Of a DNA stretch of 64,000 bases, positions 1 through 64,000 are shown one piece after another. Source of the DNA: an uncultured virus (IMG/VR IMGVR_UViG_3300030099_005341) (taxonomy: Duplodnaviria > Heunggongvirae > Uroviricota > Caudoviricetes); IMG/VR virus record IMGVR_UViG_3300030099_005341. One strand, written 5' to 3'. The stretch's first letter is position 1, and each line of letters opens with the position of its first letter. The notes beneath the pieces are model-generated. The model worked only from the letters and a program-made list of their open reading frames with translations, had not been told where the DNA came from and ran no database searches. The translations under genes were made by a program, and so were the position numbers.

Positions 1-2
1 AA

Positions 3-491
3 AAGCCATTAAAAACATCTTTTGATATCGATGTGTTTTCACAAGAAGAGGATTATCACGATGATTTAAATCCAAAGTCTGGTGTTTATATTAAAAACAC
101 TGATGCGAGTACTGGTGCTATGAAAGAAGGTTTAGTATTAACCTATCCAGTTGAAAGATTTAAAGGTTTTATAACTTTAGATCAAGGTAAAACTGTTCAA
201 GTAGACGGTTTAACAGAAACTCTTGGTAGAGCTGATGGTTTTACTATGGTTTTTGAACCTCTAATTGGAGCACCTGAAACTTCTAACACTGACAAACCAC
301 TTGAGCATTATGACTATATAACTATAATACACGAGGCTGGTTTCCAAAAAGAGATCATATCTGAAATATGCACTCAAATAAATGGTAATCGTCATGGTGA
401 TAATGGTTTTATGGTTGTTTGCGACCCGTTAGTAGAAGAGTTTATACACCACAAAATCAAATATTGTATACCTGTTTTATCTGATCAATAA
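3..491 (+). CDS. Hypothetical protein, 5' truncated by the window edge
   Basis: Frame is open from position 3 through the GTG at 33 to the stop at 491; no motif recognised. Confidence 0.6.
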   Translation, partial: KPLKTSFDIDVFSQEEDYHDDLNPKSGVYIKNTDASTGAMKEGLVLTYPVERFKGFITLDQGKTVQVDGLTETLGRADGFTMVFEPLIGAPETSNTDKPLEHYDYITIIHEAGFQKEIISEICTQINGNRHGDNGFMVVCDPLVEEFIHHKIKYCIPVLSDQ

Positions 492-494
492 CAG

Positions 495-938
495 TTGGCT
501 AGATTAACAAGTAGTGATATACGATCTTTAAAAATCTTTAAGTATTACAGGCTCGTTAGAAAATGGGCCTGTAAGACTTACGGATTAAAAGACGCTGATT
601 TAGAATTATTAATTTATTTAGATTGTAAAGAAAGATTTACACGACAAGAGTTTATAGATGGTACATACACGTATTCATGGGATAAACAAAGATGGGACAA
701 ACTAAGGTCTAACGGCTGGATAGAAGTTTGGAGACAAAGAAATAGATTAGATATAAAATATTCTATATACAAAACTTCTTTTAAATGTTCTCAGATGATA
801 AGTAGAATATACAGAATACTTCTAGGTCAAGAAGATTTACCAACCTCTGAAAGAAGTATATTTTTTAATAATAAATCATATACAGATAAAGTTTATAATA
901 AAGCTATTGATGATATGGTTAAAGATAAAACAAGATAA
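495..938 (+). CDS. Winged-helix (MarR-like) DNA-binding protein
   Basis: L-x-DADLELLIYL helix, then WDKLRSNGWIEV and a wing-like YSIYKTS; TTG start. Confidence 0.5.
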   Translation: MARLTSSDIRSLKIFKYYRLVRKWACKTYGLKDADLELLIYLDCKERFTRQEFIDGTYTYSWDKQRWDKLRSNGWIEVWRQRNRLDIKYSIYKTSFKCSQMISRIYRILLGQEDLPTSERSIFFNNKSYTDKVYNKAIDDMVKDKTR

Positions 939-939
939 T

Positions 940-1530
940 ATGGGTTATAAAATGAAGGGTCCTACTTTCTTTAATAAAAAATCACCGTTTAAAAAATTTG
1001 CACCGGATGATGATGTGTTGACAAAGAACATTAAAGACACCAGCCAACCAGGAGACGAAGAGATTAGAGCTAAAGTTGAAAAGAAAGGACCAGCTACCGT
1101 TAAAAATAAAAAGAAGACTAAAACTGAAATAGAAACGGAGAGAAAAAATAAAAAAATACAAACTGAGAACAATAAGGCTAAAGAAGCAGAATCTGCTAGT
1201 AAGTCGTTTAAAACTAAAAGACTTGAAGAGAAACAAGCAAAGCTACAAGAAAAACATTCTAAGCTAAGTGAGAAAAAAGGTCTTTTAGGTAAGATAAGAA
1301 CAAGAATGAACGAAAGAAGACAAGATAGAATGGCTGAAAAAGTTGCAGCTTCACAAGCACATGATGCTATGAGCCCTGAAGAAAAAGCGGCTATGAGAGC
1401 TGAAAAGAGAGCTATAAAAATGAAAATGGTTATGAGTGGTTTAGATCAAAGTTTAAACGCTGGTAATTATGGTTACTCATCAAAGGCTGACTATTCGTTT
1501 TTAACTGATAGATATAAAAAGAAAGATTAA
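940..1530 (+). CDS. Basic coiled-coil protein, possible virion internal protein
   Basis: Start MGYKMKG at 940 follows the upstream stop; K/E-rich; N-terminus and SPFK motif shared with 43367. Confidence 0.6.
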   Translation: MGYKMKGPTFFNKKSPFKKFAPDDDVLTKNIKDTSQPGDEEIRAKVEKKGPATVKNKKKTKTEIETERKNKKIQTENNKAKEAESASKSFKTKRLEEKQAKLQEKHSKLSEKKGLLGKIRTRMNERRQDRMAEKVAASQAHDAMSPEEKAAMRAEKRAIKMKMVMSGLDQSLNAGNYGYSSKADYSFLTDRYKKKD

Positions 1531-1531
1531 T

Positions 1532-1903
1532 ATGGCTTTTAAACTAGGACATAGATCAAGTAAAGATTATAAAGGTAGTAAACTGGTATTTGGAGATAAA
1601 GACGCTTCGGTACCGGGAACACCTGTTATAAGAAAAAGATTAGACCCAGGTATTATGGGTGAAGCTAATATTGATGGTACAATATATATAAGCGACAAGA
1701 TAGAGCCTGGTAGTAAAGACGAAAGAAGAACTATATGTCACGAAATGCAACACATGGTTGATATTAAAACTGGCAAGTTAAGATATAACGATGATAACAT
1801 AGAGTGGAATGGAGTTGAGTATATGAGAGACAAAGGACATATATTATTTGAAGGGAAATGGATACCTGAAGGTAGCAAAGATTTTCCTTGGGAAAAACCT
1901 TAA
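1532..1903 (+). CDS. Small zincin-like metallopeptidase
   Basis: HExxH motif (CHEMQH) preceded by GEANxDGTIYI strands. Confidence 0.6.
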   Translation: MAFKLGHRSSKDYKGSKLVFGDKDASVPGTPVIRKRLDPGIMGEANIDGTIYISDKIEPGSKDERRTICHEMQHMVDIKTGKLRYNDDNIEWNGVEYMRDKGHILFEGKWIPEGSKDFPWEKP

Positions 1904-1917
1904 TAAAAAATAAAAAC

Positions 1918-2208
1918 ATGGGATTTAAACAAACAAAACCAAAATTTGACTTTAACAAAAGTAATGATTATAGTAAGGCTAAAAATGATTATAGACCTAA
2001 AGCTACTATATCTGGTCAAAGTATAGATAGTAAAACATCCAGAGCTTTGTACGACATGCAAAGTGGTATAAAGAAAGGTGATAAAATAGAAGGTAACTTT
2101 CCAAGAGGTAAAGATGGTTACATCCAAGATAATGACTACGTGGTTAGGCAAAAAGCACCTGGTCACTGGGTTACTGGTAGTGGTAAAAACGGAGGTAAGA
2201 AGAAATGA
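1918..2208 (+). CDS. Basic hypothetical protein
   Basis: Likely start MGFKQ at 1918 after an A-rich leader. Confidence 0.55.
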   Translation: MGFKQTKPKFDFNKSNDYSKAKNDYRPKATISGQSIDSKTSRALYDMQSGIKKGDKIEGNFPRGKDGYIQDNDYVVRQKAPGHWVTGSGKNGGKKK

Positions 2209-2597
2209 GTATAATAAGTAAAATACTTTCTTCTGGTGCTACAGAACTAGTGAAAGGCGTGGGTGGTGTAATAGATAATCTACACACATCTAAAGAAGAG
2301 AAGTTAGCTGCGGAAGCTAAAATAAAAGACATGATAATGGGTTACGAAGCTGAGATGCAAAAACAAGTAACAGAGAGATGGAAGATGGACATGCAGTCTG
2401 ATTCATGGCTTAGTAAAAATATAAGACCATTAGTTTTAGTATTTTTAGTTGTATCAACAGTGTTGTTAATATTTATTGACGCTGGAGCTATTAAATTTAC
2501 AGTGCAAGACAAATGGACTGATCTATTGCAATTAGTATTAATAACCGTGATCGGTGCTTATTTTGGCGGTAGATCACTAGAAAAAGTAAAAAAATAA
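2205..2597 (+). CDS. Holin, GTA 3TM-holin-like
   Basis: Amphipathic N-terminus, SDSWLSKNIRP motif, two TM helices, YFGGRSLEK tail. Confidence 0.75.
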   Translation: MSIISKILSSGATELVKGVGGVIDNLHTSKEEKLAAEAKIKDMIMGYEAEMQKQVTERWKMDMQSDSWLSKNIRPLVLVFLVVSTVLLIFIDAGAIKFTVQDKWTDLLQLVLITVIGAYFGGRSLEKVKK

Positions 2598-2600
2598 ATT

Positions 2601-3257
2601 ATGGCATATCAAGACAATTCAACAAGTTATAGCTTTGGACAAATGGGAAGCGCTATATCTGATGGCGAAAACCCAATATATCCTCCAAAAGGAATGGTTA
2701 TAATAGCTGTAACATCATTAGATGATGCTACATGCTTTAACGCTACTAACGGTTTAATAAGCGAACTACACCACACTGGTAATGGAGACATAGCTGATAA
2801 ATTTGATTTTTTTAACACAGAAAATGCTGCTCACTCTGTTGGTGACTTTAGCACAACTGGTCACAATAATGCAAACAACGCTGATCACGATGGTGGTTTT
2901 ATTACGCTAGGGGCTGCAAGTACAAAAATAAAACCTGGAATGATAGTAGAGTCAGCTACGTTATGTCCTAGAGATTTAAAAAATCCTTATATAGTAAAAA
3001 GCCACGATGGTACTACAACCGCTAAAGGTTTAGTTGTTTCTAGACTTTTATCAAGCGGAGCACCTGTTGATACCACAGGTTCAGTAGCTAGTGGAGATGC
3101 TGAAACTTTAAATTTCTTTGACGTAGTAAACGGTCAAGGTATGGGTGGTTTAGAAATGGATGCTAATGATGTAATAAAAACAGGTGTTACAATATATGGT
3201 AGATGGACAGCTGCTAAGTTGGCTGGCGGTAGAGCAATCTTTTATTTCGGTAAGTAA
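2601..3257 (+). CDS. Putative virion structural/decoration protein
   Basis: G/S/T/N-rich beta composition, C-terminal GVTIYGRWT; position in late arm. Confidence 0.45.
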   Translation: MAYQDNSTSYSFGQMGSAISDGENPIYPPKGMVIIAVTSLDDATCFNATNGLISELHHTGNGDIADKFDFFNTENAAHSVGDFSTTGHNNANNADHDGGFITLGAASTKIKPGMIVESATLCPRDLKNPYIVKSHDGTTTAKGLVVSRLLSSGAPVDTTGSVASGDAETLNFFDVVNGQGMGGLEMDANDVIKTGVTIYGRWTAAKLAGGRAIFYFGK

Positions 3258-4078
3258 TGTTAGGTCTAGGAAACCGAGTAACAAATAGCTACGTGCAGAG
3301 CAGTACGCCTTATGTAAACCCATCTTCATTTTCAAATTTAACGTTGTGGTTGCAGTTTAACAAAGATATATTTGTTGATGAACCGGACGCTGGTAATAGT
3401 AATGATGATAGCTGGTCTCATAATGACAAGATATTTAGATGGCAAGATCAATCTGGTAATAACAACCACGCTGTGCAGGATACAAGCGGTGATAAACCTA
3501 GAACTGATATGGTCGAAGGTAATGGTCTCGCTGACAAGGGGTCTGTTAAGTTTGCAAATAGAGCTAAGTTTATGGACTTAACTAGCAATATAGAATTAAC
3601 AGGTGATTTTACTATAATGATTAGGTTTAGATTAACAAACACGAGTAACCCAATAGCTTTTTTAGGTAATAGTACAACTGATTTACTTAAACTAGAAGAC
3701 AGTCGTGATGTTAGAGCTTTGATAGGTGGATCGGGAGCTTCAACTTGGTACGAATCAAGTGCAGCTGCGTTACCTTCAGGCGATCCTACAAAAAGAAGTA
3801 TTATAACGTTTACAAGAAGTTCAGGCGTTTTAAACGTTCGTTTAAATACAGGTACAGCTAGTGGTAGCTGGAAAGATATACACGATGATGTTAATTGGGA
3901 TGCTGCTGAAAATCACACAGACTCAGATACCTTTACTATAAGTAATATAGGTACAACTTCTGATGATAATACAAATTTTAACGGTAATTTTTTTGATGTT
4001 TTAATTTACAACGGCACGGCTTTAACAACGGCACAAAGAAAACAAAACTACGACTATTTAGTAGGACAAACTTTATAA
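3257..4078 (+). CDS. LamG/ConA-like beta-sandwich protein (fibre or head appendage)
   Basis: LTLWL...WQDQSGNNNHA...FNGNFFDVLIYNGTAL pattern. Confidence 0.6.
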   Translation: MLGLGNRVTNSYVQSSTPYVNPSSFSNLTLWLQFNKDIFVDEPDAGNSNDDSWSHNDKIFRWQDQSGNNNHAVQDTSGDKPRTDMVEGNGLADKGSVKFANRAKFMDLTSNIELTGDFTIMIRFRLTNTSNPIAFLGNSTTDLLKLEDSRDVRALIGGSGASTWYESSAAALPSGDPTKRSIITFTRSSGVLNVRLNTGTASGSWKDIHDDVNWDAAENHTDSDTFTISNIGTTSDDNTNFNGNFFDVLIYNGTALTTAQRKQNYDYLVGQTL

Positions 4079-4098
4079 TAACAATTAAATTAAATAAA

Positions 4099-4416
4099 AT
4101 GGCAAAAAGAAAAACACCTAAGGTGAAAGACCTTAGACAAGAAAAAATTTCAAAAGAACAATTAAAAGAACTACAAGAGATTGTTTCTGGTATTAACCAA
4201 GCGCAAATGCAGCTAGGTTTATTTGAATTGCAAAAACACAATATGCTACATAGCGTGTTAAAAATGCAGAAAGATATTAATAAACTTCAAGATCAGTTTG
4301 TTAGAGAATATGGTACTAACGATATAGATCTTAGAGATGGTACTATTCGTTATGAAATAGAGAATCCTGAAGATGAAAAATTTGAAAACAATGGGACCGT
4401 TAATAAGAAAGATTAG
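4099..4416 (+). CDS. Coiled-coil hypothetical protein
   Basis: Heptad-rich 105 aa ORF in operon. Confidence 0.65.
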   Translation: MAKRKTPKVKDLRQEKISKEQLKELQEIVSGINQAQMQLGLFELQKHNMLHSVLKMQKDINKLQDQFVREYGTNDIDLRDGTIRYEIENPEDEKFENNGTVNKKD

Positions 4417-4612
4417 TATAGGTAAAGACTACAAGAACGACGCTATGCATTATGCTGTTGGTCAGGAGGTATACGGAGGTCATACAATATGTGATATAAT
4501 AGAAGAAAAAGATAAATATTCTATATACATAAAAAAGAACAATGATGTTATACCTTGGAAAGATTTTAACAAGAACATGGCGATATCTGTTGAATATAAT
4601 TTAGAATACTAA
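4391..4612 (+). CDS. Small beta-rich hypothetical protein
   Basis: IRKISIG...MHYAVGQ; overlaps neighbours in operon fashion. Confidence 0.6.
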   Translation: MGPLIRKISIGKDYKNDAMHYAVGQEVYGGHTICDIIEEKDKYSIYIKKNNDVIPWKDFNKNMAISVEYNLEY

Positions 4613-5205
4613 TGAAGAGTGTTTACAACTTTGTTGTAACACCAATAGGGAAAAGATATAATAATTCTAAAAAAGTAGGTGACAAAGATCTTATTTTAAA
4701 TACAGAAATTTTTAATCATCAATATATAAATAGAAAAGCAAAAGTTATATCAAAACCTATAATAGGTGATACAGAAATAGAAGTTAACGATGAGGTTATA
4801 ATACATCACAACGTTTTTAGAAGATGGCATAACGCTATTGGTGAAGAAAAAAATAGTAGAAGTTATATAGACGAAGATCATTATCTAGTTAATACAGATC
4901 AAGTATATCTTTACAAAAGAAAAGAGACTTGGAAAACACCAAAAGGTTATTGTTTTGTTCAACCTATAAAACCAATAGAAAATATATTTTCAACTTTAGA
5001 AGAACAACCATTAATGGGTATTGTTAAATATTCTGATGGTACGGTGAACGAGGGTGAACTTATTGGTTTTAGACCTGGTAGTGAGTTTGAGTTTGTTATA
5101 GGAAAACAAAGACTATATAGAGTTTTATCTAATTTTATTACAATTAAATATGAATATAAAGGAAACGAAGAAGCTTATAATCCAAGCTGGGCACAAAGCA
5201 GTTGA
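4612..5205 (+). CDS. GroES-like co-chaperonin, tandem domains
   Basis: Two repeats of FVV/FVQ-P...(A/G)xV...V-x-x-(N/G)-D/E-(V/L)I pattern typical of GroES folds. Confidence 0.55.
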   Translation: MKSVYNFVVTPIGKRYNNSKKVGDKDLILNTEIFNHQYINRKAKVISKPIIGDTEIEVNDEVIIHHNVFRRWHNAIGEEKNSRSYIDEDHYLVNTDQVYLYKRKETWKTPKGYCFVQPIKPIENIFSTLEEQPLMGIVKYSDGTVNEGELIGFRPGSEFEFVIGKQRLYRVLSNFITIKYEYKGNEEAYNPSWAQSS

Positions 5206-5428
5206 AGAACTTATTAACGTTGCTAAAGAAAAGATTATAACAAACACAGAAGATGATGTATCAGCTGATAGATTAAAAAACGCTGCAGCTACTAAAAAGC
5301 TAGCTATATTTGATGCTTTTGAAATACTTAACAGAATACAAGAAGAAGAGAATATTTTAAAAGGTAAAGAACCTGAAGAAAAAAAGGAAAGAGCTTTTAA
5401 AGGGTTTGCAGAAGGAAGATCGAGATGA
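5150..5428 (+). CDS. Helical protein, possible terminase small subunit
   Basis: Directly upstream of and overlapping terL; all-alpha. Confidence 0.45.
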   Translation: MNIKETKKLIIQAGHKAVEELINVAKEKIITNTEDDVSADRLKNAAATKKLAIFDAFEILNRIQEEENILKGKEPEEKKERAFKGFAEGRSR

Positions 5429-7644
5429 TATACAAACAAGAACTAGTTAAAATAATAGAACCTGTAAAACGTACGACTATAACTCGTATGAATAAAGGTA
5501 AAAAATGGAAATATGGATATGATAAAGAACATGATATTATCATTATATCAAAAACTGGACAAATTGGTGAAATACTTGAGATACAGAATTTGCGCGTTGC
5601 GTTGCCAAAACAACCAGTGCAAGTGTTCTCACATGAGTTAAAGAAGTGGGTTAGGTTTGAACAGCCAAAAGAACTCAGTAGACTAAAAAACATTTTTGAT
5701 TGGAGAAACTATCCTGATGAAGCTAAAGAGCAGTGGTATGATTACATTGATGAGGAGTTTAAGCGTAGAGATGAAGGTTTTTGGTTTATTAATAAAGATA
5801 AACCAACGTATATAACAGGTACTCATTATATGTATTTACAATGGAGCAAAATTGATGTGGGTGCTCCAGATTTTAGGGAGGCAAACAGGTTATTTTATAT
5901 ATTTTGGGAAGCCTGTAAAGCGGACAAAAGATGCTACGGAATGTGCTATCTTAAAAACCGTCGTTCGGGCTTTTCTTTTATGAGCTCTGCTGAGACAGTT
6001 AATTTAGCCACACTTGCAAGTGATAGTAGATTTGGGATACTATCTAAAACAGGTGCAGATGCTAAAAAAATGTTTACAGATAAAGTAGTACCAATCAGTA
6101 TTAATTATCCTTTCTTTTTTAAACCGATTCAAGACGGTATGGATCGACCTAAAACAGAATTAGCATACAGAGTACCAGCTAGTAAATTTACTCGTAAGAA
6201 AATAACATCTAACGAAAAGCTAGAAGAGTTACAAGGATTAGACACTACTATTGACTGGAAGAATACGGGTGATAATAGTTATGACGGTGAAAAGCTAAAT
6301 CTATTAGTACACGATGAAAGTGGTAAATGGGAAAGACCTGATAATATATTAAACAACTGGCGAGTTACAAAAACTTGTTTGAGATTAGGTAGTAGAGTTG
6401 TTGGTAAATGCATGATGGGTTCAACGTCAAATGCTTTAGACAAAGGAGGTGATAACTTTAAAAAATTGTATAATGCTTCTGATGTTACCCAGCGAAACAG
6501 AAATGGACAAACAAAGTCTGGTTTATATTCTCTTTTTATTCCAATGGAATGGAATTATGAAGGATTCATTGATGAGTACGGATATCCAGTGTTTAATAAT
6601 CCAAACGATGATGTCATCGGACCAGACGGTGAATTAATAGATATAGGTATAATAGAACATTGGCAAAACGAAGCTGATGGTTTAAAAAACGATCAAGATG
6701 CTTTAAATGAGTTTTTTAGACAGTTTCCTAAAACTACAGAACACGCATTTAGAGATGAAGCTCAAAATAGTATATTTAATCTAGTTAAGATATACGAGCA
6801 AATAGATTTTAACGAAGAAATGAAAAGATCCATAGGTATTACAAGAGGTAATTTCCAATGGCTAAATGGTATAAAAGATGGTAAAGTTATTTTTTATCCA
6901 GATTTAAAAGGAAGATTTTATGTAACATGGACACCACCTGTTCATTTACAAAACAACGTTGTTGTAAAAAATGGATACAAATATCCTGGTAACGAGCACA
7001 TGGGTGCTTTTGGTTGTGATAGTTATGATATATCAGGAACTGTTGACGGTAAAGGATCTAAGGGTTCTTTGCATGGTTTAACAAAGTTTTCTATGGAAGA
7101 TTGTCCAGCTAGTCAGTTTTTTTTAGAATATGTCGCTAGACCACAAACAGCAGAGATATTCTTTGAAGATATGTTGATGGCAATAGTTTTTTACGGTATG
7201 CCAATACTCGCAGAGAACAATAAACCAAGATTATTATATTATTTACGACGTAGAGGATATAGAGGTTTTAGTATGAACCGTCCAGATAAAGTTTGGAACA
7301 AGTTATCTACAGCCGAAAAAGAGGTTGGGGGTATACCAAACTCTAGTGAAGATATAAAACAAGCACATGCTGCTGCAATTGAGATGTATATACAAAGTAA
7401 CGTAGGTATTAAAGATGATGGTTCACATGGTAACATGTATTTTAATAGAACACTTAATGATTGGAGTAGATTTGATATAACAAAAAGAACAAAGTTTGAC
7501 GCGACGATAAGTTCTGGTTTAGCAATAATGGCTTGTAATAGACATTTGTATAAACCAAATGCAGATATTAAAAGAGAAAAAATAAATATAAATATTGCTA
7601 AATATACCCAATCAGGCAGTATAAGTAAATTAATTAAACGATAA
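5425..7644 (+). CDS. terL: Terminase large subunit
   Basis: Walker A-like KNRRSGFS, Walker B LLVHDESGK, GST coupling motif, RNase H-like GCDSYD and AENN. Confidence 0.9.
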   Translation: MIYKQELVKIIEPVKRTTITRMNKGKKWKYGYDKEHDIIIISKTGQIGEILEIQNLRVALPKQPVQVFSHELKKWVRFEQPKELSRLKNIFDWRNYPDEAKEQWYDYIDEEFKRRDEGFWFINKDKPTYITGTHYMYLQWSKIDVGAPDFREANRLFYIFWEACKADKRCYGMCYLKNRRSGFSFMSSAETVNLATLASDSRFGILSKTGADAKKMFTDKVVPISINYPFFFKPIQDGMDRPKTELAYRVPASKFTRKKITSNEKLEELQGLDTTIDWKNTGDNSYDGEKLNLLVHDESGKWERPDNILNNWRVTKTCLRLGSRVVGKCMMGSTSNALDKGGDNFKKLYNASDVTQRNRNGQTKSGLYSLFIPMEWNYEGFIDEYGYPVFNNPNDDVIGPDGELIDIGIIEHWQNEADGLKNDQDALNEFFRQFPKTTEHAFRDEAQNSIFNLVKIYEQIDFNEEMKRSIGITRGNFQWLNGIKDGKVIFYPDLKGRFYVTWTPPVHLQNNVVVKNGYKYPGNEHMGAFGCDSYDISGTVDGKGSKGSLHGLTKFSMEDCPASQFFLEYVARPQTAEIFFEDMLMAIVFYGMPILAENNKPRLLYYLRRRGYRGFSMNRPDKVWNKLSTAEKEVGGIPNSSEDIKQAHAAAIEMYIQSNVGIKDDGSHGNMYFNRTLNDWSRFDITKRTKFDATISSGLAIMACNRHLYKPNADIKREKININIAKYTQSGSISKLIKR

Positions 7645-7646
7645 GT

Positions 7647-10067
7647 ATGGCAGAGTCTGTTATAAATAGTTTTTTTCCAAGTCAAGTTGTTAGCGACGCT
7701 GTAAAGTTAAGTCCTGACTATGGATTATCTGTAGCTAAAGCTATAGAGCACGAGTGGTTTAATAGAAGCCAATCGGGCGATAAATTTAGTAGTAACGTAT
7801 CTAAATTTAGAAACTTAAGATTGTACGCTAGAGGAGAGCAATCAGTACAAAAATACAAAGATGAATTATCTATTAATGGTGATTTATCTTATTTAAATTT
7901 AGACTGGACACCAGTTCCAATTATACCTAAATTTGTAGACATAGTTGTTAATGGTATAGCGGAAAGACTATATGACATAAAAGCATACTCGCAAGATCCT
8001 TTCGGCGTAAACAAAAGGACAGAGTACATGCAGCAAATAATGAAAGACATGCAAACCAAAGAACTAACTGATTTTGCAGAGCAAAACTTTGGTATGAAAT
8101 TTTATGATACAGACAAGGACAAACTACCTGGTTCAGAAGAAGAATTAGCATTACACATGCAGCTTAGTTATAAACAAGCTGTTGAGTTAGCTGAGGAGCA
8201 GGCTTTAAATATGTTATTTGAAAGAAGTAATTACGAGTTAATTAAAAAACGTTTTTATTATGATTTAACAGTTTTAGGTATAGGTGCTGTAAAAACAACG
8301 TTTAATACTTCTGAAGGAGCTAAAGTTGAATATGTTGATCCAGCAAATTTAGTTTATTCTTATACTGAATCACCATACTTTGAAGATGTTTATTACGTTG
8401 GTGAGGTAAAATCAATACCTATAAACGAACTTGTAAAAGAGTTTCCTTTTTTAAACCACGATGATTTAGAAGAAATAAGTAGTTCTTCTAGCCTTAGTTT
8501 TGGTAGATATAGATCTGGTTCTAAAAACGATCATGATAATAATAAAGTAAAAGTTTTATATTTTAATTATAAAACTTATATGAATGAAGTTTATAAGTCT
8601 AAAAAAACTAGTACTGGTGCAGAAAAAATGATTGAAAAAGATGATAGTTTTAACCCACCAGAAGGATTAGAAGGTCAATACGAAAGAGTTGCTAGGAAAT
8701 TAGAAACACTTTATGAAGGAGCTTTAATACTTGGTACCAACAAACTATTAAAGTGGGAAATGGCTAAAAACATGTTGAGGCCAAAAAGTGATGTTACTAA
8801 AGTTAAAATGAATTATAGTATAGTTGCACCTAGAATATATGAGGGACGTATAGAATCACTTGTAGGAAGAATAACTAGCTTTGCTGATATGATACAGATA
8901 ACTCATTTAAAACTTCAACAGGTGTTGTCTAGAATGGTTCCTGATGGTGTGTTCTTAGATGTTGATGGTTTAGCAGAGGTTGATCTTGGTAATGGTACTA
9001 ATTACAACCCACAAGAAGCTTTAAATATGTTCTTCCAAACTGGTAGTATTGTTGGTAGATCATACACGCAAGACGGTGATATGAACGGTGCTAAAATACC
9101 TATCCAACAAATAGCTAATCAAGGTGCTGAAGGTAATAAAATGCAAAGTTTAATAAGTACATACAATTATTATTTACAAATGATAAGAGATGTTACTGGT
9201 TTAAATGAAGCTACAGACGCTTCAACACCAGATGCTAAATCATTAGTTGGTGTACAAAAAATGGCGGCTGCTAATAGTAATACAGCTACAAGACATATAT
9301 TAAAAGGTGGTATGTTTTTAACCGCGGAAGCTGCAGAACAACTTTCACTTAGAATATCTGATATTATAGAGTATTCACCAACTAGAAACGCTTTTATACA
9401 ACAAATAGGTGCTCACAACGTAGCAACATTAGATGAAATGCAAAACATACATTTATATGATTTTGGTATATTCTTAGAATTAGAACCTGATGAAGAGGAA
9501 AAGCAAATGCTAGAAAATAATATACAGACAGCATTAGCAAATCAAAGTATAGAACTTGAAGACGCTATTGATCTTAGACAGATAAGAAATGTAAAACTAG
9601 CAAACCAAGTATTAAAAGTTAGAAGAACAAAGAAAAGAGCAGCGGATCAAGAACAGGAAGTTAAAGTTCAAGAAGCTCAAGGTAAAGCACAAGCTGAAGC
9701 TTCAAGAGCGGCTGCTCAAGCTGAAATGGAAAAACAACAGTCTATTTTAGAAAGTCAAATGCAATTAGAGCAAGCTAAAACACAGGGCAAGCAAATGATA
9801 CTAGATCAGGAGGCTGAGTTAAAGAAAACTTTAATGGATCATGAGTTTAGAATCAACATGCAATTAAAGCAAATGGAGATTGAAGCTCTTAAAGCAAAAG
9901 AAAAAGAGCAGGAGGATAGAAAAGACGAAAGGACTAGAATACAAGCGTCACAACAAAGTGAGCTTATTGACCAAAGAAATAAGCAAAAACCACCTAAAAA
10001 ATTTGAATCTGCAGGTAATGATATAATGGGAGGTGGATTTGGTATGAACGCTTTTGAACCTAGGTAA
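7647..10067 (+). CDS. Portal protein
   Basis: 806 aa after terL; PIIPKFVDIVVN, RDVTGLNEA; C-terminal coiled coil. Confidence 0.85.
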   Translation: MAESVINSFFPSQVVSDAVKLSPDYGLSVAKAIEHEWFNRSQSGDKFSSNVSKFRNLRLYARGEQSVQKYKDELSINGDLSYLNLDWTPVPIIPKFVDIVVNGIAERLYDIKAYSQDPFGVNKRTEYMQQIMKDMQTKELTDFAEQNFGMKFYDTDKDKLPGSEEELALHMQLSYKQAVELAEEQALNMLFERSNYELIKKRFYYDLTVLGIGAVKTTFNTSEGAKVEYVDPANLVYSYTESPYFEDVYYVGEVKSIPINELVKEFPFLNHDDLEEISSSSSLSFGRYRSGSKNDHDNNKVKVLYFNYKTYMNEVYKSKKTSTGAEKMIEKDDSFNPPEGLEGQYERVARKLETLYEGALILGTNKLLKWEMAKNMLRPKSDVTKVKMNYSIVAPRIYEGRIESLVGRITSFADMIQITHLKLQQVLSRMVPDGVFLDVDGLAEVDLGNGTNYNPQEALNMFFQTGSIVGRSYTQDGDMNGAKIPIQQIANQGAEGNKMQSLISTYNYYLQMIRDVTGLNEATDASTPDAKSLVGVQKMAAANSNTATRHILKGGMFLTAEAAEQLSLRISDIIEYSPTRNAFIQQIGAHNVATLDEMQNIHLYDFGIFLELEPDEEEKQMLENNIQTALANQSIELEDAIDLRQIRNVKLANQVLKVRRTKKRAADQEQEVKVQEAQGKAQAEASRAAAQAEMEKQQSILESQMQLEQAKTQGKQMILDQEAELKKTLMDHEFRINMQLKQMEIEALKAKEKEQEDRKDERTRIQASQQSELIDQRNKQKPPKKFESAGNDIMGGGFGMNAFEPR

Positions 10068-10094
10068 ATTTATTAATTATTATTATATTATATT

Positions 10095-11249
10095 ATGGAA
10101 GAAAACAAAGAAAATGTAGTTGAAGAAACTACACCTAAAACAGAAAGTAAACCTGAAGTAAAAGATCAGGGTGTTACTAAAGTTAAAGTTAAAAACATGA
10201 AAGGTTTGAAAAAAGACCCAAGTGTTGTAAAGGTAGATCTTAATGCTAAAACAGAGGAAACTAAAGAAGAAGTCGAAGAAGTAAAAGAAGAAACCCCTGT
10301 TTTAGAAGAAATTACAGATGAAAAAGTTGAAGAGGCTAAAGAGAAACTAGAAGAGGTTGTTGAAGAGACGGCTAAAGAAGTAGAAAAAGAAATAACCAAA
10401 GCCGAAGAAACAGGTAAGCCTTTACCAGAAAACATACAAAAGCTAGTAGACTTTATGGATCAAACCGGAGGCACACTAGAAGATTATGTTACTTTAAATA
10501 AAGATTACAGCAAGTTAGATGATGACACGGTTTTAAGAGAGCATTATAAAAAATCAAAACCACATTTAACTAATGAAGAAATAAACTTTCTTATCAGTGA
10601 TAAGTTTTCTATAAATGAAGACACTGATGAAGAGGTAGATATAAAAAGAAAAAAACTAGCGTTAAAAGAGCAAGTTGCCGACGCAAGAAAAGCCTTAGAC
10701 GGCTATAAGTCTAAATACTATGCGGAGATTAAAGCTGGAAGCAAGCTCACTAAAGAGCAGCAAGAAGCTATTAGTTTCTATAATGGTTATCAACAAGAAT
10801 CGTTGAAACAAAAGCAAGAAGGAGAAGCTGCTAAATCAACGTTTTTTAATAGAACAAATAAATTTTTTGGAGACGGATTCAAAGGTTTTGAATATAATGT
10901 TGGAGACAAAAAGTTTAGGTTTAATGTAAAAAACGTAGACAAAGTAAAAGAAGCTCAAAGCGATATATCGAATTTTGTCGGGAAGTACCTAGATAAAAAT
11001 AATCATATAAGTGACGCTGAGGGTTATCACAAGTCTTTGTATACAGCTATGAATCCAGACGCTATTGCCAATCACTTTTATGAACAAGGTAAAGCTGATG
11101 CGTTGAAAGAAAGTATCCAAAAGTCCAAAAATATAAATATGGACCCTAGAGGATCTCATGATGGTAACGTTAAGCCACAAGGTGTTCAATATAAAGTTTT
11201 AGGTGATGATTCTGCGAGTCTTAAATTCAAAATAAAAAACAATAAATAA
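10095..11249 (+). CDS. Capsid scaffolding protein (putative)
   Basis: Acidic low-complexity N-half, helical C-half; between portal and capsid gene. Confidence 0.6.
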   Translation: MEENKENVVEETTPKTESKPEVKDQGVTKVKVKNMKGLKKDPSVVKVDLNAKTEETKEEVEEVKEETPVLEEITDEKVEEAKEKLEEVVEETAKEVEKEITKAEETGKPLPENIQKLVDFMDQTGGTLEDYVTLNKDYSKLDDDTVLREHYKKSKPHLTNEEINFLISDKFSINEDTDEEVDIKRKKLALKEQVADARKALDGYKSKYYAEIKAGSKLTKEQQEAISFYNGYQQESLKQKQEGEAAKSTFFNRTNKFFGDGFKGFEYNVGDKKFRFNVKNVDKVKEAQSDISNFVGKYLDKNNHISDAEGYHKSLYTAMNPDAIANHFYEQGKADALKESIQKSKNINMDPRGSHDGNVKPQGVQYKVLGDDSASLKFKIKNNK

Positions 11250-11268
11250 CATTTAAAAATTTTAAATT

Positions 11269-12741
11269 ATGCCTATTACAAACGGACCTAATTTGAATGC
11301 GGTACCTGCTCCACAACAGCAATTATTGCAAACAAATTATATTGACTTTACCAGTGGTGCAGGTAACGACTGGGGTCAACAATACTTACCAGATCTAATG
11401 GAGAAAGAAGCTGAAGTTTTCGGTAACAGAACTATTTCAGGTTTCTTATCACAAGTTGGAGCTGAAGAATCTATGTCTTCTGACCAAGTTATTTGGACAG
11501 AGCAAGGTAGATTACACTTATCATACATTGGTACTATTAACACTTCTAACGATCAGTTTACTGTTGTTTCGGATATCGACGGTAACATTGCTGGTGATGG
11601 CTTTGCTGTTACTGCACATGGTCTTAGAATTGGTGACATGGTATTATTAGCGGGAGCATCTGCAACTCAAAGATGTTATGTTTCTGCTCACGTATCTGGA
11701 TCAATAGTTACATTAAAGCCTTACGATACTGCTAACGTTACAGGATTCACAGATGGTGAAACTTGTACGATATTAGTTTTCGGTTCTGAGTTCGCGAAAG
11801 GTACTAATGGTTACGCGCAGAAAGATACTAACCAAACAACTTCTAACACTGTTAAGCCACACATGAAGTCTTTATCTAACAAACCAGTTATTATTAAAGA
11901 TCGTTATGAGATCTCTGGTTCTGATGCTGCACAGATTGGTTGGGTTGAAGTTTCTGGTGAAGAAGGTCAATCTGGTTACTTATGGTATCTAAAAGCTGAA
12001 GGTGATACTAGAGCTAGATTTACTGATCACTTAGAGATGACTATGGTTGAAGCTATTAAAGGTAATGCTACAAACTCTACTATTGATGGTACTAATAATA
12101 TTGGAACTAACTTTGGTACTGAAGGTTTATTTGCAGCTGTTGAAGACAGAGGTAACATAGCTACAGGTATTCTTGGTACATCTGTTCCTAACGATTTAGC
12201 TGAGTTTGATGCAATACTTGCAGAGTTTGATAAGCAAGGTGCTATTGAAGAGAATATGATATTCGTTAACAGAACAACTGCTTTAGCAATTGATGATATG
12301 TTAGCTGGTATGAATTCTTACGGTGCTGGTGGTACATCTTATGGTGTATTTAACAACTCTGAAGATATGGCGCTTAACTTAGGATTCTCAGGATTCCGAA
12401 GAGGTTCTTACGACTTTTACAAGTCTGACTGGAAATACTTAAATGATAAATCTACAAGAGGTAGTATCAACGAAAGAGATACTGTTAATGCTGTTAGAGG
12501 TATCTTTATTCCAGCTGGTGTAACTTCTGTATATGATCAACAATTAGGTAAAAACCTAAAGAGACCATTCTTACATGTACGTTACAGAGCTTCAAAAATG
12601 GAAGACAGAAAGTTCAAGACTTGGATTACTGGTTCAGTTGGTGGTAACATTACATCTGATTTAGATGCGATGGAAATACACTACTTATCTGAAAGATGTT
12701 TAGTGGTACAAGGTGCTAACAACTTTATGTTATTGAAGTAA
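11269..12741 (+). CDS. Major capsid protein
   Basis: 490 aa, biased codon use (GGT/GCT/ACT), follows scaffold, followed by a strong terminator. Confidence 0.85.
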   Translation: MPITNGPNLNAVPAPQQQLLQTNYIDFTSGAGNDWGQQYLPDLMEKEAEVFGNRTISGFLSQVGAEESMSSDQVIWTEQGRLHLSYIGTINTSNDQFTVVSDIDGNIAGDGFAVTAHGLRIGDMVLLAGASATQRCYVSAHVSGSIVTLKPYDTANVTGFTDGETCTILVFGSEFAKGTNGYAQKDTNQTTSNTVKPHMKSLSNKPVIIKDRYEISGSDAAQIGWVEVSGEEGQSGYLWYLKAEGDTRARFTDHLEMTMVEAIKGNATNSTIDGTNNIGTNFGTEGLFAAVEDRGNIATGILGTSVPNDLAEFDAILAEFDKQGAIEENMIFVNRTTALAIDDMLAGMNSYGAGGTSYGVFNNSEDMALNLGFSGFRRGSYDFYKSDWKYLNDKSTRGSINERDTVNAVRGIFIPAGVTSVYDQQLGKNLKRPFLHVRYRASKMEDRKFKTWITGSVGGNITSDLDAMEIHYLSERCLVVQGANNFMLLK

Positions 12742-12754
12742 GCATTTATATTAA

Positions 12755-12787
12755 GGATCGAGGCTTCGGCCTCGACCCTTTCTTTTT
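12755..12787 (+). terminator. Intrinsic terminator after major capsid gene
   Basis: GGATCGAGGC-TTCG-GCCTCGACCC hairpin (cUUCGg loop) followed by TTTCTTTTT. Confidence 0.85.
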
Positions 12788-12811
12788 ATTAATTTTATTA
12801 TATATTATATT

Positions 12812-13663
12812 ATGGCAAAGAAAACAAAAAAAGTTGAGGTGCAAGAACCTCAAGTACAAGAAACAGTTACAATAGAAAAACCAAAAACTATTGTAAAACC
12901 AAAATCTAAAAGATTCCAAAGTACTTCTCTTGAAGACAATTGGGAAATAAAAGATAGAAAATATTATTTAAAAAATAACAAAACACCTTTATCATATTCT
13001 ATTAGAGCAACTGATATATACTGGTTTGATGAGGAAAAAGGATATGAAAGAGAAATAAAATGTACATCTAATCAAAGAAGCGTTTTTGTTGATGAGTTTC
13101 CAGAGAAATCTCAAGCTAGATTAGAGCACATTGTTTTTAGAAACGGTATACTAAACGTTCCTAAAGAAAAGCAAGTAATGCAAAAGATATTAAGCTTATA
13201 CCACCCTCACAAAGACAGGTTGTATGCTGAGCACAAACCACAAGTTGAGGCAGCTAGCCAACTTGATTGGTTAGAACTAGAGTTAGAAGCTTTGAATGTA
13301 GCTACAAGTCTTGATGTAGATATGATGGAAGCTGTACTACGTGTAGAGAAAGGTTCTAGCGTATCTAACTTAACATCTAAGGAGCTTAAACGTGATATAC
13401 TTATATTTGCTAAGAAAAACCCTATGGCTTTCTTAGAATTAGTCCAGGACAGTAATGTTCATTTACGAAATATAGGTATCAAAGCTGTTGAGATGGGTAT
13501 TATAAGAATATCTGATGATAACAGAACGTTTTTCTGGTCAAACACTGATAGAAAGTTATTCAATGTACCGTTTGATGAACACCCATATTCAGCTTTAGCC
13601 GCTTGGTTTAAAACTGACGAAGGTATGGAAGTTCTTGGAAGTATAGAAAAAAGATTAAACTAA
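12812..13663 (+). CDS. Hypothetical virion-associated/assembly protein
   Basis: 283 aa ORF between capsid and ring genes. Confidence 0.6.
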   Translation: MAKKTKKVEVQEPQVQETVTIEKPKTIVKPKSKRFQSTSLEDNWEIKDRKYYLKNNKTPLSYSIRATDIYWFDEEKGYEREIKCTSNQRSVFVDEFPEKSQARLEHIVFRNGILNVPKEKQVMQKILSLYHPHKDRLYAEHKPQVEAASQLDWLELELEALNVATSLDVDMMEAVLRVEKGSSVSNLTSKELKRDILIFAKKNPMAFLELVQDSNVHLRNIGIKAVEMGIIRISDDNRTFFWSNTDRKLFNVPFDEHPYSALAAWFKTDEGMEVLGSIEKRLN

Positions 13664-13671
13664 TCAACCTG

Positions 13672-13704
13672 GTAGGCAGTCGCCTTTCGGGGCGATTGCA
13701 CTAC
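13672..13704. terminator. Intergenic hairpin (stability element or minus-strand terminator)
   Basis: GCAGTCGCCT-TTCG-GGGCGATTGC extended by GTAG/CTAC; no T tract on +. Confidence 0.55.
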
Positions 13705-13718
13705 TAAATAAAAAAATT

Positions 13719-14513
13719 ATGGCAGTAAGTATAAACAGCGTATATCAAAAAGTTATGGCGTTAGCCAATAAAGAACAGAGGGGTTTTATAACACCTCAAG
13801 AGTTTAATTTGCTAGCTAATCAAGCACAGCAAGATATTTTTGAGCAATACTTTTATGACTTAGATGCTGCTGAACAAGAACCTACAAAACCAAGTGTAGG
13901 TCAAGTAAAAAATACAATAATAAAGAAAATAGAGTATGCTATTAACAAAGCAATACCTTATGTTAATATGACTTTCTCTAATGGATCTTTTGATTTTCCA
14001 GCCGCAACAACAGCTACATCATCACATAGAGTTGGTGGTGTTAGATACTTAAGAGGTGGTAATACTTATGTTGAATTAGTACCTATAAGTAGAGAAGAAG
14101 TAAGACTACTATCACTAAACACTTGGCATAGGCAAGGACCATACACTGGTACGCCTATTACATCCGGTTCCTTATCAAGTGGGGAAACAGCTTATATTAT
14201 AAACAATATGGACGACACTATATCTATATGGGATAATGGTGCTTTTGTCACGAATGCAGCTCACGTACAGTGTGAAGCTATAAATGAAGCTGATCACCCA
14301 CCTATAGTTAACTGGCCTTTTACAGTTGTTAATGAGCAACCGTTATATAATGCTGGTGCGGCTACTTTACAGGATTTTAGATTACACAAATCGGAAGAGC
14401 AAGAGTTAGTTATAAAAATATTAGAACTAGCAGGTATAACAATTAACAAACCTGGTTTATATCAACTAGCAGCAGGAGAAGAACAACAACACACAACAAC
14501 ATCACCTAAATAA
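13719..14513 (+). CDS. Tail ring/adaptor protein (crAss-like ring protein)
   Basis: NKEQRGFITPQEFNLLANQAQ N-terminus; position after head genes. Confidence 0.6.
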   Translation: MAVSINSVYQKVMALANKEQRGFITPQEFNLLANQAQQDIFEQYFYDLDAAEQEPTKPSVGQVKNTIIKKIEYAINKAIPYVNMTFSNGSFDFPAATTATSSHRVGGVRYLRGGNTYVELVPISREEVRLLSLNTWHRQGPYTGTPITSGSLSSGETAYIINNMDDTISIWDNGAFVTNAAHVQCEAINEADHPPIVNWPFTVVNEQPLYNAGAATLQDFRLHKSEEQELVIKILELAGITINKPGLYQLAAGEEQQHTTTSPK

Positions 14514-14518
14514 TAAAT

Positions 14519-15856
14519 ATGGCAAATTATAACTTAAATAATACTGCTTCAGCTTACTATAGTGATCCTAACAAGTTTGGTAATTATCAATTTACTCAAC
14601 TGAGTCAAATTGTTGATAATTTTCTTGTTACATTTTGTACTGAAGGAAAAATATTAGCAGGAACTAGAAGAGGTGAGGTTCAATACCACGCTAACAGAGC
14701 AATGCAAGAGTTAAGCTTTGATACTTTTAAATCTGTTAAGTCTCATGAAATAGAAGTTTGTCCATCTTTATGTATGCCAATGCCACACGATTATGTTAAC
14801 TACGTAAAGTTAACGTGGGTAGATGATGAAGGTATAGAACACGTAATATACCCAATGTCTAAAACTAGTAATCCATTTGCAATACAACAAGACGCGGATT
14901 GTAGTTATGTAACAGATATATTAACATGTGTTTTAAAGCATACTGATAACATTGGTAATGGTGTAGTTTATACTACAACACAGCAAATACATAATTGTTT
15001 TGGTGTGTCTGGTGAAAGTTTTATATATTCTGCCCAGCAGTTTCATGCTGACGTTATTGTTGGATCTACATTTTCACACGGAGGTACTTTGTACACAGTG
15101 AATGATATAACCAACAAGAGTTCTACTGTAAGTGCTTTTAGTGGTAATTATTATAGAGTTGGAATAACTCCAGCTATATCTGCAAACATAGGTGTAGCGC
15201 CTAGCGAGGGTTCTGGTGGTCAAACCGTGAGTTTAGTACTTAACAACACGCTTACTTCGCTGAGTTGTGCTCCTGGTTATGTAGAGGTTGTAAATCCAGG
15301 TAGTCCTTATTCGAGTGGTACTTATTGCTGTAAAGACGTTAACGGTGACGGTGTTATTGACGAAGATGATAAAAATGGTTTGGCAGAACAAATACCATCT
15401 AACACTACTGATAATTGGAAAACATCTAATCTAAACGCTAACAATGATACTGACAAAAGTAATGATACAGACGTTTATGATTTACATGTAGGTAAACGAT
15501 ATGGCTTAGAGCCTTCGTGGTCACAAACTAATGGTTGGTACTACATTGATGATTTACGAGGTAAAATATGTTTTAGCTCTGATCTACAGGGTAAAACAAT
15601 AATATTAAAATATATAAGTGATAGTCTTGGTACAGCTGAAGAATTACAAGTGCACAAGCTAGCTGAAGAAGCTATGTACAAGTGGATAGCTTATGGTTGT
15701 CTATCTGTTAAAGCAGATGTCCCTGAATATCTAGTTAATAGATATAAAAAAGAAAAGTTCGCTGAAACTAGAAAAGCAAAAATAAGGTTATCAAACGTTA
15801 AAATAGAAGAGATAGCTCAACAATTTAGAAACATGTCTAAACATATAAAATCTTAA
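14519..15856 (+). CDS. Tail ring protein with inserted beta domain
   Basis: MPHDYVNYVKL and ILKYISD...VHKLAEEA ends flanking a variable S/T/G-rich middle. Confidence 0.6.
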   Translation: MANYNLNNTASAYYSDPNKFGNYQFTQLSQIVDNFLVTFCTEGKILAGTRRGEVQYHANRAMQELSFDTFKSVKSHEIEVCPSLCMPMPHDYVNYVKLTWVDDEGIEHVIYPMSKTSNPFAIQQDADCSYVTDILTCVLKHTDNIGNGVVYTTTQQIHNCFGVSGESFIYSAQQFHADVIVGSTFSHGGTLYTVNDITNKSSTVSAFSGNYYRVGITPAISANIGVAPSEGSGGQTVSLVLNNTLTSLSCAPGYVEVVNPGSPYSSGTYCCKDVNGDGVIDEDDKNGLAEQIPSNTTDNWKTSNLNANNDTDKSNDTDVYDLHVGKRYGLEPSWSQTNGWYYIDDLRGKICFSSDLQGKTIILKYISDSLGTAEELQVHKLAEEAMYKWIAYGCLSVKADVPEYLVNRYKKEKFAETRKAKIRLSNVKIEEIAQQFRNMSKHIKS

Positions 15857-15859
15857 TTT

Positions 15860-18800
15860 ATGCCAGAGTCTAAAAATACTTTCCGAGGAGGAAAGATGAA
15901 TAAGGACATGGACGAAAGGCTCATGTCCAATGGAGAGTATAGAGATGCTCACAACATAGAAGTTTCTACTTCTGAGGGTGCTAACGTTGGTGCTGCACAG
16001 GTTATTAAAGGTAACACGGCAACTGGTTTATTAGCAAGATCTTTAGGTAAAACTATAGGGCACGTTGTAGATGAGAAGACTGATAAAATATTATTCTTAA
16101 GAACGTACCAGCCTTTTGATCAGAGCAGTGGTCCTGATAATGTGTACGCAGCTATGAAAACTAGTTATGACGATGCTAATGGTGCTGATGATGATTTATA
16201 TTATTCTGACGATATAATAGAGACTAATAGCGCTGGTACTTCTAGTTACATTGGTTGTGATAAGTATAGAGTGTTGGTAAATATAGGTGATTTAAATAGC
16301 GCTGTAACAATGGGATTAGATAGTGATAGCAGTTGGAACTATTTAAAAGGAGCGCATCCTGTTAGTGGTAAAAGACCTATGAAACTTGTTTATTTAGTTT
16401 TAAATAATGTTGTTCAAAATTTAGCCACGTTGTTTAGTGCTCATGGTGGCGAGTTATATTTACATACACAACCAACTTCTAATACACATGTTGTTACTTT
16501 AAAAGACAAGTATGGTGCAGATAACACAGTTGCTATTACCTCTGGTGGTAATGGTACAAAAAATTACGCTATATTTGAGTCTGAAAGAGTTTTTAATTTT
16601 GAAGCATTAACAGCGAGAAATTATATTACTGGTATAAACTTAATAGATGATATGTTATTTTGGACAGATAATAATTCTGAGCCAAAAAAAGTAAATATAA
16701 AAAGATTAAAGTTAGGTACAGATTCAAGTGGTAATTATGGTAGACCTACTAAACTTTTTATAAAAGATAAAAACAATGTAAATGGAGCTTCTGATGCTGA
16801 CTGGTTATTACCACATCACGCTACAGTTGCTAAACTAAGTCCTACAAAATCCATTAATTTTGACGCTTACAATACAGATCAACTTAGAAACGGTACAAAC
16901 TTTACAGCTGAAAAAGGATTATATGGTTATAAACCTATTATAATAGATACTACTTGTAACGCTTTATTTACAGGCACAACAGGCGTCGACGTTTCAGCAA
17001 ATACAAATACAGTAAACAATGGTGGTTTGTTAATGACTAACACATCAACGTTTACATTTAAACCAAAGTCTAAAGTTCACTACAAAATAGGCGATACGTT
17101 ACATTTTAAACTTACGTTTACAGACGCATTAGGAGACACAGACGAAGCTGAGGTTTATGCTGAAGTAACTGGAGCTGGAGCTTTAAATGGTTTTGGAGGT
17201 GGGCAAGGTGCGAATACACAAGAAGCAGATGTAATAGGTACTGACAAATATGGTTGTAAAATAAAGTCAATAACAGTAAACACACCAATAACACTCAAAG
17301 CAGAAAAATACACATGGGAAGTTTCACTTGTGCAAAAATCTCCTTTCTTTGAGTTTAAATTTCCTAGATTTTCTTATAGATATAAATATTCAGACGGTGA
17401 ATACTCTACGTTTGCACCTTGGACTGAAGTAGCTTTTGTGCCTGGTACTTTTGATTACTTACCTAAAAAAGGCTTTAACTTAGGTATGAAAAACCACATG
17501 AGATACTTAAAGATTAGGGACTGGAGACCAAAAGATACTCCTTCTGATGTTGTTGAAATAAGTATACTTTATAAAGAAACAGGTTCTACAAATGTATATA
17601 CTATAGATAAGTTTGAAAAAACAGATACAGAGTGGACTACAAAAGGTGTTATAGCTTCTGAAACGTCAAACACTAGTATAGTTTGGAACGATCATGGTTC
17701 TTATTTATTAGACTCAGATCTAATACACGCTGTTGTTCCTGGTAACCAAATATTAAGACCTTGGGATAATATACCTAGAAAAGCAAAAGCACAAGAAATA
17801 ATTGCTAATAGAATTGTTTATGGTAATTACTTGCAAAACTATAACATGATAGATGAGAGTGGGCCAAGTTATATAAAACCTAAGTTTGAAGTTAATCTAT
17901 TAGAAAGAGCTGGTAACGAACCTAAAAAACCTTTTAAGTCTCTTAAATCATTAAGAAAATATCAAATAGGTGTTGTTTACTCTGACAAATATGGTAGAGA
18001 AACTCCAGTGTTAACAGACAAGTCAGCTGTATTTAGAATTGAAAAAGAAAAAGCGCCTAAATACAATAGTATAGACGCTAAAATAACTACAGCAGCTCCT
18101 AAGTGGGCTAGTAAGTTTAGGTTTTATGTAAAAGAAACTTCTAACGAATATTATAGTTTAGCTATGGATCGTCATTACGATGCTAAAGATGGAAATATAT
18201 GGTTATCGTTTCCTTCTGCTGAAAGAAATAAACTTCAAGAAGATCAATTTATAATACTTAAAAAACAACATGGTAACGATGTTTTTGTTGAAGATGAAGC
18301 AAGATATAGAATACTTGATATAAAAGGTACTGCACCTGACTATATAAAAACAGAAAACCATTATTGGGGTACAGTAAATCCTGTTAATGAGTTTGGTGGT
18401 ATTGGTTTTGAGGCTTCGGGTTATCCTTATACTGGTAGACAATATATTGACTTACCACAAGAGCAATGGGATAGCAGTAGCTTACAAAATATAGGTGTAT
18501 TACACACAAGTAAATCTATAGAAATAAAAATAAGAAACACAATAACAAAAGAACAGTCTGGTTGGTATACTGTTTCAAATATAGAAAGCCATAGAACTGG
18601 AGAAAGAAAAGTTAAAAGAATAAAGATAAAAGAGTTATTCAAAGATGATATGAGCTTTACCTCTAAAGACCAAGGCACAACAATGGTTACAGGTTTAGTT
18701 ATAGATATAAGAGAAAGAAAACTAGTTAATAGTGCTCAGTTTGATGGTAGGTTTTTTGTTAAAATACAAAAAGATTCTGTTATAAAAAAGAACTTAGCTA

Positions 18801-21800
18801 CAGCTGAAGGTAGTGTACCTTCTAGGTTTATAGTAACAATGTCTAAACAGATTTCTTACATAGATTATTATGGTGTGGGTGGTGTTCATGGATATTCTAC
18901 TGGTGGTATGAGGTGTCAAGGTAATGGTGTTAGAGGACAAACGCCACATCCTGGCCATACCGGTAATTATATTTCTGATGCAAAAAGTTTTAGCTGGAAA
19001 GGTAGTAATGTTACAATGGGACAAGGTGCTTACTATAGTACGCCTAATGGTGGGTTCGTTCCTGGCGTTCCATCTTTATATAGTGGGCCAAATTTTGCCG
19101 CTGCATACACGGTTCCTTGGGGTGATCAATATGTGCCAAATACTGATTTAATAAACTATCCAAATCAAAGTGGTGTTACAGGTATTACTGGTAACTCAAC
19201 AACTAGAACCAGTAACAATACTATTAGCAGTTATTCTTCTAACAGCCAAGATATAGGGCAGTTAACATTAAAAGGTGGTTATTATGACTGGAAAGCTGGT
19301 TCACCTGGTTGGATAGATTATAGCGCAAATTCTGGTGCTTCTGACACTGTGGGTGTTTACGCGGCTTTAGGTAGTACTTCTGGAACAAATGGACTTGGAT
19401 CTTCTCCACATCCTTTTTATTATGCTAACTATGATGCGGTGTATAGTTTACACAGTGGAAGCTCTTGTGATAATACACCTTGGGTTTCTAGACCTTTAGT
19501 AACAAGGCATGGTACCGCTTGGAATTATTTTACTAGTTGGGGTGGTAAATACGGTGCTAATGGTAGAGGTAAGTTTGGTAAGAGAGATAATATAAATAAC
19601 CAGTCTGGTGGAGTTTGGGATCACGCTGCTGTTTGGCCTGGTGTTGATGGACAATCGTATGTTGGAGGTACATCTAGTGGTGGTACATCTTGGAGATTTA
19701 ATAGAACTCACATGAGTTTTCTAGGTAATGGTAGTGAAAGTAATCCTGTTGGTGGACCTTGGCCTACCAACTGGGCTAGACATTTACAAATGTTTGCTAG
19801 TACCGCTAATGGATCTTCTGAAACATCACCCGCTGTTTATGAAAATATGAACTTAACGGGTCACTATCCTTGGTCGTATAACTTCCAGTTTAAAACAGCT
19901 TATATTGCTAATTTTGATACTATGCACATTAACAATATACTTGCTGGAGGTGAACACAATTATCAATATCCAAACTGGAGATCTAGATATAATGGTATTG
20001 GTGAAACTACTAGCTCTTCTGCAACAGGTAAAGTAGCTATGTACGGTAAAGACTGGAACGAAAATATAAGTATAAATAGTTGGGATAATAGTACTAGTTC
20101 AGGAACTGGTACAGAGCACTCAAGAAGCAAAATTTCTTGGGCTTACACTGGTGACGGTGCAGATAAACCTTGGGATACGCCGGGTAAACAACATATAAGA
20201 ACTTGGGGTGCTACTGGAGATGCTTATGGAGAAGATGCTGAAACACCTGTCTTTGAAGAAAAACAATACGGTGGTGGTTATATGAGAAGAAGTTCTCACC
20301 ACCCTAGCAAACGATGGTGGGAAGCTTGGTGGAACGGTAATGGTTGGACAAACGAAGACTGGGATAGTAATAGACCTTATTATAACAATGGTGGTGATAC
20401 AAAACTTCAATCAAGAAAAGAAAGACCAGATAGAAGATGGTTTATAGATCACTGTGGAGCAGCGCAAGATAAATGTGGTATTGGTGTTGGTAGAGGTAAT
20501 TCAAGACAAATGGATTTAAGTTTCGTTGGTTTTGGTACTGGTGTCGATAAAAATGATGATTGGACTTTAGCCGCTGCTTCTGGAGAACAAGCCTTTGCAG
20601 ACGCTATGGTAACACCTGGTACTCAGTTTAGATTTAGAGAAGATCCTTTTCAAATAGTATATACTATAACAAAAGGTCAAGTTAGTATAGCTCAAGATCC
20701 TGGTTATGTAGATTCTACCACTGGTAAATGGGTGGATTCAACAACTTCAAATGACGGTGAAAACCCTTATATATTAAACTATAGTTCAGATCCAGACGAT
20801 GCAGATACTTACGATATTCTTAATAGAAGACTTCGTTTACGAATAACAGTAGATAAAGAGTTCTTTGTTACGGATAATATAGAGAACGATCATAACTTGG
20901 TAAATTACCTTGGACAAAGAACTACATACAACGCTAATGCAGCATCAGCGTTACAAAGGTATCCTCAAACAATGTGGAATGGAACTTCTTACACTACATC
21001 TGGAGACAGAACTGGAGTTAACACATTAAGAGCTTGGCATCCACTTTCAAACGCGTTTAACGTTTTAGGTGGTCACAACGTTATGAATCCAGCTACTTTA
21101 TCTAAAGATCTAACATCTACAACGTATTTTGACTCTTATGGAAAGCCTAAACCTGGAGCGTTGCAAACAGATCCTACAAAACCACATTACAATCCTAGAG
21201 GTGTTACTATTGTTAGATATGATGAAACACAAAATCCTTTATCACCATTTTTAATAGCAGATAACGAAGAAGACGAGTATGGTACTAATAGAGCTATAAG
21301 AGGTTGGATACCTTGGACTGTTAAATATACAAAACCACATACTGAACCAACTGTACCTGTTGCTTCTGGTGACTGGCCAAATACATCTCAGTTTTCCCCT
21401 CATGGTAGTGAGTGGTCTTACGTGTTAACAACAGCTAATGATGTTGGTGGGACAGGTAAAAAAGAGTGGATAGACTTTGTAGACACTATAAACTTTCAAT
21501 CTTTAAGTGCTAGTTTTGGTCCAAATAGAGATCATTTTAATCAAGACCCTTGGCATTCTTATAGACTTGCTACTACTACAGGTAAGTCAACAACAGAAAC
21601 TAGCTCTACCGCTAACACTGGCGGTGGAGCAAGTGCTCCGGTTATTAATACTCCAGTTGGACAGTTTTATAACAATATTAATAGTACTACAGAATATAAT
21701 ATAACCTCCGACGATGATAGTAAAAGAGCTGTTGGCGCTGCTTCTAGTAATAACGGTGCTGCTTATTTAGGAATTAGTGGTAACTCTAAAATAGGTTTAC

Positions 21801-24349
21801 ATGAATGGGGAGCTAATGCACAAACAATAGAAATACTAGTTTCTTATGATGCTAATAACAATGGCACAGAGGTTCCGATGAATACTAATCCGGCTATATG
21901 GGAAACAGAACCAAAAGAAGATATAGGTTTAGATATATATTACGAAGCTACACAAGCATATCCAATTAACATAGATGACAACACTGTTAGTCTTATAGCT
22001 GAACCTGGTATGAGAATAAAAGATCCTTTGGAAACAGAGCATAAATTTTATACAGAAATATCAGCTTTACCTTGTTTAGGTGCTAACACTTCAGAAACTA
22101 TAACTTTAGATGATGCTGGTAATACGGATATTGTAGATGGTATGGTTGCTGTTGGTGCTGGTATACCAAATCACACTTGGAACGGTGTAGCTCAAGGCGG
22201 TAGTAGAGTTCAAAGTTATAACTCTACGCTTGGTACATTTAAGGTAGACAATGGTTCTAACACAACAGCTATAGCTTTAACAGCTAATTGTACTAGCGTT
22301 ACGTTTAAAGTAGCTGCACCTAGTGCTAGTACCGCAAATTTATTTGTAACAGATTCAACTGGTCTTGCTAATACTGATTACGTTTATGCTATAGATTCTT
22401 ACGGTGATCTAGTAAGTGGTATAGGTGCTTCCGCTTGGAGTCACGCTAAAATTACAGCTGTAGATAACAGTACAACGCCACATACTGTAACAATAGATCA
22501 AACGCAAGGAGACAGTAGATTTTTAAAAGATACCACGTTAATAAAACATGAATCATTTAAATATCCAAATATTATTCTTTCTACAAACGTTGATAAAATT
22601 ACTTTTTCAAATGCAGTAGAAAACTCAACTATAGCCGATGCCACTACTTTAGAGCTTGACTGCGATGGTATAAGTACTTTTGTTGTTACAGAAGGAGTGA
22701 CAAACGTAGGTGCCACATCTTTGTTTATAGAAACATCTCAACATAATAAAAAGAGAGAATTACCTTGGTGGAACTGTTATAGCTTTGCTAACGGTGTTGA
22801 GTCTGATAGAATGAGAGATGATTTTAATGCTGTTAGAATAGATAAAGGTGTTAAAGCATCTATGCCTTTAGCAACACCTTATGAAGAAGAAAGAAAAGGT
22901 AGCAGCTTTATATTCTCTGGAATATATAACTCTACTAGCGGTGTTAACAATACAAATCAGTTTATACAAGCAGAACCTATAACAAAAGATTTAAATCCTA
23001 TATATGGTTCTATACAAAGAACAATAGCTAGAGATACTGATCTTGTAACATTTATGGAAGACAAAGTGTTTAAAATACTAGCTAAGAAAGACGCGTTGTT
23101 TAGTGCTGGTGGTAGTGCTGCATTAACAGCTTCTAACAAAACACTAGGACAAGCAATTGCTTTTTCAGGTGATTATGGTATATCTAAAGATTCTAACTCA
23201 GTTGCTGTTGCAGGATTTAGAATGTATTTTACAGATAGAAACAGAGGTGCTGTATTAAGATTATCAAGAGATGGAATAACACCTATATCTAATAATGGTA
23301 TGAAAGATTATTTCTTTGATAACTTCTCCGCTATAAACTCTAATCATGGTTTGATAGGAACTTTTGATGATAAAAAAGATACTTACAATTTAACTTTTTA
23401 TGGTTATACAGACACGTTAGGTAATGCTAACCCAACTATAAGTTTCAGTGAATCTGTTAAAGGTTTTACAAGTTTTTTAAGTTTAAAAAGTGGAGATAGC
23501 GATACTGATTACAAATTAATAAACGGTGCTGGTTTTAACAATCAATATTACACTTGGCCTGTTAGTTTAGACCTTGGTACTAACGAGATGCATAAAATAT
23601 ATAAACACCACTCAAATAATACGCATGCTAATTTTTATACAACACAACATTATCCTTCTATAGATGTTATATTAAATGATGCTCCTGATACGGTTAAGAA
23701 TTTTAAAACTATGAATTATGAAGGTTCTCAATCAAAAATCATAGTTCAAACAGCTGGTGCGACTGGTGTGTCTACAGATGGTGAATATTACAATAATACA
23801 GCTAAATCAGGTTGGTATGTTGATAGTATAACAACAGATCAACAAGCTGGTAAAGTTCACGAGTTTATAAATAAAGAAGGTAAGTGGTACGGTAAAATAA
23901 AAGGTATTAGCAATTCGTCTAGTCGTGCAGTTGATTTAAAAGCGTTTAACGTGCAAGGGTTAGCTCCAGCTTATACAGGTACAACAACAACGGTGGTAAG
24001 AGTTGATGATCTTTATCCTTGGCCACTAAATGAATCGCTACAATTAGGAGATCTTTTATTTAGTGCTGGTACACTAACCAACAACCAAAGTAGCACAACA
24101 ACGTTTTTAGGTATTGTTACAGCTATAACTCCTGATAATGGATCTACTGGTTATCATCAAATAACACATGATAATTCTGGTAGTGCAAGTGCTCCAACAA
24201 ACGGTCAGTTTATATTTTTCGCTAAAGACGAAAGAGTTAATTTAAGATCTGTGTTAGGTTATTATGCCACGGTAGTTATAAAATCAGACTCAACAACTGC
24301 TGGTGAAATATTTACGATTGGAGCCGATTGGCACGAAAGTAGTAAATAA
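15860..24349 (+). CDS. Giant tail nozzle/hub (stabilization-protein-like) with large insertions
   Basis: MNKDMDERL...GEYRDAHNI start, LFWTDN, FSYRYKY, NRIVYGNY, YFTDRNRGAVLRLSRDG, KEGKWY; 2829 aa. Confidence 0.7.
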   Translation: MPESKNTFRGGKMNKDMDERLMSNGEYRDAHNIEVSTSEGANVGAAQVIKGNTATGLLARSLGKTIGHVVDEKTDKILFLRTYQPFDQSSGPDNVYAAMKTSYDDANGADDDLYYSDDIIETNSAGTSSYIGCDKYRVLVNIGDLNSAVTMGLDSDSSWNYLKGAHPVSGKRPMKLVYLVLNNVVQNLATLFSAHGGELYLHTQPTSNTHVVTLKDKYGADNTVAITSGGNGTKNYAIFESERVFNFEALTARNYITGINLIDDMLFWTDNNSEPKKVNIKRLKLGTDSSGNYGRPTKLFIKDKNNVNGASDADWLLPHHATVAKLSPTKSINFDAYNTDQLRNGTNFTAEKGLYGYKPIIIDTTCNALFTGTTGVDVSANTNTVNNGGLLMTNTSTFTFKPKSKVHYKIGDTLHFKLTFTDALGDTDEAEVYAEVTGAGALNGFGGGQGANTQEADVIGTDKYGCKIKSITVNTPITLKAEKYTWEVSLVQKSPFFEFKFPRFSYRYKYSDGEYSTFAPWTEVAFVPGTFDYLPKKGFNLGMKNHMRYLKIRDWRPKDTPSDVVEISILYKETGSTNVYTIDKFEKTDTEWTTKGVIASETSNTSIVWNDHGSYLLDSDLIHAVVPGNQILRPWDNIPRKAKAQEIIANRIVYGNYLQNYNMIDESGPSYIKPKFEVNLLERAGNEPKKPFKSLKSLRKYQIGVVYSDKYGRETPVLTDKSAVFRIEKEKAPKYNSIDAKITTAAPKWASKFRFYVKETSNEYYSLAMDRHYDAKDGNIWLSFPSAERNKLQEDQFIILKKQHGNDVFVEDEARYRILDIKGTAPDYIKTENHYWGTVNPVNEFGGIGFEASGYPYTGRQYIDLPQEQWDSSSLQNIGVLHTSKSIEIKIRNTITKEQSGWYTVSNIESHRTGERKVKRIKIKELFKDDMSFTSKDQGTTMVTGLVIDIRERKLVNSAQFDGRFFVKIQKDSVIKKNLATAEGSVPSRFIVTMSKQISYIDYYGVGGVHGYSTGGMRCQGNGVRGQTPHPGHTGNYISDAKSFSWKGSNVTMGQGAYYSTPNGGFVPGVPSLYSGPNFAAAYTVPWGDQYVPNTDLINYPNQSGVTGITGNSTTRTSNNTISSYSSNSQDIGQLTLKGGYYDWKAGSPGWIDYSANSGASDTVGVYAALGSTSGTNGLGSSPHPFYYANYDAVYSLHSGSSCDNTPWVSRPLVTRHGTAWNYFTSWGGKYGANGRGKFGKRDNINNQSGGVWDHAAVWPGVDGQSYVGGTSSGGTSWRFNRTHMSFLGNGSESNPVGGPWPTNWARHLQMFASTANGSSETSPAVYENMNLTGHYPWSYNFQFKTAYIANFDTMHINNILAGGEHNYQYPNWRSRYNGIGETTSSSATGKVAMYGKDWNENISINSWDNSTSSGTGTEHSRSKISWAYTGDGADKPWDTPGKQHIRTWGATGDAYGEDAETPVFEEKQYGGGYMRRSSHHPSKRWWEAWWNGNGWTNEDWDSNRPYYNNGGDTKLQSRKERPDRRWFIDHCGAAQDKCGIGVGRGNSRQMDLSFVGFGTGVDKNDDWTLAAASGEQAFADAMVTPGTQFRFREDPFQIVYTITKGQVSIAQDPGYVDSTTGKWVDSTTSNDGENPYILNYSSDPDDADTYDILNRRLRLRITVDKEFFVTDNIENDHNLVNYLGQRTTYNANAASALQRYPQTMWNGTSYTTSGDRTGVNTLRAWHPLSNAFNVLGGHNVMNPATLSKDLTSTTYFDSYGKPKPGALQTDPTKPHYNPRGVTIVRYDETQNPLSPFLIADNEEDEYGTNRAIRGWIPWTVKYTKPHTEPTVPVASGDWPNTSQFSPHGSEWSYVLTTANDVGGTGKKEWIDFVDTINFQSLSASFGPNRDHFNQDPWHSYRLATTTGKSTTETSSTANTGGGASAPVINTPVGQFYNNINSTTEYNITSDDDSKRAVGAASSNNGAAYLGISGNSKIGLHEWGANAQTIEILVSYDANNNGTEVPMNTNPAIWETEPKEDIGLDIYYEATQAYPINIDDNTVSLIAEPGMRIKDPLETEHKFYTEISALPCLGANTSETITLDDAGNTDIVDGMVAVGAGIPNHTWNGVAQGGSRVQSYNSTLGTFKVDNGSNTTAIALTANCTSVTFKVAAPSASTANLFVTDSTGLANTDYVYAIDSYGDLVSGIGASAWSHAKITAVDNSTTPHTVTIDQTQGDSRFLKDTTLIKHESFKYPNIILSTNVDKITFSNAVENSTIADATTLELDCDGISTFVVTEGVTNVGATSLFIETSQHNKKRELPWWNCYSFANGVESDRMRDDFNAVRIDKGVKASMPLATPYEEERKGSSFIFSGIYNSTSGVNNTNQFIQAEPITKDLNPIYGSIQRTIARDTDLVTFMEDKVFKILAKKDALFSAGGSAALTASNKTLGQAIAFSGDYGISKDSNSVAVAGFRMYFTDRNRGAVLRLSRDGITPISNNGMKDYFFDNFSAINSNHGLIGTFDDKKDTYNLTFYGYTDTLGNANPTISFSESVKGFTSFLSLKSGDSDTDYKLINGAGFNNQYYTWPVSLDLGTNEMHKIYKHHSNNTHANFYTTQHYPSIDVILNDAPDTVKNFKTMNYEGSQSKIIVQTAGATGVSTDGEYYNNTAKSGWYVDSITTDQQAGKVHEFINKEGKWYGKIKGISNSSSRAVDLKAFNVQGLAPAYTGTTTTVVRVDDLYPWPLNESLQLGDLLFSAGTLTNNQSSTTTFLGIVTAITPDNGSTGYHQITHDNSGSASAPTNGQFIFFAKDERVNLRSVLGYYATVVIKSDSTTAGEIFTIGADWHESSK

Positions 24350-24392
24350 GTGGTAAAAAGTGTAACTATATCATTATATTAAATAAAATTAA

Positions 24393-24881
24393 ATGTCAAA
24401 AAACCAAATAGATATAAAGACTAAAAAAGAACTAGCTTTAAAAACCAGAGAGATTATATCTGATATTGAATCAGAGTTAATTAAAATGGTTCCAAGTAGT
24501 AACGGTCAGATAGTTGATTATCACGATAGTGTACACTTTCCTTTGAAACATACTTTTGCAGATGGTATATATGTTAGACAAATGACCATGAACAAGGGTA
24601 GTTTTTGCATAGGAGCAATACATAAAGATTTACATGTTTGGTTTTTATTAACCGGACATATAACAGTAATTACAGAAGATACCAAAGAAGATTACATAGC
24701 GCCTTGCTATGTTGTAGCTAAACCAGGAACAAAAAGAGTTATTGGAGCAAATGAAGATTCTATTTTTGTTAACATACACCAAAATCCAGATAACTGTAAA
24801 GACATAGAAGAGTTGGAAAATAGATTAACCGCAAGAAGTTGGGAAGAATATGGTGAATATATAAAAAATAAAAAACAATAG
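24393..24881 (+). CDS. Cupin-fold protein
   Basis: HTFADGIYVRQM...IH...H...PGTKR...NIH double-stranded beta-helix motifs. Confidence 0.6.
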   Translation: MSKNQIDIKTKKELALKTREIISDIESELIKMVPSSNGQIVDYHDSVHFPLKHTFADGIYVRQMTMNKGSFCIGAIHKDLHVWFLLTGHITVITEDTKEDYIAPCYVVAKPGTKRVIGANEDSIFVNIHQNPDNCKDIEELENRLTARSWEEYGEYIKNKKQ

Positions 24882-24884
24882 AAT

Positions 24885-26033
24885 ATGAGTATGTTAGTTG
24901 TTGGTGGTATCGCCGCTGTTGGTATTGGCGCTTTCAAAGCTTTTGGAGGTGCTAAAAAAGCCAGGAAAGCAAAAAAAGAAGCAGCGAAAGCCAAAAAAGA
25001 AATGAATAAAAGAAAAGCTGCCTATGAAGCCGTTGATACGTCAAATCCATTTAAGGATATGACTAACGCTTTTAAAGGACAGAAAAATGTTTATGAAGGT
25101 GCTGAGAATAAATTCAAAGACATGAAAAATGCTTTTGCTGACATAGACAACGCTTATAAAGGTATGAAGAATCAGTATGAAGACATGGAGAACACCATGG
25201 AAGATTTAACTGTTAACACTCAACAAGCGGAATTTGAAGCACAACAAAACGCGCAAAACCAAGCTAACATATTAGAAAGTATGGCTGGTGCAGCCGGTGG
25301 TTCTGGTATTGCGGCGTTAGCACAATCAATGGCTAACCAAGGAGCTTTACAAGCTGCTAAAGCATCTGCTTCTATTGGACAACAAGAATCAGCAAATCAA
25401 AAAGCTGCCGCTGAGCAAGAAGGTAGAATACAAGAAATGAAAGCTGCTGAAGGAAGTAAGATAGCTATGGCTACAGCTGGTGAAGAAGGTAGAATACAAC
25501 AGATGAAAGCTGAAGGTGAGATGGATGTTCAAAAAACTATCATGGGTGAAGATTCTAAGTTACAACAAATGAAAATGGATAGAGAGTCTCAAATGCAAGA
25601 CAACGAGGCTAATGCTGAAATGGATATACAAATCAAGAAAGGTGAAGGTGATATGTGGTCTGCTGATAAAGAAATGGAAAAACAAAGTACAATGTTAGGT
25701 TTAGCAGCGGAAGAGTACGCTGGAGCTAAAGCATCTCAAGAAGCCGGTAGAAAGCAAATGTGGGACGGTATTGGTGGTGCTGTTAAAGGAATAGTTGGTC
25801 TATCTGACAAACGAGCAAAAGAAGATATTGTTGAATTAGGATTATCACCTAGTGGAATACCAATATATTCTTTTAAATATAAAGGTTCAAATAGCAAAAG
25901 CTTTAGCGGTGTGATAGCACAAGACTTATTAAAGCTTGGTAGAACAGACGCTGTTTGTGTTATGGAAAATGGTTATTATGGTGTTAACTACGATGTTATT
26001 GATGTTGACATGTTAGAATTAAAAACAATATAA
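24885..26033 (+). CDS. Putative ejection/cargo protein with C-terminal S74 intramolecular chaperone
   Basis: Hydrophobic Gly/Ala N-terminus, A/Q/E coiled coil, then SDKRAKEDI...IYSFKY...GVIAQDL...YGVNY. Confidence 0.7.
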   Translation: MSMLVVGGIAAVGIGAFKAFGGAKKARKAKKEAAKAKKEMNKRKAAYEAVDTSNPFKDMTNAFKGQKNVYEGAENKFKDMKNAFADIDNAYKGMKNQYEDMENTMEDLTVNTQQAEFEAQQNAQNQANILESMAGAAGGSGIAALAQSMANQGALQAAKASASIGQQESANQKAAAEQEGRIQEMKAAEGSKIAMATAGEEGRIQQMKAEGEMDVQKTIMGEDSKLQQMKMDRESQMQDNEANAEMDIQIKKGEGDMWSADKEMEKQSTMLGLAAEEYAGAKASQEAGRKQMWDGIGGAVKGIVGLSDKRAKEDIVELGLSPSGIPIYSFKYKGSNSKSFSGVIAQDLLKLGRTDAVCVMENGYYGVNYDVIDVDMLELKTI

Positions 26034-26035
26034 TT

Positions 26036-27595
26036 ATGGCGACAAATCCAGGATTAATGGGATCTTATAAACGAGCTATGCAAGCTGAAGCTGGTGGACA
26101 AAACCAAGCTGCAGAGGGTATGGCTAGTGTAGCTTCCGATATACTAAACTTTACTCAAGAACAACAAGAACTAGAGTCTCGTAAAGTTCGTGAAAAACTT
26201 CTTAAAGATAAAAAGGAAAAAGAAAGATTAGCTAAAGATAAGGCATTAGACGATAATCTTGATAGATTAGAAGCAGCTGGTTTGTCAGCTCAAATGGGTA
26301 CCGCTTTCATGGAACCTTATTATGACTATATTACAGAACAAAGAAACGCTCAATATGAAGCTTTAACAAATGGAGATAAAAAACGAGCAACAGATCACTT
26401 GTCTAGAGTAAAAGTTTTAGCACAAACAATGCAACAAATAAAAGATGCAAAACAAGAATTTTTAGAAAACACCAGAGGTGGTAGTGGTGATACTAGTCAA
26501 TTATCAAAAGGTATATCACAACAACAATTATCTTTTGCTAAACAATTATATTCACAAGATCCAAACTTATTTGTTTTCTTTGCTGGACAAGATCATCTCG
26601 AAGAAGGTGCTCTTGATTACTATGGTGATCCATTAAAGCCAGATCAGCAGTATGCTATAGTAGAAGATTTTAAAGGTGAAGAGCATTATATAAATGTTTT
26701 AGATGGTAATAAAAATATGTTCATACAAGACGATAAAGCTGCTTTAACTTTTCAAGAGTTTAGACAAGATCAATTTACAAAATCATCTGCAGCTAAAGCA
26801 AATAATAGTTCAGCTGAAATAAATGTTGGTATGATTAAAAATAAAATGGACGACTTGTTTGAAAGTAGAGATACAGTAATGTCATTTGCTAATGATATGG
26901 TTTTAGAATCTGATGGTGGTACTTTTAAACAACATTTATATGCTCAAGTTGATAAAATGATAATGCTTGGTGATAACGGTATGGGTGTTTTTGATGAAAA
27001 TGGAGAGTTGAGAGAAAGAGGTATTGATGAAAGAAAAGAAATACCAGATCCACAAAATAAAGGTAAACTAATACCAAATCCTAATTATGGTCAACTAGAG
27101 AACCATTGGGCTGATAGTTTATCTGACGAAGATCGTATCGCTATAACAGAAGCCGTATGTAATCCTGATCATGAAAGTTTTAATTACGAAACTACTAAAA
27201 AACTAGTACACGAGTACTATACTAAAAAAATATATAAAGCTTGGTGGAAAGGTCAAGGATTTGATGAAGATAAAATAGACCAGATATATAACGATGCTTA
27301 TAAGATTATGTCTGAAGGTAAAGATAAAGATCTTAGAACAGCTATAATAAATGGTGAGCAATATGTTGAAGATAATGGTAGAATGGTACCTGTTGAGACA
27401 CCACCAGAAGAAATAAACCAAGATTACGCTGAAGATACTATGACTGTTGAGGAAGCTCAAAAGATACTAGACGAAGCAGAACCTTACAGTAGAGAAACTA
27501 TAGAAAAAGCTACAAAAGTTTTATCAGGTAAAAAGAACGCTGATGATGATGATAAGACTTACGCTGTTAATTATAAAGGTTATCAAATAAAATAA
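26036..27595 (+). CDS. Putative internal virion/ejection protein
   Basis: Helical 519 aa ORF between cargo-like genes. Confidence 0.5.
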   Translation: MATNPGLMGSYKRAMQAEAGGQNQAAEGMASVASDILNFTQEQQELESRKVREKLLKDKKEKERLAKDKALDDNLDRLEAAGLSAQMGTAFMEPYYDYITEQRNAQYEALTNGDKKRATDHLSRVKVLAQTMQQIKDAKQEFLENTRGGSGDTSQLSKGISQQQLSFAKQLYSQDPNLFVFFAGQDHLEEGALDYYGDPLKPDQQYAIVEDFKGEEHYINVLDGNKNMFIQDDKAALTFQEFRQDQFTKSSAAKANNSSAEINVGMIKNKMDDLFESRDTVMSFANDMVLESDGGTFKQHLYAQVDKMIMLGDNGMGVFDENGELRERGIDERKEIPDPQNKGKLIPNPNYGQLENHWADSLSDEDRIAITEAVCNPDHESFNYETTKKLVHEYYTKKIYKAWWKGQGFDEDKIDQIYNDAYKIMSEGKDKDLRTAIINGEQYVEDNGRMVPVETPPEEINQDYAEDTMTVEEAQKILDEAEPYSRETIEKATKVLSGKKNADDDDKTYAVNYKGYQIK

Positions 27596-27599
27596 AATT

Positions 27600-30500
27600 A
27601 TGGCAGAATTAAAACCAGAGCAGAAACAAGCCTTAGAGAGAATGATCGATGAGCTTGAAGCTAAGAACGTTGATAGAGACGAAATCAACAGACAGCTTAG
27701 AGCACGTGTCGACGAGTATAAATCAATGAATGAGGTTGAAGAGAAAAGAGAAAAGAAAAAAGATCCAACTAACTTTGGTGAGTTCTTTTCAGATAGTATA
27801 GTTAACATTATGAAACCTACACCGCCGGGAAAGCCGGCAGGCTCCGTGGAAACAACGGAAGCGGAGCCAAATGCTTCGGCTTCCGAGTCGGAAGATACTC
27901 AATCGGAATCTTCTTTTATAGGTCTTAGTAATGACATGTTAAACATGTACCCACCTGTAGCGATACAAGATGGTACAAGTCTACATCCATACACTAAAGA
28001 ACCAAACTGGTATGAAAGACAAGAAATACAAAAAAGAATATACGACGACAAGAGAGATATGGCTGGTGATAACACCACTGAGCTAACAGATGAAGAAACA
28101 AACACAACTGTTATAGATGGCGTTGCTCGTAAAGAAGAGTCTTGGTTACGTGGACCTTTTAAAGATAAGTATACTTATACGTATACTAAAGACCACCCTA
28201 ATTACAAAGGGGAAGGACAAGAGGTAAGTGAACAAGATATAAATAAATATGAAGCAGCAAGCTGGGTTAATAGTCTTGATAAAAAAGCAGAAGCTATAGC
28301 TAGTCAGTATCATGACTCTGAAATGCAAGAGAAGATAAAGAAAAACCCACTAGCTTGGGTTAATGGTGATGTAAGAGCTAAAGATGTTGAAAACCACGAG
28401 CTACAACAGTCTTTAATAAAACAAAGTAAAGCAGAAAATCAAGATATAGATATTAACCAAGATGGCGTTTATAACGTTGAAGACGCTAGGATACAAGGTG
28501 AAAAAGATCTTAGAACAGAGGCTGTTGCTTTTGAAAAATACTTAAAAGAAGCTGAAGGTGTATTACAAAAGAAATTTCAAGATCAGTTTTACAAAGAGTA
28601 TGACGATCAAATTAGTGTTGCTCAGAAAAAAGTACAAACTAAATACGCAGAAATTTTTAATGCTCAATATGGTGAAGAGTTAGATAAAATAAAAAAAGAA
28701 ATAGTTAAACAGCACGAGATAGATAGTGAAAAAGGTTACTACGCTGAGTGGATGACGGGTGAAGATATAAGTGAACTGTTAGATAAAAAATACAGAAAAG
28801 CAACAGAAAACTTACACTTAGAGTTTGAAAAGATATATGCTAAAGAGTGGGAGGCAGATCTTAATAAAGAAATAGAACAGTTAGGTGATGAATTTGCTGA
28901 AAAGAATAACCAGTGGTTTACAGACTCTTTTGACAGAATGTTAAAACAATTTACTCCACCCGGCACTTTAATACCAACAACAGAGTATGATGCTGTTGAT
29001 AAAAAGTTTGATGAAGCTGGTATTATAGGTTTACCTGAGAGAGCTAGAATGAACGCTCTTAATAATGCTTGGTCTCAAGTTTCTGAAGCTTTATCGCCTA
29101 GCTTAACATCAAACCAGTTAAAAGCTAGAAAAGCAGAGTTCTACGGTAGATACATGAGAAAGTGGTCTATGAATAGCGCTGGTGAGTATAGTCAGTTTTT
29201 CTTTAAAAACATGGCTGAAACAATGGGTGATAAAATAAAACCATTACAAAGTCAAGCTAAAAAAGATATGGTTGCTTTAAGAGATACTGATCCTGAACTT
29301 TTTAAAGCAGTAAAAGAAGCAATGAATATTATAAATATTCCTACGTACGATCAAAAAGACATAACTCTCAAAAAGCAAAAAGCAGAAGCTCAAGAGATTT
29401 TAGACAAAAATCCAGAGATGTATAAAAGTTTAAAAGGTATACTGGATAGAATGTCAACCTTAGAAAGAGCTAATAACTGGAGGATTGGTATTATAAACAA
29501 TCCAGAGATTAAAGAAAGCTATTTTAAAATGTTGGGTAAGGGCTTTGGGCATGCTAACGAAACAGATGGTAATATAATAAAGTATTTACCTTTTTTAGCT
29601 GGGTTAGATGCTATAGGTGAGGCTGTTGACATGTACGAGCTAGCAAAGAAAAATCCTAAAGACTGGACAACTGAGGAAAGAATAGCAGCACAGTTATTCG
29701 CTTGGAAGTCTTCTTCAGATGAAATATCAGCTAACATATCGTCTGGTTACAGACATGGTAAAATGCTACAAGAGGCCGCTCCTTATATAGGTGAGTTTGT
29801 AGCTTCTGGACCTGTTTTTGCTGGTACAAGAGCTGTGGCTAAAAAAGCCCTAACAAAAGCTATTATGAACAAGGCAGATGACATGATGATAAACCTGTAT
29901 AAGCAAGGTTTATACAAAGGTCTAACTGAAGCTGGTAAAAAACAGTTTGTTAAAAACTCTAGAAAAGCTATATTAAAAAATAGAGCTATAAATGGTTTAT
30001 CATTTTTTGTAGGTACAATAGCACAGACAACAGCTAACCCACAGCATTACATAGGTAAAACTATAGAAAACATGACACCTGAATTGCAAATGCAATTTAC
30101 ACTAGAAGGTGATGAGTACTTAAAACTATTAGATGAGGGTAGATACAACGAGCTAGGACCAGAACCTACATTTGTAGAAGGAACTGAGTTAAGCGGTTGG
30201 GATGCTGCTTTTCAAGGCTTTGGTTTAACGTGGGCTGAGTTTGCAACAGAAAGACTAGGAGAGGCGGTTCCTATGTTGGGTAAACATATTGGAGAAGAGT
30301 TACTTGTTGATGGTACTTGGTTAAAAAAATTATACTTAGGTTGGTATCAAAAGAAAAACAAAATGACACCTGGTATGTTGAGATCAACTATAAAGAAAAC
30401 TGGTTGGAACGGTATACTAGGGGAAAACTTTGAAGAGTGGATTAACCTACCTTTACAAAATATAATAACAGGACAACCATTGTTACAAGGTTTTGATGGT

Positions 30501-33500
30501 GAGTTTCTAGCAGACACATTTGCTGTTACAGGTATAATGGCTGGTGCATTTACAGGTTTAGGTGGTTCTATAAATTTAATGAGTGGTAACTTTAACAATA
30601 ATCCTGTTTATAATGTTAACGACATGTTCTTTGATAATAAAGAAGAACAAAAGAAAGAGATTTTAAGAAGAATAAAAACTGGTGAAACAGCTGATCTAAA
30701 TGTTGATATACAAAATGACAACGCTGCGTTTTTTGATATACTAGAAATTCTTAATGAAGAAGGTTTAGCTGATAAGTTAACCAACAACAAAAGAATACAA
30801 CAACAAAGAGAAGAAAGACACAGAGCACAAGAGCTTGAGATATTAAGAAGAGCAAACTCTGGTGATAGACAAAAGCTTGACACTATTGATAAAAAATTAG
30901 AAGAGCTAAACAACAGTGCCGCAGATATAAAAAACACTGAAACACCTGACAATAGTCAACTAGAAAAAATAAATATAGAAAAAGCTAAACTTGAAGTTGA
31001 AAAGGAAAAGATAATAAGACCTTACGCCGAAGCTATGCATAAGGAAAACTGGAATGCTGGTGTTGACAAATTACACAGTATGTATGGTCAATTACAGCCT
31101 GGAAGAAAGCTAAATGTAAGAAAGTTAAACACAGACGAAATAAACGCTTTAAAAGAAGAGTCTATATTAAATCAAAAGAAATATAAAAAAGAAACTAGTG
31201 TTGATGGTAAGGTTTCTTACAGAAACAAAGATGGTGCATTAGTATCACCAGAAGAAGCAAATAAACTTAACAACGAAATACAAGAAGCACAGGCTGGTAC
31301 TACCTATGGTATGTTTGAAGCTAGTAACAACGAGTTGATATTAAACATAGATCAAGCTGGAACTGCCAAAGGAGTTTCTGCGGTAGAGCATGAGTTTTTA
31401 CACGCTGTATTAAATAACATAATGGATAACGATCCAGCTGTACAACATGTAATAGGTCAAGCAATGATGCAGCACTTATTAAGATTAGACCCCGCGCAGG
31501 TAATAAGTAGTGATTTTGCAAAAAGATTAGCTGGTTACCAAGCTGATGCTATGGCTCAAGGTACTCAAGCAGGGTGGGGTAGAGCTCAAGAAGAGGTTAT
31601 AACACTATACGTAGACGCTATTGCTAATGGTGATATAAAAATGGAAGAAGGACCAATGACACATCTTGGTGATATTATGAGAAGAGCCTTTAGACATTTT
31701 GGTATTAATATGAAGTGGAATGATGGCGCGTCGGTTTATAACTGGTTAAAAGATTTTCGTAAGTATTATAAGAAAGGCAAATTTTCTAGTGGTTTTATAA
31801 AAACTCAAGACATGCAAGGTCGTTTTAAAAGTAAAGCAATATTGGGTACAGATCTTTTTAAGCAAGCACAACAAACAGAAATGGATATGCGTGCTATGGA
31901 AGAAGGTGAACAACAAGCTGCTAAATCTGAAGACGCTTATGGTATAAATAAAAAGTATGATGAAAAAGGTGTTGCGGGCTACGAAGATATAATTAAAATA
32001 TATCAAGGTCAAAAAGAAGTAGAAAACGAATATGGTGAAAAATCCTGGACAAGAGATGAGCGTGGTTCAATGATAGATAAAATAGTTAATAGATATGAGA
32101 AAAGAGCTAGGTTTGATACTTATAAAAACGACTTAAGAAAAGCTTTAGCATACGATCCTACGTATGGTGTTTTAGGTTTAATATTAAAGTATAACCAAGA
32201 GGATAATCCTGGTGTACCATTAAATAAATATATAAACAAATACTTAGGTAGAAAAGCTATAGACTTAGCAAATCAAATACTAGGTAAAGATCAAGCCGGT
32301 GATTTTAGAAGTAACGTAGATGATATAGTTGGACTACAAACTAATGAGACAGGTGCTGATGTATTACTAGATCAAAAGCTACAACAAGAATACGAGGGTG
32401 AGATAGATGTACCTAATCTTAGAAAAGAATTAATATTTAGAAATGAAAAAGGAGAACCTGTAAAAGGTATACCTGAAGATCTTATATTAATAGTAAAAGA
32501 TAAAGTTAAAAGAATAGTTAAAAGAGCTGGTTCACCTACAGATCCTAAATTTAAAAAGAAATTACAAGACGAGTTTAAAAACGAACTGTTTAAAGAAATT
32601 AAAAACAGAATGGGTGCTGGTAATAACTATAATATTTTTATAGAAGATAACTGGTCTACTATAAATAAGTTTATACCTACATCAACTTGGGTATCTATAG
32701 AGAGAATGGTTCCTGCAGCAGAAAGAAAGTTTACTTTTATCAAAACTGCAAATATGAATCCTACTCAAACACAAGATGCTATTGACAAAGGATTAATAAG
32801 TCCTATGACAAGTTTAACAGCAGGTAATGATTTACACGCTAAAAAGAAACTTAAGAAAGGAGATATGTTAGATTGGTACTTGAACGTACCTGCTAACACT
32901 AAAGGTGAAAGAAAAACTAGGTTAGCTAAAGAAATAGCTACAGAGATGGCGTTTGATGTTACTATGGAAACGTTAAAGCTTCCTGATGTTATTAAGTTTA
33001 GAAAAGAAGTTACTGACTTAAAAGGTTGGGAAATTGTTAATGATGAAGCAGCGTTGATAGCTAAACAAATAGATAGAGACCCTAATTACAAGTTTAGCAT
33101 GGATTTCGTTGACTCTGGTCAGTTTTTAACAGAAGTTAATAGTTTGGTACCTATATTAAGAGAAAAAGGTTCTAATAGTCAGGAATACCAAGATGCTGTA
33201 GACTTATTAAATCCATTTACAAAAGCATTTATGGAGGAACTTTTAGAAAAGAATCCACATTTAGCTAATAATCCTGACGGATACTTAAATGCTATAAAAG
33301 CTTCTACAAATTTACCTAAAGAATTAATTGATAAAGTTAGAAGTAGAGACTTAAATCTTTACAAAGGTAAATCTTTAGTAGAGTCTGTTGCTAATGAATA
33401 CGCTAAGAACGTAGATAGAATAGCTAAGAAAATAGATCTAGACATGTTATTGAATCTTAGATCTTCATTAGATATATTTAATTTTCATTATAGAGGTTTA

Positions 33501-36500
33501 GATGCTGCTAAACTTAAAAAGAGCACAAATAAACCTGGTAAGTATAGAGGTTTGTTTGATAGTATTATAGAAAATAAATACAAAGATAAAAATTTAAACT
33601 TTAATCCAGGTAATATTCTAGCTATGAATAAAGATGCTGCTTGGTTTAATAGCATGATAAATCCTATATTTGCTTTAGATGGTACTGTAGAACAAAAACT
33701 AGAAATGCTAGCTAAAGTAAGAGATCAACTTGTTGAAATAAACAAAGCAAACATAGACGCTTTTATATACTTTGAAAATAAGTTGGCTGAAAACATAGGT
33801 GGTAAAAATGGTATAACACATGAGTTTATTATACAACTACACCAAGCACAAACTAATTTAGCTTTTGGTTTGAGAGCTCTTAGTAGTATAGATTATTTAT
33901 ATTTAGAAGAAGGTGTACAACTGTTACCAAAAGCTTCTAGCTCTCTTAGTAGAAAGCAAGCTGCTAACAATATGGGTAGAAAATCCATTACTGATAAAGA
34001 ATGGGTAAACTCTCCTGAATATAAAAAGCAGTTAGAAATATATGGTAAAACAAATAACTTTACAAGCGAATATAACAAAGCTAAAAAACAAGCTAAAAAA
34101 GAAGGTAAGAACAATGAGCAAGCGGAGTTGTTTGCGCTTAAAAAAGCTATTAAAAAGTTAACAATAAAAGGTGAGCACCTGGGTGCTAACGCTATAACTA
34201 TGGCTGAAATTAGCGAGCTGCTTATAACTGGTAAAGCTAATCCAGAATCTATAAGAGAAGTTATAAAAGATCATAAACAAATGTTTGGACCAACATGGGT
34301 TTCAGATTTAATGGACTCTAAGGTTGATGAAAATGGAAAGCCTAAATATGGTGGAAGAACAAATCCTGAAGGAGAGTTAAGAATATTAAAAACATTACCG
34401 TCTAATATACAGAATAATATATATCATATATCAGGTGTACCTGCTGTAGATCACTTAGCAGAAGCTGGAGCTATGAGAGCTATTGAAAGCTTGTTAGGTA
34501 GTGTTAATGAATTAGAAAATACTAAGAAGTTAGTTAAACTTTATCAATCTAAAGATCCTGCTATAAAACAAAAAGGTATTAGTATATTAGATTTTGACGA
34601 CACATTAGCTAGATCTAAATCTGGAGTTAGATATACTATGCCAAATCCAACTGGTGAACCACAGCCTGGTAGAAAAGTTATATTTTTAGCTGGTGGAGCT
34701 GGTAGTGGTAAATCAAATGTTGTTAGAAAACTTGGTTTAGAAGAACAAGGTTTTAAAATAGTAAACTCTGATATAGCTTTAGAATGGTTAAAGAAAAACC
34801 ACGGTTTACCTGAAGACATGAGAGACTTAACACCTAAACAATTATCAACGTTAGGTAAGTTAACTTGGGAGGCTAGACAAATAGCCGCAAGAAAAATGAT
34901 GAAGTTTCAAGGTAATGGTGATGGTATAATAGTTGATGGAACAGGTGGCTCATTAAAAAATATGCAAAAGCAAGTCGATGAGTTTAAAGCTAAAGGTTAC
35001 GATGTGCAAATGGTGTTTGTTGAAACATCTCTTGAAACAGCATTGCAAAGAAACCGTGATAGAAAAGAACGTTCATTAAGAGATGGTATTGTAAAACGAA
35101 ATCATGAAAAGGTACAAGGTAATAAAGAAGCGTTTAAAGAATTATTTGGTAATAATTTTGCAGAAGTTAAAACAGACAAACTAGGTTTAGATGATCCAAT
35201 GCCTAACAAACTTGTTAAGAAGTTAGATAAGTTTACAAAAGGTTATATAAAAGGTAGAATAGACGCTACTGGTTTTGCTCAACAAGGTGCAGATCTATTA
35301 GCTAAAGGAGCTGAGTTTGATTTTTCAGAGTTTAACTTAGTTGTAGAAGGTTCTAAAGGACCATTGTTTGAAAAAGCTCAAAAGCTTGCAGAAAAGTATG
35401 GTACTAAAGATATGTTTATATTGACAGCTAGGCCTGCTGAATCACAAAAAGCTATATACGAGTTTATGAAATCTCAAGGTTTAGAAATACCTTTAAAAAA
35501 TATAACTGGCTTAGCTAACTCTACATCTGAAGCAAAAGCATTATGGGTTGCTGAAAAGATAGGTGAAGGGTATAATGATATATACTTTGCTGACGACCAT
35601 TTAGAAAACGTGCAAGCTGTTAAAAATATGGTTGATCAGTTTGATGTTAAAGGTAAAGTGCAGCAAGCTAAATACAAAGAGAGTAAAGATTATAGTGGTG
35701 ATTTTAATAATATACTAGAAGAGTCAACTGGTATGGGTGCTCAGCTAACTTTTTCTGAAGCTGTTGCACAACTTAGAGGTTCTAAAATTGGTAACTGGAG
35801 ATTTTTTGTACCACCATCTGCCGATGATTTTAAAGGTTTGTTATATTACTTTTTAACAAAAGGTAAAAAAGGTGATGAACAAATGGCTTGGTTTCAAAAA
35901 ACTTTATTAGATCCTTTCAACAGAGCTATGAGAGATTTAAACTCTGCTAAACAATCTATAACTTCAGATTATAAATTACTTAGAAAACAAATGCCTGGTG
36001 TTGTTAAAAACTTAAATAACATCGTGGAAGGTACAGATTTTACTTATGACCAAGCTATTAGAGTTTATTTATGGGCTAAAAATGATATTGAAATACCAGG
36101 TATATCAAATAGAGATACAAAAACTTTAGTCAATACTATAGAGAACGATCAACAACTAAAAACATTTGCTGACTTTTTAGGTAAGTTAACAAAACAACCA
36201 GAAGGTTACGTGCAACCAAGTGAATATTGGACAGTTACAAATATAGGTGCTGACTTAGAGTCTATAACCTCTAACGAAGGTAGAGATTTTTACTTACAAG
36301 AGTTTAAAGAAAACAGACGAAAGATATTTGGCGAATGGTATAGAGGTAGACTTATAGGGCCTAACATGAATAAAATAGAAGCTCTTTATGGTAGTAGATA
36401 TAGAGAAGCTTTAGAAGATATACTATGGCGTATGGAAAATGGAACCAATAGAGGTTTCGGTAGTAATCGTTTAACAAATTCATTTAGTAATTGGGTTAAC

Positions 36501-38018
36501 AACTCTGTTGGTGCAATAATGTTCTTTAATGCTAGATCTGCTATATTACAGACTTTATCAACTGTAAACTTTATAAACTGGAGTGACAATAATATATTAA
36601 AAGCTGGTTTAGCTTTTGCTAATCAACCGCAGTTTTGGAAAGACTTTAGTTATATATTTAACTCTGACATGTTAAAGCAAAGAAGAGGTGGTCAACAACG
36701 TGGTATTAACGAGGCTGAACTAGCTGAAGCTGTAAAAGGTAAAAAGAATAAAGCTCAAGCAGCATTAAAATGGTTGTTAACTAAAGGTTTTTTACCTACA
36801 CAAATAGCAGATAGTTTTGCTATTGCTTCTGGTGGTGCTACGTTTTATAGAAATAGAATTAAAACTTATTTAAAGAAAGGTTTAAGTCAAAAAGAAGCAG
36901 AGCAAAAAGCATTTGATGACTTTCAAGCTATTGCAGAGGAAACACAACAGTCAGCTAGACCTGATTTCATATCACAACAACAGGCTTCTCCATTAGGTAG
37001 ATTTATATTAGCATTCCAAAATACACCTATGCAGTATACTCGTTTAACTAAAAAAGCTGCATTAGATTTAATAAACGGTAGAGGTGATTGGAAAACAAAC
37101 GTTTCTAAAATGATGTACTATGGAGCTTTACAGAATTTAATATTCGCTAGTTTACAGTCTGCTTTATTTGCTTTAATGTTTGATGATTTTGAAGAAGAAG
37201 ATGAAAAAACAGAAAAAAGATATATTAGAATAGCAAACACAATGCTTGACTCTATATTAAGAGGTACTGGTGTAGGTGGTGCTGTAGCATCAACTTTAAA
37301 AAATATGATAATAGAGTTTGAAGCTCAAGAATCTAAAGATTGGGGTAGTGATCATGCTTACACCTTAATAGCTATGGCTAATTTATCACCACCTATCGGT
37401 TCTAAGCTTAGAAAGTTGTACTCTGGTATACAGTCTTATAGGTTTAACAAGGATGTAATACCAAGAAGAGGTTTAACACTTGATAATCCAATGTGGCAAG
37501 TTGTTGGTAATGTAACTTCTGCTCTAACAAACTTACCTTTAGATAGAGTTGTTAATAAGGCTAACAACGTTGCTGTAGCAATAGATCAAGAAATGGATAC
37601 ATGGCAAAGAGTTGCGTTGATATTAGGTTGGAACAAATGGGATCTTGGTATTAAAGACGAAGATATTGAAAAAATTAAAGCAACAATAAAAGAAGAAAAG
37701 AAAGAAGCTTCAAGAGCAAAACAAAAAGAAAAAAGAAGAAAAAAACAAGAAGAAAGAAAAAAGAATATCACACCTGATGATAGAGATGGCGATGGTAAAA
37801 AGGAGGTTCGTTGTAATGCTAAAACATCTAGCGGTGCAAGATGTAAAAACGTTACTGAATATTTAGAGCATGGTTTATGTGGTACACACTTAAGATATAT
37901 AAAAGAACCTGGTGTGTATGTTAGTAATGGTGTTTCTTATAACGTTGGAGCTAGTAATTTAAATAGATTTAGAAAAGAACATCCTAATGCTAGGCTAAAA
38001 AAGAAAGTTAACAAGTGA
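27600..38018 (+). CDS. Giant polyvalent virion protein (zincin, HAD phosphatase with nested P-loop kinase, C-terminal CCCH finger)
   Basis: HEFLH at ~31389; DFDDTL ~34590; GGAGSGKS ~34693; LTARP ~35421; FADDH ~35586; C-x10-C-x9-C-x2-H ~37812. Confidence 0.8.
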   Translation: MAELKPEQKQALERMIDELEAKNVDRDEINRQLRARVDEYKSMNEVEEKREKKKDPTNFGEFFSDSIVNIMKPTPPGKPAGSVETTEAEPNASASESEDTQSESSFIGLSNDMLNMYPPVAIQDGTSLHPYTKEPNWYERQEIQKRIYDDKRDMAGDNTTELTDEETNTTVIDGVARKEESWLRGPFKDKYTYTYTKDHPNYKGEGQEVSEQDINKYEAASWVNSLDKKAEAIASQYHDSEMQEKIKKNPLAWVNGDVRAKDVENHELQQSLIKQSKAENQDIDINQDGVYNVEDARIQGEKDLRTEAVAFEKYLKEAEGVLQKKFQDQFYKEYDDQISVAQKKVQTKYAEIFNAQYGEELDKIKKEIVKQHEIDSEKGYYAEWMTGEDISELLDKKYRKATENLHLEFEKIYAKEWEADLNKEIEQLGDEFAEKNNQWFTDSFDRMLKQFTPPGTLIPTTEYDAVDKKFDEAGIIGLPERARMNALNNAWSQVSEALSPSLTSNQLKARKAEFYGRYMRKWSMNSAGEYSQFFFKNMAETMGDKIKPLQSQAKKDMVALRDTDPELFKAVKEAMNIINIPTYDQKDITLKKQKAEAQEILDKNPEMYKSLKGILDRMSTLERANNWRIGIINNPEIKESYFKMLGKGFGHANETDGNIIKYLPFLAGLDAIGEAVDMYELAKKNPKDWTTEERIAAQLFAWKSSSDEISANISSGYRHGKMLQEAAPYIGEFVASGPVFAGTRAVAKKALTKAIMNKADDMMINLYKQGLYKGLTEAGKKQFVKNSRKAILKNRAINGLSFFVGTIAQTTANPQHYIGKTIENMTPELQMQFTLEGDEYLKLLDEGRYNELGPEPTFVEGTELSGWDAAFQGFGLTWAEFATERLGEAVPMLGKHIGEELLVDGTWLKKLYLGWYQKKNKMTPGMLRSTIKKTGWNGILGENFEEWINLPLQNIITGQPLLQGFDGEFLADTFAVTGIMAGAFTGLGGSINLMSGNFNNNPVYNVNDMFFDNKEEQKKEILRRIKTGETADLNVDIQNDNAAFFDILEILNEEGLADKLTNNKRIQQQREERHRAQELEILRRANSGDRQKLDTIDKKLEELNNSAADIKNTETPDNSQLEKINIEKAKLEVEKEKIIRPYAEAMHKENWNAGVDKLHSMYGQLQPGRKLNVRKLNTDEINALKEESILNQKKYKKETSVDGKVSYRNKDGALVSPEEANKLNNEIQEAQAGTTYGMFEASNNELILNIDQAGTAKGVSAVEHEFLHAVLNNIMDNDPAVQHVIGQAMMQHLLRLDPAQVISSDFAKRLAGYQADAMAQGTQAGWGRAQEEVITLYVDAIANGDIKMEEGPMTHLGDIMRRAFRHFGINMKWNDGASVYNWLKDFRKYYKKGKFSSGFIKTQDMQGRFKSKAILGTDLFKQAQQTEMDMRAMEEGEQQAAKSEDAYGINKKYDEKGVAGYEDIIKIYQGQKEVENEYGEKSWTRDERGSMIDKIVNRYEKRARFDTYKNDLRKALAYDPTYGVLGLILKYNQEDNPGVPLNKYINKYLGRKAIDLANQILGKDQAGDFRSNVDDIVGLQTNETGADVLLDQKLQQEYEGEIDVPNLRKELIFRNEKGEPVKGIPEDLILIVKDKVKRIVKRAGSPTDPKFKKKLQDEFKNELFKEIKNRMGAGNNYNIFIEDNWSTINKFIPTSTWVSIERMVPAAERKFTFIKTANMNPTQTQDAIDKGLISPMTSLTAGNDLHAKKKLKKGDMLDWYLNVPANTKGERKTRLAKEIATEMAFDVTMETLKLPDVIKFRKEVTDLKGWEIVNDEAALIAKQIDRDPNYKFSMDFVDSGQFLTEVNSLVPILREKGSNSQEYQDAVDLLNPFTKAFMEELLEKNPHLANNPDGYLNAIKASTNLPKELIDKVRSRDLNLYKGKSLVESVANEYAKNVDRIAKKIDLDMLLNLRSSLDIFNFHYRGLDAAKLKKSTNKPGKYRGLFDSIIENKYKDKNLNFNPGNILAMNKDAAWFNSMINPIFALDGTVEQKLEMLAKVRDQLVEINKANIDAFIYFENKLAENIGGKNGITHEFIIQLHQAQTNLAFGLRALSSIDYLYLEEGVQLLPKASSSLSRKQAANNMGRKSITDKEWVNSPEYKKQLEIYGKTNNFTSEYNKAKKQAKKEGKNNEQAELFALKKAIKKLTIKGEHLGANAITMAEISELLITGKANPESIREVIKDHKQMFGPTWVSDLMDSKVDENGKPKYGGRTNPEGELRILKTLPSNIQNNIYHISGVPAVDHLAEAGAMRAIESLLGSVNELENTKKLVKLYQSKDPAIKQKGISILDFDDTLARSKSGVRYTMPNPTGEPQPGRKVIFLAGGAGSGKSNVVRKLGLEEQGFKIVNSDIALEWLKKNHGLPEDMRDLTPKQLSTLGKLTWEARQIAARKMMKFQGNGDGIIVDGTGGSLKNMQKQVDEFKAKGYDVQMVFVETSLETALQRNRDRKERSLRDGIVKRNHEKVQGNKEAFKELFGNNFAEVKTDKLGLDDPMPNKLVKKLDKFTKGYIKGRIDATGFAQQGADLLAKGAEFDFSEFNLVVEGSKGPLFEKAQKLAEKYGTKDMFILTARPAESQKAIYEFMKSQGLEIPLKNITGLANSTSEAKALWVAEKIGEGYNDIYFADDHLENVQAVKNMVDQFDVKGKVQQAKYKESKDYSGDFNNILEESTGMGAQLTFSEAVAQLRGSKIGNWRFFVPPSADDFKGLLYYFLTKGKKGDEQMAWFQKTLLDPFNRAMRDLNSAKQSITSDYKLLRKQMPGVVKNLNNIVEGTDFTYDQAIRVYLWAKNDIEIPGISNRDTKTLVNTIENDQQLKTFADFLGKLTKQPEGYVQPSEYWTVTNIGADLESITSNEGRDFYLQEFKENRRKIFGEWYRGRLIGPNMNKIEALYGSRYREALEDILWRMENGTNRGFGSNRLTNSFSNWVNNSVGAIMFFNARSAILQTLSTVNFINWSDNNILKAGLAFANQPQFWKDFSYIFNSDMLKQRRGGQQRGINEAELAEAVKGKKNKAQAALKWLLTKGFLPTQIADSFAIASGGATFYRNRIKTYLKKGLSQKEAEQKAFDDFQAIAEETQQSARPDFISQQQASPLGRFILAFQNTPMQYTRLTKKAALDLINGRGDWKTNVSKMMYYGALQNLIFASLQSALFALMFDDFEEEDEKTEKRYIRIANTMLDSILRGTGVGGAVASTLKNMIIEFEAQESKDWGSDHAYTLIAMANLSPPIGSKLRKLYSGIQSYRFNKDVIPRRGLTLDNPMWQVVGNVTSALTNLPLDRVVNKANNVAVAIDQEMDTWQRVALILGWNKWDLGIKDEDIEKIKATIKEEKKEASRAKQKEKRRKKQEERKKNITPDDRDGDGKKEVRCNAKTSSGARCKNVTEYLEHGLCGTHLRYIKEPGVYVSNGVSYNVGASNLNRFRKEHPNARLKKKVNK
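27827..27868 (+). other. Candidate programmed -1 ribosomal frameshift signal
   Basis: In-frame G GGA AAG heptamer, 6-nt spacer, 8-bp stem GGCTCCGT/GCGGAGCC. Confidence 0.65.
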
Positions 38019-38029
38019 TTTACAGATAT

Positions 38030-39079
38030 ATGAATAGATTAATAATACTACTAATAATAATTTTAACATCTTGTACTACGCCTAAAGAATGTTGTTCACA
38101 AGACTTGAATAAAATATTTAAGTTTTCTACGTTTTATGCTGCTGCAAGCGGAGGTACTTCTATATCAGATATAGATGTATACTCTGTTACTAATGGATTA
38201 GAAACTTTTACAGTACAAACGCCGTTTGATTATAATTTAGCTTTTGGTATACGTAAAATAGCTAGATTTGGTTATGAAAACAAAGCTCAAACATTTTACG
38301 ATGGAACTGAAACATCATGGTCTGATGGCGCTAGTATTGGTAAGGTTAGTGGTCTTGAGTTTTTGTTTGAGGTAGATATGAAACGTCAAGAAGGTATAGA
38401 GTATCTTGATCAACATCACTTTATAAGATATGTAGCTGATAATTATATTTTAAAAGGAGAGTATTTACAAGATGGCTTTGCTGATATAGAATACTTTGAA
38501 ACTTCTCAAAGGTATAGATATGATTACAAAGGTGTTTCGTTTAACGTTGGTATAGCGCAAAGAATGTCGGAGCCTTATGGTTATGATCCTTTAGAAGAGT
38601 GGAGACTTGATAATGGTGATATACATTATACTTATCTAGCAATACAAGAGGGTTATAATATAGATGTATATAATTCTATATATACAAATCCAAATGGTGA
38701 CGTAGTTGCTACTAGTTCTGAAGTTTGGGAAGAGGTAGTTATACCAGAAGTATTAGCTAATTATGTTGGTAAAAAAAGAAATGAGTTAGATAGAAAACTA
38801 CAACAATCATTGATAATAGGTTTTGACTACTATTATTACAAAAAAAGTTTTTGGCTACATTCTTGGGCTAATTTAATGCCTTGGCACTATGATGATGGTG
38901 GTACTTTTTCATATCACAATTACAACAACGGTGAACAATGGTATGATTATTCTGGTGGTTTAATATTTGGTTATAAATATAGTAAACACCTTGGTATGTT
39001 TGTAGAAGGTAAATATAATAAATACTGGAATCGTGAGTGGTACGATTTCAAATGTGGAATTAATTACGTAATATTTTAA
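38030..39079 (+). CDS. Exported outer-membrane beta-barrel-like protein
   Basis: Signal peptide (possible lipobox LTSC), aromatic alternating strands, C-terminal GINYVIF ending in Phe. Confidence 0.6.
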   Translation: MNRLIILLIIILTSCTTPKECCSQDLNKIFKFSTFYAAASGGTSISDIDVYSVTNGLETFTVQTPFDYNLAFGIRKIARFGYENKAQTFYDGTETSWSDGASIGKVSGLEFLFEVDMKRQEGIEYLDQHHFIRYVADNYILKGEYLQDGFADIEYFETSQRYRYDYKGVSFNVGIAQRMSEPYGYDPLEEWRLDNGDIHYTYLAIQEGYNIDVYNSIYTNPNGDVVATSSEVWEEVVIPEVLANYVGKKRNELDRKLQQSLIIGFDYYYYKKSFWLHSWANLMPWHYDDGGTFSYHNYNNGEQWYDYSGGLIFGYKYSKHLGMFVEGKYNKYWNREWYDFKCGINYVIF

Positions 39080-39080
39080 A

Positions 39081-39362
39081 ATGACAAAAGAATTAAATGA
39101 AAATACTAGCTTTAAAGTTAGTATACAAACGTTGATAGGTATAGGATTTGCTATGGCTACAATAATAGGTATGTGGTTTGCTTTACAAGCAGATATTGCA
39201 GAAGCAAAGGAGTTACCATCACCTCCAGACCCAGAGGTAACACGTATGGAGTTTGATATGAAAGATCAAATGATACGTAATACTATTATGGAAACTAAAA
39301 AAGATGTAGAAGAAATAAAAGAGTCTTTAGAAAAAATAGAAGACAAACTATATAATAGATAA
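39081..39362 (+). CDS. Single-TM coiled-coil membrane protein
   Basis: TM LIGIGFAMATIIGMWFAL plus C-terminal heptads. Confidence 0.6.
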   Translation: MTKELNENTSFKVSIQTLIGIGFAMATIIGMWFALQADIAEAKELPSPPDPEVTRMEFDMKDQMIRNTIMETKKDVEEIKESLEKIEDKLYNR

Positions 39363-39366
39363 TTAA

Positions 39367-39687
39367 ATGAAAAAAATAATAATACTACTATTACTTTGGT
39401 CTAGCATAGTTAATGCTCAGGTTAAAGTTATACACTTCAATGCTGAATGGAACAGCGCTAATAACGTTGAATGGTTTAGTAAGCTTTCTGACGCTAAAAA
39501 AGAAAGTATGGATATTGGAGATGGTGATTGTCAAAAAAAATATAAGATAGCTGTTGTACCAACTATCATTATATTTAAAGACGGTGAAGAGGTAAAAAGA
39601 TTTCAAGCTGATTTAAGTTTTAAACTTTTAGCAACTAGAAAAGAAGTGCAAGAAGAGATTGATGAACAATTAATGAGTGATTTTTAA
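39367..39687 (+). CDS. Exported thioredoxin-fold protein lacking CxxC
   Basis: Signal peptide VNA|Q; FNAEWNSAN at the FxAxWCxxC position; VPTIIIFKDGEEVKRF cis-Pro motif. Confidence 0.7.
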   Translation: MKKIIILLLLWSSIVNAQVKVIHFNAEWNSANNVEWFSKLSDAKKESMDIGDGDCQKKYKIAVVPTIIIFKDGEEVKRFQADLSFKLLATRKEVQEEIDEQLMSDF

Positions 39688-40235
39688 TGGCTAATTTATT
39701 TAAAAAATTTGATATAAAAAAGCTAAAAGGTAAAAAACCTCCTAGCGATAATTCTTTTGATACGGATCAAGAGATAAAACATATTGCTAAAATACCTATA
39801 AACAAAAAGTTTATAAAAGACAAAGATGATGTTTATGGTTCTTTTAAAAAGACAGCTAAAGAAAATAACGTGGAGTTCCCAAGCAAACAAGTTGGTAGAT
39901 TAATAGATGATTCAAGAGAGGTAATAAGTAAATTAAAAATGCACTTTAACAGGCCAAGACCAAAGGTTTTAGCTAAAAAAAGAGGTATGAAACTAGAAAA
40001 CGTCATGCTCAAATCAATGGACACACCTTCTTACCCTTCAGGTCACTCAACACAAGGTATACTTGTTGCTAAATATATGTGTGACATGTATCCAAGTAAG
40101 TCAAAACAGTTTATGAAAACAGGAAAAGATATATCTAATAGTAGATTATCAGCTAGGTGTCATTATCCTTCTGATAGTAAATTTGGAGAAAAGCTAGGTG
40201 AAGAAATGTACAAACATGTAAAAAATAAAATATAA
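39687..40235 (+). CDS. PAP2-superfamily phosphatase/haloperoxidase
   Basis: K-x6-RP (KMHFNRPRP), PSGH, SR-x5-H-x3-D (SRLSARCHYPSD). Confidence 0.85.
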   Translation: MANLFKKFDIKKLKGKKPPSDNSFDTDQEIKHIAKIPINKKFIKDKDDVYGSFKKTAKENNVEFPSKQVGRLIDDSREVISKLKMHFNRPRPKVLAKKRGMKLENVMLKSMDTPSYPSGHSTQGILVAKYMCDMYPSKSKQFMKTGKDISNSRLSARCHYPSDSKFGEKLGEEMYKHVKNKI

Positions 40236-42925
40236 TGAAGAGAATATTATTAATACTATTATTTCCAATAATAACTTTTGCTCAGAAAGAGTGTGTTATA
40301 AGTTTAACTACTGATAGCTACCCATCTGAAACTTATTGGATTTTATTTGCTGATAGTCTTTATGGTGACACTATAGCCGATGTACAAGCTGGCCACTACA
40401 CACAATCTAACACAACATATCAAGATACATGTTATATATCAGATACTATAAGCACTATAGTTTTTTTAATAAGAGATACTTATGGAGATGGTATGAATGG
40501 TAGTTATTATGTGGCTGTATGTGAAGACACTATAATAAATAGACCTACCGTAAGTTTTACCACTGGTTTATATACAACTAGAACGGTACCACAGTGCTTA
40601 CCTAACCCACCACCTGAGCCATGTGTACCAGCTATGGTTAATATTAATTTAGATCAATTCCAAGGAGAAACATCTTGGGATATAAAAGACACAATGGGTA
40701 ATTTGTTATATTCAGGAGGCCCATATCCAAACGCTCCTGATTACGAACCACAATTCATTCCTGTTTGTTTACCAGTTGGTAATTTAGTTTTTACTATCTA
40801 TGATTCTTACGGAGATGGAATGGCTGGTAGCTTGTGGGGAGGTAATGATGGGTCATATTATTTATTTCAATGTGGCGATACCTTAGTTTATGGAACAGAA
40901 GCTAACTTTGGGACAGACTCCACGCATGTATTCATCTCAGACACGTGTACACCTCCTCCACCAGTTCCCGGTTGTATGGACGAAGATTATTTAGAATATG
41001 ATCCATTAGCAACTGTAGACGATTCTTCTTGTGTCACCCTAAAGATTTGGGGTTGTATAGATTCTACAATGTTTAATTATGATCCTGTAGCTAACTATAT
41101 GGATTATATAGACAGTTGTGATTATACATTAATACTTCACGATCTTGTGGGTAACGGTTGGGTTGGTAGTAAACTGGAAATATATCAAGAGGATAAAGAC
41201 ACTTTAGAGTTTCACATGAGCCAACCAGGTTTAAACCAATATTTTTCTGTAAATCTACACGCGCCAGATGAGGTTAATGTTAAGTTTTTTGTAAGTCAAC
41301 AGGCTTCTAACACAGCTTTAGAATGTGGCTTTACATTAGTAAATCCTTTTGGTGATACTGTTATTAGTGTTGTACCACCTTTTATAGTACCTTTTCAAAT
41401 GTATACTGGTATTACTTATTGTGGTAATACTTGTGTAGAGGTAGTAGAAGGCTGTATGGATAACATGGCATTTAACTACGATAGTACTGCAAACACACCA
41501 CTACCTTGTTATTACGTGCCAGGTTGTATGTCTCCTGCATATCTAGAATATCATATCGATACATCTAACGCAGTTTATACAGATATTAATATACAGGATA
41601 GCTGTCAAACTTTAGCTGTGTTTGGGTGTACAGATTCGACATCATTTAACTATGATAATTCTGCTAATGTTGACAACGGTGGTTGTTTACCTATTATTAC
41701 TGGTTGTATGCAGCCCTTAGCGTTCAACTATAATCCTAACGCTAACACACCCGATACTTGTATCGCTGTTGTTTACGGTTGTACTTCACCTATAGCTTTT
41801 AATTATGATAGCTTAGCAAACACAGATGATGGTAGTTGTATTGGTATAATCTATGGTTGTACAGATTCTACAATGTGGAACTTTATACCTAGCGCAAACG
41901 TTGATGATGGAAGCTGTGTACCTTATATTTATGGGTGTACCGACCCTACTATGTGGAATTATAACTCGTTAGCAAACACGGATAATGGAACGTGTATAGC
42001 ATACTTGTATGGCTGCACCGACTCTACTATGTTTAACTACGACCCGCTAGCAAACACAGACAATAATAGTTGTATTCCTTTTATATTAGGTTGCACAAAC
42101 CCAATAGCATTAAACTATTGTGATTCTTGTAATACAGACGATTTTAGTTGTATTTTACCTATATACGGGTGTATGGATTCAACAGCTTTTAATTATAATC
42201 CATTAGCAAACGTAGACAACGGAACTTGTGTGCCTATAATACTAGGTTGTACAGACCCAACAGCTCTTAATTATTGCGACTCTTGTAACACTGATGATTT
42301 CAGTTGTATACTACCTATATACGGTTGTACAGATAGCACAATGTTTAATTATAATCCCTTAGCCAATGTTGACAATAGCTCTTGCATACCTTTTATATAT
42401 GGTTGTACTAATCCTATTATGCTTAATTACAACCCATCCGCTAATACAGAAGACTTTAGTTGTATCCCTTACATTTACGGTTGTATGGATAGTACTGCTC
42501 TTAACTATGATTCAACAGCTAATACTGACAATGGTTCGTGCGTGGCTGTGGTGCAAGGGTGTATGGATCAAGGTGCGTACAATTATGATATAGCAGCAAA
42601 CGTTAACGATAGTTTATCTTGTTTATATGCTGCTGATTGTATTACTGGACCTGGTATACCTTATTGGTTAAATGATGAGTGTTATGCTTGGGTAATAGAA
42701 GTAGATGAATATTGTTGTGATAACGAATGGGACGAGATATGTCAGTTGACTTACAACTACTGTGATAGCTCTTGGACTGGACCATTACCAAAAAGAATAA
42801 CAAATAAAAAGCTTTTAAAAATAACCGATGTTTTAGGTAGATCTGTAAGTGATTTTACAAACAAGGTTTTGATATATATTTATAATGACGGAACTATAGA
42901 AAAAAGAATAAACTATGATAAGTAA
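40235..42925 (+). CDS. Secreted Cys/Asp-rich repeat protein with T9SS-like C-terminal domain
   Basis: Signal peptide TFA|Q; DxYGDG beta domains; 17 GCx(D/N)xxAxNY-type repeats; KITDVLGR...IYIYNDGTIEKRI tail. Confidence 0.75.
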   Translation: MKRILLILLFPIITFAQKECVISLTTDSYPSETYWILFADSLYGDTIADVQAGHYTQSNTTYQDTCYISDTISTIVFLIRDTYGDGMNGSYYVAVCEDTIINRPTVSFTTGLYTTRTVPQCLPNPPPEPCVPAMVNINLDQFQGETSWDIKDTMGNLLYSGGPYPNAPDYEPQFIPVCLPVGNLVFTIYDSYGDGMAGSLWGGNDGSYYLFQCGDTLVYGTEANFGTDSTHVFISDTCTPPPPVPGCMDEDYLEYDPLATVDDSSCVTLKIWGCIDSTMFNYDPVANYMDYIDSCDYTLILHDLVGNGWVGSKLEIYQEDKDTLEFHMSQPGLNQYFSVNLHAPDEVNVKFFVSQQASNTALECGFTLVNPFGDTVISVVPPFIVPFQMYTGITYCGNTCVEVVEGCMDNMAFNYDSTANTPLPCYYVPGCMSPAYLEYHIDTSNAVYTDINIQDSCQTLAVFGCTDSTSFNYDNSANVDNGGCLPIITGCMQPLAFNYNPNANTPDTCIAVVYGCTSPIAFNYDSLANTDDGSCIGIIYGCTDSTMWNFIPSANVDDGSCVPYIYGCTDPTMWNYNSLANTDNGTCIAYLYGCTDSTMFNYDPLANTDNNSCIPFILGCTNPIALNYCDSCNTDDFSCILPIYGCMDSTAFNYNPLANVDNGTCVPIILGCTDPTALNYCDSCNTDDFSCILPIYGCTDSTMFNYNPLANVDNSSCIPFIYGCTNPIMLNYNPSANTEDFSCIPYIYGCMDSTALNYDSTANTDNGSCVAVVQGCMDQGAYNYDIAANVNDSLSCLYAADCITGPGIPYWLNDECYAWVIEVDEYCCDNEWDEICQLTYNYCDSSWTGPLPKRITNKKLLKITDVLGRSVSDFTNKVLIYIYNDGTIEKRINYDK
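41451..42630 (+). repeat. Coding tandem repeat, ~78-nt (26-aa) unit
   Basis: GC(T/M)DxxAxNYxxxANxDDGSC units, diverged at synonymous sites. Confidence 0.85.
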
Positions 42926-43370
42926 ACATATTAGTTACAAAGAAGGAGTACATAGCAACACGGCTATGAGAAAAGGTATAGAAAATATACCTAGCGAAGA
43001 ACATTTAGAAAACATGAAGTTGATCGCTGAGAAAGTATTTGAACCGCTTAGAAAGTGGGTTGGTGGACCAATAAAAATAAATAGTTTTTATAGATGTCCA
43101 GAGTTAAACAAAGCAATTGGTGGTTCTAGCAGATCTCAACATTGCAAAGGTCAAGCCATAGATATTGATGACACGTTTGGTATTGCAACTAATGCAGATA
43201 TGTACACATGGGTAAAACATCACTTAAGCTTTGATCAGATGATATGGGAGTTTGGAGATGATAATAATCCTAATTGGGTTCATATAAGCTACGTGTCTGA
43301 AAAGAAAAATAGAAATAGATGTTTAAAAGCTTATAAAGAAAATGGTAAAACTAAATACATGGTAATATGA
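42915..43370 (+). CDS. Endolysin, peptidase M15A family
   Basis: INSFYR, SQHCKGQAID, WVHIS zinc-ligand motifs. Confidence 0.85.
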   Translation: MISKHISYKEGVHSNTAMRKGIENIPSEEHLENMKLIAEKVFEPLRKWVGGPIKINSFYRCPELNKAIGGSSRSQHCKGQAIDIDDTFGIATNADMYTWVKHHLSFDQMIWEFGDDNNPNWVHISYVSEKKNRNRCLKAYKENGKTKYMVI

Positions 43371-43792
43371 GTTATAAAATGAGTGGATCGACTTTCTATG
43401 GAAAGTCACCTTTTAAAAAGAAAGGACCTTGTTGGAGCGGTTATGAAATGGTTGGTATGAAAAAGAAAGGAGGTAGAACAGTTCCAAATTGCGTACCTTC
43501 TCCAGCGAAAGATAAAGCAGAGCCACGTAGAACTATAGGGCCTGGTAAAAACTTTAATAAAGCAAATCCAACAGGTACTGGTGCTGCCGCTGGTGGTGGT
43601 ATGACACAGAAGGGTGTTAACGAATACAAAAGAAAAAACCCAGGTAGTAAGCTAAAAACAGCAGTAACAACACCACCTTCACAATTAAAAAAAGGTAGTA
43701 AAGCTGCTAATCGTAGAAAATCATTTTGTGCTAGATCAAGAGGTTGGACAGGTGAAAGAGGTAGAGCTGCTAGACGTAGATGGAACTGTTAA
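43367..43792 (+). CDS. Basic modular protein, probable internal head protein
   Basis: CWSGY...VPNCV module and GGMTQKG...NPGSKLK...RRKSFCAR module, delimited by SPFK and SPAK. Confidence 0.65.
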   Translation: MSYKMSGSTFYGKSPFKKKGPCWSGYEMVGMKKKGGRTVPNCVPSPAKDKAEPRRTIGPGKNFNKANPTGTGAAAGGGMTQKGVNEYKRKNPGSKLKTAVTTPPSQLKKGSKAANRRKSFCARSRGWTGERGRAARRRWNC

Positions 43793-43848
43793 CAATTATT
43801 TAACATAACTTTACTTAACACATTATATTTTATTGTGATAATAAAAGT

Positions 43849-43926
43849 ATGGAAACAAGAAAACTAGATATTAGTCCTATTATATATATAGTATTAATGA
43901 TCACTATCTTCGTGATAGCAATATAA
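43849..43926 (+). CDS. 25-aa single-TM peptide
   Basis: METRKLDISPIIYIVLMITIFVIAI*, ends just before the terminator. Confidence 0.45.
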   Translation: METRKLDISPIIYIVLMITIFVIAI

Positions 43927-43955
43927 AAAAAGGGAGCTGTTAGGCTCCCTTTATT
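43925..43955. terminator. Bidirectional terminator between convergent arms
   Basis: AAAGGGAGC-TGTTAG-GCTCCCTTT hairpin with A tract before and T-rich tract after. Confidence 0.8.
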
Positions 43956-43958
43956 AAT

Positions 43959-44153
43959 TTAGAACTGTGCGTTCTTCTGATCTTGAACTTCGACCCTGAC
44001 CTCTTGCGCCAGTGACTTTACTGTTTGCATAGCTTTTCTAACTCTCGTTCCTGCAGAGTTATTTCCCTCTATAAATTTAGTAACATCAGCTTGACAATCA
44101 TTTATACAGTCTTGTAAGCTGTCGAATAAATCATCTAATTTATTAAAACTCAT
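43959..44153 (-). CDS. Hc1/histone H1-like protein (Bacteroidota type)
   Basis: KF-x-EGNNSAGTRVRKAMQ...LAQEVR helical hairpin. Confidence 0.7.
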   Translation of the reverse strand: MSFNKLDDLFDSLQDCINDCQADVTKFIEGNNSAGTRVRKAMQTVKSLAQEVRVEVQDQKNAQF

Positions 44154-44185
44154 AATTTAATTTAATTTAATTGTTTATAATTTAA

Positions 44186-44443
44186 TTACTTTTTCTTGCA
44201 ATCTTTAGGAATACCACATCTATCACAAGTAAGGAAATACATAATAAATACTAAAGTTACCAACCCTACAAAGCCAGCGCCAGCAATACCATTAATCATT
44301 CCCATAAAATTACCTATGACATCCATGTTAAACACTAAACTACCTGTTAATAATTGCCATAAAATTGCTACTGGAATTATAGACAACATAATACCTAATA
44401 GTCCGCTAAAAAATCCAGTAAAATAACTCATAACTTTTTCCAT
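44186..44443 (-). CDS. Small membrane protein
   Basis: Two to three hydrophobic segments. Confidence 0.6.
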   Translation of the reverse strand: MEKVMSYFTGFFSGLLGIMLSIIPVAILWQLLTGSLVFNMDVIGNFMGMINGIAGAGFVGLVTLVFIMYFLTCDRCGIPKDCKKK

Positions 44444-44467
44444 AATTTTTGTTTTTTAAATTAATAC

Positions 44468-44884
44468 TTATCTACAAAATCTTAAACCTACACCTAACAT
44501 TAAGTTAGTTGTTTTCGCTGTGGCGTCGTAAACTACTTTAGGATCAATGTATATACCTTTATGTAAGTTAAACATTTTACCAAAACCATAGCTCATGTTT
44601 TCAGTATCTAAACCTGATGTAGCCACATACACAAAATAACCATTTACATAGTATCTAGCATGTAGATCATAAGATATGTCTACAGTAGAATCAGCTTGAG
44701 ATATGTTAACACCTACCATAAGGTTATCAGTTAAACCATAACCAATAGATGGCGCTACAGACCATTCTGTCCAAGCTGTGTTTGCAATGTCGCCAGTACC
44801 AATATAGATATCTGACTGATCTTGAGCATTAACTCCAAATATACAAAGTATAGATAAAGCTAGACTCATTACAATTTTCTTCAT
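44468..44884 (-). CDS. Small outer-membrane beta-barrel protein
   Basis: Signal peptide VNA|Q from MKKIV; PSIGYGLTDNLMVG, ARYY, terminal strand LGVGLRF. Confidence 0.7.
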   Translation of the reverse strand: MKKIVMSLALSILCIFGVNAQDQSDIYIGTGDIANTAWTEWSVAPSIGYGLTDNLMVGVNISQADSTVDISYDLHARYYVNGYFVYVATSGLDTENMSYGFGKMFNLHKGIYIDPKVVYDATAKTTNLMLGVGLRFCR

Positions 44885-44898
44885 AATAATTGTTTTAG

Positions 44899-46773
44899 TT
44901 AAAGGCCTGTTATTTCGCAAGATCCGCCGGCACAGGCCAATTCGCCTGACAGATCAGTGTTGTCAGTTTCTTCAACAACATTTAACAAATTTATATTATG
45001 TAGTTTTGAAACTAATTTATCAAACTCTTTTTTAGTTATATCTTCAAAAGGAGCTTGAGTGTACGTACCACCGTCGTAAGGTAGTACAGATAAACCATTA
45101 TAACAATCTCTGTTATCCCACATCCATTTACCAGCTTTATCCCATTCATCTGCTTTTAAACTAATTGTCGCGGACACATTGTGGGTGTTGGATCCTTTCC
45201 TGTGACCAGGTTTAACCCATTCGGTAGCAACTTTTTTTACTCGTTTTAATAAGTCAAATGCAGACTCAGTTCTTAATATAGAACCTTTTGGTGCTGATTG
45301 TGGTATCTCGATAACAGCGGTGTCATGTGGTCTAAAATATTCATCTTCCACAAGTTCAGGGTGGTTTTGTTTTAAATACGTATATATAGCCTCGTTTTTA
45401 CCTACACGTAATCTTCTTATGTAGTAATCGTTGTGCCATGCATGTATACCTGAAGATGTACCCAGCACTAACGACGTGGTCCCTGCTGGTTTTACACAAG
45501 TTGTACGTGCTGCTTTGTTTATACCTATCAATTTTGAAACCCGGGTGTTTTCTCGTTTTACGATACTTGCAGCGGCCTTCATATCCAGCGGGAGCACAGC
45601 GGCACTCCCTATCCCTGTCATGGACACACCTATAAGCGCGTCTCGCTCTGTTGTTTCTTGCCATATCTCTCTTAAATAATGAAACTCTGTATATCCAGCT
45701 TGTAACGTACCTATAAAAGCAGCAGCTTTTACTCTAGCATTAAAGTCATCTTGATCTTCTAGATCACTGACATTTACCTCGCATAAATTACAAAATTGAT
45801 ACGGACGTAAAGCTATTTCACAACAAGGGTTAGTTCCCCAGTCTTTATCGTGGTTAAAATATATACCAGGTTCACCAGAACCAGATAACTCTATACGTTT
45901 CCACAGATCCATAAAAAACTCTTTTGTTATTTTATGTCTCATTAATACGGCAGAGTTATTAGCTCTACCTCTTTGTGGGTTTGTTTCCCACCAACTACCT
46001 GACTTACATGAAATCATTTCTTCATCATACGCTGAAAATAGCGATATAAGAGCGGCTCTTCTAATTCCTCCCGCGAGGACAGCATCCGCAATGTGGCAGA
46101 CAATATCATGTACTTCGAGTGTTGAAAGTTTTGTACCATCTTCTTTAGCATCTAATATTCCTTTAATTTTTAATAAACATTCTTTTAGTGGTTGTGGACC
46201 CGGAGCTTTCCCTCCTGAGGTCACAAGCCTAGCTCCCTTTGGTCTAATATCAGAATAATCAAATTTGATCTTAGATGATCTCTTAGAGCCCAAATAAGAC
46301 TTGATTAATACTTTTACAGCGTCAGACCAACCTTCAATACTATCACCAATAACAAATCTTCTTGTTCTTCCTTTAAATGGTTTTGTTATTTCAGGTAATT
46401 TATTTACATGATGGTTCTGAACAGAGTAACCAACGCCACAGCCAGATAAGAGTAAAAACATACACTCACTAAAGCTATCAGTGTGATCAATAGGTAGGTA
46501 ACTACAGTTGTATAATCTATTTGGACTGATTTCAATCGGTTTACCGCTAAACTGCAAGCTTCGCATACTTGGTAAAACTTTTTTCTTATAAACATATCTA
46601 TAAACTTCTTCTATTTGATTATATAATTCTGGATACCTTTTTTGATGCATCTCCTTGTTTCTCGTTACTAGTTCCTCCCAAGTCTCACGTCTGTTTAACT
46701 CAGGAAGATACTTAGCATACTTCATATAGACTGTTAAGTCTGAAAGTATTTTTTTATTTATATCACTATTCAT
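44899..46773 (-). CDS. nrdJ: Class II (B12-dependent, monomeric-type) ribonucleotide reductase
   Basis: PSMRSL, LYNC, GGIRRAA, TNPCCEI, KPAGT, C-terminal ACAGGSCE; no beta subunit gene. Confidence 0.9.
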   Translation of the reverse strand: MNSDINKKILSDLTVYMKYAKYLPELNRRETWEELVTRNKEMHQKRYPELYNQIEEVYRYVYKKKVLPSMRSLQFSGKPIEISPNRLYNCSYLPIDHTDSFSECMFLLLSGCGVGYSVQNHHVNKLPEITKPFKGRTRRFVIGDSIEGWSDAVKVLIKSYLGSKRSSKIKFDYSDIRPKGARLVTSGGKAPGPQPLKECLLKIKGILDAKEDGTKLSTLEVHDIVCHIADAVLAGGIRRAALISLFSAYDEEMISCKSGSWWETNPQRGRANNSAVLMRHKITKEFFMDLWKRIELSGSGEPGIYFNHDKDWGTNPCCEIALRPYQFCNLCEVNVSDLEDQDDFNARVKAAAFIGTLQAGYTEFHYLREIWQETTERDALIGVSMTGIGSAAVLPLDMKAAASIVKRENTRVSKLIGINKAARTTCVKPAGTTSLVLGTSSGIHAWHNDYYIRRLRVGKNEAIYTYLKQNHPELVEDEYFRPHDTAVIEIPQSAPKGSILRTESAFDLLKRVKKVATEWVKPGHRKGSNTHNVSATISLKADEWDKAGKWMWDNRDCYNGLSVLPYDGGTYTQAPFEDITKKEFDKLVSKLHNINLLNVVEETDNTDLSGELACAGGSCEITGL

Positions 46774-46903
46774 GATACCAGGTTAAACAAGCATCAACAA
46801 AAGGAATATATAAAACATGATTAGTTCTTAGTTCTTCATGATAAGATCTAAAACCTAATAATACACCAGGATAAAATCCAAAACTTAATTCCCAATTTCT
46901 CAT
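46766..46903 (-). CDS. 45-aa hypothetical protein
   Basis: MRNWELSFGFYPGVLLGFRSY...; fills the gap and overlaps the nrdJ start. Confidence 0.55.
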   Translation of the reverse strand: MRNWELSFGFYPGVLLGFRSYHEELRTNHVLYIPFVDACLTWYHE

Positions 46904-46904
46904 A

Positions 46905-47351
46905 TTATTTTCTTTTAGTTAATATTAATTTAATTACTTCGTCACATTCCTTTTGGTTCTGAGGTTTATATAAGGTTACATGTTTCATCTTATGATTTAC
47001 ATATTTCTTAAACATTTTCCATCTCAATGGGAAGCTTTCGTTAGCTCTACCTTTACACTCAATAACATAGTCATAACCTATAAAGTCTGGTGTATATTTG
47101 ATTGGTAGAATTTTCTTACTACCTCTATCAACCATATCACCTTTACCATTACTTTGTCTTTCGTATGAACTGTTATCGAGCATAAAACCTTCTTGTAGAA
47201 TAAACGTACAACCTTCGTATTCAGTATGTATTTTAGCTTTTTTTAATGCTTGGTACATATAACGTTCTAAACCTGAAGCAAACTTGATCCCGTCGAATAT
47301 GACTTTTTTAGCTCTAACAGGACCACGTTTTCTTTTAATCTTCTTCTTCAT
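46905..47351 (-). CDS. PD-(D/E)xK endonuclease (T7 endo I/resolvase-like)
   Basis: FASGLE, YTPDF, IECKG motifs. Confidence 0.75.
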   Translation of the reverse strand: MKKKIKRKRGPVRAKKVIFDGIKFASGLERYMYQALKKAKIHTEYEGCTFILQEGFMLDNSSYERQSNGKGDMVDRGSKKILPIKYTPDFIGYDYVIECKGRANESFPLRWKMFKKYVNHKMKHVTLYKPQNQKECDEVIKLILTKRK

Positions 47352-47658
47352 CGTCGTAATCTGAAGCTGCATTATTATCAAACGGCTTGCCATTTGTTTT
47401 TTCTTCAATCTCTTCTCTAGCTGTTTGTATATATAATATTGCGTCCATAAGTTCTTCTTGTATATCTGTTAAATATCCATAAAGATCTTTCATTTTAAAC
47501 CTACGTTCATCATCTAATGTTGAACCGTATTTATCGTAGCCAACATCTGATCTTGATACAAATTTATCAACAACGTGTTTAACCACTGGGTCTCTAAAAC
47601 CATAAGACTTTCTTACGGCTATACCGTTTTTAGCATCATATATTTCTCTACTACTCAT
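47335..47658 (-). CDS. All-alpha nucleotide pyrophosphohydrolase-like protein
   Basis: GYDKYG and QEELMDAILY (EExxD) motifs. Confidence 0.55.
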   Translation of the reverse strand: MSSREIYDAKNGIAVRKSYGFRDPVVKHVVDKFVSRSDVGYDKYGSTLDDERRFKMKDLYGYLTDIQEELMDAILYIQTAREEIEEKTNGKPFDNNAASDYDDEEED

Positions 47659-47660
47659 AA

Positions 47661-48479
47661 TTAATCTTTTTTAAATGTTCCATTACTCATTTTACCTGTT
47701 CTATCTTTAATCTCCATATAAGCCTGTTCAATACACTCTTCAATTGGCTCACCAATTAACTCTGCTAAATTTGTAAGTACAACAACGCAGTCGCCAATAC
47801 CATCAATAGCTTCCATATCGTTACCTTTTAATATAGCTCTACAAGTCTCACCAACTTCTTCAACAAGTTTTAAAGCTTGTGTTTTAGGATCGCCCTTATC
47901 ATACAAACCTCTGTCTTTAGCCCATTGTCTAATTAAATCAAATTGACTTACTTTTCCATTTGATTTTCTACCATCAGCACCAACTGGAAATAAACCACCA
48001 GTTCTAGGATAAGCGTCATTATTGTCAAACCATCTAGCAAAAGCTTTATTGTACACATAAGATCTTGCTTTATTGTACATCGACTCCTTAACATTTTCCA
48101 TTATCCAAGCTATTGATGCATGTGTTAGAGTAACATTACCGTGCTCTGTTTTCCAAGACATACCTATATTATCTACAAGATGTCCTTTAAGCTTGTTTAC
48201 TGGATATGGAAATGTAGTTGTTTGTTCTGTTACATTAATATTCATATTCAAATTTTTATTTTTATTAAACTTCAACTCACTATATAATACATCGTCTACC
48301 TTGTATTTGTAGAACCTCTGCATTATTCTTTCACCTTCAGATATAAATTCTATATCATCAGATGTTTCTATTATTTCGTATTCACCAGGATAATAACCCT
48401 GTTGTTTGTGAACACGCTCTTCAAGATTAGTTGTTACACCAACCTTTTTTCCTGGTATGTGGTATAAATAATACGTCAT
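47661..48479 (-). CDS. mazG: MazG-like dNTP pyrophosphatase with N-terminal GIY-YIG-like segment
   Basis: WAKDRGL...KLVEEVGE...DGIGDCVVVL...IKDRTG; N-terminus YYLYHI...VGVTTNLEERV. Confidence 0.75.
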   Translation of the reverse strand: MTYYLYHIPGKKVGVTTNLEERVHKQQGYYPGEYEIIETSDDIEFISEGERIMQRFYKYKVDDVLYSELKFNKNKNLNMNINVTEQTTTFPYPVNKLKGHLVDNIGMSWKTEHGNVTLTHASIAWIMENVKESMYNKARSYVYNKAFARWFDNNDAYPRTGGLFPVGADGRKSNGKVSQFDLIRQWAKDRGLYDKGDPKTQALKLVEEVGETCRAILKGNDMEAIDGIGDCVVVLTNLAELIGEPIEECIEQAYMEIKDRTGKMSNGTFKKD

Positions 48480-49132
48480 ATTTTATCGTTATATAGATGC
48501 ATATTATGTGCAAAATGATAATATGTACCTGGTTCAACATTTAATTGCGTAGAGACTAGTCTCTGTAGCTCAGAGAAACAATATTGATCGTTACAAAAAC
48601 CATACCAAAGATCATTACTGCGCATTGTTACACACATATCTAGTCTACCATGTAATATTGTAAACTGCACAGCATAAGTACAAGGCGTATCATAACTATA
48701 GTCTTGTATTTCTTTACCATCATAAATAGATATTGTAGCTTGTCTAGTATCAGGATTGTCTTGTAACATCTGTATTATTTTATCTAATTGACCGTTACGA
48801 TTCCATTGCCAACCATAATTAGAATTAACATTACCATGTTTATCAGCCATGCGTTTCCATATTTCAGGAACTTTACCGTACAACTCACCAAGCTTTTCTA
48901 TATTACGATCACCAGATAGATACCATTGCCATTCAGCTAAAGCATATTCTTCTTTCCAGTTACGTTCTTTATTTATTATCTTGTTGTCCATAGAATCTGT
49001 TATATAAAAACCTACGTTGAACAAGGCTTTAGTATCCGCAAAGTCTACACCGTGTTGTAGTATTTTATCGTGTATATACTCATACGCTGTATTTGCGTTT
49101 CTAAAGACTTTATTATTTATTGTATTTATCAT
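48476..49132 (-). CDS. Thymidylate-synthase-fold dCMP hydroxymethylase/methylase (T4 gp42-like)
   Basis: PEIW...NSNYGW, catalytic PC, MRSNDLWYGFCND with Asp at the ThyA Asn177 position. Confidence 0.8.
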   Translation of the reverse strand: MINTINNKVFRNANTAYEYIHDKILQHGVDFADTKALFNVGFYITDSMDNKIINKERNWKEEYALAEWQWYLSGDRNIEKLGELYGKVPEIWKRMADKHGNVNSNYGWQWNRNGQLDKIIQMLQDNPDTRQATISIYDGKEIQDYSYDTPCTYAVQFTILHGRLDMCVTMRSNDLWYGFCNDQYCFSELQRLVSTQLNVEPGTYYHFAHNMHLYNDKI

Positions 49133-49382
49133 AATAGTATTTATAATATTCCATAACTTTATTTAAAACCGTTTTTGAATCGTACCTGTTAGGATCTCTA
49201 TGTATTTTTTTGTTTATAGATATATCTACAAACCAATCATCTATACCTCCTTTCCAATCAGGACTTATACTAACACCTATATTTTTGTTTAAACACCAAC
49301 CTATAATTTTCATTTCTTCTGGTGGCCAACTTCTTGTAGGTGCTTTTCTACTAGGGGTTTTATTCCATCTATTCCAAGCCAT
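49113..49382 (-). CDS. Hypothetical protein
   Basis: 89 aa ORF coupled to both neighbours. Confidence 0.65.
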   Translation of the reverse strand: MAWNRWNKTPSRKAPTRSWPPEEMKIIGWCLNKNIGVSISPDWKGGIDDWFVDISINKKIHRDPNRYDSKTVLNKVMEYYKYYYDKYNK

Positions 49383-51094
49383 TATTCCCAGGGCATTGGT
49401 TCACCTTCTTCAACCATTGCTTCATGTGGAACAAAGGAGCCAGAACGCGGTTCCCAAGTAAAATGCGATTCAGCGCCATTTTCACCTAGATTTTGAAACT
49501 TAACTTTAAGCACTTTAACTTTTGTTGTTTTTGCTTCGTAATCTCTGTGTACCAATAGTCCATGGTAACTAGCATCATACCATTCACCACCTCCTTTGAT
49601 ATTGTACATTGTTGGTTCTTCAATTTTTCCATCATTGTTCTTATACATTTTTGTTGGATGTGCTACAATAAAAGTTAACACATCATACTTTTTACAAAAA
49701 GCCTCGATCTTAGCTAAATAATCCATTGTGTAACGGTTTACATCGTCTGATACCGCGTTTGTGTCTCTGATCTTATTAAACGGATCAATAACTAAACACT
49801 TAATACCTTTACGTTTAACTAATTCAGCTCCTTTGCGTAATACAGCTTCTAAACTATATTTATCCATGTCAATAAAGAAATAATTATCATTAACATGATC
49901 TGCAACTTCTTTCCATTTTCCGCTACCTATATCTCCAGCTGATGGCATATCTTGCCATGTCTTTCTCATGAGCTTGTGCGCGTGCAGATAGACTGGTTGG
50001 TTTTCAGGACTAGCATACGCAGTCTTCCAACCATAGAGTTGGTTATATCCCACAACCATCTGGTCAACGAAGTCAGACTTCCCAGAGCTAGGTATGCCGG
50101 TAACAGTAATAAACTGACCGGTGTAAGTACTGAAAATAGAATCAAAGTTTTTAAGTCCGATTTGAAATCCGGGCTTAAATCCATTTTTAACAAAGTCTTT
50201 AAGTTCATCTTCTATGTCTTTTAAGGTTGATACATTTTCTAGTGGTACAGGGCGGGAAGTGTGTATAGCATTTTTGAGTGCATCACTACCGTGCTCTAAC
50301 AAGAAGTCATTAGCGTCTTTTTGTCCGTTGAAATCTACAAGATAACAAACTTCTGCTCCAAGACGTCTAACTAATTCTCGTTGTAGCATTTGACCTGGTT
50401 CGTCTTGATCTACCGCTAGAATTATTCTAGTTTTGTCGTCGAAATAATCTATACAATTATCTAAATAATCTAAATTATTATTGTTTAACGTAGCTCCATT
50501 AGGAACTGAAATAGCATTTGGTATACCGGCTTCGTGTAATGCTAACACATCCATTTCACCTTCAACAATAACACAGGTATCATAACCCACGATACTATTG
50601 ATATTATAAAATACTTTTTCAGCACCTTTATAAAGCTTAAAGTTTTTTCTACCGTCACGGTATTTAACATTGATAAGTTGATCACCCATAAAGTAATTAA
50701 ACTGTATTGTGTTTTCTTTCTTACCAGTTTGAGGCATAAACTCAGGACCTTCAGTTACCTGAAGATCTCTAAGTGTTTGCTTTGATATACCTCTTGTACC
50801 AAACCACGTTTCAACGTTTGTACTTACCTCATTAAATTGTTCTGGTGTTTCAGGTCTAATATAAACTCTTTCACTAGAACCTTTACGTTGGTATGTATGT
50901 AATTGAAATGTAGTGTTACAATTGTGACATGTACCGAGACCACGTTCCCAATCATAGCTAGCACATTGTGCTTTCTGATTTTTAGGTTTCCTAGTATGAG
51001 AGCACAACGGGCATATACCTTGTGCTGCACCCTCTTTTAGGCCGTGTTGGTTGAATTTATCAACAACAAATCCATTGATCTCTTCTCTATTCAT
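49382..51094 (-). CDS. T7 gp4/Twinkle-like primase-helicase
   Basis: CPLC...CHNC zinc ribbon, TOPRIM EGEMD and DQD, Walker A GIPSSGKS, VIDP, VAHP. Confidence 0.92.
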   Translation of the reverse strand: MNREEINGFVVDKFNQHGLKEGAAQGICPLCSHTRKPKNQKAQCASYDWERGLGTCHNCNTTFQLHTYQRKGSSERVYIRPETPEQFNEVSTNVETWFGTRGISKQTLRDLQVTEGPEFMPQTGKKENTIQFNYFMGDQLINVKYRDGRKNFKLYKGAEKVFYNINSIVGYDTCVIVEGEMDVLALHEAGIPNAISVPNGATLNNNNLDYLDNCIDYFDDKTRIILAVDQDEPGQMLQRELVRRLGAEVCYLVDFNGQKDANDFLLEHGSDALKNAIHTSRPVPLENVSTLKDIEDELKDFVKNGFKPGFQIGLKNFDSIFSTYTGQFITVTGIPSSGKSDFVDQMVVGYNQLYGWKTAYASPENQPVYLHAHKLMRKTWQDMPSAGDIGSGKWKEVADHVNDNYFFIDMDKYSLEAVLRKGAELVKRKGIKCLVIDPFNKIRDTNAVSDDVNRYTMDYLAKIEAFCKKYDVLTFIVAHPTKMYKNNDGKIEEPTMYNIKGGGEWYDASYHGLLVHRDYEAKTTKVKVLKVKFQNLGENGAESHFTWEPRSGSFVPHEAMVEEGEPMPWE

Positions 51095-51402
51095 TAAAAC
51101 GGTAAGTCTTCATCAGCCGCAGCAGGAGCAGGTGCCGGTGCTGATTGATTATCCATTGGAGCTCTGTCAACATTGTTGCCATCAGTCCAAACTACTTTAA
51201 CATTACCAAGGTAAGTCTTAGCTGCTTTAGCATCTCTTTCTTCCTTAGTTTGTTCAACTACAACTGGGCCTTGATTACCAAACTGATCTGGTTCGTTGTT
51301 CAGTGTAATTGTAATTGGTAAGTATTTACCTTTTTTACCAGTAAAGATTTTATCTTTAGGTATGTTATTAAGGTTAATACTAGTTTTAATAATACTTGCC
51401 AT
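51094..51402 (-). CDS. Single-stranded DNA-binding protein (putative)
   Basis: Beta-rich core, P/A linker, acidic DEDLPF tip. Confidence 0.7.
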   Translation of the reverse strand: MASIIKTSINLNNIPKDKIFTGKKGKYLPITITLNNEPDQFGNQGPVVVEQTKEERDAKAAKTYLGNVKVVWTDGNNVDRAPMDNQSAPAPAPAAADEDLPF

Positions 51403-51404
51403 AA

Positions 51405-51560
51405 TTAATAATTATTTATTTGGTTAAACATTCTTTTTAATTGTTTTTTTGTAACATTAGTATTTCTTCTAATATTATCTACAGCCTTTAAATGACTTTG
51501 GTTTTTGTAGAAATTATTAGTACTAGTCTTTACACCTGTTACATCACATACTTTTTTCAT
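51405..51560 (-). CDS. 51-aa hypothetical protein
   Basis: MKKVCDVTG...QINNY* fills the intergenic gap. Confidence 0.5.
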   Translation of the reverse strand: MKKVCDVTGVKTSTNNFYKNQSHLKAVDNIRRNTNVTKKQLKRMFNQINNY

Positions 51561-51569
51561 AGAATAGGT

Positions 51570-52301
51570 TTAAAGGGTTTTGCTTATGAAATACTGTTTA
51601 GGATCAAACTCCTTAGTCTTATAAAACAAGTCATAAGCTTCACTTGCTTTACTCACTTTTTCTTCTCCACGTTCATAAAACTGTGGTGAACAGTCGAACA
51701 TACCAATTTGATGGGTGTTCTTATCTATAACTATAAATAACATTTCATATCCAAACAACTTGCTATAGATATACGCTTGTGAATCATAGTTAAATTTAGA
51801 CGCTGACCATTGAAACTTCTCAATGTCTGCTGTTGTTTTTAAGTCAATAATTAGTTTTTCATCGTGGTTAACAATATCTGCCTTACCTTTCCATTTGTTA
51901 TTAAATAACTCTGTAATCATGGGTACTTCATACTCAACATTACCTAGCTGTATAAGATCTCTACATATATCGTTAGCCATAACTTTTTCTCTCATCAACT
52001 CAATCGCATCTACTTCGTGTTGAAGTAAACAAAGCTCACCACCACTAACATCTTTGTATTCTTTAGTATTTCTAGTGGTTGATTTCACAATTTTAAACCT
52101 ATCTATTTTATCTGGTTCTAATATACATGTGTGAAAATATCCACCAACTAAAAATGCTGGTGATGGTTTGCTAGGTTCAAAAGCTCTTAACGGGTCTTTT
52201 AATAATTTACCTACGTGAGAGTTAGATAAAAATTGATTACCAAAATCACCGTAATATTCTTCGTCGTTTCTAAGCTTTTGTAATATCTTTTCTTTGTTCA
52301 T
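51570..52301 (-). CDS. RecE/exonuclease VIII-like PD-(D/E)xK exonuclease
   Basis: LSNS, G-x-x-x-H, KGKAD, IDLKTT, YDSQAYIY. Confidence 0.85.
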   Translation of the reverse strand: MNKEKILQKLRNDEEYYGDFGNQFLSNSHVGKLLKDPLRAFEPSKPSPAFLVGGYFHTCILEPDKIDRFKIVKSTTRNTKEYKDVSGGELCLLQHEVDAIELMREKVMANDICRDLIQLGNVEYEVPMITELFNNKWKGKADIVNHDEKLIIDLKTTADIEKFQWSASKFNYDSQAYIYSKLFGYEMLFIVIDKNTHQIGMFDCSPQFYERGEEKVSKASEAYDLFYKTKEFDPKQYFISKTL

Positions 52302-52821
52302 CTGTTATTTTATATTTAGATTCAATAGCTTGAATATTACCTCCCGCTTTTATATATTCTTTAGCTTTAGTTATTTGTTCTTTAGTTATAGCTGGTTTAG
52401 CAGCTTGTTTAATTTTGTTTACAGCTTTAGATTTACCATTGTTAGTTGCATCACTATCTTGCGTGTCATCAATTAAGAATAAATTACCTAAAGCGTACTT
52501 CTTTCCATAAGAAGATGCTGCACCAAACTTCTGTGGCATTTGCATACCTTTTGCACTCATATCAACTCCAACAACAGCTGAAGCGTCTAATTCATTTTCT
52601 CCATCAGATATTATTGCTGTTGTTTTTAGTATTGGACAAGGATCTATTTGTATTAGATCTTCTTTAACAACAACACTGACACCTAATTGCAATAAAAAAG
52701 GCTTTGTAGCCTCTAATATATCTTCAGCTGATCTGAAGTAGTATTTACCAAACGAATTATACCTAGACTTTTTAGATTTAAACTTCGTTTGTATGTTTGC
52801 TAATTTTTCATTTATTGTCAT
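52270..52821 (-). CDS. erf: ERF-family ssDNA annealing protein
   Basis: NSFGKYYFRSAEDI, QKFGAASSYGKKYAL, DDTQDSD. Confidence 0.85.
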   Translation of the reverse strand: MTINEKLANIQTKFKSKKSRYNSFGKYYFRSAEDILEATKPFLLQLGVSVVVKEDLIQIDPCPILKTTAIISDGENELDASAVVGVDMSAKGMQMPQKFGAASSYGKKYALGNLFLIDDTQDSDATNNGKSKAVNKIKQAAKPAITKEQITKAKEYIKAGGNIQAIESKYKITDEQRKDITKA

Positions 52822-52893
52822 ATTATTTTATTTTATTCTATATATATAATTACATATTTGTTATACGCTTTTAAACTTATTTTTCGCTCTAAC

Positions 52894-53643
52894 TTACAGA
52901 AAATCAATCACTTGCGAGTGATCTACATTCTCTATTAATTTGTCTACAGCTTGCTTTTTTAACTGTGAAACACGCACGTAAGAACTACTACCTTCCATAC
53001 CTAATTTAGCTGCAATTTCACTAGCAGAATGCTTGTCACAATCAAGACCATAACTAAGTCTTAGTACTTCATATTCTTTATCATTTAAGTGTTGTTTTAA
53101 TAAACTTTTTAAATAAGAGTTTAATAACACTTGGTTATATGGTTCTGATTCATCAGGTATTTGAAACACTAAATCATCTTGACCTTTAGCATCTATACTT
53201 AAGAATATAGAGTTAAAGAACATTGATACAGCTTTTTTGTCTTTACTTTTTCTCATGCTATTTGTAACGTGTTCAGGTATTCTTATTGAACCTCTATTTA
53301 TATCTATAGCTCTACGTATTGCTCCTCGTATTCTTTTAGACAAGAAACTTTTTAATGTTTTTTCTTGATCTTCAGATTTTTCTAATGTGTCTTTATCTAA
53401 TCTATCAATAGCTTTGATTAATCCTATACTTCCTTCTTGTATGAAATCCATAACAGTCATTACACCACTAGCTTGTTGTGATGTAGCAAACTTTCTAGCT
53501 AAGTTTTCTACCAACGGTAAAAATAACGTTGTTAATTCTTCTTTAGAATAATCTGTCCAACTGTTTTGTTTTTTAACTCTTTTAATTGCTGATGTAACGT
53601 CAGCTTTATATTTTATATAGTTTGGTATATTATAGTATTTCAT
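52894..53643 (-). CDS. Sigma-70-family sigma factor
   Basis: LVENLARKF, DFIQEGSIGLIKAIDR (region 2), IRIPEH, region 4 LRLSYGL...EIAAKLG...RVSQL. Confidence 0.88.
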   Translation of the reverse strand: MKYYNIPNYIKYKADVTSAIKRVKKQNSWTDYSKEELTTLFLPLVENLARKFATSQQASGVMTVMDFIQEGSIGLIKAIDRLDKDTLEKSEDQEKTLKSFLSKRIRGAIRRAIDINRGSIRIPEHVTNSMRKSKDKKAVSMFFNSIFLSIDAKGQDDLVFQIPDESEPYNQVLLNSYLKSLLKQHLNDKEYEVLRLSYGLDCDKHSASEIAAKLGMEGSSSYVRVSQLKKQAVDKLIENVDHSQVIDFL

Positions 53644-54076
53644 TGTTTTGTTCTTTATAAATTAGTTCTAATGTTGAGGGCCAATCTAAACATCTCTGTG
53701 CAGTGCCGAACCACAACCATGTACCTTTAAAATCTGGTTGGCCTCGCCATCTACTGTCATCAATAAGTATATCGCCTATTAATAGATCTTTTCTATGTGT
53801 TAATATTAATTTACGTTTTAACCATGGAAAATGTTCAGCTAACCATTCACGTTTAGCTGACCACATATCTGGTCTATCCCATGGAGGAGTTGAAGCTATG
53901 TATATATCAAAATCTTGATTTAGCTTTATAAGTGCTTCTTGTGCACCCGGCATAAGCTCTAGATTTCTATAGTCTACATATTTATCAGGTCTGTGTGTAT
54001 AACCGCCATCATCTGCTGCTTTCTTAAAATTAGCTATAACACCGTCCATATCTATATATATTATTTTTTTATTCAT
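53630..54076 (-). CDS. 5'(3')-deoxyribonucleotidase (HAD)
   Basis: IDMDGVIA, ASTP, KREWL, LIDD. Confidence 0.85.
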   Translation of the reverse strand: MNKKIIYIDMDGVIANFKKAADDGGYTHRPDKYVDYRNLELMPGAQEALIKLNQDFDIYIASTPPWDRPDMWSAKREWLAEHFPWLKRKLILTHRKDLLIGDILIDDSRWRGQPDFKGTWLWFGTAQRCLDWPSTLELIYKEQNNEIL

Positions 54077-54690
54077 ATCTGTTTGTTTAATAATTCTTTT
54101 TCTCTTTTTAAATCTGCACACATATTTCTATGTATTGTTCTACTTGAGCAGTCTAATAGACCTGCTATTCTAGCAATAGTAATTTTCTTACCCATGTCAT
54201 GCATATCTATCATACACTGGTATATATCATCTGCATGTATACGTTTTGTTCTACCTATCAACTCGCCAACTATACGTAGTTTTTCTTCTTTACTAACTCT
54301 AGTAAACGGTTTAAATATAACCTTACGTAGTTTATTTCTAGGCGGCTTATCTAAATCTAACATACTAACCTCATATACTATCTTGCGTAGCAGGTCAGCG
54401 TGTATAGCAAAACTGACGAAGCCATTGTCCTTGTGAGATATAACCTCTGCCAGTCTCATGAACTGATCTTGGTCAAGATCTGGGTTTAAATACCATAGTA
54501 CTAACAAGTGCCACTTGAGAGATTTGTATGTAGTAATTTTAGCTTTACTTCTAAATAATTCATAACATTCGTAAGTACCATTTACATAAAAAGAATATAC
54601 TTCATTATCAATATCTGGCTTATCATTAATAGGATGTCTTCTATATACGATGCGATTGTTATTTAAATAATTTAAATTTCTTTGTGACAT
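54073..54690 (-). CDS. DNA-binding protein with C-terminal HTH (possible replication initiator)
   Basis: ITIARIAGLLDCSSRTIHRNM helix-turn-helix. Confidence 0.6.
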   Translation of the reverse strand: MSQRNLNYLNNNRIVYRRHPINDKPDIDNEVYSFYVNGTYECYELFRSKAKITTYKSLKWHLLVLWYLNPDLDQDQFMRLAEVISHKDNGFVSFAIHADLLRKIVYEVSMLDLDKPPRNKLRKVIFKPFTRVSKEEKLRIVGELIGRTKRIHADDIYQCMIDMHDMGKKITIARIAGLLDCSSRTIHRNMCADLKREKELLNKQI

Positions 54691-54728
54691 TAGGGTATTA
54701 CTATTTATTATTAGGGGCTGTTGTCACA
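54683..54728. promoter_or_regulatory. Spaced inverted repeat overlapping HTH gene start
   Basis: TGTGACA-N32-TGTCACA; related site at 62597-62643. Confidence 0.45.
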
Positions 54729-54838
54729 GTCCCCTGGTTTCTTGGTTTTAATTTTGCTATTATTATTCTTGTTTCATTATCATTAGGATATTTAATTTTA
54801 TTAAATTCCTCAATACGTTTCTTTAGGTCTTTGTTCAT
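54701..54838 (-). CDS. 45-aa hypothetical protein
   Basis: MNKDLKKRIEEFNKIK...NNK* fills the gap. Confidence 0.4.
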   Translation of the reverse strand: MNKDLKKRIEEFNKIKYPNDNETRIIIAKLKPRNQGTVTTAPNNK

Positions 54839-55292
54839 ATAATTTTTCGGTTTTAGGGTTTGCTACTATGTGTTTCTCGCCTATGTAATAATTCCAATAA
54901 GCTTGTACACTACATTTATCTTTATATTCATCTGGCATTGCTTGTGGTGGTTGTGTAAAACCATTATCATATATACCACCTGGTACATATTTTAACACGT
55001 CAGCACATTTAGTTATTGATAAATGTATTTTACCATAACGTTTATTGTACTCACGACCTAAAGCAATCATGTGATTATATAACCATTCATAATGAGGTTT
55101 AGATTGTCTACACCATATAGTTGATGGATGGTTCTTGTGAGCTATTTTGTAAGGTACATCTTTACCATGTATATCTACATGATGAGCAGTACATAGCATT
55201 TGAGCTGACTCAAGTATCATCTTAACCACATGTTTATTATATTGTAGTCTAGCTGCTTTATCAGGGCATTTGTCTAAGTAAAATATATTCAT
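54810..55292 (-). CDS. Pyrimidine-dimer glycosylase/DenV-superfamily protein
   Basis: MNIFYLD, HVVKMILESAQML, HKNHPSTIW, PPQAMP. Confidence 0.75.
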   Translation of the reverse strand: MNIFYLDKCPDKAARLQYNKHVVKMILESAQMLCTAHHVDIHGKDVPYKIAHKNHPSTIWCRQSKPHYEWLYNHMIALGREYNKRYGKIHLSITKCADVLKYVPGGIYDNGFTQPPQAMPDEYKDKCSVQAYWNYYIGEKHIVANPKTEKLYEQRPKETY

Positions 55293-55393
55293 GATTGTTC
55301 TTTAATTATTTTTTCTAATACTTTAACTAGTTTAGTTATAGCCTTTGTTAATTGGCTAATGTCTCTATAAAATTGTTGTTCATTTCTATTCAT
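55289..55393 (-). CDS. 34-aa coiled-coil peptide
   Basis: MNRNEQQFYRDISQL..., coupled to ligase stop and downstream start. Confidence 0.5.
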   Translation of the reverse strand: MNRNEQQFYRDISQLTKAITKLVKVLEKIIKEQS

Positions 55394-56321
55394 AATCTCT
55401 AATACATTTAAAAAATGGGTGTCTGTAGCTATTAGCTTTAGTTCTCTCAAAGAATGTAAAGGTAGCTGTTGCTTTGTGATCCACATACCACTGAGCTTTG
55501 TGTAATAAAGCTCTAAGATCTTTGTAGTTATAACCTTTACCTGGTGGACAACCGAATCTAATACCTTCTGAGTCTATCATAAGGAATTTACCTAACGTGC
55601 CTTTACGTTTACCTTTACCTTCGACAAAACCTACAATAGTAGCCTCTGCGTCGTGAAAGTCTTTAAATTTTTGTAAATTGTAAGAACGTTTTTGTTCGTA
55701 TAAGGCATTTTTTCTTAGTATAGTACCTTCGTAGCCTGTAGATAGGTTATTCTTGTGTAAATCTTCAGCGTGAGACTTAGAATATACTAATCCATATTTA
55801 AGTACTTCAATAGATGGAGATCTATGTGGTAAGCCTTGTAGCTGTTGAGCCCACGGTGTTGTGTGAAAGTCATTTTTGATATAAGCATTTCTAGTTGCAA
55901 AATCATAATGTTCATTTTCTTGTTCTGGTATAAAGTCATAACAATAAAACTTAATCTTTTCTGCAGCTTCTTTTCTATGCTCGTCTGTTGGTTTTGTTTT
56001 TCTAACAAGAGATATTATTTTCTCGAAGTCATCTTTTAGTTCGTGATTGTACAATTCGCCATCAAGAACTCTATTAGGATATTTTTGAAAATAAAACTTA
56101 AGTTGTTCAAGTATATGATTTACATTTTTAAACTCTTTACCTGTACGTGAATATGCTACAACTACATCTTCTCTTGGTTGTGTTCTTCTTTCATATTGTA
56201 TTAAACATCTAACACCATCAAGCTTTGGTTGTACATATATACCTTGTCTGTATTCTATCTCTGTTATTGGTTTTTTACTAGCGTTGTAAGCTAGCATAGG
56301 TTTTACTTTTAATTTACTCAT
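55386..56321 (-). CDS. lig: ATP-dependent DNA ligase
   Basis: PMLA, QPKLDGVR, LDGELY, YEGTILR, KRS-x-x-L-x-KFK, RHP. Confidence 0.92.
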   Translation of the reverse strand: MSKLKVKPMLAYNASKKPITEIEYRQGIYVQPKLDGVRCLIQYERRTQPREDVVVAYSRTGKEFKNVNHILEQLKFYFQKYPNRVLDGELYNHELKDDFEKIISLVRKTKPTDEHRKEAAEKIKFYCYDFIPEQENEHYDFATRNAYIKNDFHTTPWAQQLQGLPHRSPSIEVLKYGLVYSKSHAEDLHKNNLSTGYEGTILRKNALYEQKRSYNLQKFKDFHDAEATIVGFVEGKGKRKGTLGKFLMIDSEGIRFGCPPGKGYNYKDLRALLHKAQWYVDHKATATFTFFERTKANSYRHPFFKCIRDYE

Positions 56322-56607
56322 TACTTAATTTTGTTTTTAATCTTTTTATCATTTTGTTAATGATTGCACATTTCTCATATTCTTCTCTGTCTTGAAACAT
56401 GTTCATTATAGTCATTAGTTTAGCTAGTTCACCAACGTCTTTGTCTTCGTCTGTCATATCTAGCTTGTCGTAGTCTTTTGATAGTTTAGCTGCGTGCATT
56501 GCGTCATGCCAATCTAACATACTTTGTAGATTAACTATTTTAGCGACAACTTTGTTAGCTATTTTATCACAAAGTCTATCAAAATTTTCTTGTTCTTCTT
56601 TATTCAT
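56314..56607 (-). CDS. Hypothetical protein with UVR-like C-terminal helix pair
   Basis: EEYEKCAII motif. Confidence 0.6.
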   Translation of the reverse strand: MNKEEQENFDRLCDKIANKVVAKIVNLQSMLDWHDAMHAAKLSKDYDKLDMTDEDKDVGELAKLMTIMNMFQDREEYEKCAIINKMIKRLKTKLSNE

Positions 56608-56623
56608 ATATTTATATTTATAT

Positions 56624-56655
56624 TATTATCCTTGCTCGATCGTATTTAGCATGTA
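56624..56655 (-). promoter_or_regulatory. 32-bp early promoter-like motif, copy 1
   Basis: + strand TATTATCC-N8-TCGTATTTAGCATGTA, just upstream of minus-strand start 56607. Confidence 0.75.
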
Positions 56656-56988
56656 TTTATCTAATAGTTTTTGTGGTTCACCTACGAATATACACTCAAA
56701 GTCATCACCGTTACCCATACCTTCAAATATACTTATCCACGTTGTTTTACCTGGTGTCTGCCATATATAATATATATATTCTAAATCACCGTGTTTTGTG
56801 TCAAGGTATTCTATTTCCCATCCTTCTACCTTCATTGAATCTAACAATGACTCTGCTATTTCTACACCTAATCCTTCTGGATAACCATCACTATGATTAT
56901 AGAACTGTGCGTGTATTTGTTTTGGATGTTCACTAAACGATACTCCTTCTTCTCGTGTAGCAAATCTAATTTGTGCTCTTGTACTCAT
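56626..56988 (-). CDS. Hypothetical protein (MSTR...HxDGYP type)
   Basis: MSTRAQI, YNHSDGYPEGLG, DLEYIY. Confidence 0.65.
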   Translation of the reverse strand: MSTRAQIRFATREEGVSFSEHPKQIHAQFYNHSDGYPEGLGVEIAESLLDSMKVEGWEIEYLDTKHGDLEYIYYIWQTPGKTTWISIFEGMGNGDDFECIFVGEPQKLLDKYMLNTIEQG

Positions 56989-57076
56989 TATTCTTTCCAT
57001 TTAGTTTTGGTAAAACAATCTATAATACAAACTATTATAAATAGTAACCAAAAAATTGTTATTATATTTATTTCCA

Positions 57077-57343
57077 TTAATCTAATAATACATAGTATGC
57101 ATCAGGGTTATTTTTTCTAAACCAGTCAAGACCTTTTCTAAGTTCATTGACTATTTTAGGATTAGTGTTAAAACCTCTCATTTCATACACCATTGTAGCA
57201 CCCATTATAAAATCATACATGGATAACTCTATATTATTTAATTCATATTCCTCTCCTGAAAATCTGTTTTGAACAGTATTTCCTCTACTATAAACAGTTC
57301 CTTTGAACCATTTAGGTAATTCTTGTTTAGTTTTCGTTTTCAT
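57077..57343 (-). CDS. Hypothetical protein
   Basis: 88 aa, overlapping neighbour. Confidence 0.65.
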   Translation of the reverse strand: MKTKTKQELPKWFKGTVYSRGNTVQNRFSGEEYELNNIELSMYDFIMGATMVYEMRGFNTNPKIVNELRKGLDWFRKNNPDAYYVLLD

Positions 57344-57605
57344 AATATTTTTCTTTTAATGTTTCTATAATATGTCTACCTGATGCCGTGTGAAAACCAT
57401 AACTATGTGTATGTAATTCGGGTATTGGATCATTAAAGAACAATAACTTCATTAGATCTATTGGTTTTACACTTACAAACTCATTGTGCTTAAACTCTTC
57501 ATACATATCGTTACAGGCAGCGGCGATAGCTTCTGTATTGTGTCTTATTTCTTCATCTGTTCGCCAAGACAGGTATTCTTTTACCTTTTTACTTGTTAAT
57601 TTCAT
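57327..57605 (-). CDS. Hypothetical protein
   Basis: 92 aa, overlapping neighbours. Confidence 0.65.
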   Translation of the reverse strand: MKLTSKKVKEYLSWRTDEEIRHNTEAIAAACNDMYEEFKHNEFVSVKPIDLMKLLFFNDPIPELHTHSYGFHTASGRHIIETLKEKYYENEN

Positions 57606-57861
57606 TTATTATTAATTTAAATTCTTTATATTTATCTTGTTTTAATCTTTCTTTAGCATATTCAATAGGATTCTTTTGATGAGTTTTAAATGAACAATAA
57701 CTATCTGGTCCATCTTCTAGTATCTCTACGTTACCATAACCTGGCCAGTGTTTGTTATTACTAAGTGTAACTATTATTTCTTTTCTAACAGGTACATTTG
57801 AATGGTCCATGTTAAACCATATATGCTTTAAAGCTTCTCTATGTTTTCTTATTTTATCCAT
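57589..57861 (-). CDS. Hypothetical protein
   Basis: Likely start MDKIRK at 57861 after an AT-rich leader. Confidence 0.6.
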   Translation of the reverse strand: MDKIRKHREALKHIWFNMDHSNVPVRKEIIVTLSNNKHWPGYGNVEILEDGPDSYCSFKTHQKNPIEYAKERLKQDKYKEFKLIINEINK

Positions 57862-57882
57862 AATTATATTTTTTAAGTAAAA

Positions 57883-58168
57883 ACGAGGGTTAGTGCCGTT
57901 CGGTGCGAGCCTAGGAGACACTTACTAGTACACTACCTGTCGTCTTTATATTTTTTATATTTACGAGGTCGGGCAGGTGTGGTTCTTGTTATGCGGGGAA
58001 TCTAAACATTAAGACCGCCGACTAATAAACATTTGCTTTATCCTGCCGTTTCGCCAAGTGAGTAAGATGAAATAACTTGTTCACTGTGGGCTCACTTCTG
58101 AACGAAGTTACATCGCCTCCCCAAATTATTCCTACACGTCTCACGCGCTACCACCCTCACCTCGTGTG
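57883..58168 (-). ncRNA. Candidate structured non-coding RNA (~290 nt)
   Basis: GC-enriched intergenic block with several complementary pairs, including a pseudoknot. Confidence 0.55.
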
Positions 58169-58177
58169 TATAGCATT

Positions 58178-58576
58178 TTATGCTTTGTTTAATTGCTCGT
58201 TTGTTGGCTCGTCTTCTGGACAATCAACCTCTTTAAATAAGTTATGCACTTTTTCAACTATCATTTCAGTTAATTCGTAAGTGTCATTTAAGTCTATACT
58301 TTCCAGTTGTACTCTACCATCATAATCAAGACTAAAGTCAACTTCATAGCTGTCAGCATCACTGAAACTATAGTTTTCAACAGCTTTCTCAATAGCTTCT
58401 TGAATGTCATCAAGTTGAGCTGGTGTTAATGCTGGTTTATTGTAGTCATCTATTTGCTTTTGCAATATAGATATTTGTTGCTTATAATCATTTAGTTTGT
58501 CGTTAGTTTCGTTTTGTAAAAGCTCTAACGCAGCTTTTTTGTTTTCTAATTCTTGCATATTATTTAATTTAATCAT
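58178..58576 (-). CDS. Acidic coiled-coil early protein
   Basis: N-terminal heptads, D/E-rich C-half; motif copy directly upstream. Confidence 0.65.
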   Translation of the reverse strand: MIKLNNMQELENKKAALELLQNETNDKLNDYKQQISILQKQIDDYNKPALTPAQLDDIQEAIEKAVENYSFSDADSYEVDFSLDYDGRVQLESIDLNDTYELTEMIVEKVHNLFKEVDCPEDEPTNEQLNKA

Positions 58577-58579
58577 TTG

Positions 58580-58611
58580 TATTATCCATTAGTAATCGTA
58601 TCTAGTATGTA
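58580..58611 (-). promoter_or_regulatory. 32-bp early promoter-like motif, copy 2
   Basis: TATTATCC-ATTAGTAA-TCGTATCTAGTATGTA. Confidence 0.8.
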
Positions 58612-58785
58612 TTATGGTACTATAAATTCAATAGCATCTTCACCTATTCCTTCACCATTTTTAGTTACTTCTTGATTAGGGCAAACACCACAGTTTACTA
58701 TATGTTCTAGTAATTCGTTTAAACTATCAAACTCTTCATTGAAATAAGATGATAGTAATCCCCATTTATTCGTACCACACTCCAT
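58612..58785 (-). CDS. 57-aa acidic hypothetical protein
   Basis: MECGTNKWGLLSSYF...IEFIVP*; start uncertain. Confidence 0.5.
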   Translation of the reverse strand: MECGTNKWGLLSSYFNEEFDSLNELLEHIVNCGVCPNQEVTKNGEGIGEDAIEFIVP

Positions 58786-58971
58786 ATACTTTAACTCCTT
58801 TTACGTTACACATTAATTTCTTTTGCTTTATTTTCTTCTCGGTTAACAGGCTTTTGTCCTGATACTTTGGATTTTTGCTGTTCAGCTTTCTTTTTTTTGT
58901 CATACTCTTCTATATTTTTAATTAATTTTTCGTCTTGTCCTAATGTTTTTTTAAAAAGTTTTCTTATCATA

Positions 58972-59493
58972 TTATATTATTTTATATCTTTCATTATTTA
59001 CTATCACTGATAAATTTTCAACAGCAGGTTTAGCGTCAATATTTTCTTGTAATCCAGCACTATAACCTAGTTTTTCTGCGTCTTCATATTTCCATTTAGG
59101 TACAAACTCACCATTTGATAGCTTGTTAGCTTGACCAATGTAATAGTTTTTAAGACAAAAGCTTATTAAGTATTCTAATCTATCTTGCTCGTTAGGTATC
59201 AGTACGCAACTACGAGTTGAAAACTGAGTATATAAAGTTCTACCCATACTATCTTTTTTACCTGAATCAAAATACTCTGGTTCACCTTCACATCTTTTGT
59301 TTATTTGCCAATTCGGACAATATCCACCTGCTTTAGTACGTCTTACGTAACCACTAGCAAAACTCGCCACGTGTATTTCACTACCATACTGATCTTTGAC
59401 TGGTAACTTAAACTCACGTGTACCATTTTTCTTTTGTCTTTTAGTTGTAACTTCTTGTATATCAAGTAGTTGTAATGTTTCTTTAATATTCAT
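58972..59493 (-). CDS. Hypothetical protein
   Basis: 173 aa ORF; SGYVRR...WQINKR. Confidence 0.7.
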   Translation of the reverse strand: MNIKETLQLLDIQEVTTKRQKKNGTREFKLPVKDQYGSEIHVASFASGYVRRTKAGGYCPNWQINKRCEGEPEYFDSGKKDSMGRTLYTQFSTRSCVLIPNEQDRLEYLISFCLKNYYIGQANKLSNGEFVPKWKYEDAEKLGYSAGLQENIDAKPAVENLSVIVNNERYKII

Positions 59494-59644
59494 TTTTGTA
59501 TATATTTGTTAATTTACTCATATAATTATCTTCTTTCAATAGTATTTCTACTAATCTTATTATAGCTAAGTGCTCACTTGGTGCTTCAATTGTCATTCCA
59601 CAACCAAAGTCACTTTTATCTTTATATTCTATATTGTACTTCAT
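59483..59644 (-). CDS. 53-aa hypothetical protein
   Basis: MKYNIEYKDK...; ATGA overlap with upstream stop. Confidence 0.5.
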   Translation of the reverse strand: MKYNIEYKDKSDFGCGMTIEAPSEHLAIIRLVEILLKEDNYMSKLTNIYKNEY

Positions 59645-59871
59645 CTTCTATTTTTATAATCTAAATCTTTGTTATGTGTAAGAGTATCTATCATATTTTT
59701 ACTGTTTGGAAATACACTTTCGTGTATGTATATGTAGCCTTTCATCTTTATTATATCTTGCTGGTCTATCTCTTCGTACTTATCAGGTAATTGATGTAGT
59801 AAATGAGGTATAAACCTTTGCTTGTTTACTGTTAGCACGCCGTTCATGCTGTTGATTTTAAATTTATTCAT
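59641..59871 (-). CDS. Hypothetical protein
   Basis: 76 aa, directly below motif copy 3. Confidence 0.65.
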   Translation of the reverse strand: MNKFKINSMNGVLTVNKQRFIPHLLHQLPDKYEEIDQQDIIKMKGYIYIHESVFPNSKNMIDTLTHNKDLDYKNRR

Positions 59872-59886
59872 ATTTGTATTTTATAA

Positions 59887-59918
59887 TATTATCCATTTAC
59901 TGTCTTATTCAGTATGTA
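59887..59918 (-). promoter_or_regulatory. 32-bp early promoter-like motif, copy 3
   Basis: TATTATCC-ATTTACTG-TCTTATTCAGTATGTA. Confidence 0.8.
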
Positions 59919-60200
59919 TTAATCTAACCCATCTCTGTGGTTACCTCTACTGTCTGTAAAGCGTATTCCACCTTTTTCTTCTAGCTCTATAAGCGCGTGT
60001 ATAGCATTTTGAAGCGGATCTGGTTCTTGTTTGATTTCGTTTTGCCACAACATTTCTGCATCTGATTCTATCTCTGATAGTATATCGGGTGACAAATCGT
60101 TGTAGTAACCCAAGTGATGTTCTTGACCGAAACTATCTTCAACGTATACACTGTAAACAGTATTTCCTTGATATTTACTTATATGTATTTTTCTTGGCAT
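59919..60200 (-). CDS. Hypothetical protein
   Basis: 93 aa acidic ORF. Confidence 0.65.
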   Translation of the reverse strand: MPRKIHISKYQGNTVYSVYVEDSFGQEHHLGYYNDLSPDILSEIESDAEMLWQNEIKQEPDPLQNAIHALIELEEKGGIRFTDSRGNHRDGLD

Positions 60201-60223
60201 ATTATTCTTATTTAATTATTATT

Positions 60224-60436
60224 CTATCCTAACATTGTACCATAACCTCTACGTCGAGTTAACCTAGCTATTTGAGCAGCGTCACTGCTTGACATAATCT
60301 GTATGGAATTACCGGTCTTATGGTTAATTAATGGAGCGCAGCCATATTGCTCGGTCGTGGAGCAGTTGACACACACTTTGTAGCCGAGATTAACACGACC
60401 TTGAGGTATTGTACTGTTACATTTATTACATTTCAT
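60224..60436 (-). CDS. C4 zinc-finger protein, DksA/TraR-finger-like
   Basis: CNKC-x3-IP-x2-R-x7-CVNC. Confidence 0.6.
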   Translation of the reverse strand: MKCNKCNSTIPQGRVNLGYKVCVNCSTTEQYGCAPLINHKTGNSIQIMSSSDAAQIARLTRRRGYGTMLG

Positions 60437-60457
60437 ATTATATATTTTTTACATATA

Positions 60458-60489
60458 TATTATCCAATCACTATCTTATTCAGTATGTA
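60458..60489 (-). promoter_or_regulatory. 32-bp early promoter-like motif, copy 4
   Basis: TATTATCC-AATCACTA-TCTTATTCAGTATGTA. Confidence 0.8.
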
Positions 60490-60654
60490 TTATGGTGTTA
60501 TTATTTCAGGATTATCGTGTACCATCCACTCACAATTACTTAAATTATGACCAAGTCCACTTAAATATTCTTCATAATCTTGTAAGAATGGTTGTATCGC
60601 TTCATATTGAAATACTTTACCCACTTCAAAATCTAATACTGTTATATACTTCAT
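60490..60654 (-). CDS. 54-aa hypothetical protein
   Basis: MKYITVLDFEVGKVFQY...NCEWM; ATGA-coupled to upstream ORF. Confidence 0.6.
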   Translation of the reverse strand: MKYITVLDFEVGKVFQYEAIQPFLQDYEEYLSGLGHNLSNCEWMVHDNPEIITP

Positions 60655-60788
60655 TTCTTTTTATGTTTTATTTTTCTTGTATATTTCTTCTTGTTCTTGT
60701 ATATGGAACTCGACGGTGGTGAGACACCTAAATCTATGTCCACCTTCCGCCTAACGCTCCTCTTGTGTTTGTTTGTAAGTTTATTCAT
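60651..60788 (-). CDS. 45-aa basic protein with ArfA-like tail
   Basis: MNKLTNKHKRSVRRKVDIDLGVSPPSSSIYKNKKKYTRKIKHKKK*. Confidence 0.55.
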   Translation of the reverse strand: MNKLTNKHKRSVRRKVDIDLGVSPPSSSIYKNKKKYTRKIKHKKK

Positions 60789-60849
60789 CTTTCATCAGTG
60801 CACCATAACACATAGCGGTTATGAGTAATAATATTAACCATTCACCCAT
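60781..60849 (-). CDS. 22-aa TM peptide
   Basis: MGEWLILLLITAMCYGALMKDE* fills the gap. Confidence 0.4.
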   Translation of the reverse strand: MGEWLILLLITAMCYGALMKDE

Positions 60850-60851
60850 AA

Positions 60852-61217
60852 CTATAATTTTACTATGAATCTTGAAGGACCAACTATTAATTTTAGTGGA
60901 CCTGGATCGGTGTAGTATACGTGGTCACTCGCGTTTAGTACGTCTTGCCACACTTCTCCATCAGGATATATTATAGTTACTTTTCTTATTGACCACCATC
61001 TGTCGTCAAACAAGTGCAAACATTTTACTTCATTTTCTGGTACATCCATAGTGTACTCACCTTTATGTAGTAAAGAGTCTAACAGGTAATCTGTATCGTA
61101 ACACCATTCTAGTATTTCTTTCTTAGTTACCATCGTACAAGTTGTATCAAACAACTGTTGACTATAACTATTTAGTGCAAGTGCAAGTGCTGCTACACTT
61201 AATGTTATTTTCTTCAT
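60852..61217 (-). CDS. Exported early protein
   Basis: Signal peptide MKKITLSVAALALALNSYS|Q. Confidence 0.7.
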   Translation of the reverse strand: MKKITLSVAALALALNSYSQQLFDTTCTMVTKKEILEWCYDTDYLLDSLLHKGEYTMDVPENEVKCLHLFDDRWWSIRKVTIIYPDGEVWQDVLNASDHVYYTDPGPLKLIVGPSRFIVKL

Positions 61218-61229
61218 AATTTATTATTT

Positions 61230-61571
61230 TTAATCTATTTCATCACAATTCTGACAATCAATTTGTCTTTGTACTTCAGTTTTACTGTATACTTGTTGTC
61301 TATAATTAGGACACTCAAAGTCTCTACACAAGTTCATTTGTATATCTTCTAATTTACTTAGTATATCGAGTAAATTGTGTACATATATTTCCGCCATTTC
61401 TACAGGAAAACCATTAAATTTATCTTCTACAATACCTACTCTCATTGACTCAATCATATCTTCAGTAGATATTGATATTTCTTTTACTAATTCTTCATTT
61501 GTTGGTGGATTTGTACAAAACCCACTTATCGCAAGAGATAGTGCTGCTACACTTAGTGTTAATTTTTTCAT
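61230..61571 (-). CDS. Exported early protein (possible lipoprotein)
   Basis: MKKLTLSVAALSLAISGFC; C-terminal Cys pairs. Confidence 0.7.
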   Translation of the reverse strand: MKKLTLSVAALSLAISGFCTNPPTNEELVKEISISTEDMIESMRVGIVEDKFNGFPVEMAEIYVHNLLDILSKLEDIQMNLCRDFECPNYRQQVYSKTEVQRQIDCQNCDEID

Positions 61572-61582
61572 AGTTATATATT

Positions 61583-61693
61583 TTATCTACATCCATAATT
61601 ATAGTTACCGTACGCTGGACACGGTGAATATCTACTCGACCCACAAGATGATAGTAATACTATCACTGCAATAATTGCTAATAATTTTTTCAT
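61583..61693 (-). CDS. 36-aa lipoprotein
   Basis: MKKLLAIIAVIVLLSS|CGSSRYSPCPAYGNYNYGCR*, lipobox LSSC. Confidence 0.65.
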   Translation of the reverse strand: MKKLLAIIAVIVLLSSCGSSRYSPCPAYGNYNYGCR

Positions 61694-61814
61694 TGTTAAT
61701 TTGATTTAGTTATACATTTATTTTATAAGTTATATGAGTAGTACGTTTACTACTGGGATACTTTGTCTTATTAAAACTTGAGTTGATTATCAAGTGTCCA
61801 GAGACTACTCATAT

Positions 61815-61871
61815 TAGTTGTAGTGGTGAGAATCGAACTCACATATCACAGTGATATTACCATTGACTACA
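61815..61871 (-). ncRNA. tRNA-like mini element (acceptor stem + T arm, no D stem)
   Basis: TGTAGT/ACTACA stem, GTGAG-TTCGATT-CTCAC T arm, ATATCA/TGATAT arm, 3' ACTA. Confidence 0.55.
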
Positions 61872-62051
61872 TTGACATTCGTATTATTTATACTCGCTAA
61901 ATGTTTCTCAACTACGAGTGTGCTTTGATCGCTGACATTATAGTGAAGACAAATACTGCTACGAATCCACTAATATACACTGCTGTCAGAACTATAGGGA
62001 AGTAGTGATTGAACACCACTTTAGCCTTTCTTTTTAATAAGCGCAACTTCA

Positions 62052-62288
62052 TTATAGTAACTCTTTACCTCTTAGTACTACTGGAATATTGTTAGTTGCA
62101 GTGTACGACTTGTATTTAGCGAAACATGCTAACTTTTCTAGTGTATCTTTCATGATAGAATATACTTTGTCATGATTGTACTTTACTGTATCACCTTTTT
62201 TGTTAGTGAATTCGATTACTTGATTCTTGCCTATCAATGACTTACGCACTACGAATCTTTTACTTTTTAAAACATTTTCTTTTGACAT
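62052..62288 (-). CDS. Early protein, paralog of 62646-62864
   Basis: KRFVVRKSLIG...NKKGDT...YNHD...KYKSYT...NNIP shared. Confidence 0.8.
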   Translation of the reverse strand: MSKENVLKSKRFVVRKSLIGKNQVIEFTNKKGDTVKYNHDKVYSIMKDTLEKLACFAKYKSYTATNNIPVVLRGKELL

Positions 62289-62332
62289 AATTTTATTTTT
62301 TAGTTATTAATTTATTTTATTAGTTACATTTA

Positions 62333-62364
62333 TATTATCCATTACTTATCGTATTTATTATGTA
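62333..62364 (-). promoter_or_regulatory. 32-bp early promoter-like motif, copy 5
   Basis: TATTATCC-ATTACTTA-TCGTATTTATTATGTA. Confidence 0.8.
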
Positions 62365-62425
62365 TACTAAAGTAGGTAATTTGTTTAGTTGTTATTTGAG
62401 TTACCACTACTACTCCACACTCTCT

Positions 62426-62542
62426 CTAAGCGTATGATAAATAAGTAAATAGTTTCTCATAACATTTAGTTTTACTTCTACTTACCATTATTAGTTGTCC
62501 GTAGTGAATTAGTTTATAGTATTTACCATTATATCTTATCAT
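62426..62542 (-). CDS. 38-aa hypothetical protein
   Basis: MIRYNGKYYKLIHYGQL...; directly below motif copy 6. Confidence 0.45.
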   Translation of the reverse strand: MIRYNGKYYKLIHYGQLIMVSRSKTKCYEKLFTYLSYA

Positions 62543-62566
62543 ATCTTTATATTTTATTTACATTAT

Positions 62567-62598
62567 TATTATCCATTAGTAGTCGTATTTAGTCTGTA
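62567..62598 (-). promoter_or_regulatory. 32-bp early promoter-like motif, copy 6
   Basis: TATTATCC-ATTAGTAG-TCGTATTTAGTCTGTA. Confidence 0.8.
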
Positions 62599-62641
62599 TG
62601 ACATTAGCCAATTAAGTAGATACAGTAACTGGCTAGTGTCA
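62599..62641. repeat. Imperfect inverted repeat (16-bp arms, 11-nt spacer)
   Basis: TGACATTAGCCAATTA ... TAACTGGCTAGTGTCA, 2 mismatches. Confidence 0.7.
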
Positions 62642-62645
62642 CACT

Positions 62646-62864
62646 TTACCTGCAGAAAGTTGGTATGTTATTCGATGAAGTGTAAGACTTATATTTCTTG
62701 AAACAGTTCATGTTATCGAATCTTTCTTTATTCTTGTTATATACATCGTCATGATTGTAGGTAATTGTATCACCTTTCTTATTAACGAATGTTATTACTG
62801 TGTTAGTACCGATTAAGGATTTTCTGATTACAAATCTTTTTGTAGTTAATTCATTTACTTTCAT
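62646..62864 (-). CDS. Early protein, paralog of 62052-62288
   Basis: KRFVIRKSLIG...NKKGDT...YNHD...KYKSYT...NNIP. Confidence 0.8.
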   Translation of the reverse strand: MKVNELTTKRFVIRKSLIGTNTVITFVNKKGDTITYNHDDVYNKNKERFDNMNCFKKYKSYTSSNNIPTFCR

Positions 62865-62903
62865 ATTGTTTATTTTATTTATTATACATTCAACTTACAT
62901 TAA

Positions 62904-62935
62904 TATTATCCATAATGTATCTTGTTTAGTATGTA
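62904..62935 (-). promoter_or_regulatory. 32-bp early promoter-like motif, copy 7
   Basis: TATTATCC-ATAATGTA-TCTTGTTTAGTATGTA. Confidence 0.78.
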
Positions 62936-63279
62936 TAAATATAATAGTAAATGTAGTAGTGTGTAGTAACTAGATAGCTAGAATAAAGTCTGAAATATCT
63001 ACAGGGTCTGGTGATTCGGACGAGGAGGGACGACCGGAAGAGAAAACGCTGTAACGTAGGACGAAACGAAAAACGAAACGGCCGGGCGCGTAAAAAGTTT
63101 TGAGTTTTCTTTTTAGTAGTGGGGCTGAGAGGAGGGGGGCAACACTTTGTCTCGATATTTATAATGTCCTAAATGTACCGGTACCTATATATAAGGGTAC
63201 CTGTTTTTAAATATTGATTTATTTGTGTGATTATAGAGAAATATAAAGTAATATTACAAAAATAAAAAAAATACAAGTC

Positions 63280-64000
63280 ATGTCATACAAGCCGTTCAAA
63301 ATGAAAGGTCATACGTTAAAAGGACCTAAACAAAGAAAAGCTGCTCCACTACCAGGATTAAACATGGGTATGGACGCTAAAGCAACAAATGTTGCAGAAA
63401 AAGGATTAGCATCTTCTTCACCGATGCAAATGATGGAGGAAAGCCCAATGAAGATGGGTCACAAAAAATCTCCTGCTAAAGATATTAAGTCTACATACAA
63501 CAAAGCGAAAAAATACGTTAAGAAAACAGCTGATAAAGTTAAAAAGTCTAGTTTTGTTAGAGGAGCAAAAGAAGTTGGTGAAGGGTTTAAAACTATAGGT
63601 AGAACAATAGCAAACCCTGTTGATTCATTTAAAGCAGATCTTAAGCACTACAGAAAAATGAAAGCAAGTGCAAAGAAGAAAAAATCTCCTGCTAAATTAG
63701 GTGCTATGGCTGGAGCTGCTGGAGCTGCTATGAAAAAAGGAGCTAAATCTGCTGCTAAAATGGGTATGAAGAAGTCTCCTGCTAAAATGATGAAAAAAGA
63801 CGCTCCTGCTAAAATGATGAAGAAGTCTCCTGCTAAAAAGCCTTTAGTTGGTAAACAAAAAAACCTACCTGAAGGATTAAAGTCTAAGATATTAGCTTCT
63901 CCTGCTAAAATGGGTGAAAAAAGTGTAAAAACGTCACCTGGTGCAGACAGAAAAGCTATAAACAAAAAAATACTAGAAAAAAGTATTAATAAAATTAGAG
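63280..64000 (+). CDS. Lys/Ala/Met-rich SPAK-repeat protein, 3' truncated (absent from ORF track)
   Basis: ATG 63280, open to the window end: MSYKPFKMKG...KKSPAK x4, SPMK, ASPAK, DAPAK. Confidence 0.8.
   Translation, partial: MSYKPFKMKGHTLKGPKQRKAAPLPGLNMGMDAKATNVAEKGLASSSPMQMMEESPMKMGHKKSPAKDIKSTYNKAKKYVKKTADKVKKSSFVRGAKEVGEGFKTIGRTIANPVDSFKADLKHYRKMKASAKKKKSPAKLGAMAGAAGAAMKKGAKSAAKMGMKKSPAKMMKKDAPAKMMKKSPAKKPLVGKQKNLPEGLKSKILASPAKMGEKSVKTSPGADRKAINKKILEKSINKIR

Follow-up and report, generated by a model that had tools for sequence, protein, structure and literature searches.

The giant gene and its surroundings

The window, a 64,000-nucleotide stretch of DNA from an uncultured virus of the Caudoviricetes, contains a giant open reading frame whose 5' end carries the features collected in Table 1. 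This gene forms the end of a block of virion genes, with the terminase, portal and virion structural proteins encoded upstream and an endolysin encoded downstream, and so occupies the position among late virion genes by which polyvalent proteins are recognized. A Pfam search of its product returned a Zeta_toxin/AAA_33 kinase-like domain above cut-off at residues 2356-2508, the sole LPD-family match (LPD14) fell below cut-off (23 versus 27 bits), and an HExxH motif is present in the translation. Its position among virion genes and polyvalent-protein-like make-up suggest that the giant protein may be packaged into virions or injected.

The single-sequence AlphaFold2 model of the N-terminus consists of helices spanning residues 6-21, 26-53 and 56-67, with pLDDT values of 83-97 over residues 1-50. 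Residues 68-110 are modeled without secondary structure (pLDDT 45-57), and the acidic zero-frame linker is probably disordered.

When residues 601-3472 were compared with phages by tblastn, only nine weak matches were obtained, all to the kinase-like domain and in unrelated phages, while blastn and tblastn searches of 50,697 phage records with the 5' region of the gene gave no match. Maribacter phage Panino has a capsid protein in common with the window (46%), and BLASTP similarity of the window gene to Panino's syntenic 1829-residue gene or to the gene before it was not found. The nearest virus record overlaps the window at 20001-21195 only, a word-based protein search with residues 1-500 returned the protein's own cluster only, and the six members of that cluster are near-identical (1-3 differences) and uninformative.

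Table 1 Features at the 5' end of the giant gene, in window coordinates
Feature	Position	Strand	Details
Giant open reading frame, zero frame, giving the full-length product	27600..38018	+	3472 codons
Codons 1-78, N-terminal helical mini-domain and Pro-rich end, common to both predicted products	27600..27833	+	
Slip site G_GGA_AAG, X_XXY_YYZ register	27827..27833	+	codons 76-78 = CCG GGA AAG
-1 reading frame from the slip site	27827..27928	+	G, K, 31 codons, stop
Acidic Ser/Thr/Glu/Ala-rich linker in the zero frame	27834..27914	+	codons 79-105, from translation
Spacer	27834..27839	+	6 nt
Stem-loop S1	27840..27868	+	8 bp, 13-nt loop; arms 27840-47 GGCTCCGT and 27861-68 GCGGAGCC
Pseudoknot stem S2	27856..27885	+	loop bases CGGAA 27856-60 with TTCCG 27881-85
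Hairpin motif codons of the -1 frame	27875..27910	+	[YF]GxxxGxxxxG plus one hydrophobic residue
Stop codon of the -1 frame	27926..27928	+	TAG

Slip site, alternative frame and downstream structure in the window

The original prediction had placed the slippery sequence GGGAAAG on codons 77-78, and inspection of the register bears this out, the heptamer lying in the zero frame as G_GGA_AAG. Heptamers of the XXXYYYZ class are common on their own, with 25 in-frame sites within the giant gene, whereas an in-phase GGGAAAG occurs 0 times in the 213,196 codons that lie beyond codon 150 in 76 distinct related giant genes. The surrounding patch had also been described as rich in GC and CpG, and over the 64 kb the GC content does peak in the 100-nt segment at 27811 (0.57 versus 0.334 overall, with 10 CpG). 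Over codons 73-104, 15 of 32 codons end in G or C versus 5.4 ± 2.0 expected from 20,000 resamplings in which the amino acids and the window codon usage were held fixed (P about 5e-5). The A run at the slip site is 3 nt long. Contigs of four DNA sequencing runs carry the heptamer without an indel, and none of their 19 variant sites falls within 27711-27958, although this is weak evidence because the expectation for the 102-nt cassette is ~2.4. Part of PMC5009743 describes G_GGA_AAG as highly shift-prone in E. coli and A_AAG as a minimal site for -1 shifts, one that IS1222 and Bacillus cdd use together with non-canonical P-site codons. The slipperiness of AAG depends on the tRNA-Lys set of the host.

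The -1 frame runs for 31 codons to the TAG, as had been predicted, such that a shifted product would comprise 78 + 31 = 109 residues. This frame opens seven codons before the site, and a search of these seven codons for ATG, GTG and TTG found none. AlphaFold2, given a 29-row alignment of the 33-residue -1 peptide, places strands at residues 14-21 and 24-31 with a mean pLDDT of 64.6. At this modest confidence the tail is probably a cationic beta-hairpin, which fits the aromatic, beta-like character first ascribed to it. A Pfam search of 29 -1 peptides found no family, the best ESM Atlas look-alike of one such peptide scored 0.85, below the useful range, and a predicted complex of four peptide copies scored 0.22 against a mark of 0.42.

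Downstream of the heptamer, the predicted 6-nt spacer and 8-bp stem are both present, and the stem (S1) is composed of seven Watson-Crick pairs and one G-U pair. The further proposal that GCTTCCG (27879-85) pairs with CGGAAGC (27856-62) is consistent with their complementarity; because two of the CGGAAGC bases overlap the 3' arm of S1, the stem compatible with S1 is 5 bp long, and the two stems together would form an H-type pseudoknot. A folding energy of -17.2 kcal/mol (z -2.63) was obtained for the 42-nt stem region, and the fold of 97 nt is unremarkable (z -0.99). Rfam returned no family over the cassette, its only two matches being sub-threshold sRNA models on the opposite strand at 27931-28083.

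Conservation of the cassette in related giant genes

Relatives were fetched by means of conserved C-terminal protein stretches and were therefore chosen without regard to their 5' ends. A collinear orthologue, P0008, shows 49% identity across the C-terminal 902 residues. Of 88 loci, 83 have a complete 5' end, and in 36 of these (29 distinct) the first 300 codons include [YFW]GxxxGxxxxG, encoded in the -1 frame. The remaining 47 of the 83 lack the cassette, which is therefore dispensable for the giant protein as such. An in-phase slip site precedes the motif by 12-19 codons (in one case 30) in all 29 distinct sequences, and when the set is enlarged to 52 distinct relatives, all of them giant genes on viral metagenome contigs, it is found in 52 of 52, at least 12 codons (mostly 12-20) upstream.

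Conservation of the heptamer in orthologous genes had been named as a check on the prediction, and it is the in-phase slip site that is universal in the 52, the same GGGAAAG being used by 12. The remaining sites are GGAAAAG (12), AGCAAAG (10), AGTAAAG (10), GGGAAAC (3), AAAAAAA (3) and AAAAAAG (2). Between 32 and 40 of the 52 sites are imperfect as X_XXY_YYZ: the 32 GGAAAAG and AGYAAAG sites keep only A_AAG, and the 8 others are perfect or partly canonical. P-site re-pairing at imperfect heptamers would be poor. In 47 of the 52, the slip site contains 3-4 consecutive A.

The downstream structure is conserved together with the slip site. An ungapped hairpin of at least 5 bp begins 4-7 nt downstream in 49 of the 52 distinct relatives, with spacers of 6 nt in 35, 5 nt in nine, 7 nt in three and 4 nt in two. 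The 42 nt following the relatives' sites fold at a mean of -13.0 kcal/mol versus -3.3 kcal/mol for 337 background in-phase heptamers (Mann-Whitney p = 6e-19). Covariation, the second of the proposed checks, is evident in both stems. In an alignment that was not fitted to the structure, 76.3% of S1 cells are paired versus 66.0% in shuffles and 33 cells are changed on both sides versus 13, with neither value reached in 500 shuffles; 29 distinct S1 arm pairs occur among the relatives. The 31 distinct S2 strand pairs were subjected to a partner-swap test, in which cognate strands scored 5.65 versus 4.48 for swapped strands, a value that 0 of 5000 permutations reached. A covarying RNA structure is thus located within the 5-9 nt downstream at which a stimulatory element of frameshifting is sought.

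The third check concerned the -1 peptide, and here the -1 frame outscores the zero frame. The motif in the relatives reads [YF]GxxxGxxFxG, of which the window has the most deviant version among the 52, with S rather than F at position 9. From the slip site onward the -1 frame stays open in 52 of 52, reaching a stop 3-18 codons past the motif (median 4), and 45 of the 52 -1 open reading frames are without ATG, GTG or TTG upstream of the site (50 without ATG). Across the 52 relatives the BLOSUM score is 2.42 in the -1 frame versus 0.97 in the zero frame. Over a block of 17 codons in 29 sequences, the values are 2.98 (identity 0.51) and 1.08 (identity 0.37), respectively, whereas a C-terminal control block shows the reverse (zero frame 4.43, -1 frame 2.11). 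Entropy at the three zero-frame codon positions is 0.74, 1.21 and 0.82 in the linker versus 0.18, 0.18 and 0.97 in the control, such that the most variable bases of the linker are zero-frame second positions, which are the third base of the -1 frame. Synonymous resampling of the zero frame, under a null that ignores phylogeny and shared ancestry and on sequence sets partly ascertained by a regex or pattern on the motif itself, gave a -1 BLOSUM of -0.80 ± 0.11 versus 1.80 observed over codons that the regex leaves unfixed. The 52 relatives have a mean net charge over the linker span of -3.9 when it is read in the zero frame and of +6.2 when it is read in the -1 frame.

RNA pairing accounts for part of the -1 peptide conservation: the codons for a CxC stretch and for G-I share bases with the 3' arm of S1 and the strands of S2. 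Beyond the pseudoknot, all 52 have I, L, F, W or V at position 5 of the motif region and F, I or V at position 10, and 51 have F at position 9, while the zero frame at these positions toggles between S and L. The -1 frame is therefore both open and, by these measures, under selection as protein.

Motif scans and a probable second slippage device

A 32-nt degenerate pattern for the motif matched at least 120 viral contigs. Among the matches listed, 68 of 69 new distinct loci have the motif in the -1 frame relative to a long open reading frame (open for at least 200 codons downstream or to the end of the locus). A scan by RNA features first (an in-phase NNNAAAG followed by a hairpin of at least 7 bp) was too permissive, with 172 mostly AU-rich matches; the motif accompanies 16 of these, every one at codons 31-77, and 0 of the 152 matches beyond codon 100 have it. 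A peptide-pattern scan of viral contigs with the first 600 residues (12 stretches) gave nothing that was confirmed. No match to phages was obtained by blastn with the cassette of one relative (L100), and no cultured phage with the cassette was found.

Among the matches listed, a run of exactly 10 A stands just upstream of the motif in 28 of 73. This A10 class is without a pseudoknot because the A run, placed just upstream of the motif, leaves no room for one. Judged by these contigs, A10 is in other phages a replacement for heptamer and pseudoknot, with the same peptide motif kept. According to part of PMC5009743, runs of nine A or T slip efficiently in bacteria. The A10 relatives probably use polymerase slippage.

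The CxC found in many -1 peptides was considered as a metal site and rejected, as it coincides with the 5' strand of S2 and the 3' arm of S1 and is absent from both the window and the A10 class.

A putative recoding cassette and its alternatives

What would a ribosome encounter at this locus? The reading that we consider very probable is that of a programmed -1 ribosomal frameshift cassette that would make a short form beside the giant protein, and comparison with relatives supports the original view that the shift would truncate the giant gene to a 109-residue form. We infer from the sequence comparisons that slippage at the site takes place. Ribosomes that have passed 78 codons would meet G_GGA_AAG with the S1 and S2 pseudoknot positioned at the mRNA entry site, and a fraction of them would slip one base back, with GGA re-read as GGG and AAG as AAA. 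Slipped ribosomes would read the -1 codons through the unwound pseudoknot and stop at the TAG, yielding a product in which the N-terminal helical mini-domain is joined to a strongly basic aromatic tail; unslipped ribosomes would decode the same bases as acidic linker and proceed to the 3472-residue protein. With two outcomes at one slip site, the cassette would therefore fix the ratio of the small to the giant protein, the two having their N-terminus in common. At our best guess, the short protein would act in an accessory or adaptor role, with its cationic hairpin bound to something anionic and conserved, for instance DNA, a membrane or a virion surface.

One alternative, which we regard as unlikely, is that the cassette is an attenuator only, in which shifted ribosomes end early and so limit synthesis of a costly 3472-residue protein, the sequence of the -1 peptide being irrelevant. 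The expense of the giant protein, the stop codon so soon after the motif and the share of -1 conservation that the pseudoknot pairing accounts for are all compatible with attenuation. However, beyond the pseudoknot the -1 residues are kept in physico-chemical character where the zero frame is radically changed, and the A10 class retains the peptide motif without any pseudoknot. Likewise, two relatives (L035 and L038) retain the F-G-I codons though their S2 pairs elsewhere.

A second alternative dispenses with recoding altogether: the GC-rich patch would be an RNA or DNA element (for example a translational pause that lets the N-terminal domain fold, a determinant of mRNA stability or a site of protein binding) and the -1-frame pattern a by-product, a combination that we judge very improbable. 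Such an element would account for S1 and S2 as real covarying structures, for the unusual codon usage of the patch and for the interval free of variant sites in the contigs of the four runs, but would leave unexplained why an in-phase slip site always lies 4-7 nt upstream of the hairpin. It also runs against a -1 frame that is always open from the site to just past the motif, a variable position that is the third base of that frame, and a motif that persists beside the A10 run without structure. Finally, expression of the window's -1 open reading frame by its own initiation or by RNA polymerase transcriptional slippage is most improbable of all, for despite the probable polymerase slippage in A10 relatives, the window offers neither a start codon in the seven codons before the site nor an A run longer than 3 nt, and the 6-nt distance to the hairpin fits ribosomal, not polymerase, slippage.

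Returning to the frameshift cassette, a broader hypothesis, which we hold only tentatively and consider doubtful as a whole, is that it represents a mobile recoding module of marine Bacteroidota-type phages, in which giant cargo proteins conceal a small functional tail within their disordered linker. Each of at least seven unrelated N-terminal mini-domains would then be made in two forms, one fused to the giant protein and the other to the conserved cationic aromatic beta-hairpin, with the hairpin possibly an effector, for example a membrane-active or DNA-binding component of the virion or of infection. Lineages would switch in either direction between heptamer-plus-pseudoknot and A10 while keeping the two forms in proportion.

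If the frameshift reading is true, recoding sites gain a family of at least 120 members in which one stretch of sequence holds three codes (acidic linker, basic hairpin peptide and pseudoknot) and in which two different slippage devices reach the same product. A small protein would have been overlooked by gene callers in abundant marine phages, and the cassette would open a way to study the dosing or handling of giant cargo proteins in assembly or infection.

Comparison with known systems

Tail chaperones are the textbook case of programmed frameshifting in tailed phages. A frameshift that cuts short a giant virion or polyvalent gene behind its first small domain is not known to us, and a full-text literature search for one did not find it. 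Polyvalent proteins are giant, multidomain and encoded among late virion genes, and part of Iyer et al. 2017 (PMC5512222) proposes that they are packaged and injected; the window's giant protein, also encoded among such genes and with a Zeta_toxin/AAA_33 domain and an HExxH motif, may be of this kind. The word 'frameshift' is absent from the main text of that paper (PMC5512222).

The lambda G/GT tail-assembly-chaperone system, as part of PMC5009743 describes it, uses a G_GGA_AAG heptamer identical to that of the window and yields two proteins with an N-terminus in common, in a ratio set by slippage and from a late structural block, as is predicted here. However, the lambda shift occurs near the 3' end and extends the product, whereas that of the window would occur at codon 78 of 3472 and truncate it. 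Unlike G/GT, the window has a covarying pseudoknot downstream, and its gene does not lie between the tail-tube and tape-measure genes; it thus has neither the location between major tail and tape-measure genes nor the extending shift of a lambda-type chaperone, and no sequence similarity of the window gene to the lambda G/GT system was found.

Members of the IS3 family (IS911, IS1222) also rely on -1 slippage at A_AAG-type sites with downstream structures, and IS1222 does so with a non-canonical P-site codon, G_CGA_AAG, according to part of PMC5009743. Their shift fuses two open reading frames into a longer, active transposase, and they are not phage virion genes.

With respect to its outcome, the proposed shift resembles that of dnaX (tau/gamma), in which the shifted product is the shorter one, as part of PMC5009743 relates. 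dnaX is a cellular replicase gene whose shift lies deep in the gene and whose translation stops almost at once after the shift, whereas in the window and its relatives the new frame encodes a conserved motif of 31-49 residues. The same part of PMC5009743 reports that E. coli dnaX uses a -1 frameshift at A_AAA_AAG with a stem-loop and that Thermus thermophilus uses polymerase slippage on a homopolymer run, an alternation of devices that the heptamer-plus-pseudoknot and A10 classes would parallel.

Probable frameshift cassette at the 5′ end of the giant gene

A −1 frameshift signal near the start of the giant gene, leading to a 109-residue product, was the subject of the original prediction, and the elements that it described are present (see table). 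Codons 76–78 read CCG GGA AAG and place the heptamer G_GGA_AAG in slip register, a 6-nt spacer leads to a first stem (S1) whose arms enclose a 13-nt loop, and the −1 frame continues for 31 more codons to a TAG at 27926, such that the shifted product would comprise 78 zero-frame and 31 −1-frame residues. The GC-rich patch that had been noted here is the richest 100 nt of the 64 kb. G/C-ending codons make up 15 of its 32 codons versus 5.4 ± 2.0 expected from amino acids and local codon usage, and the patch composition is therefore more than an effect of a Pro/Gly/Ala/Ser-rich linker. Folding of a 42-nt stretch gave −17.2 kcal/mol (z −2.63), and folding of a 97-nt stretch was unremarkable (z −0.99). 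The heptamer by itself is weak evidence because the giant gene holds 25 in-frame XXXYYYZ sites. Two other patches rank among the most GC-rich or CpG-rich 100-nt stretches of the window, one at 45521–45571 inside the minus-strand ORF 44899–46773 and one at 62981–63041 close to the right end, with 13 CpG per 100 nt.

Coordinates of the giant ORF and of the cassette elements
Feature	Position	Strand	Basis
Giant ORF, 3472 residues	27600–38018	+	translation
Slip site G_GGA_AAG	27827–27833	+	codons 76–78
S1 5′ arm GGCTCCGT	27840–27847	+	sequence pairing
S1 3′ arm GCGGAGCC	27861–27868	+	sequence pairing

Slip site and pseudoknot in related giant genes

Searches with the 5′ part of the gene matched neither phage records nor, by peptide pattern, viral contigs, and a word-based protein search was also negative. 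A full HMMER scan with residues 1–1200 gave 81 matches, nearly all on residues 620–1165, and one collinear orthologue (P0008) aligned from residue 79 on. Through P0008, and then through an alignment of the conserved C-terminal region, 87 loci with up to 10 kb of upstream sequence were fetched from viral metagenome contigs. Of these, 80 were picked by their C-terminal part and the rest by protein sequence likewise far from the gene start, so the set is unbiased as to the 5′ end. With the window included there are 88 loci, 83 of which retain the 5′ end of the gene, and 36 of the 83 (29 distinct) have a [YFW]GxxxGxxxxG motif among their first 300 codons when read in the −1 frame. Ahead of the motif, at least seven unrelated types of N-terminal mini-domain occur, 32–97 residues long. 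Neither cassette nor −1 motif occurs in the other 47 (e.g. L010–L017), many of which have similar mini-domains. Judged from these sequences, the cassette behaves as an optional module of giant genes.

When the set was extended to 52 distinct cassettes, every member proved to have an in-phase slip site, at least 12 and mostly 12–20 codons upstream of the motif. The sites are GGGAAAG (12), GGAAAAG (12), AGCAAAG (10), AGTAAAG (10), GGGAAAC (3), AAAAAAA (3) and AAAAAAG (2); across the 213,196 codons past position 150 in 76 distinct giant genes, GGGAAAG is in phase 0 times and GGAAAAG 14 times. The common element of the sites is A_AAG, which PMC5009743 describes as the minimal −1 site; the same paper rates G_GGA_AAG as one of the heptamers most prone to shift in E. 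coli, and reports sites with a non-re-pairing P-site codon as used by IS1222 and present in Bacillus cdd. The −1 ORF opens 0–8 codons ahead of the site in 38 of 52 cassettes, and ATG, GTG and TTG are all absent from it before the site in 45, so it is not startable on its own. Two loci (L007 and L008) carry, besides an upstream GGAAAAG site, an A8 run (in-phase AAAAAAT) about 15 codons past the slip site, inside the −1 ORF just ahead of the motif.

An ungapped hairpin of 5–11 bp begins 4–7 nt past the site in 49 of 52 cassettes, at exactly 6 nt in 35; in the remaining three the stem is bulged or the site was mis-chosen. Mean folding energy of the 42 nt past the sites is −13.0 kcal/mol versus −3.3 at 337 in-phase background heptamers, a gap that is partly compositional. 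Covariation of S1 was borne out in a MAFFT alignment unfitted to structure, in which its eight pairs were 76.3% paired versus 66.0 ± 1.6% in shuffles and 33 cells were changed on both sides versus 13 ± 3.6. None of 500 shuffles reached either value, sliding the partner left at most 50% paired, and one pair was seen as UA 9, GC 7, CG 5, UG 2 and AU 1 times. The pseudoknot that had been suspected gained similar support. A second pairing (S2) joins the S1 loop to the stretch directly downstream, a geometry that corresponds to an H-type pseudoknot, and takes the form of 31 distinct strand pairs (CGGAA/TTCCG in the window; GGATGC/GCATCC, GGACCC/GGGTCC, CGGAGAC/GTCTCCG and TGGAGTC/GACTCCA elsewhere). 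Cognate S2 partners scored 5.65 versus 4.48 for swapped ones, a value reached by 0 of 5000 permutations. A convincing S2 was not found in a few members (L063, L116, L121).

The −1 frame as a selected peptide

The predicted −1 peptide is likewise conserved in related giant genes. Over a 17-codon block the BLOSUM score is 2.98 in the −1 frame versus 1.08 in the zero frame, and in a C-terminal control block the same comparison gives 2.11 versus 4.43. Entropy by zero-frame codon position is 0.74, 1.21 and 0.82 (control: 0.18, 0.18 and 0.97), such that variation peaks at the zero-frame second base, equivalent to the −1-frame third base. At codons left free by the regular expression, −1 conservation is 1.80 versus −0.80 ± 0.11 with resampled synonymous zero-frame codons, a null that ignores shared ancestry. 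Among −1-frame residues beyond the pseudoknot, motif position 5 is hydrophobic in 52/52 cassettes, position 7 is K or R in 45/52, position 8 W or Y in 36/52, position 9 F in 51/52 and position 10 F, I or V in 52/52; at the same positions the zero frame switches between Ser and Leu, or among Glu, Val and Gly. The rare G-ending codons (TCG, ACG) that had drawn attention to the patch provide the leading G of the codons for the three invariant −1 glycines.

By these sequence comparisons, the cassette is real and conserved. Slippage at G_GGA_AAG, stimulated by the pseudoknot, would yield a 109-residue N-terminal isoform with a predicted conserved basic hairpin tail, and we consider it very probable that this constitutes a programmed −1 frameshift.

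Marine metagenome runs from 7 studies contain the window's stretch, with no RNA run among them. In contigs from four runs, one per study, there are 19 variant sites across 27500–28300; none falls within 27711–27958 and the heptamer has no indel, a pattern compatible with extra constraint, although statistically weak.

Predicted products and genomic setting

In a single-sequence AlphaFold2 model of residues 1–140, helices at 6–21 and 26–53 are confident, and residues 68–110 are unstructured at low confidence, so that in the zero frame the cassette appears to encode a disordered acidic linker. The −1 peptides have a mean net charge of +6.2, versus −3.9 when the same span is read in the zero frame. 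AlphaFold2, given an alignment of 29 rows, predicts a beta-hairpin for the window's 33-residue peptide with modest confidence (strands 14–21 and 24–31; mean pLDDT 64.6). Family search, look-alike search and oligomer prediction gave no lead for this peptide. Since N-terminal domains vary and the hairpin is conserved, its partner is probably something shared by these phages or their hosts. Four gene-caller proteins of 77–100 residues (P0088–P0091), known as protein alone from one ENA or JGI contig each, have an N-terminal mini-domain and the basic hairpin peptide joined without a change of frame. Possible origins are slip-site indel errors, frameshift-tolerant gene-caller output or real unfused variants; for two of these proteins, IMG/VR relatives show the usual −1 arrangement.

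The giant ORF is the last of a late-gene block that encodes the large terminase, portal, capsid-like and other "virion structural" proteins and a 2829-residue structural protein, and an endolysin gene lies downstream. From gene position, the sole basis, we infer that the giant protein is a virion protein. The capsid protein is 39–47% identical to that of marine and freshwater Flavobacteriia phages (Maribacter, Flavobacterium, Cellulophaga). Pfam identifies a Zeta_toxin/AAA_33 kinase-like domain at residues 2356–2508 of the giant protein and a sub-threshold LPD14 match. An HExxH motif at about residues 1250–1256 of the translation, a region with no Pfam call, may be a zincin-like peptidase of the kind proposed for self-processing in polyvalent proteins, for which Iyer et al. 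proposed packaging and injection, and the giant protein's make-up fits that class as described in their paper (PMC5512222). The word "frameshift" is absent from that paper's main text, and open full-text literature on polyvalent proteins, phage frameshifts, Cellulophaga phages and transcriptional slippage yielded no description of frameshifting in such giant genes. ORF 38015–39079 overlaps the giant-gene stop with its GTG start and has an N-terminus that resembles a lipoprotein signal (a hydrophobic stretch, then Cys); 40235–42925 encodes an 896-residue protein, predicted to be secreted, with many tandem Cys-containing repeats of ~33 residues (GCTDSTxFNYxxxANxDxxSC). Neither had a match in a PHROGs search.

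A probable second slippage device

Viral contigs were also scanned independently with a degenerate 32-nt pattern built on the motif only; at least 120 matched, where a rough estimate of chance expectation is ~0.02. The 80 loci retrieved in this way included 69 new, distinct ones, and in 68 of these the motif occupies the −1 frame of an ORF that stays open for at least 200 codons downstream or to the locus end, 42–119 codons from that ORF's upstream stop and with a −1 stop 3–15 codons past the motif. Slip sites among 73 distinct loci are GGRAAAS in 19 and AGYAAAG in 10, and a run of exactly ten A occurs in 28, with A9 in one more and A12 in one; this fixed length suggests selection on slippage rate. 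The A10 run lies mostly 0–7 codons before the motif, the CxC stretch is absent, and this proximity leaves no room for a pseudoknot. Examples with the run directly ahead of the −1 motif are L180, L149 and L134 (loci L122–L201).

These loci bear on whether RNA pairing accounts for the peptide. In many −1 peptides a CxC stretch overlaps the S2 5′ strand and the S1 3′ arm, and the G-I codons of the motif are often the S2 3′ strand, so pairing may account for the conservation of these parts. The remaining motif, by sequence comparison, cannot be explained that way, because the A10 loci also bear it.

According to PMC5009743, runs of 9 A or T lead to efficient RNA-polymerase slippage in bacteria, and E. 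coli makes its short dnaX product through ribosomal frameshifting, Thermus through polymerase slippage. The heptamer and A10 classes mirror this alternation of devices, and finding it here is, in our view, the strongest argument that the N-terminal mini-domain fused to the −1 peptide would be a selected product.

What the first reader, a model, noticed from the sequence alone, without database searches (positions are those of the whole stretch)
57883..58168. Candidate ~290-nt pseudoknotted non-coding RNA in the early region
Seen: a GC-enriched block between tightly packed genes, with no credible ORF in the operon direction. Complementary pairs (+ coordinates): GAGGGT 57885 / ACCCTC 58153; GAGAC 57915 / GTCTC 58138; ACGAGGT 57963 / ACCTCGT 58159; GTCGG 57968 / CCGAC 58018; GGGGA 57995 / TCCCC 58118; and hairpin TAACTT-GTTCA 58073 / TGAAC-AAGTTA 58099, whose loop CTCACTT (58091) pairs with AAGTGAG (58056). 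I do not recognise tmRNA, RNase P, 6S or intron signatures. Inference: a possibly undescribed phage RNA (decoy, anti-defence RNA or ribozyme) transcribed from motif copy 2.
Basis: partly seen in the sequence, partly recalled or inferred. Interest (0 to 1): 0.72.

Follow-up and report, generated by a model that had tools for sequence, protein, structure and literature searches.

The report
New pseudoknotted RNA module, marine phages
The gap between two small genes of this marine Flavobacteria-type phage holds two separate folded RNA modules, one of which belongs to a previously uncatalogued, widespread family with an almost letter-perfect ~45-base core whose job is still unknown.

Summary
The flagged gap (57863-58177) is real non-coding sequence, read on the minus strand like its neighbours. 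It is two independent modules, not one ~290-nt RNA. Module Y (58168-57958) belongs to an uncatalogued family: 39 distinct copies in viral contigs plus the window, and 65 more in marine metagenomes. A closing stem P1 covaries. Helix S2 (GGCAGG/CCUGCC) keeps pairing through two compensatory and four G.U variants. A near-invariant core could form a crossing helix S1 (GUGGU/ACCAC), which is untested. Two sites take swappable hairpin cassettes. Module B (57943-57878) is a second covarying family that ends in a U-run. Rfam 15 and ARAGORN find nothing for either. Y is always sense to its flanking genes. It is single-copy in four complete related genomes and absent from a fifth, which carries a different cargo at that spot. 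Some copies lie beside tRNA-Asp genes or tRNA-like elements. A T-run follows P1 unless another module follows. My reading is an accessory, stable 3'-end RNA domain whose core binds an unknown partner. The structure is shown; the function is inferred.

The parts
57958..58168 (-). Module Y: the whole clamp-plus-core element, about 211 nt
   Evidence: Instance calling. The covariance model R1, built from 66 minimal forms without the window, hits 57959-58062(-) at 41.3 bits, E 4e-10. That is the only significant hit in the 64-kb window.
58159..58165 (-). P1 5' strand, ACGAGGU
   Evidence: Pairs with 57963-57969. P1 forms in 39 of 39 instances. 7 of 8 P1 pairs show changes on both sides.
57963..57969 (-). 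P1 3' strand, ACCUCGU. Here it is followed by UAAAUAUA, not a U-run.
58150..58156 (-). GGGUGGU. GUGGU (58154-58150) is the proposed S1 5' strand.
   Evidence: Invariant apart from GCGUGGU in L079. Its pairing to ACCAC rests on complementarity only, because these columns were fixed by the search patterns.
58048..58149 (-). P2 insertion site. In the window it holds module X (GUGAG 58144-58140 pairing with CUCAC 58062-58058) with a unique apical hairpin (about 58073-58111).
   Evidence: This site is 5 nt long in the minimal forms and up to 142 nt elsewhere. The X helix covaries: UGAG/CUCA against CGAG/CUCG, and GUAAG/CUUAC in L038. The window's apical insert has no match in the fetched loci.
58042..58047 (-). 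S2 5' strand, GGCAGG
   Evidence: Pairs with 57972-57977. 100% of cells are paired. Compensatory AGCAGG/CCUGCU (3 sequences) and GGUAGG/CCUACC (1), plus G.U variants.
58035..58041 (-). Invariant unpaired AUAAAGC
   Evidence: Invariant columns in A1 and A3. These letters were part of the search patterns, so their invariance is partly by construction.
57984..58034 (-). P3 insertion site, a variable hairpin
   Evidence: The stretch between GGCAGGATAAAG and CCACACCTGCC is 7 to 108 nt in the 34 instances; L015 has no hairpin there. The same insert recurs in L292, which has no P2 insert.
57972..57983 (-). ACCAC-A-CCUGCC: S1 3' strand, linker, S2 3' strand
   Evidence: The linker is A or G in the family.
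57944..57962 (-). AU-rich spacer between Y and B, AAAUAUAAAAAAUAUAAAG
   Evidence: 21 of 104 instances have an AU spacer in place of a T-run, and another module follows it.
57878..57943 (-). Module B: a second conserved structured element that ends CCCUCGUUUUU, 17 nt before the ATG of the 90-aa gene
   Evidence: 100% identical over 66 nt in L009 and L007, and present in L061, L032, L006, L001, L005 and L072. 7 of 12 predicted pairs have compensatory changes.
58577..58612 (-). Copy of the repeated promoter-like motif, directly upstream of the 132-aa gene
   Evidence: 8 copies in the window (families D1 and D2).

Best explanation
Module Y is a single-copy, accessory RNA gene-like domain of marine phages related to Flavobacteriia phages. 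It is transcribed in the sense direction as the tail of a short message; in the window this is the 3' UTR of the 132-aa gene.

Its two ends are clamped by stem P1. Inside sits a compact, nearly invariant core: helix S2 (GGCAGG/CCUGCC), probably crossed by S1 (GUGGU/ACCAC), plus about 17 invariant unpaired bases. Two peripheral sites accept interchangeable hairpin cassettes.

When Y is the last module before the next promoter, P1 plus a U-run acts as the intrinsic terminator and 3'-end cap. When another module follows, as B does here, the U-run moves to that module.

Shown: family membership, strand, P1, S2, the modular inserts, copy number and the accessory distribution. Inferred: termination and end protection. 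Speculative: the invariant core is a recognition surface for a trans partner (a host or phage protein, or a small ligand), so that Y persists as a stable small RNA after the message decays.
For: Size of the family: 39 distinct instances in viral contigs plus the window, 65 distinct minimal forms in marine metagenome contigs, and 90 distinct cores under one regex.

Structure: on A3, 94.8% of cells are paired and 9 pairs change on both sides against 3.7 in shuffles, with 0 of 500 shuffles reaching the observed value; slid controls give 38-52% paired. A P1 5' strand pairs better with its own 3' strand than with those of other variants (mean -11.2 against -6.8 kcal/mol). G.U pairs on this strand mark it as the RNA strand.

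Orientation: 92 of 92 flanking-gene matches lie on Y's strand.

Copy number: one copy in each of 4 complete related genomes. Y is absent from a complete relative that carries an X-only clamp element at the same place.

3' end: a T-run follows P1 in 76 of 104 instances. An AU spacer plus a further module follows in 21 of 104. The other 7 have neither.

A separate lineage (L012, L015, L266, L293) places Y directly behind a Bacteroidetes-type promoter, TTTG-N20-TAtcTTTG; the motif is recalled and was read by eye. A tRNA-Asp gene lies directly after Y in L026 and L171. tRNA-like elements lie directly before it in L079 and L080.

Precedent: abundant, persistent early non-coding RNAs were reported in Cellulophaga phage phi14:2 (passages read, bioRxiv 10.1101/2020.03.07.982082).
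Against: No expression data exist for this phage.

The window's own Y has no U-run after P1. Three genes (p90, p92, p88) lie after B and before the next promoter-like motif, so any termination here must be leaky.

S1, and therefore the pseudoknot, is unverified. A nested alternative (GGGUGGUU/AACCAC-N-CC) is the predicted minimum-energy fold.

The folding energy of the region is not better than shuffled sequence.

The invariance of the core is partly built in, because the searches were anchored on it.

No partner has been identified. The adjacent 132-aa protein is also present in the genome that lacks Y.
Confidence: 0.5

Rival explanations
1. Y is purely a cis element: an elaborate intrinsic terminator and 3'-exonuclease barrier (an intercistronic stabiliser) with no trans role. 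Its core is conserved only because it must fold tightly.
For: P1 is followed by a T-run in 76 of 104 instances, and the T-run moves to the last module of an array. The simple scan finds no other terminator-like site on the minus strand between 54000 and 64000. Different cargos share the same clamp-plus-U-run frame.
Against: There is one copy per genome although the promoter-like motif has 8 copies. A fold-only constraint predicts covariation in the core, yet about 17 unpaired bases are invariant across lineages whose P1 and flanks differ. Y is dispensable in a complete relative. The window's own Y has no U-run.
Confidence: 0.22
2. Y is a ligand-sensing RNA, either a riboswitch-like conditional terminator or an RNA sponge for a small molecule such as a nucleotide signal.
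For: It has a compact core that may be pseudoknotted, invariant unpaired bases and variable peripheral hairpins. P1 doubles as the terminator stem. The L012/L015 lineage has a promoter-Y-gene layout. Two competing pairings for the CC of CCUGCC, S2 or GGG, could form a switch.
Against: Most copies lie in 3' UTRs with a promoter-like motif between Y and the next gene. The downstream genes are not coherent. No alternative antiterminator is evident in the minimal form L015. No riboswitch family matches in Rfam.
Confidence: 0.1
3. Y is a new class of self-cleaving ribozyme that trims multi-module transcripts.
For: The invariant junction bases, the possible pseudoknot and the length-variable peripheral stems match the usual pattern of small ribozymes. 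Y lies among tRNA genes, tRNA-like elements and other RNA modules that need processing.
Against: No twister, hammerhead, HDV-like, pistol, hatchet or twister-sister model matches, even at E up to 10. The topology does not fit HDV: a single base lies between S1 3' and S2 3' (my reading of the alignment). There is no cleavage evidence.
Confidence: 0.1
4. Y is a DNA-level element, such as a mobile MITE-like insertion with terminal inverted repeats, or a protein-binding or origin site, and not an RNA.
For: Its position differs between relatives, upstream of the 132-aa gene in some and downstream in others. The ends are inverted repeats. Hairpin cassettes are shuffled between sites and genomes.
Against: Orientation is strictly sense, 92 of 92. 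G.U pairs occur on one strand only, in P1 and S2. Internal helices covary. There is one copy per genome. The scan of 185,579 reference genomes gave only a chance hit inside a Marinobacter transporter gene.
Confidence: 0.05

Closest known systems
Early intergenic long non-coding RNAs of Cellulophaga crAss-like phage phi14:2 (g004-g005 and g005-g006 junctions; bioRxiv 10.1101/2020.03.07.982082, passages read)
   Same: Non-coding stretches among early genes of a marine Flavobacteriia phage. They are transcribed early, are more abundant than most mRNAs and persist. Their function is unknown.
   Different: No sequence or motif similarity: the Y, X and B motifs are absent from phi14:2 positions 1-9000, and the Y mid-motif is absent from the whole record. 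The phage is a different type. Part of the phi14:2 region scores as a tmRNA-like gene.
Rho-independent terminators and 3'UTR-derived small RNAs of bacteria (general knowledge)
   Same: A stem that closes the RNA's ends, followed by a U-run at the end of a transcription unit. The stable 3' fragment could act in trans.
   Different: The hairpin interior is a 45-nt invariant core, possibly pseudoknotted, with cassette sites. There is one copy per genome. The window's copy lacks the U-run.
GOLLD and ROOL large ornate RNAs (Rfam families; abstract of bioRxiv 10.1101/2024.12.08.627333 seen in the listing; that they are phage-borne and lie beside tRNA genes is recalled)
   Same: Orphan structured RNAs with ornate, modular peripheral elements. 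The resemblance in setting (phage-borne, near tRNA genes) rests on recall, not on a call.
   Different: No Rfam match. Y is far smaller, 57-290 nt. No evidence of multimerisation.
H-type pseudoknot aptamers and operators, for example the preQ1, SAM-II and guanidine-III riboswitches and the T4 gene 32 operator (recalled)
   Same: Two interleaved short helices with A-rich joining strands inside a compact domain.
   Different: The loop order is unusual: 1 nt between S1 3' and S2 3', and a long loop that carries P3. No Rfam match. Most copies are not in a 5' UTR. S1 is unverified.

Membership tests
Any Rfam 15 family (4227 models) | Covariance-model score at or near the gathering threshold | tested here: not met
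   Window at gathering threshold: 0 matches. Region at E up to 10: only a chance mir-4081 hairpin, 24.7 bits against a threshold of 70. 9 related loci at E up to 1: only a chance sR5 snoRNA match at 21.4 bits against a threshold of 40, outside the element. 9 loci with minimal forms at E up to 5: nothing on Y.
tRNA / tmRNA | Cloverleaf, or a tRNA-like domain with a tag reading frame, detectable by ARAGORN | tested here: not met
   0 genes in the window. Nothing on Y in 42 loci. The adjacent tRNA-Asp genes in L026 and L171 are separate genes.
Module Y family (defined here) | P1 clamp; GGGUGGU; AAC-GGCAGG-AUAAAGC; GAACCAC-R-CCUGCC-C; in this order on the sense strand | tested here: met
   All motifs are present once each, at 58165-57963 on the minus strand. 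Model R1, built without the window, scores 41.3 bits, E 4e-10.
H-type pseudoknot | Two helices whose strands interleave, each supported as a helix | tested here: inconclusive
   S2 is supported: 100% paired, 2 pairs with compensatory change and 2 with G.U change. S1 never varies and was fixed by the search patterns. A nested alternative exists.
Intrinsic (Rho-independent) terminator | A stable stem-loop immediately followed by a U-run at the end of a transcription unit | tested here: inconclusive
   Family: a T-run follows P1 in 76 of 104 instances. Window: Y's P1 is followed by UAAAUAUA, so the feature is not met. B ends CCCUCG followed by UUUUU, so it is met by sequence. Termination activity cannot be tested here.
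Riboswitch | A conserved aptamer in the 5' UTR of a coherent gene set, with an expression platform | tested here: not met
   Y lies mostly after a stop codon, with a promoter-like motif before the next gene. The downstream genes vary: the 132-aa gene, tRNA genes or other RNA modules. Ligand binding cannot be tested here.
Known self-cleaving ribozyme classes | A match to the class consensus, and site-specific self-cleavage | tested here: not met
   No Rfam match to any class. Cleavage cannot be tested with these tools.
phi14:2 early lncRNAs | Sequence or structure homology to the g004-g006 intergenic RNAs | tested here: not met
   Regex and blastn against NC_021806 positions 1-9000 gave only a 26-nt, 85% match at E 0.004.

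The most novel reading that the evidence does not exclude
Y, together with its neighbours X, B and the tRNA-like elements, is a cassette in a hypervariable island of RNA genes. Marine Flavobacteriia phages exchange these cassettes the way they exchange anti-defence protein genes. On this reading the invariant core of Y is an active site or a high-affinity binding pocket. It would be either a new self-cleaving ribozyme class, or an RNA sponge or decoy that captures a host immune component or signalling nucleotide.
Probability: 0.2. Interest if true: 0.85.

Novelty: new variant of a known kind. Interest (0 to 1): 0.62.

Why it matters
Phage genomes are tightly packed. A 315-nt non-coding gap filled by two conserved, covarying RNA modules is therefore very likely under selection.

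Family Y is abundant in ocean metagenomes. Its core is conserved letter for letter across lineages that differ in clamp sequence, in flanks and in promoter type. That pattern is typical of catalytic or ligand- or protein-binding RNAs, not of simple hairpins.

Y is accessory and single-copy, and it sits at a site where relatives carry other RNA cargos. This suggests that phages trade folded RNAs as modular fitness factors.

The minimal natural form, about 57 nt in L015, is a ready construct for probing, binding and cleavage assays.

Tried and rejected
- Thermodynamic support: the MFE of the 315-nt gap is no better than shuffles on either strand. Minimal forms give z from -0.3 to -4.3.
- blastn of the region against 50,697 phage records: no match.
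- tblastn of the 132-aa neighbour against the same records: no match.
- The window's own assembly is not held. The nearest record, G001, has no match.
- An exact 39-mer from the window's hairpin found nothing in viral contigs.
- The 90-aa neighbour has no relatives in viral contigs.
- The genome-contig scan gave one chance hit inside a Marinobacter transporter gene.
- Scans that left the S2 5' strand free found no variant in viral contigs: 14 of 14, and 6 of 6 real hits (5 further hits were chance coding matches).
- Sequencing runs: 20 DNA holders, all labelled marine but one coded row; no RNA holder listed. Read laying was not used, because contigs of DNA runs cannot show RNA ends.
- PHROGs and Pfam on the neighbouring small proteins gave nothing informative.
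- Supplements of PMC10690425 (10,006 candidate viral structured RNAs): 6 text files searched without a hit, but 3 files were not searched (two of them hold no text because unpacking stopped at a size limit). This family may therefore already be among those unnamed candidates.
- Full-text search for the core 13-mers: 0 papers.
- Ideas considered and dropped: twister, HDV-like or hairpin-ribozyme resemblance, SD/anti-SD mimicry by P1 (P1 covaries away from that sequence), promoter mimicry by GGAUAA, and codon-like pairing of AUAAAGC. None has support from any call.

Full report
**Where the finding lies**

The finding sits in the 315-nt gap 57863-58177. It separates two minus-strand genes, a 132-aa gene (58178-58576) and a 90-aa gene (57589-57861). 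GC content is 0.39-0.46 there, against about 0.23-0.33 around it.

Rfam 15 gives nothing at gathering thresholds for the whole window. At E up to 10 it gives only a chance microRNA-like hairpin. ARAGORN finds no tRNA or tmRNA. The minimum-energy fold of the gap is no better than shuffled sequence on either strand, with z = -1.04 (minus) and -0.38 (plus). What rescues it is comparison with related sequences.

**Relatives and the two modules**

The phage has no close DNA relative among 50,697 deposited phages. Its terminase is 44% identical to those of Flavobacterium, Cellulophaga, Tenacibaculum and Maribacter phages, and 62% identical to that of an uncultured podovirus. Of the 20 sequencing runs listed as holding the region, all but one coded row are labelled marine metagenomes; all are DNA runs.

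Eleven viral contigs encode the 132-aa protein. A blastn of the gap, read on its minus strand, against them showed three short conserved blocks separated by unrelated sequence. A fourth block occurs elsewhere in those contigs. The gap therefore holds two independent modules, here called Y (58168-57958) and B (57943-57878).

**Module Y**

Pattern scans with two 15-mers of the core and a script gave 39 distinct instances, the window included. One gapped scan of metagenome contigs added 65 distinct minimal forms.

The common plan, 5' to 3' on the sense strand, is:
- P1 5' strand (ACGAGGU in most copies), then 2-3 variable bases
- GGGUGGU
- site P2, which is 5 nt (UUAAC), a hairpin, or module X
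- AAC-GGCAGG-AUAAAGC
- site P3, a hairpin; the stretch between the two flanking motifs measures 7 to 108 nt in the instances, and L015 has no hairpin there
- GAACCAC-(A/G)-CCUGCC-C
- P1 3' strand

The smallest natural form, L015, is about 57 nt and has neither insert.

P1 forms in 39 of 39 instances, with many different sequences. A P1 5' strand pairs better with its own 3' strand than with foreign ones (mean -11.2 against -6.8 kcal/mol).

On the 66-sequence alignment A3, 94.8% of cells are paired. Nine pairs change on both sides, against 3.7 in shuffles, and 0 of 500 shuffles reach the observed values. Sliding the 3' partners drops pairing to 38-52%.

S2 (GGCAGG/CCUGCC) is 100% paired. Its variants are AGCAGG/CCUGCU (3 sequences) and GGUAGG/CCUACC (1), both compensatory. 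There are four kinds of single change, and all give G.U pairs.

S1 (GUGGU/ACCAC) would cross S2 and make a pseudoknot. It never varies, and my patterns fixed it, so it remains a prediction. ViennaRNA prefers a nested alternative, GGGUGGUU/AACCAC-N-CC, which competes with two pairs of S2.

A covariance model built from A3 without the window finds the window's copy at 41.3 bits, E 4e-10. It finds nothing else significant in the 64 kb.

**The window's own copy of Y**

Site P2 holds module X: GCGCGUGAGACGUGUA, then a hairpin, then AUCUUACUCACUUGGC. Its helix GUGAG/CUCAC covaries elsewhere to GCGAG/CUCGC and GUAAG/CUUAC. The apical hairpin (58073-58111) matches nothing in the fetched loci. The P3 insert recurs in one metagenome contig, L292, whose copy has no P2 insert.

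- P1 is right.
- The local hairpin is a real inverted repeat, but it lies in an insert specific to this lineage.
- Two pairings join Y to B, which are separate modules.
- Two involve variable inserts.
- The loop pairing competes with the covarying X helix.

**Module B**

B is 100% identical over 66 nt in L009 and L007, although the neighbouring protein is only 71% identical there. It also occurs before, after or far from Y in other contigs. Seven of its 12 predicted pairs show compensatory change. It ends CCCUCGUUUUU, 17 nt before the ATG of the 90-aa gene.

**Context**
- Every flanking-gene match lies on Y's strand, 92 of 92.
- The 132-aa gene lies just downstream of Y in 23 loci and just upstream in 18. 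A 45-aa gene lies upstream in 38.
- A T-run follows P1 in 76 of 104 instances. In 21, including the window, an AU spacer leads into another module. Seven have neither.
- After the T-run usually comes a promoter-like motif. The window has 8 copies of it, one directly before the 132-aa gene. The phage encodes its own sigma-70-family protein.
- A distinct lineage places Y behind a Bacteroidetes-type promoter; the motif is recalled and was read by eye.
- tRNA-Asp genes directly follow Y in L026 and L171. tRNA-like elements with a 7-bp acceptor stem and a T arm directly precede it in L079 and L080.
- Y is single-copy in 4 of 4 complete related genomes. It is absent from a fifth complete genome, where an X-only clamp element occupies the same place before an identical B.
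- A scan of one genome for each of 185,579 prokaryote species gave only a chance hit in a coding region.

**Interpretation**

Y is an accessory RNA domain with clamped ends and a strongly constrained core. Most likely it is the stable 3' end of a short transcript. P1 plus the U-run would provide termination and end protection. The invariant core would be a recognition surface for a partner not yet known.

Rival readings are a purely cis terminator or stabiliser, a ligand sensor, a new self-cleaving ribozyme, and a DNA-level mobile element. Strict sense orientation, one-strand G.U pairs and single copy number argue against the last.

The nearest precedent in kind is the pair of abundant, persistent early non-coding RNAs of Cellulophaga phage phi14:2. 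They share no motif with Y.

No paper in the searchable library holds the core 13-mers. The unnamed candidates of PMC10690425 could not be checked fully. Earlier notes of this scan report other uncatalogued pseudoknotted RNAs in marine phages. None matches this sequence.

Noticed in passing
window 57878-57943 (-): Module B is its own conserved family. The outer stem covaries. An inner helix GNNU/GNNC shows three compensatory variants. A palindromic CUAG 5' of that helix could pair with a CUAG in its loop, which would make a second possible pseudoknot.
   Followed up: partly
window 54758-62936 (-), 8 copies: A repeated promoter-like motif, about ACTAAATACGA-N7-8-GGATAATA on the minus strand, lies directly before small genes. 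It does not look like the Bacteroidetes -33/-7 consensus. The phage has its own sigma-70-family gene at 52894-53643.
   Followed up: partly
L330 (NC_021806.1, phage phi14:2) 4031-4502: ARAGORN calls a tmRNA with tag GSSVQKLAMVA*, and the Rfam tmRNA model scores 46 bits (threshold 47, E 2.6e-16). It lies in the unannotated g005-g006 gap that the phi14:2 paper reports as an abundant early non-coding RNA of unknown function.
   Followed up: partly
L079 about 675-757; L080 about 642-719; L005 2590-2870; L010 2740-2960: tRNA-like elements with a covarying 7-bp acceptor stem and a GGUUCGAUUCC T arm. ARAGORN is negative, and the best tRNA model match is tRNA-Sec at 19.7 bits. In L005 and L010 they are fused to an X module. 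They sit next to Y.
   Followed up: partly
L001, L002, L031, L055; L008, L017, L079, L171; L002, L005, L011, L019, L089 and others: The same hairpin cassettes, for example CAAAGAGGTTTGGGATAGACG..., GTGAATTGGCTCGACTAGTGATAGC... and CCGAAACTCGGCTCACCGAAACTCGG, turn up at site P2 in one genome and at site P3 in another. Insert modules are therefore shuffled between sites.
   Followed up: no
L003/L004 about 620-750 and 2830-2960; L009 3370-3475: Relatives carry a different cargo, an X module alone, inside the same kind of clamp plus U-run at the position where Y sits in other genomes.
   Followed up: partly
L011 2104-2550: Two Y modules in tandem, with different P1 stems and different inserts.
   Followed up: no
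window 27600-38018 (+) and 15860-24349 (+): Giant ORFs of 3472 and 2829 aa. The first has an LPD14 polyvalent-protein domain and a zeta-toxin-like kinase / AAA domain, and no RNA polymerase signature. The second matches a virion structural protein family.
   Followed up: no
window 63451-63921 (+): Short tandem-like DNA repeats (TCTCCTGCTAAA...) inside the open-ended ORF 63280-63999. They suggest a protein with repeated short peptide units.
   Followed up: no
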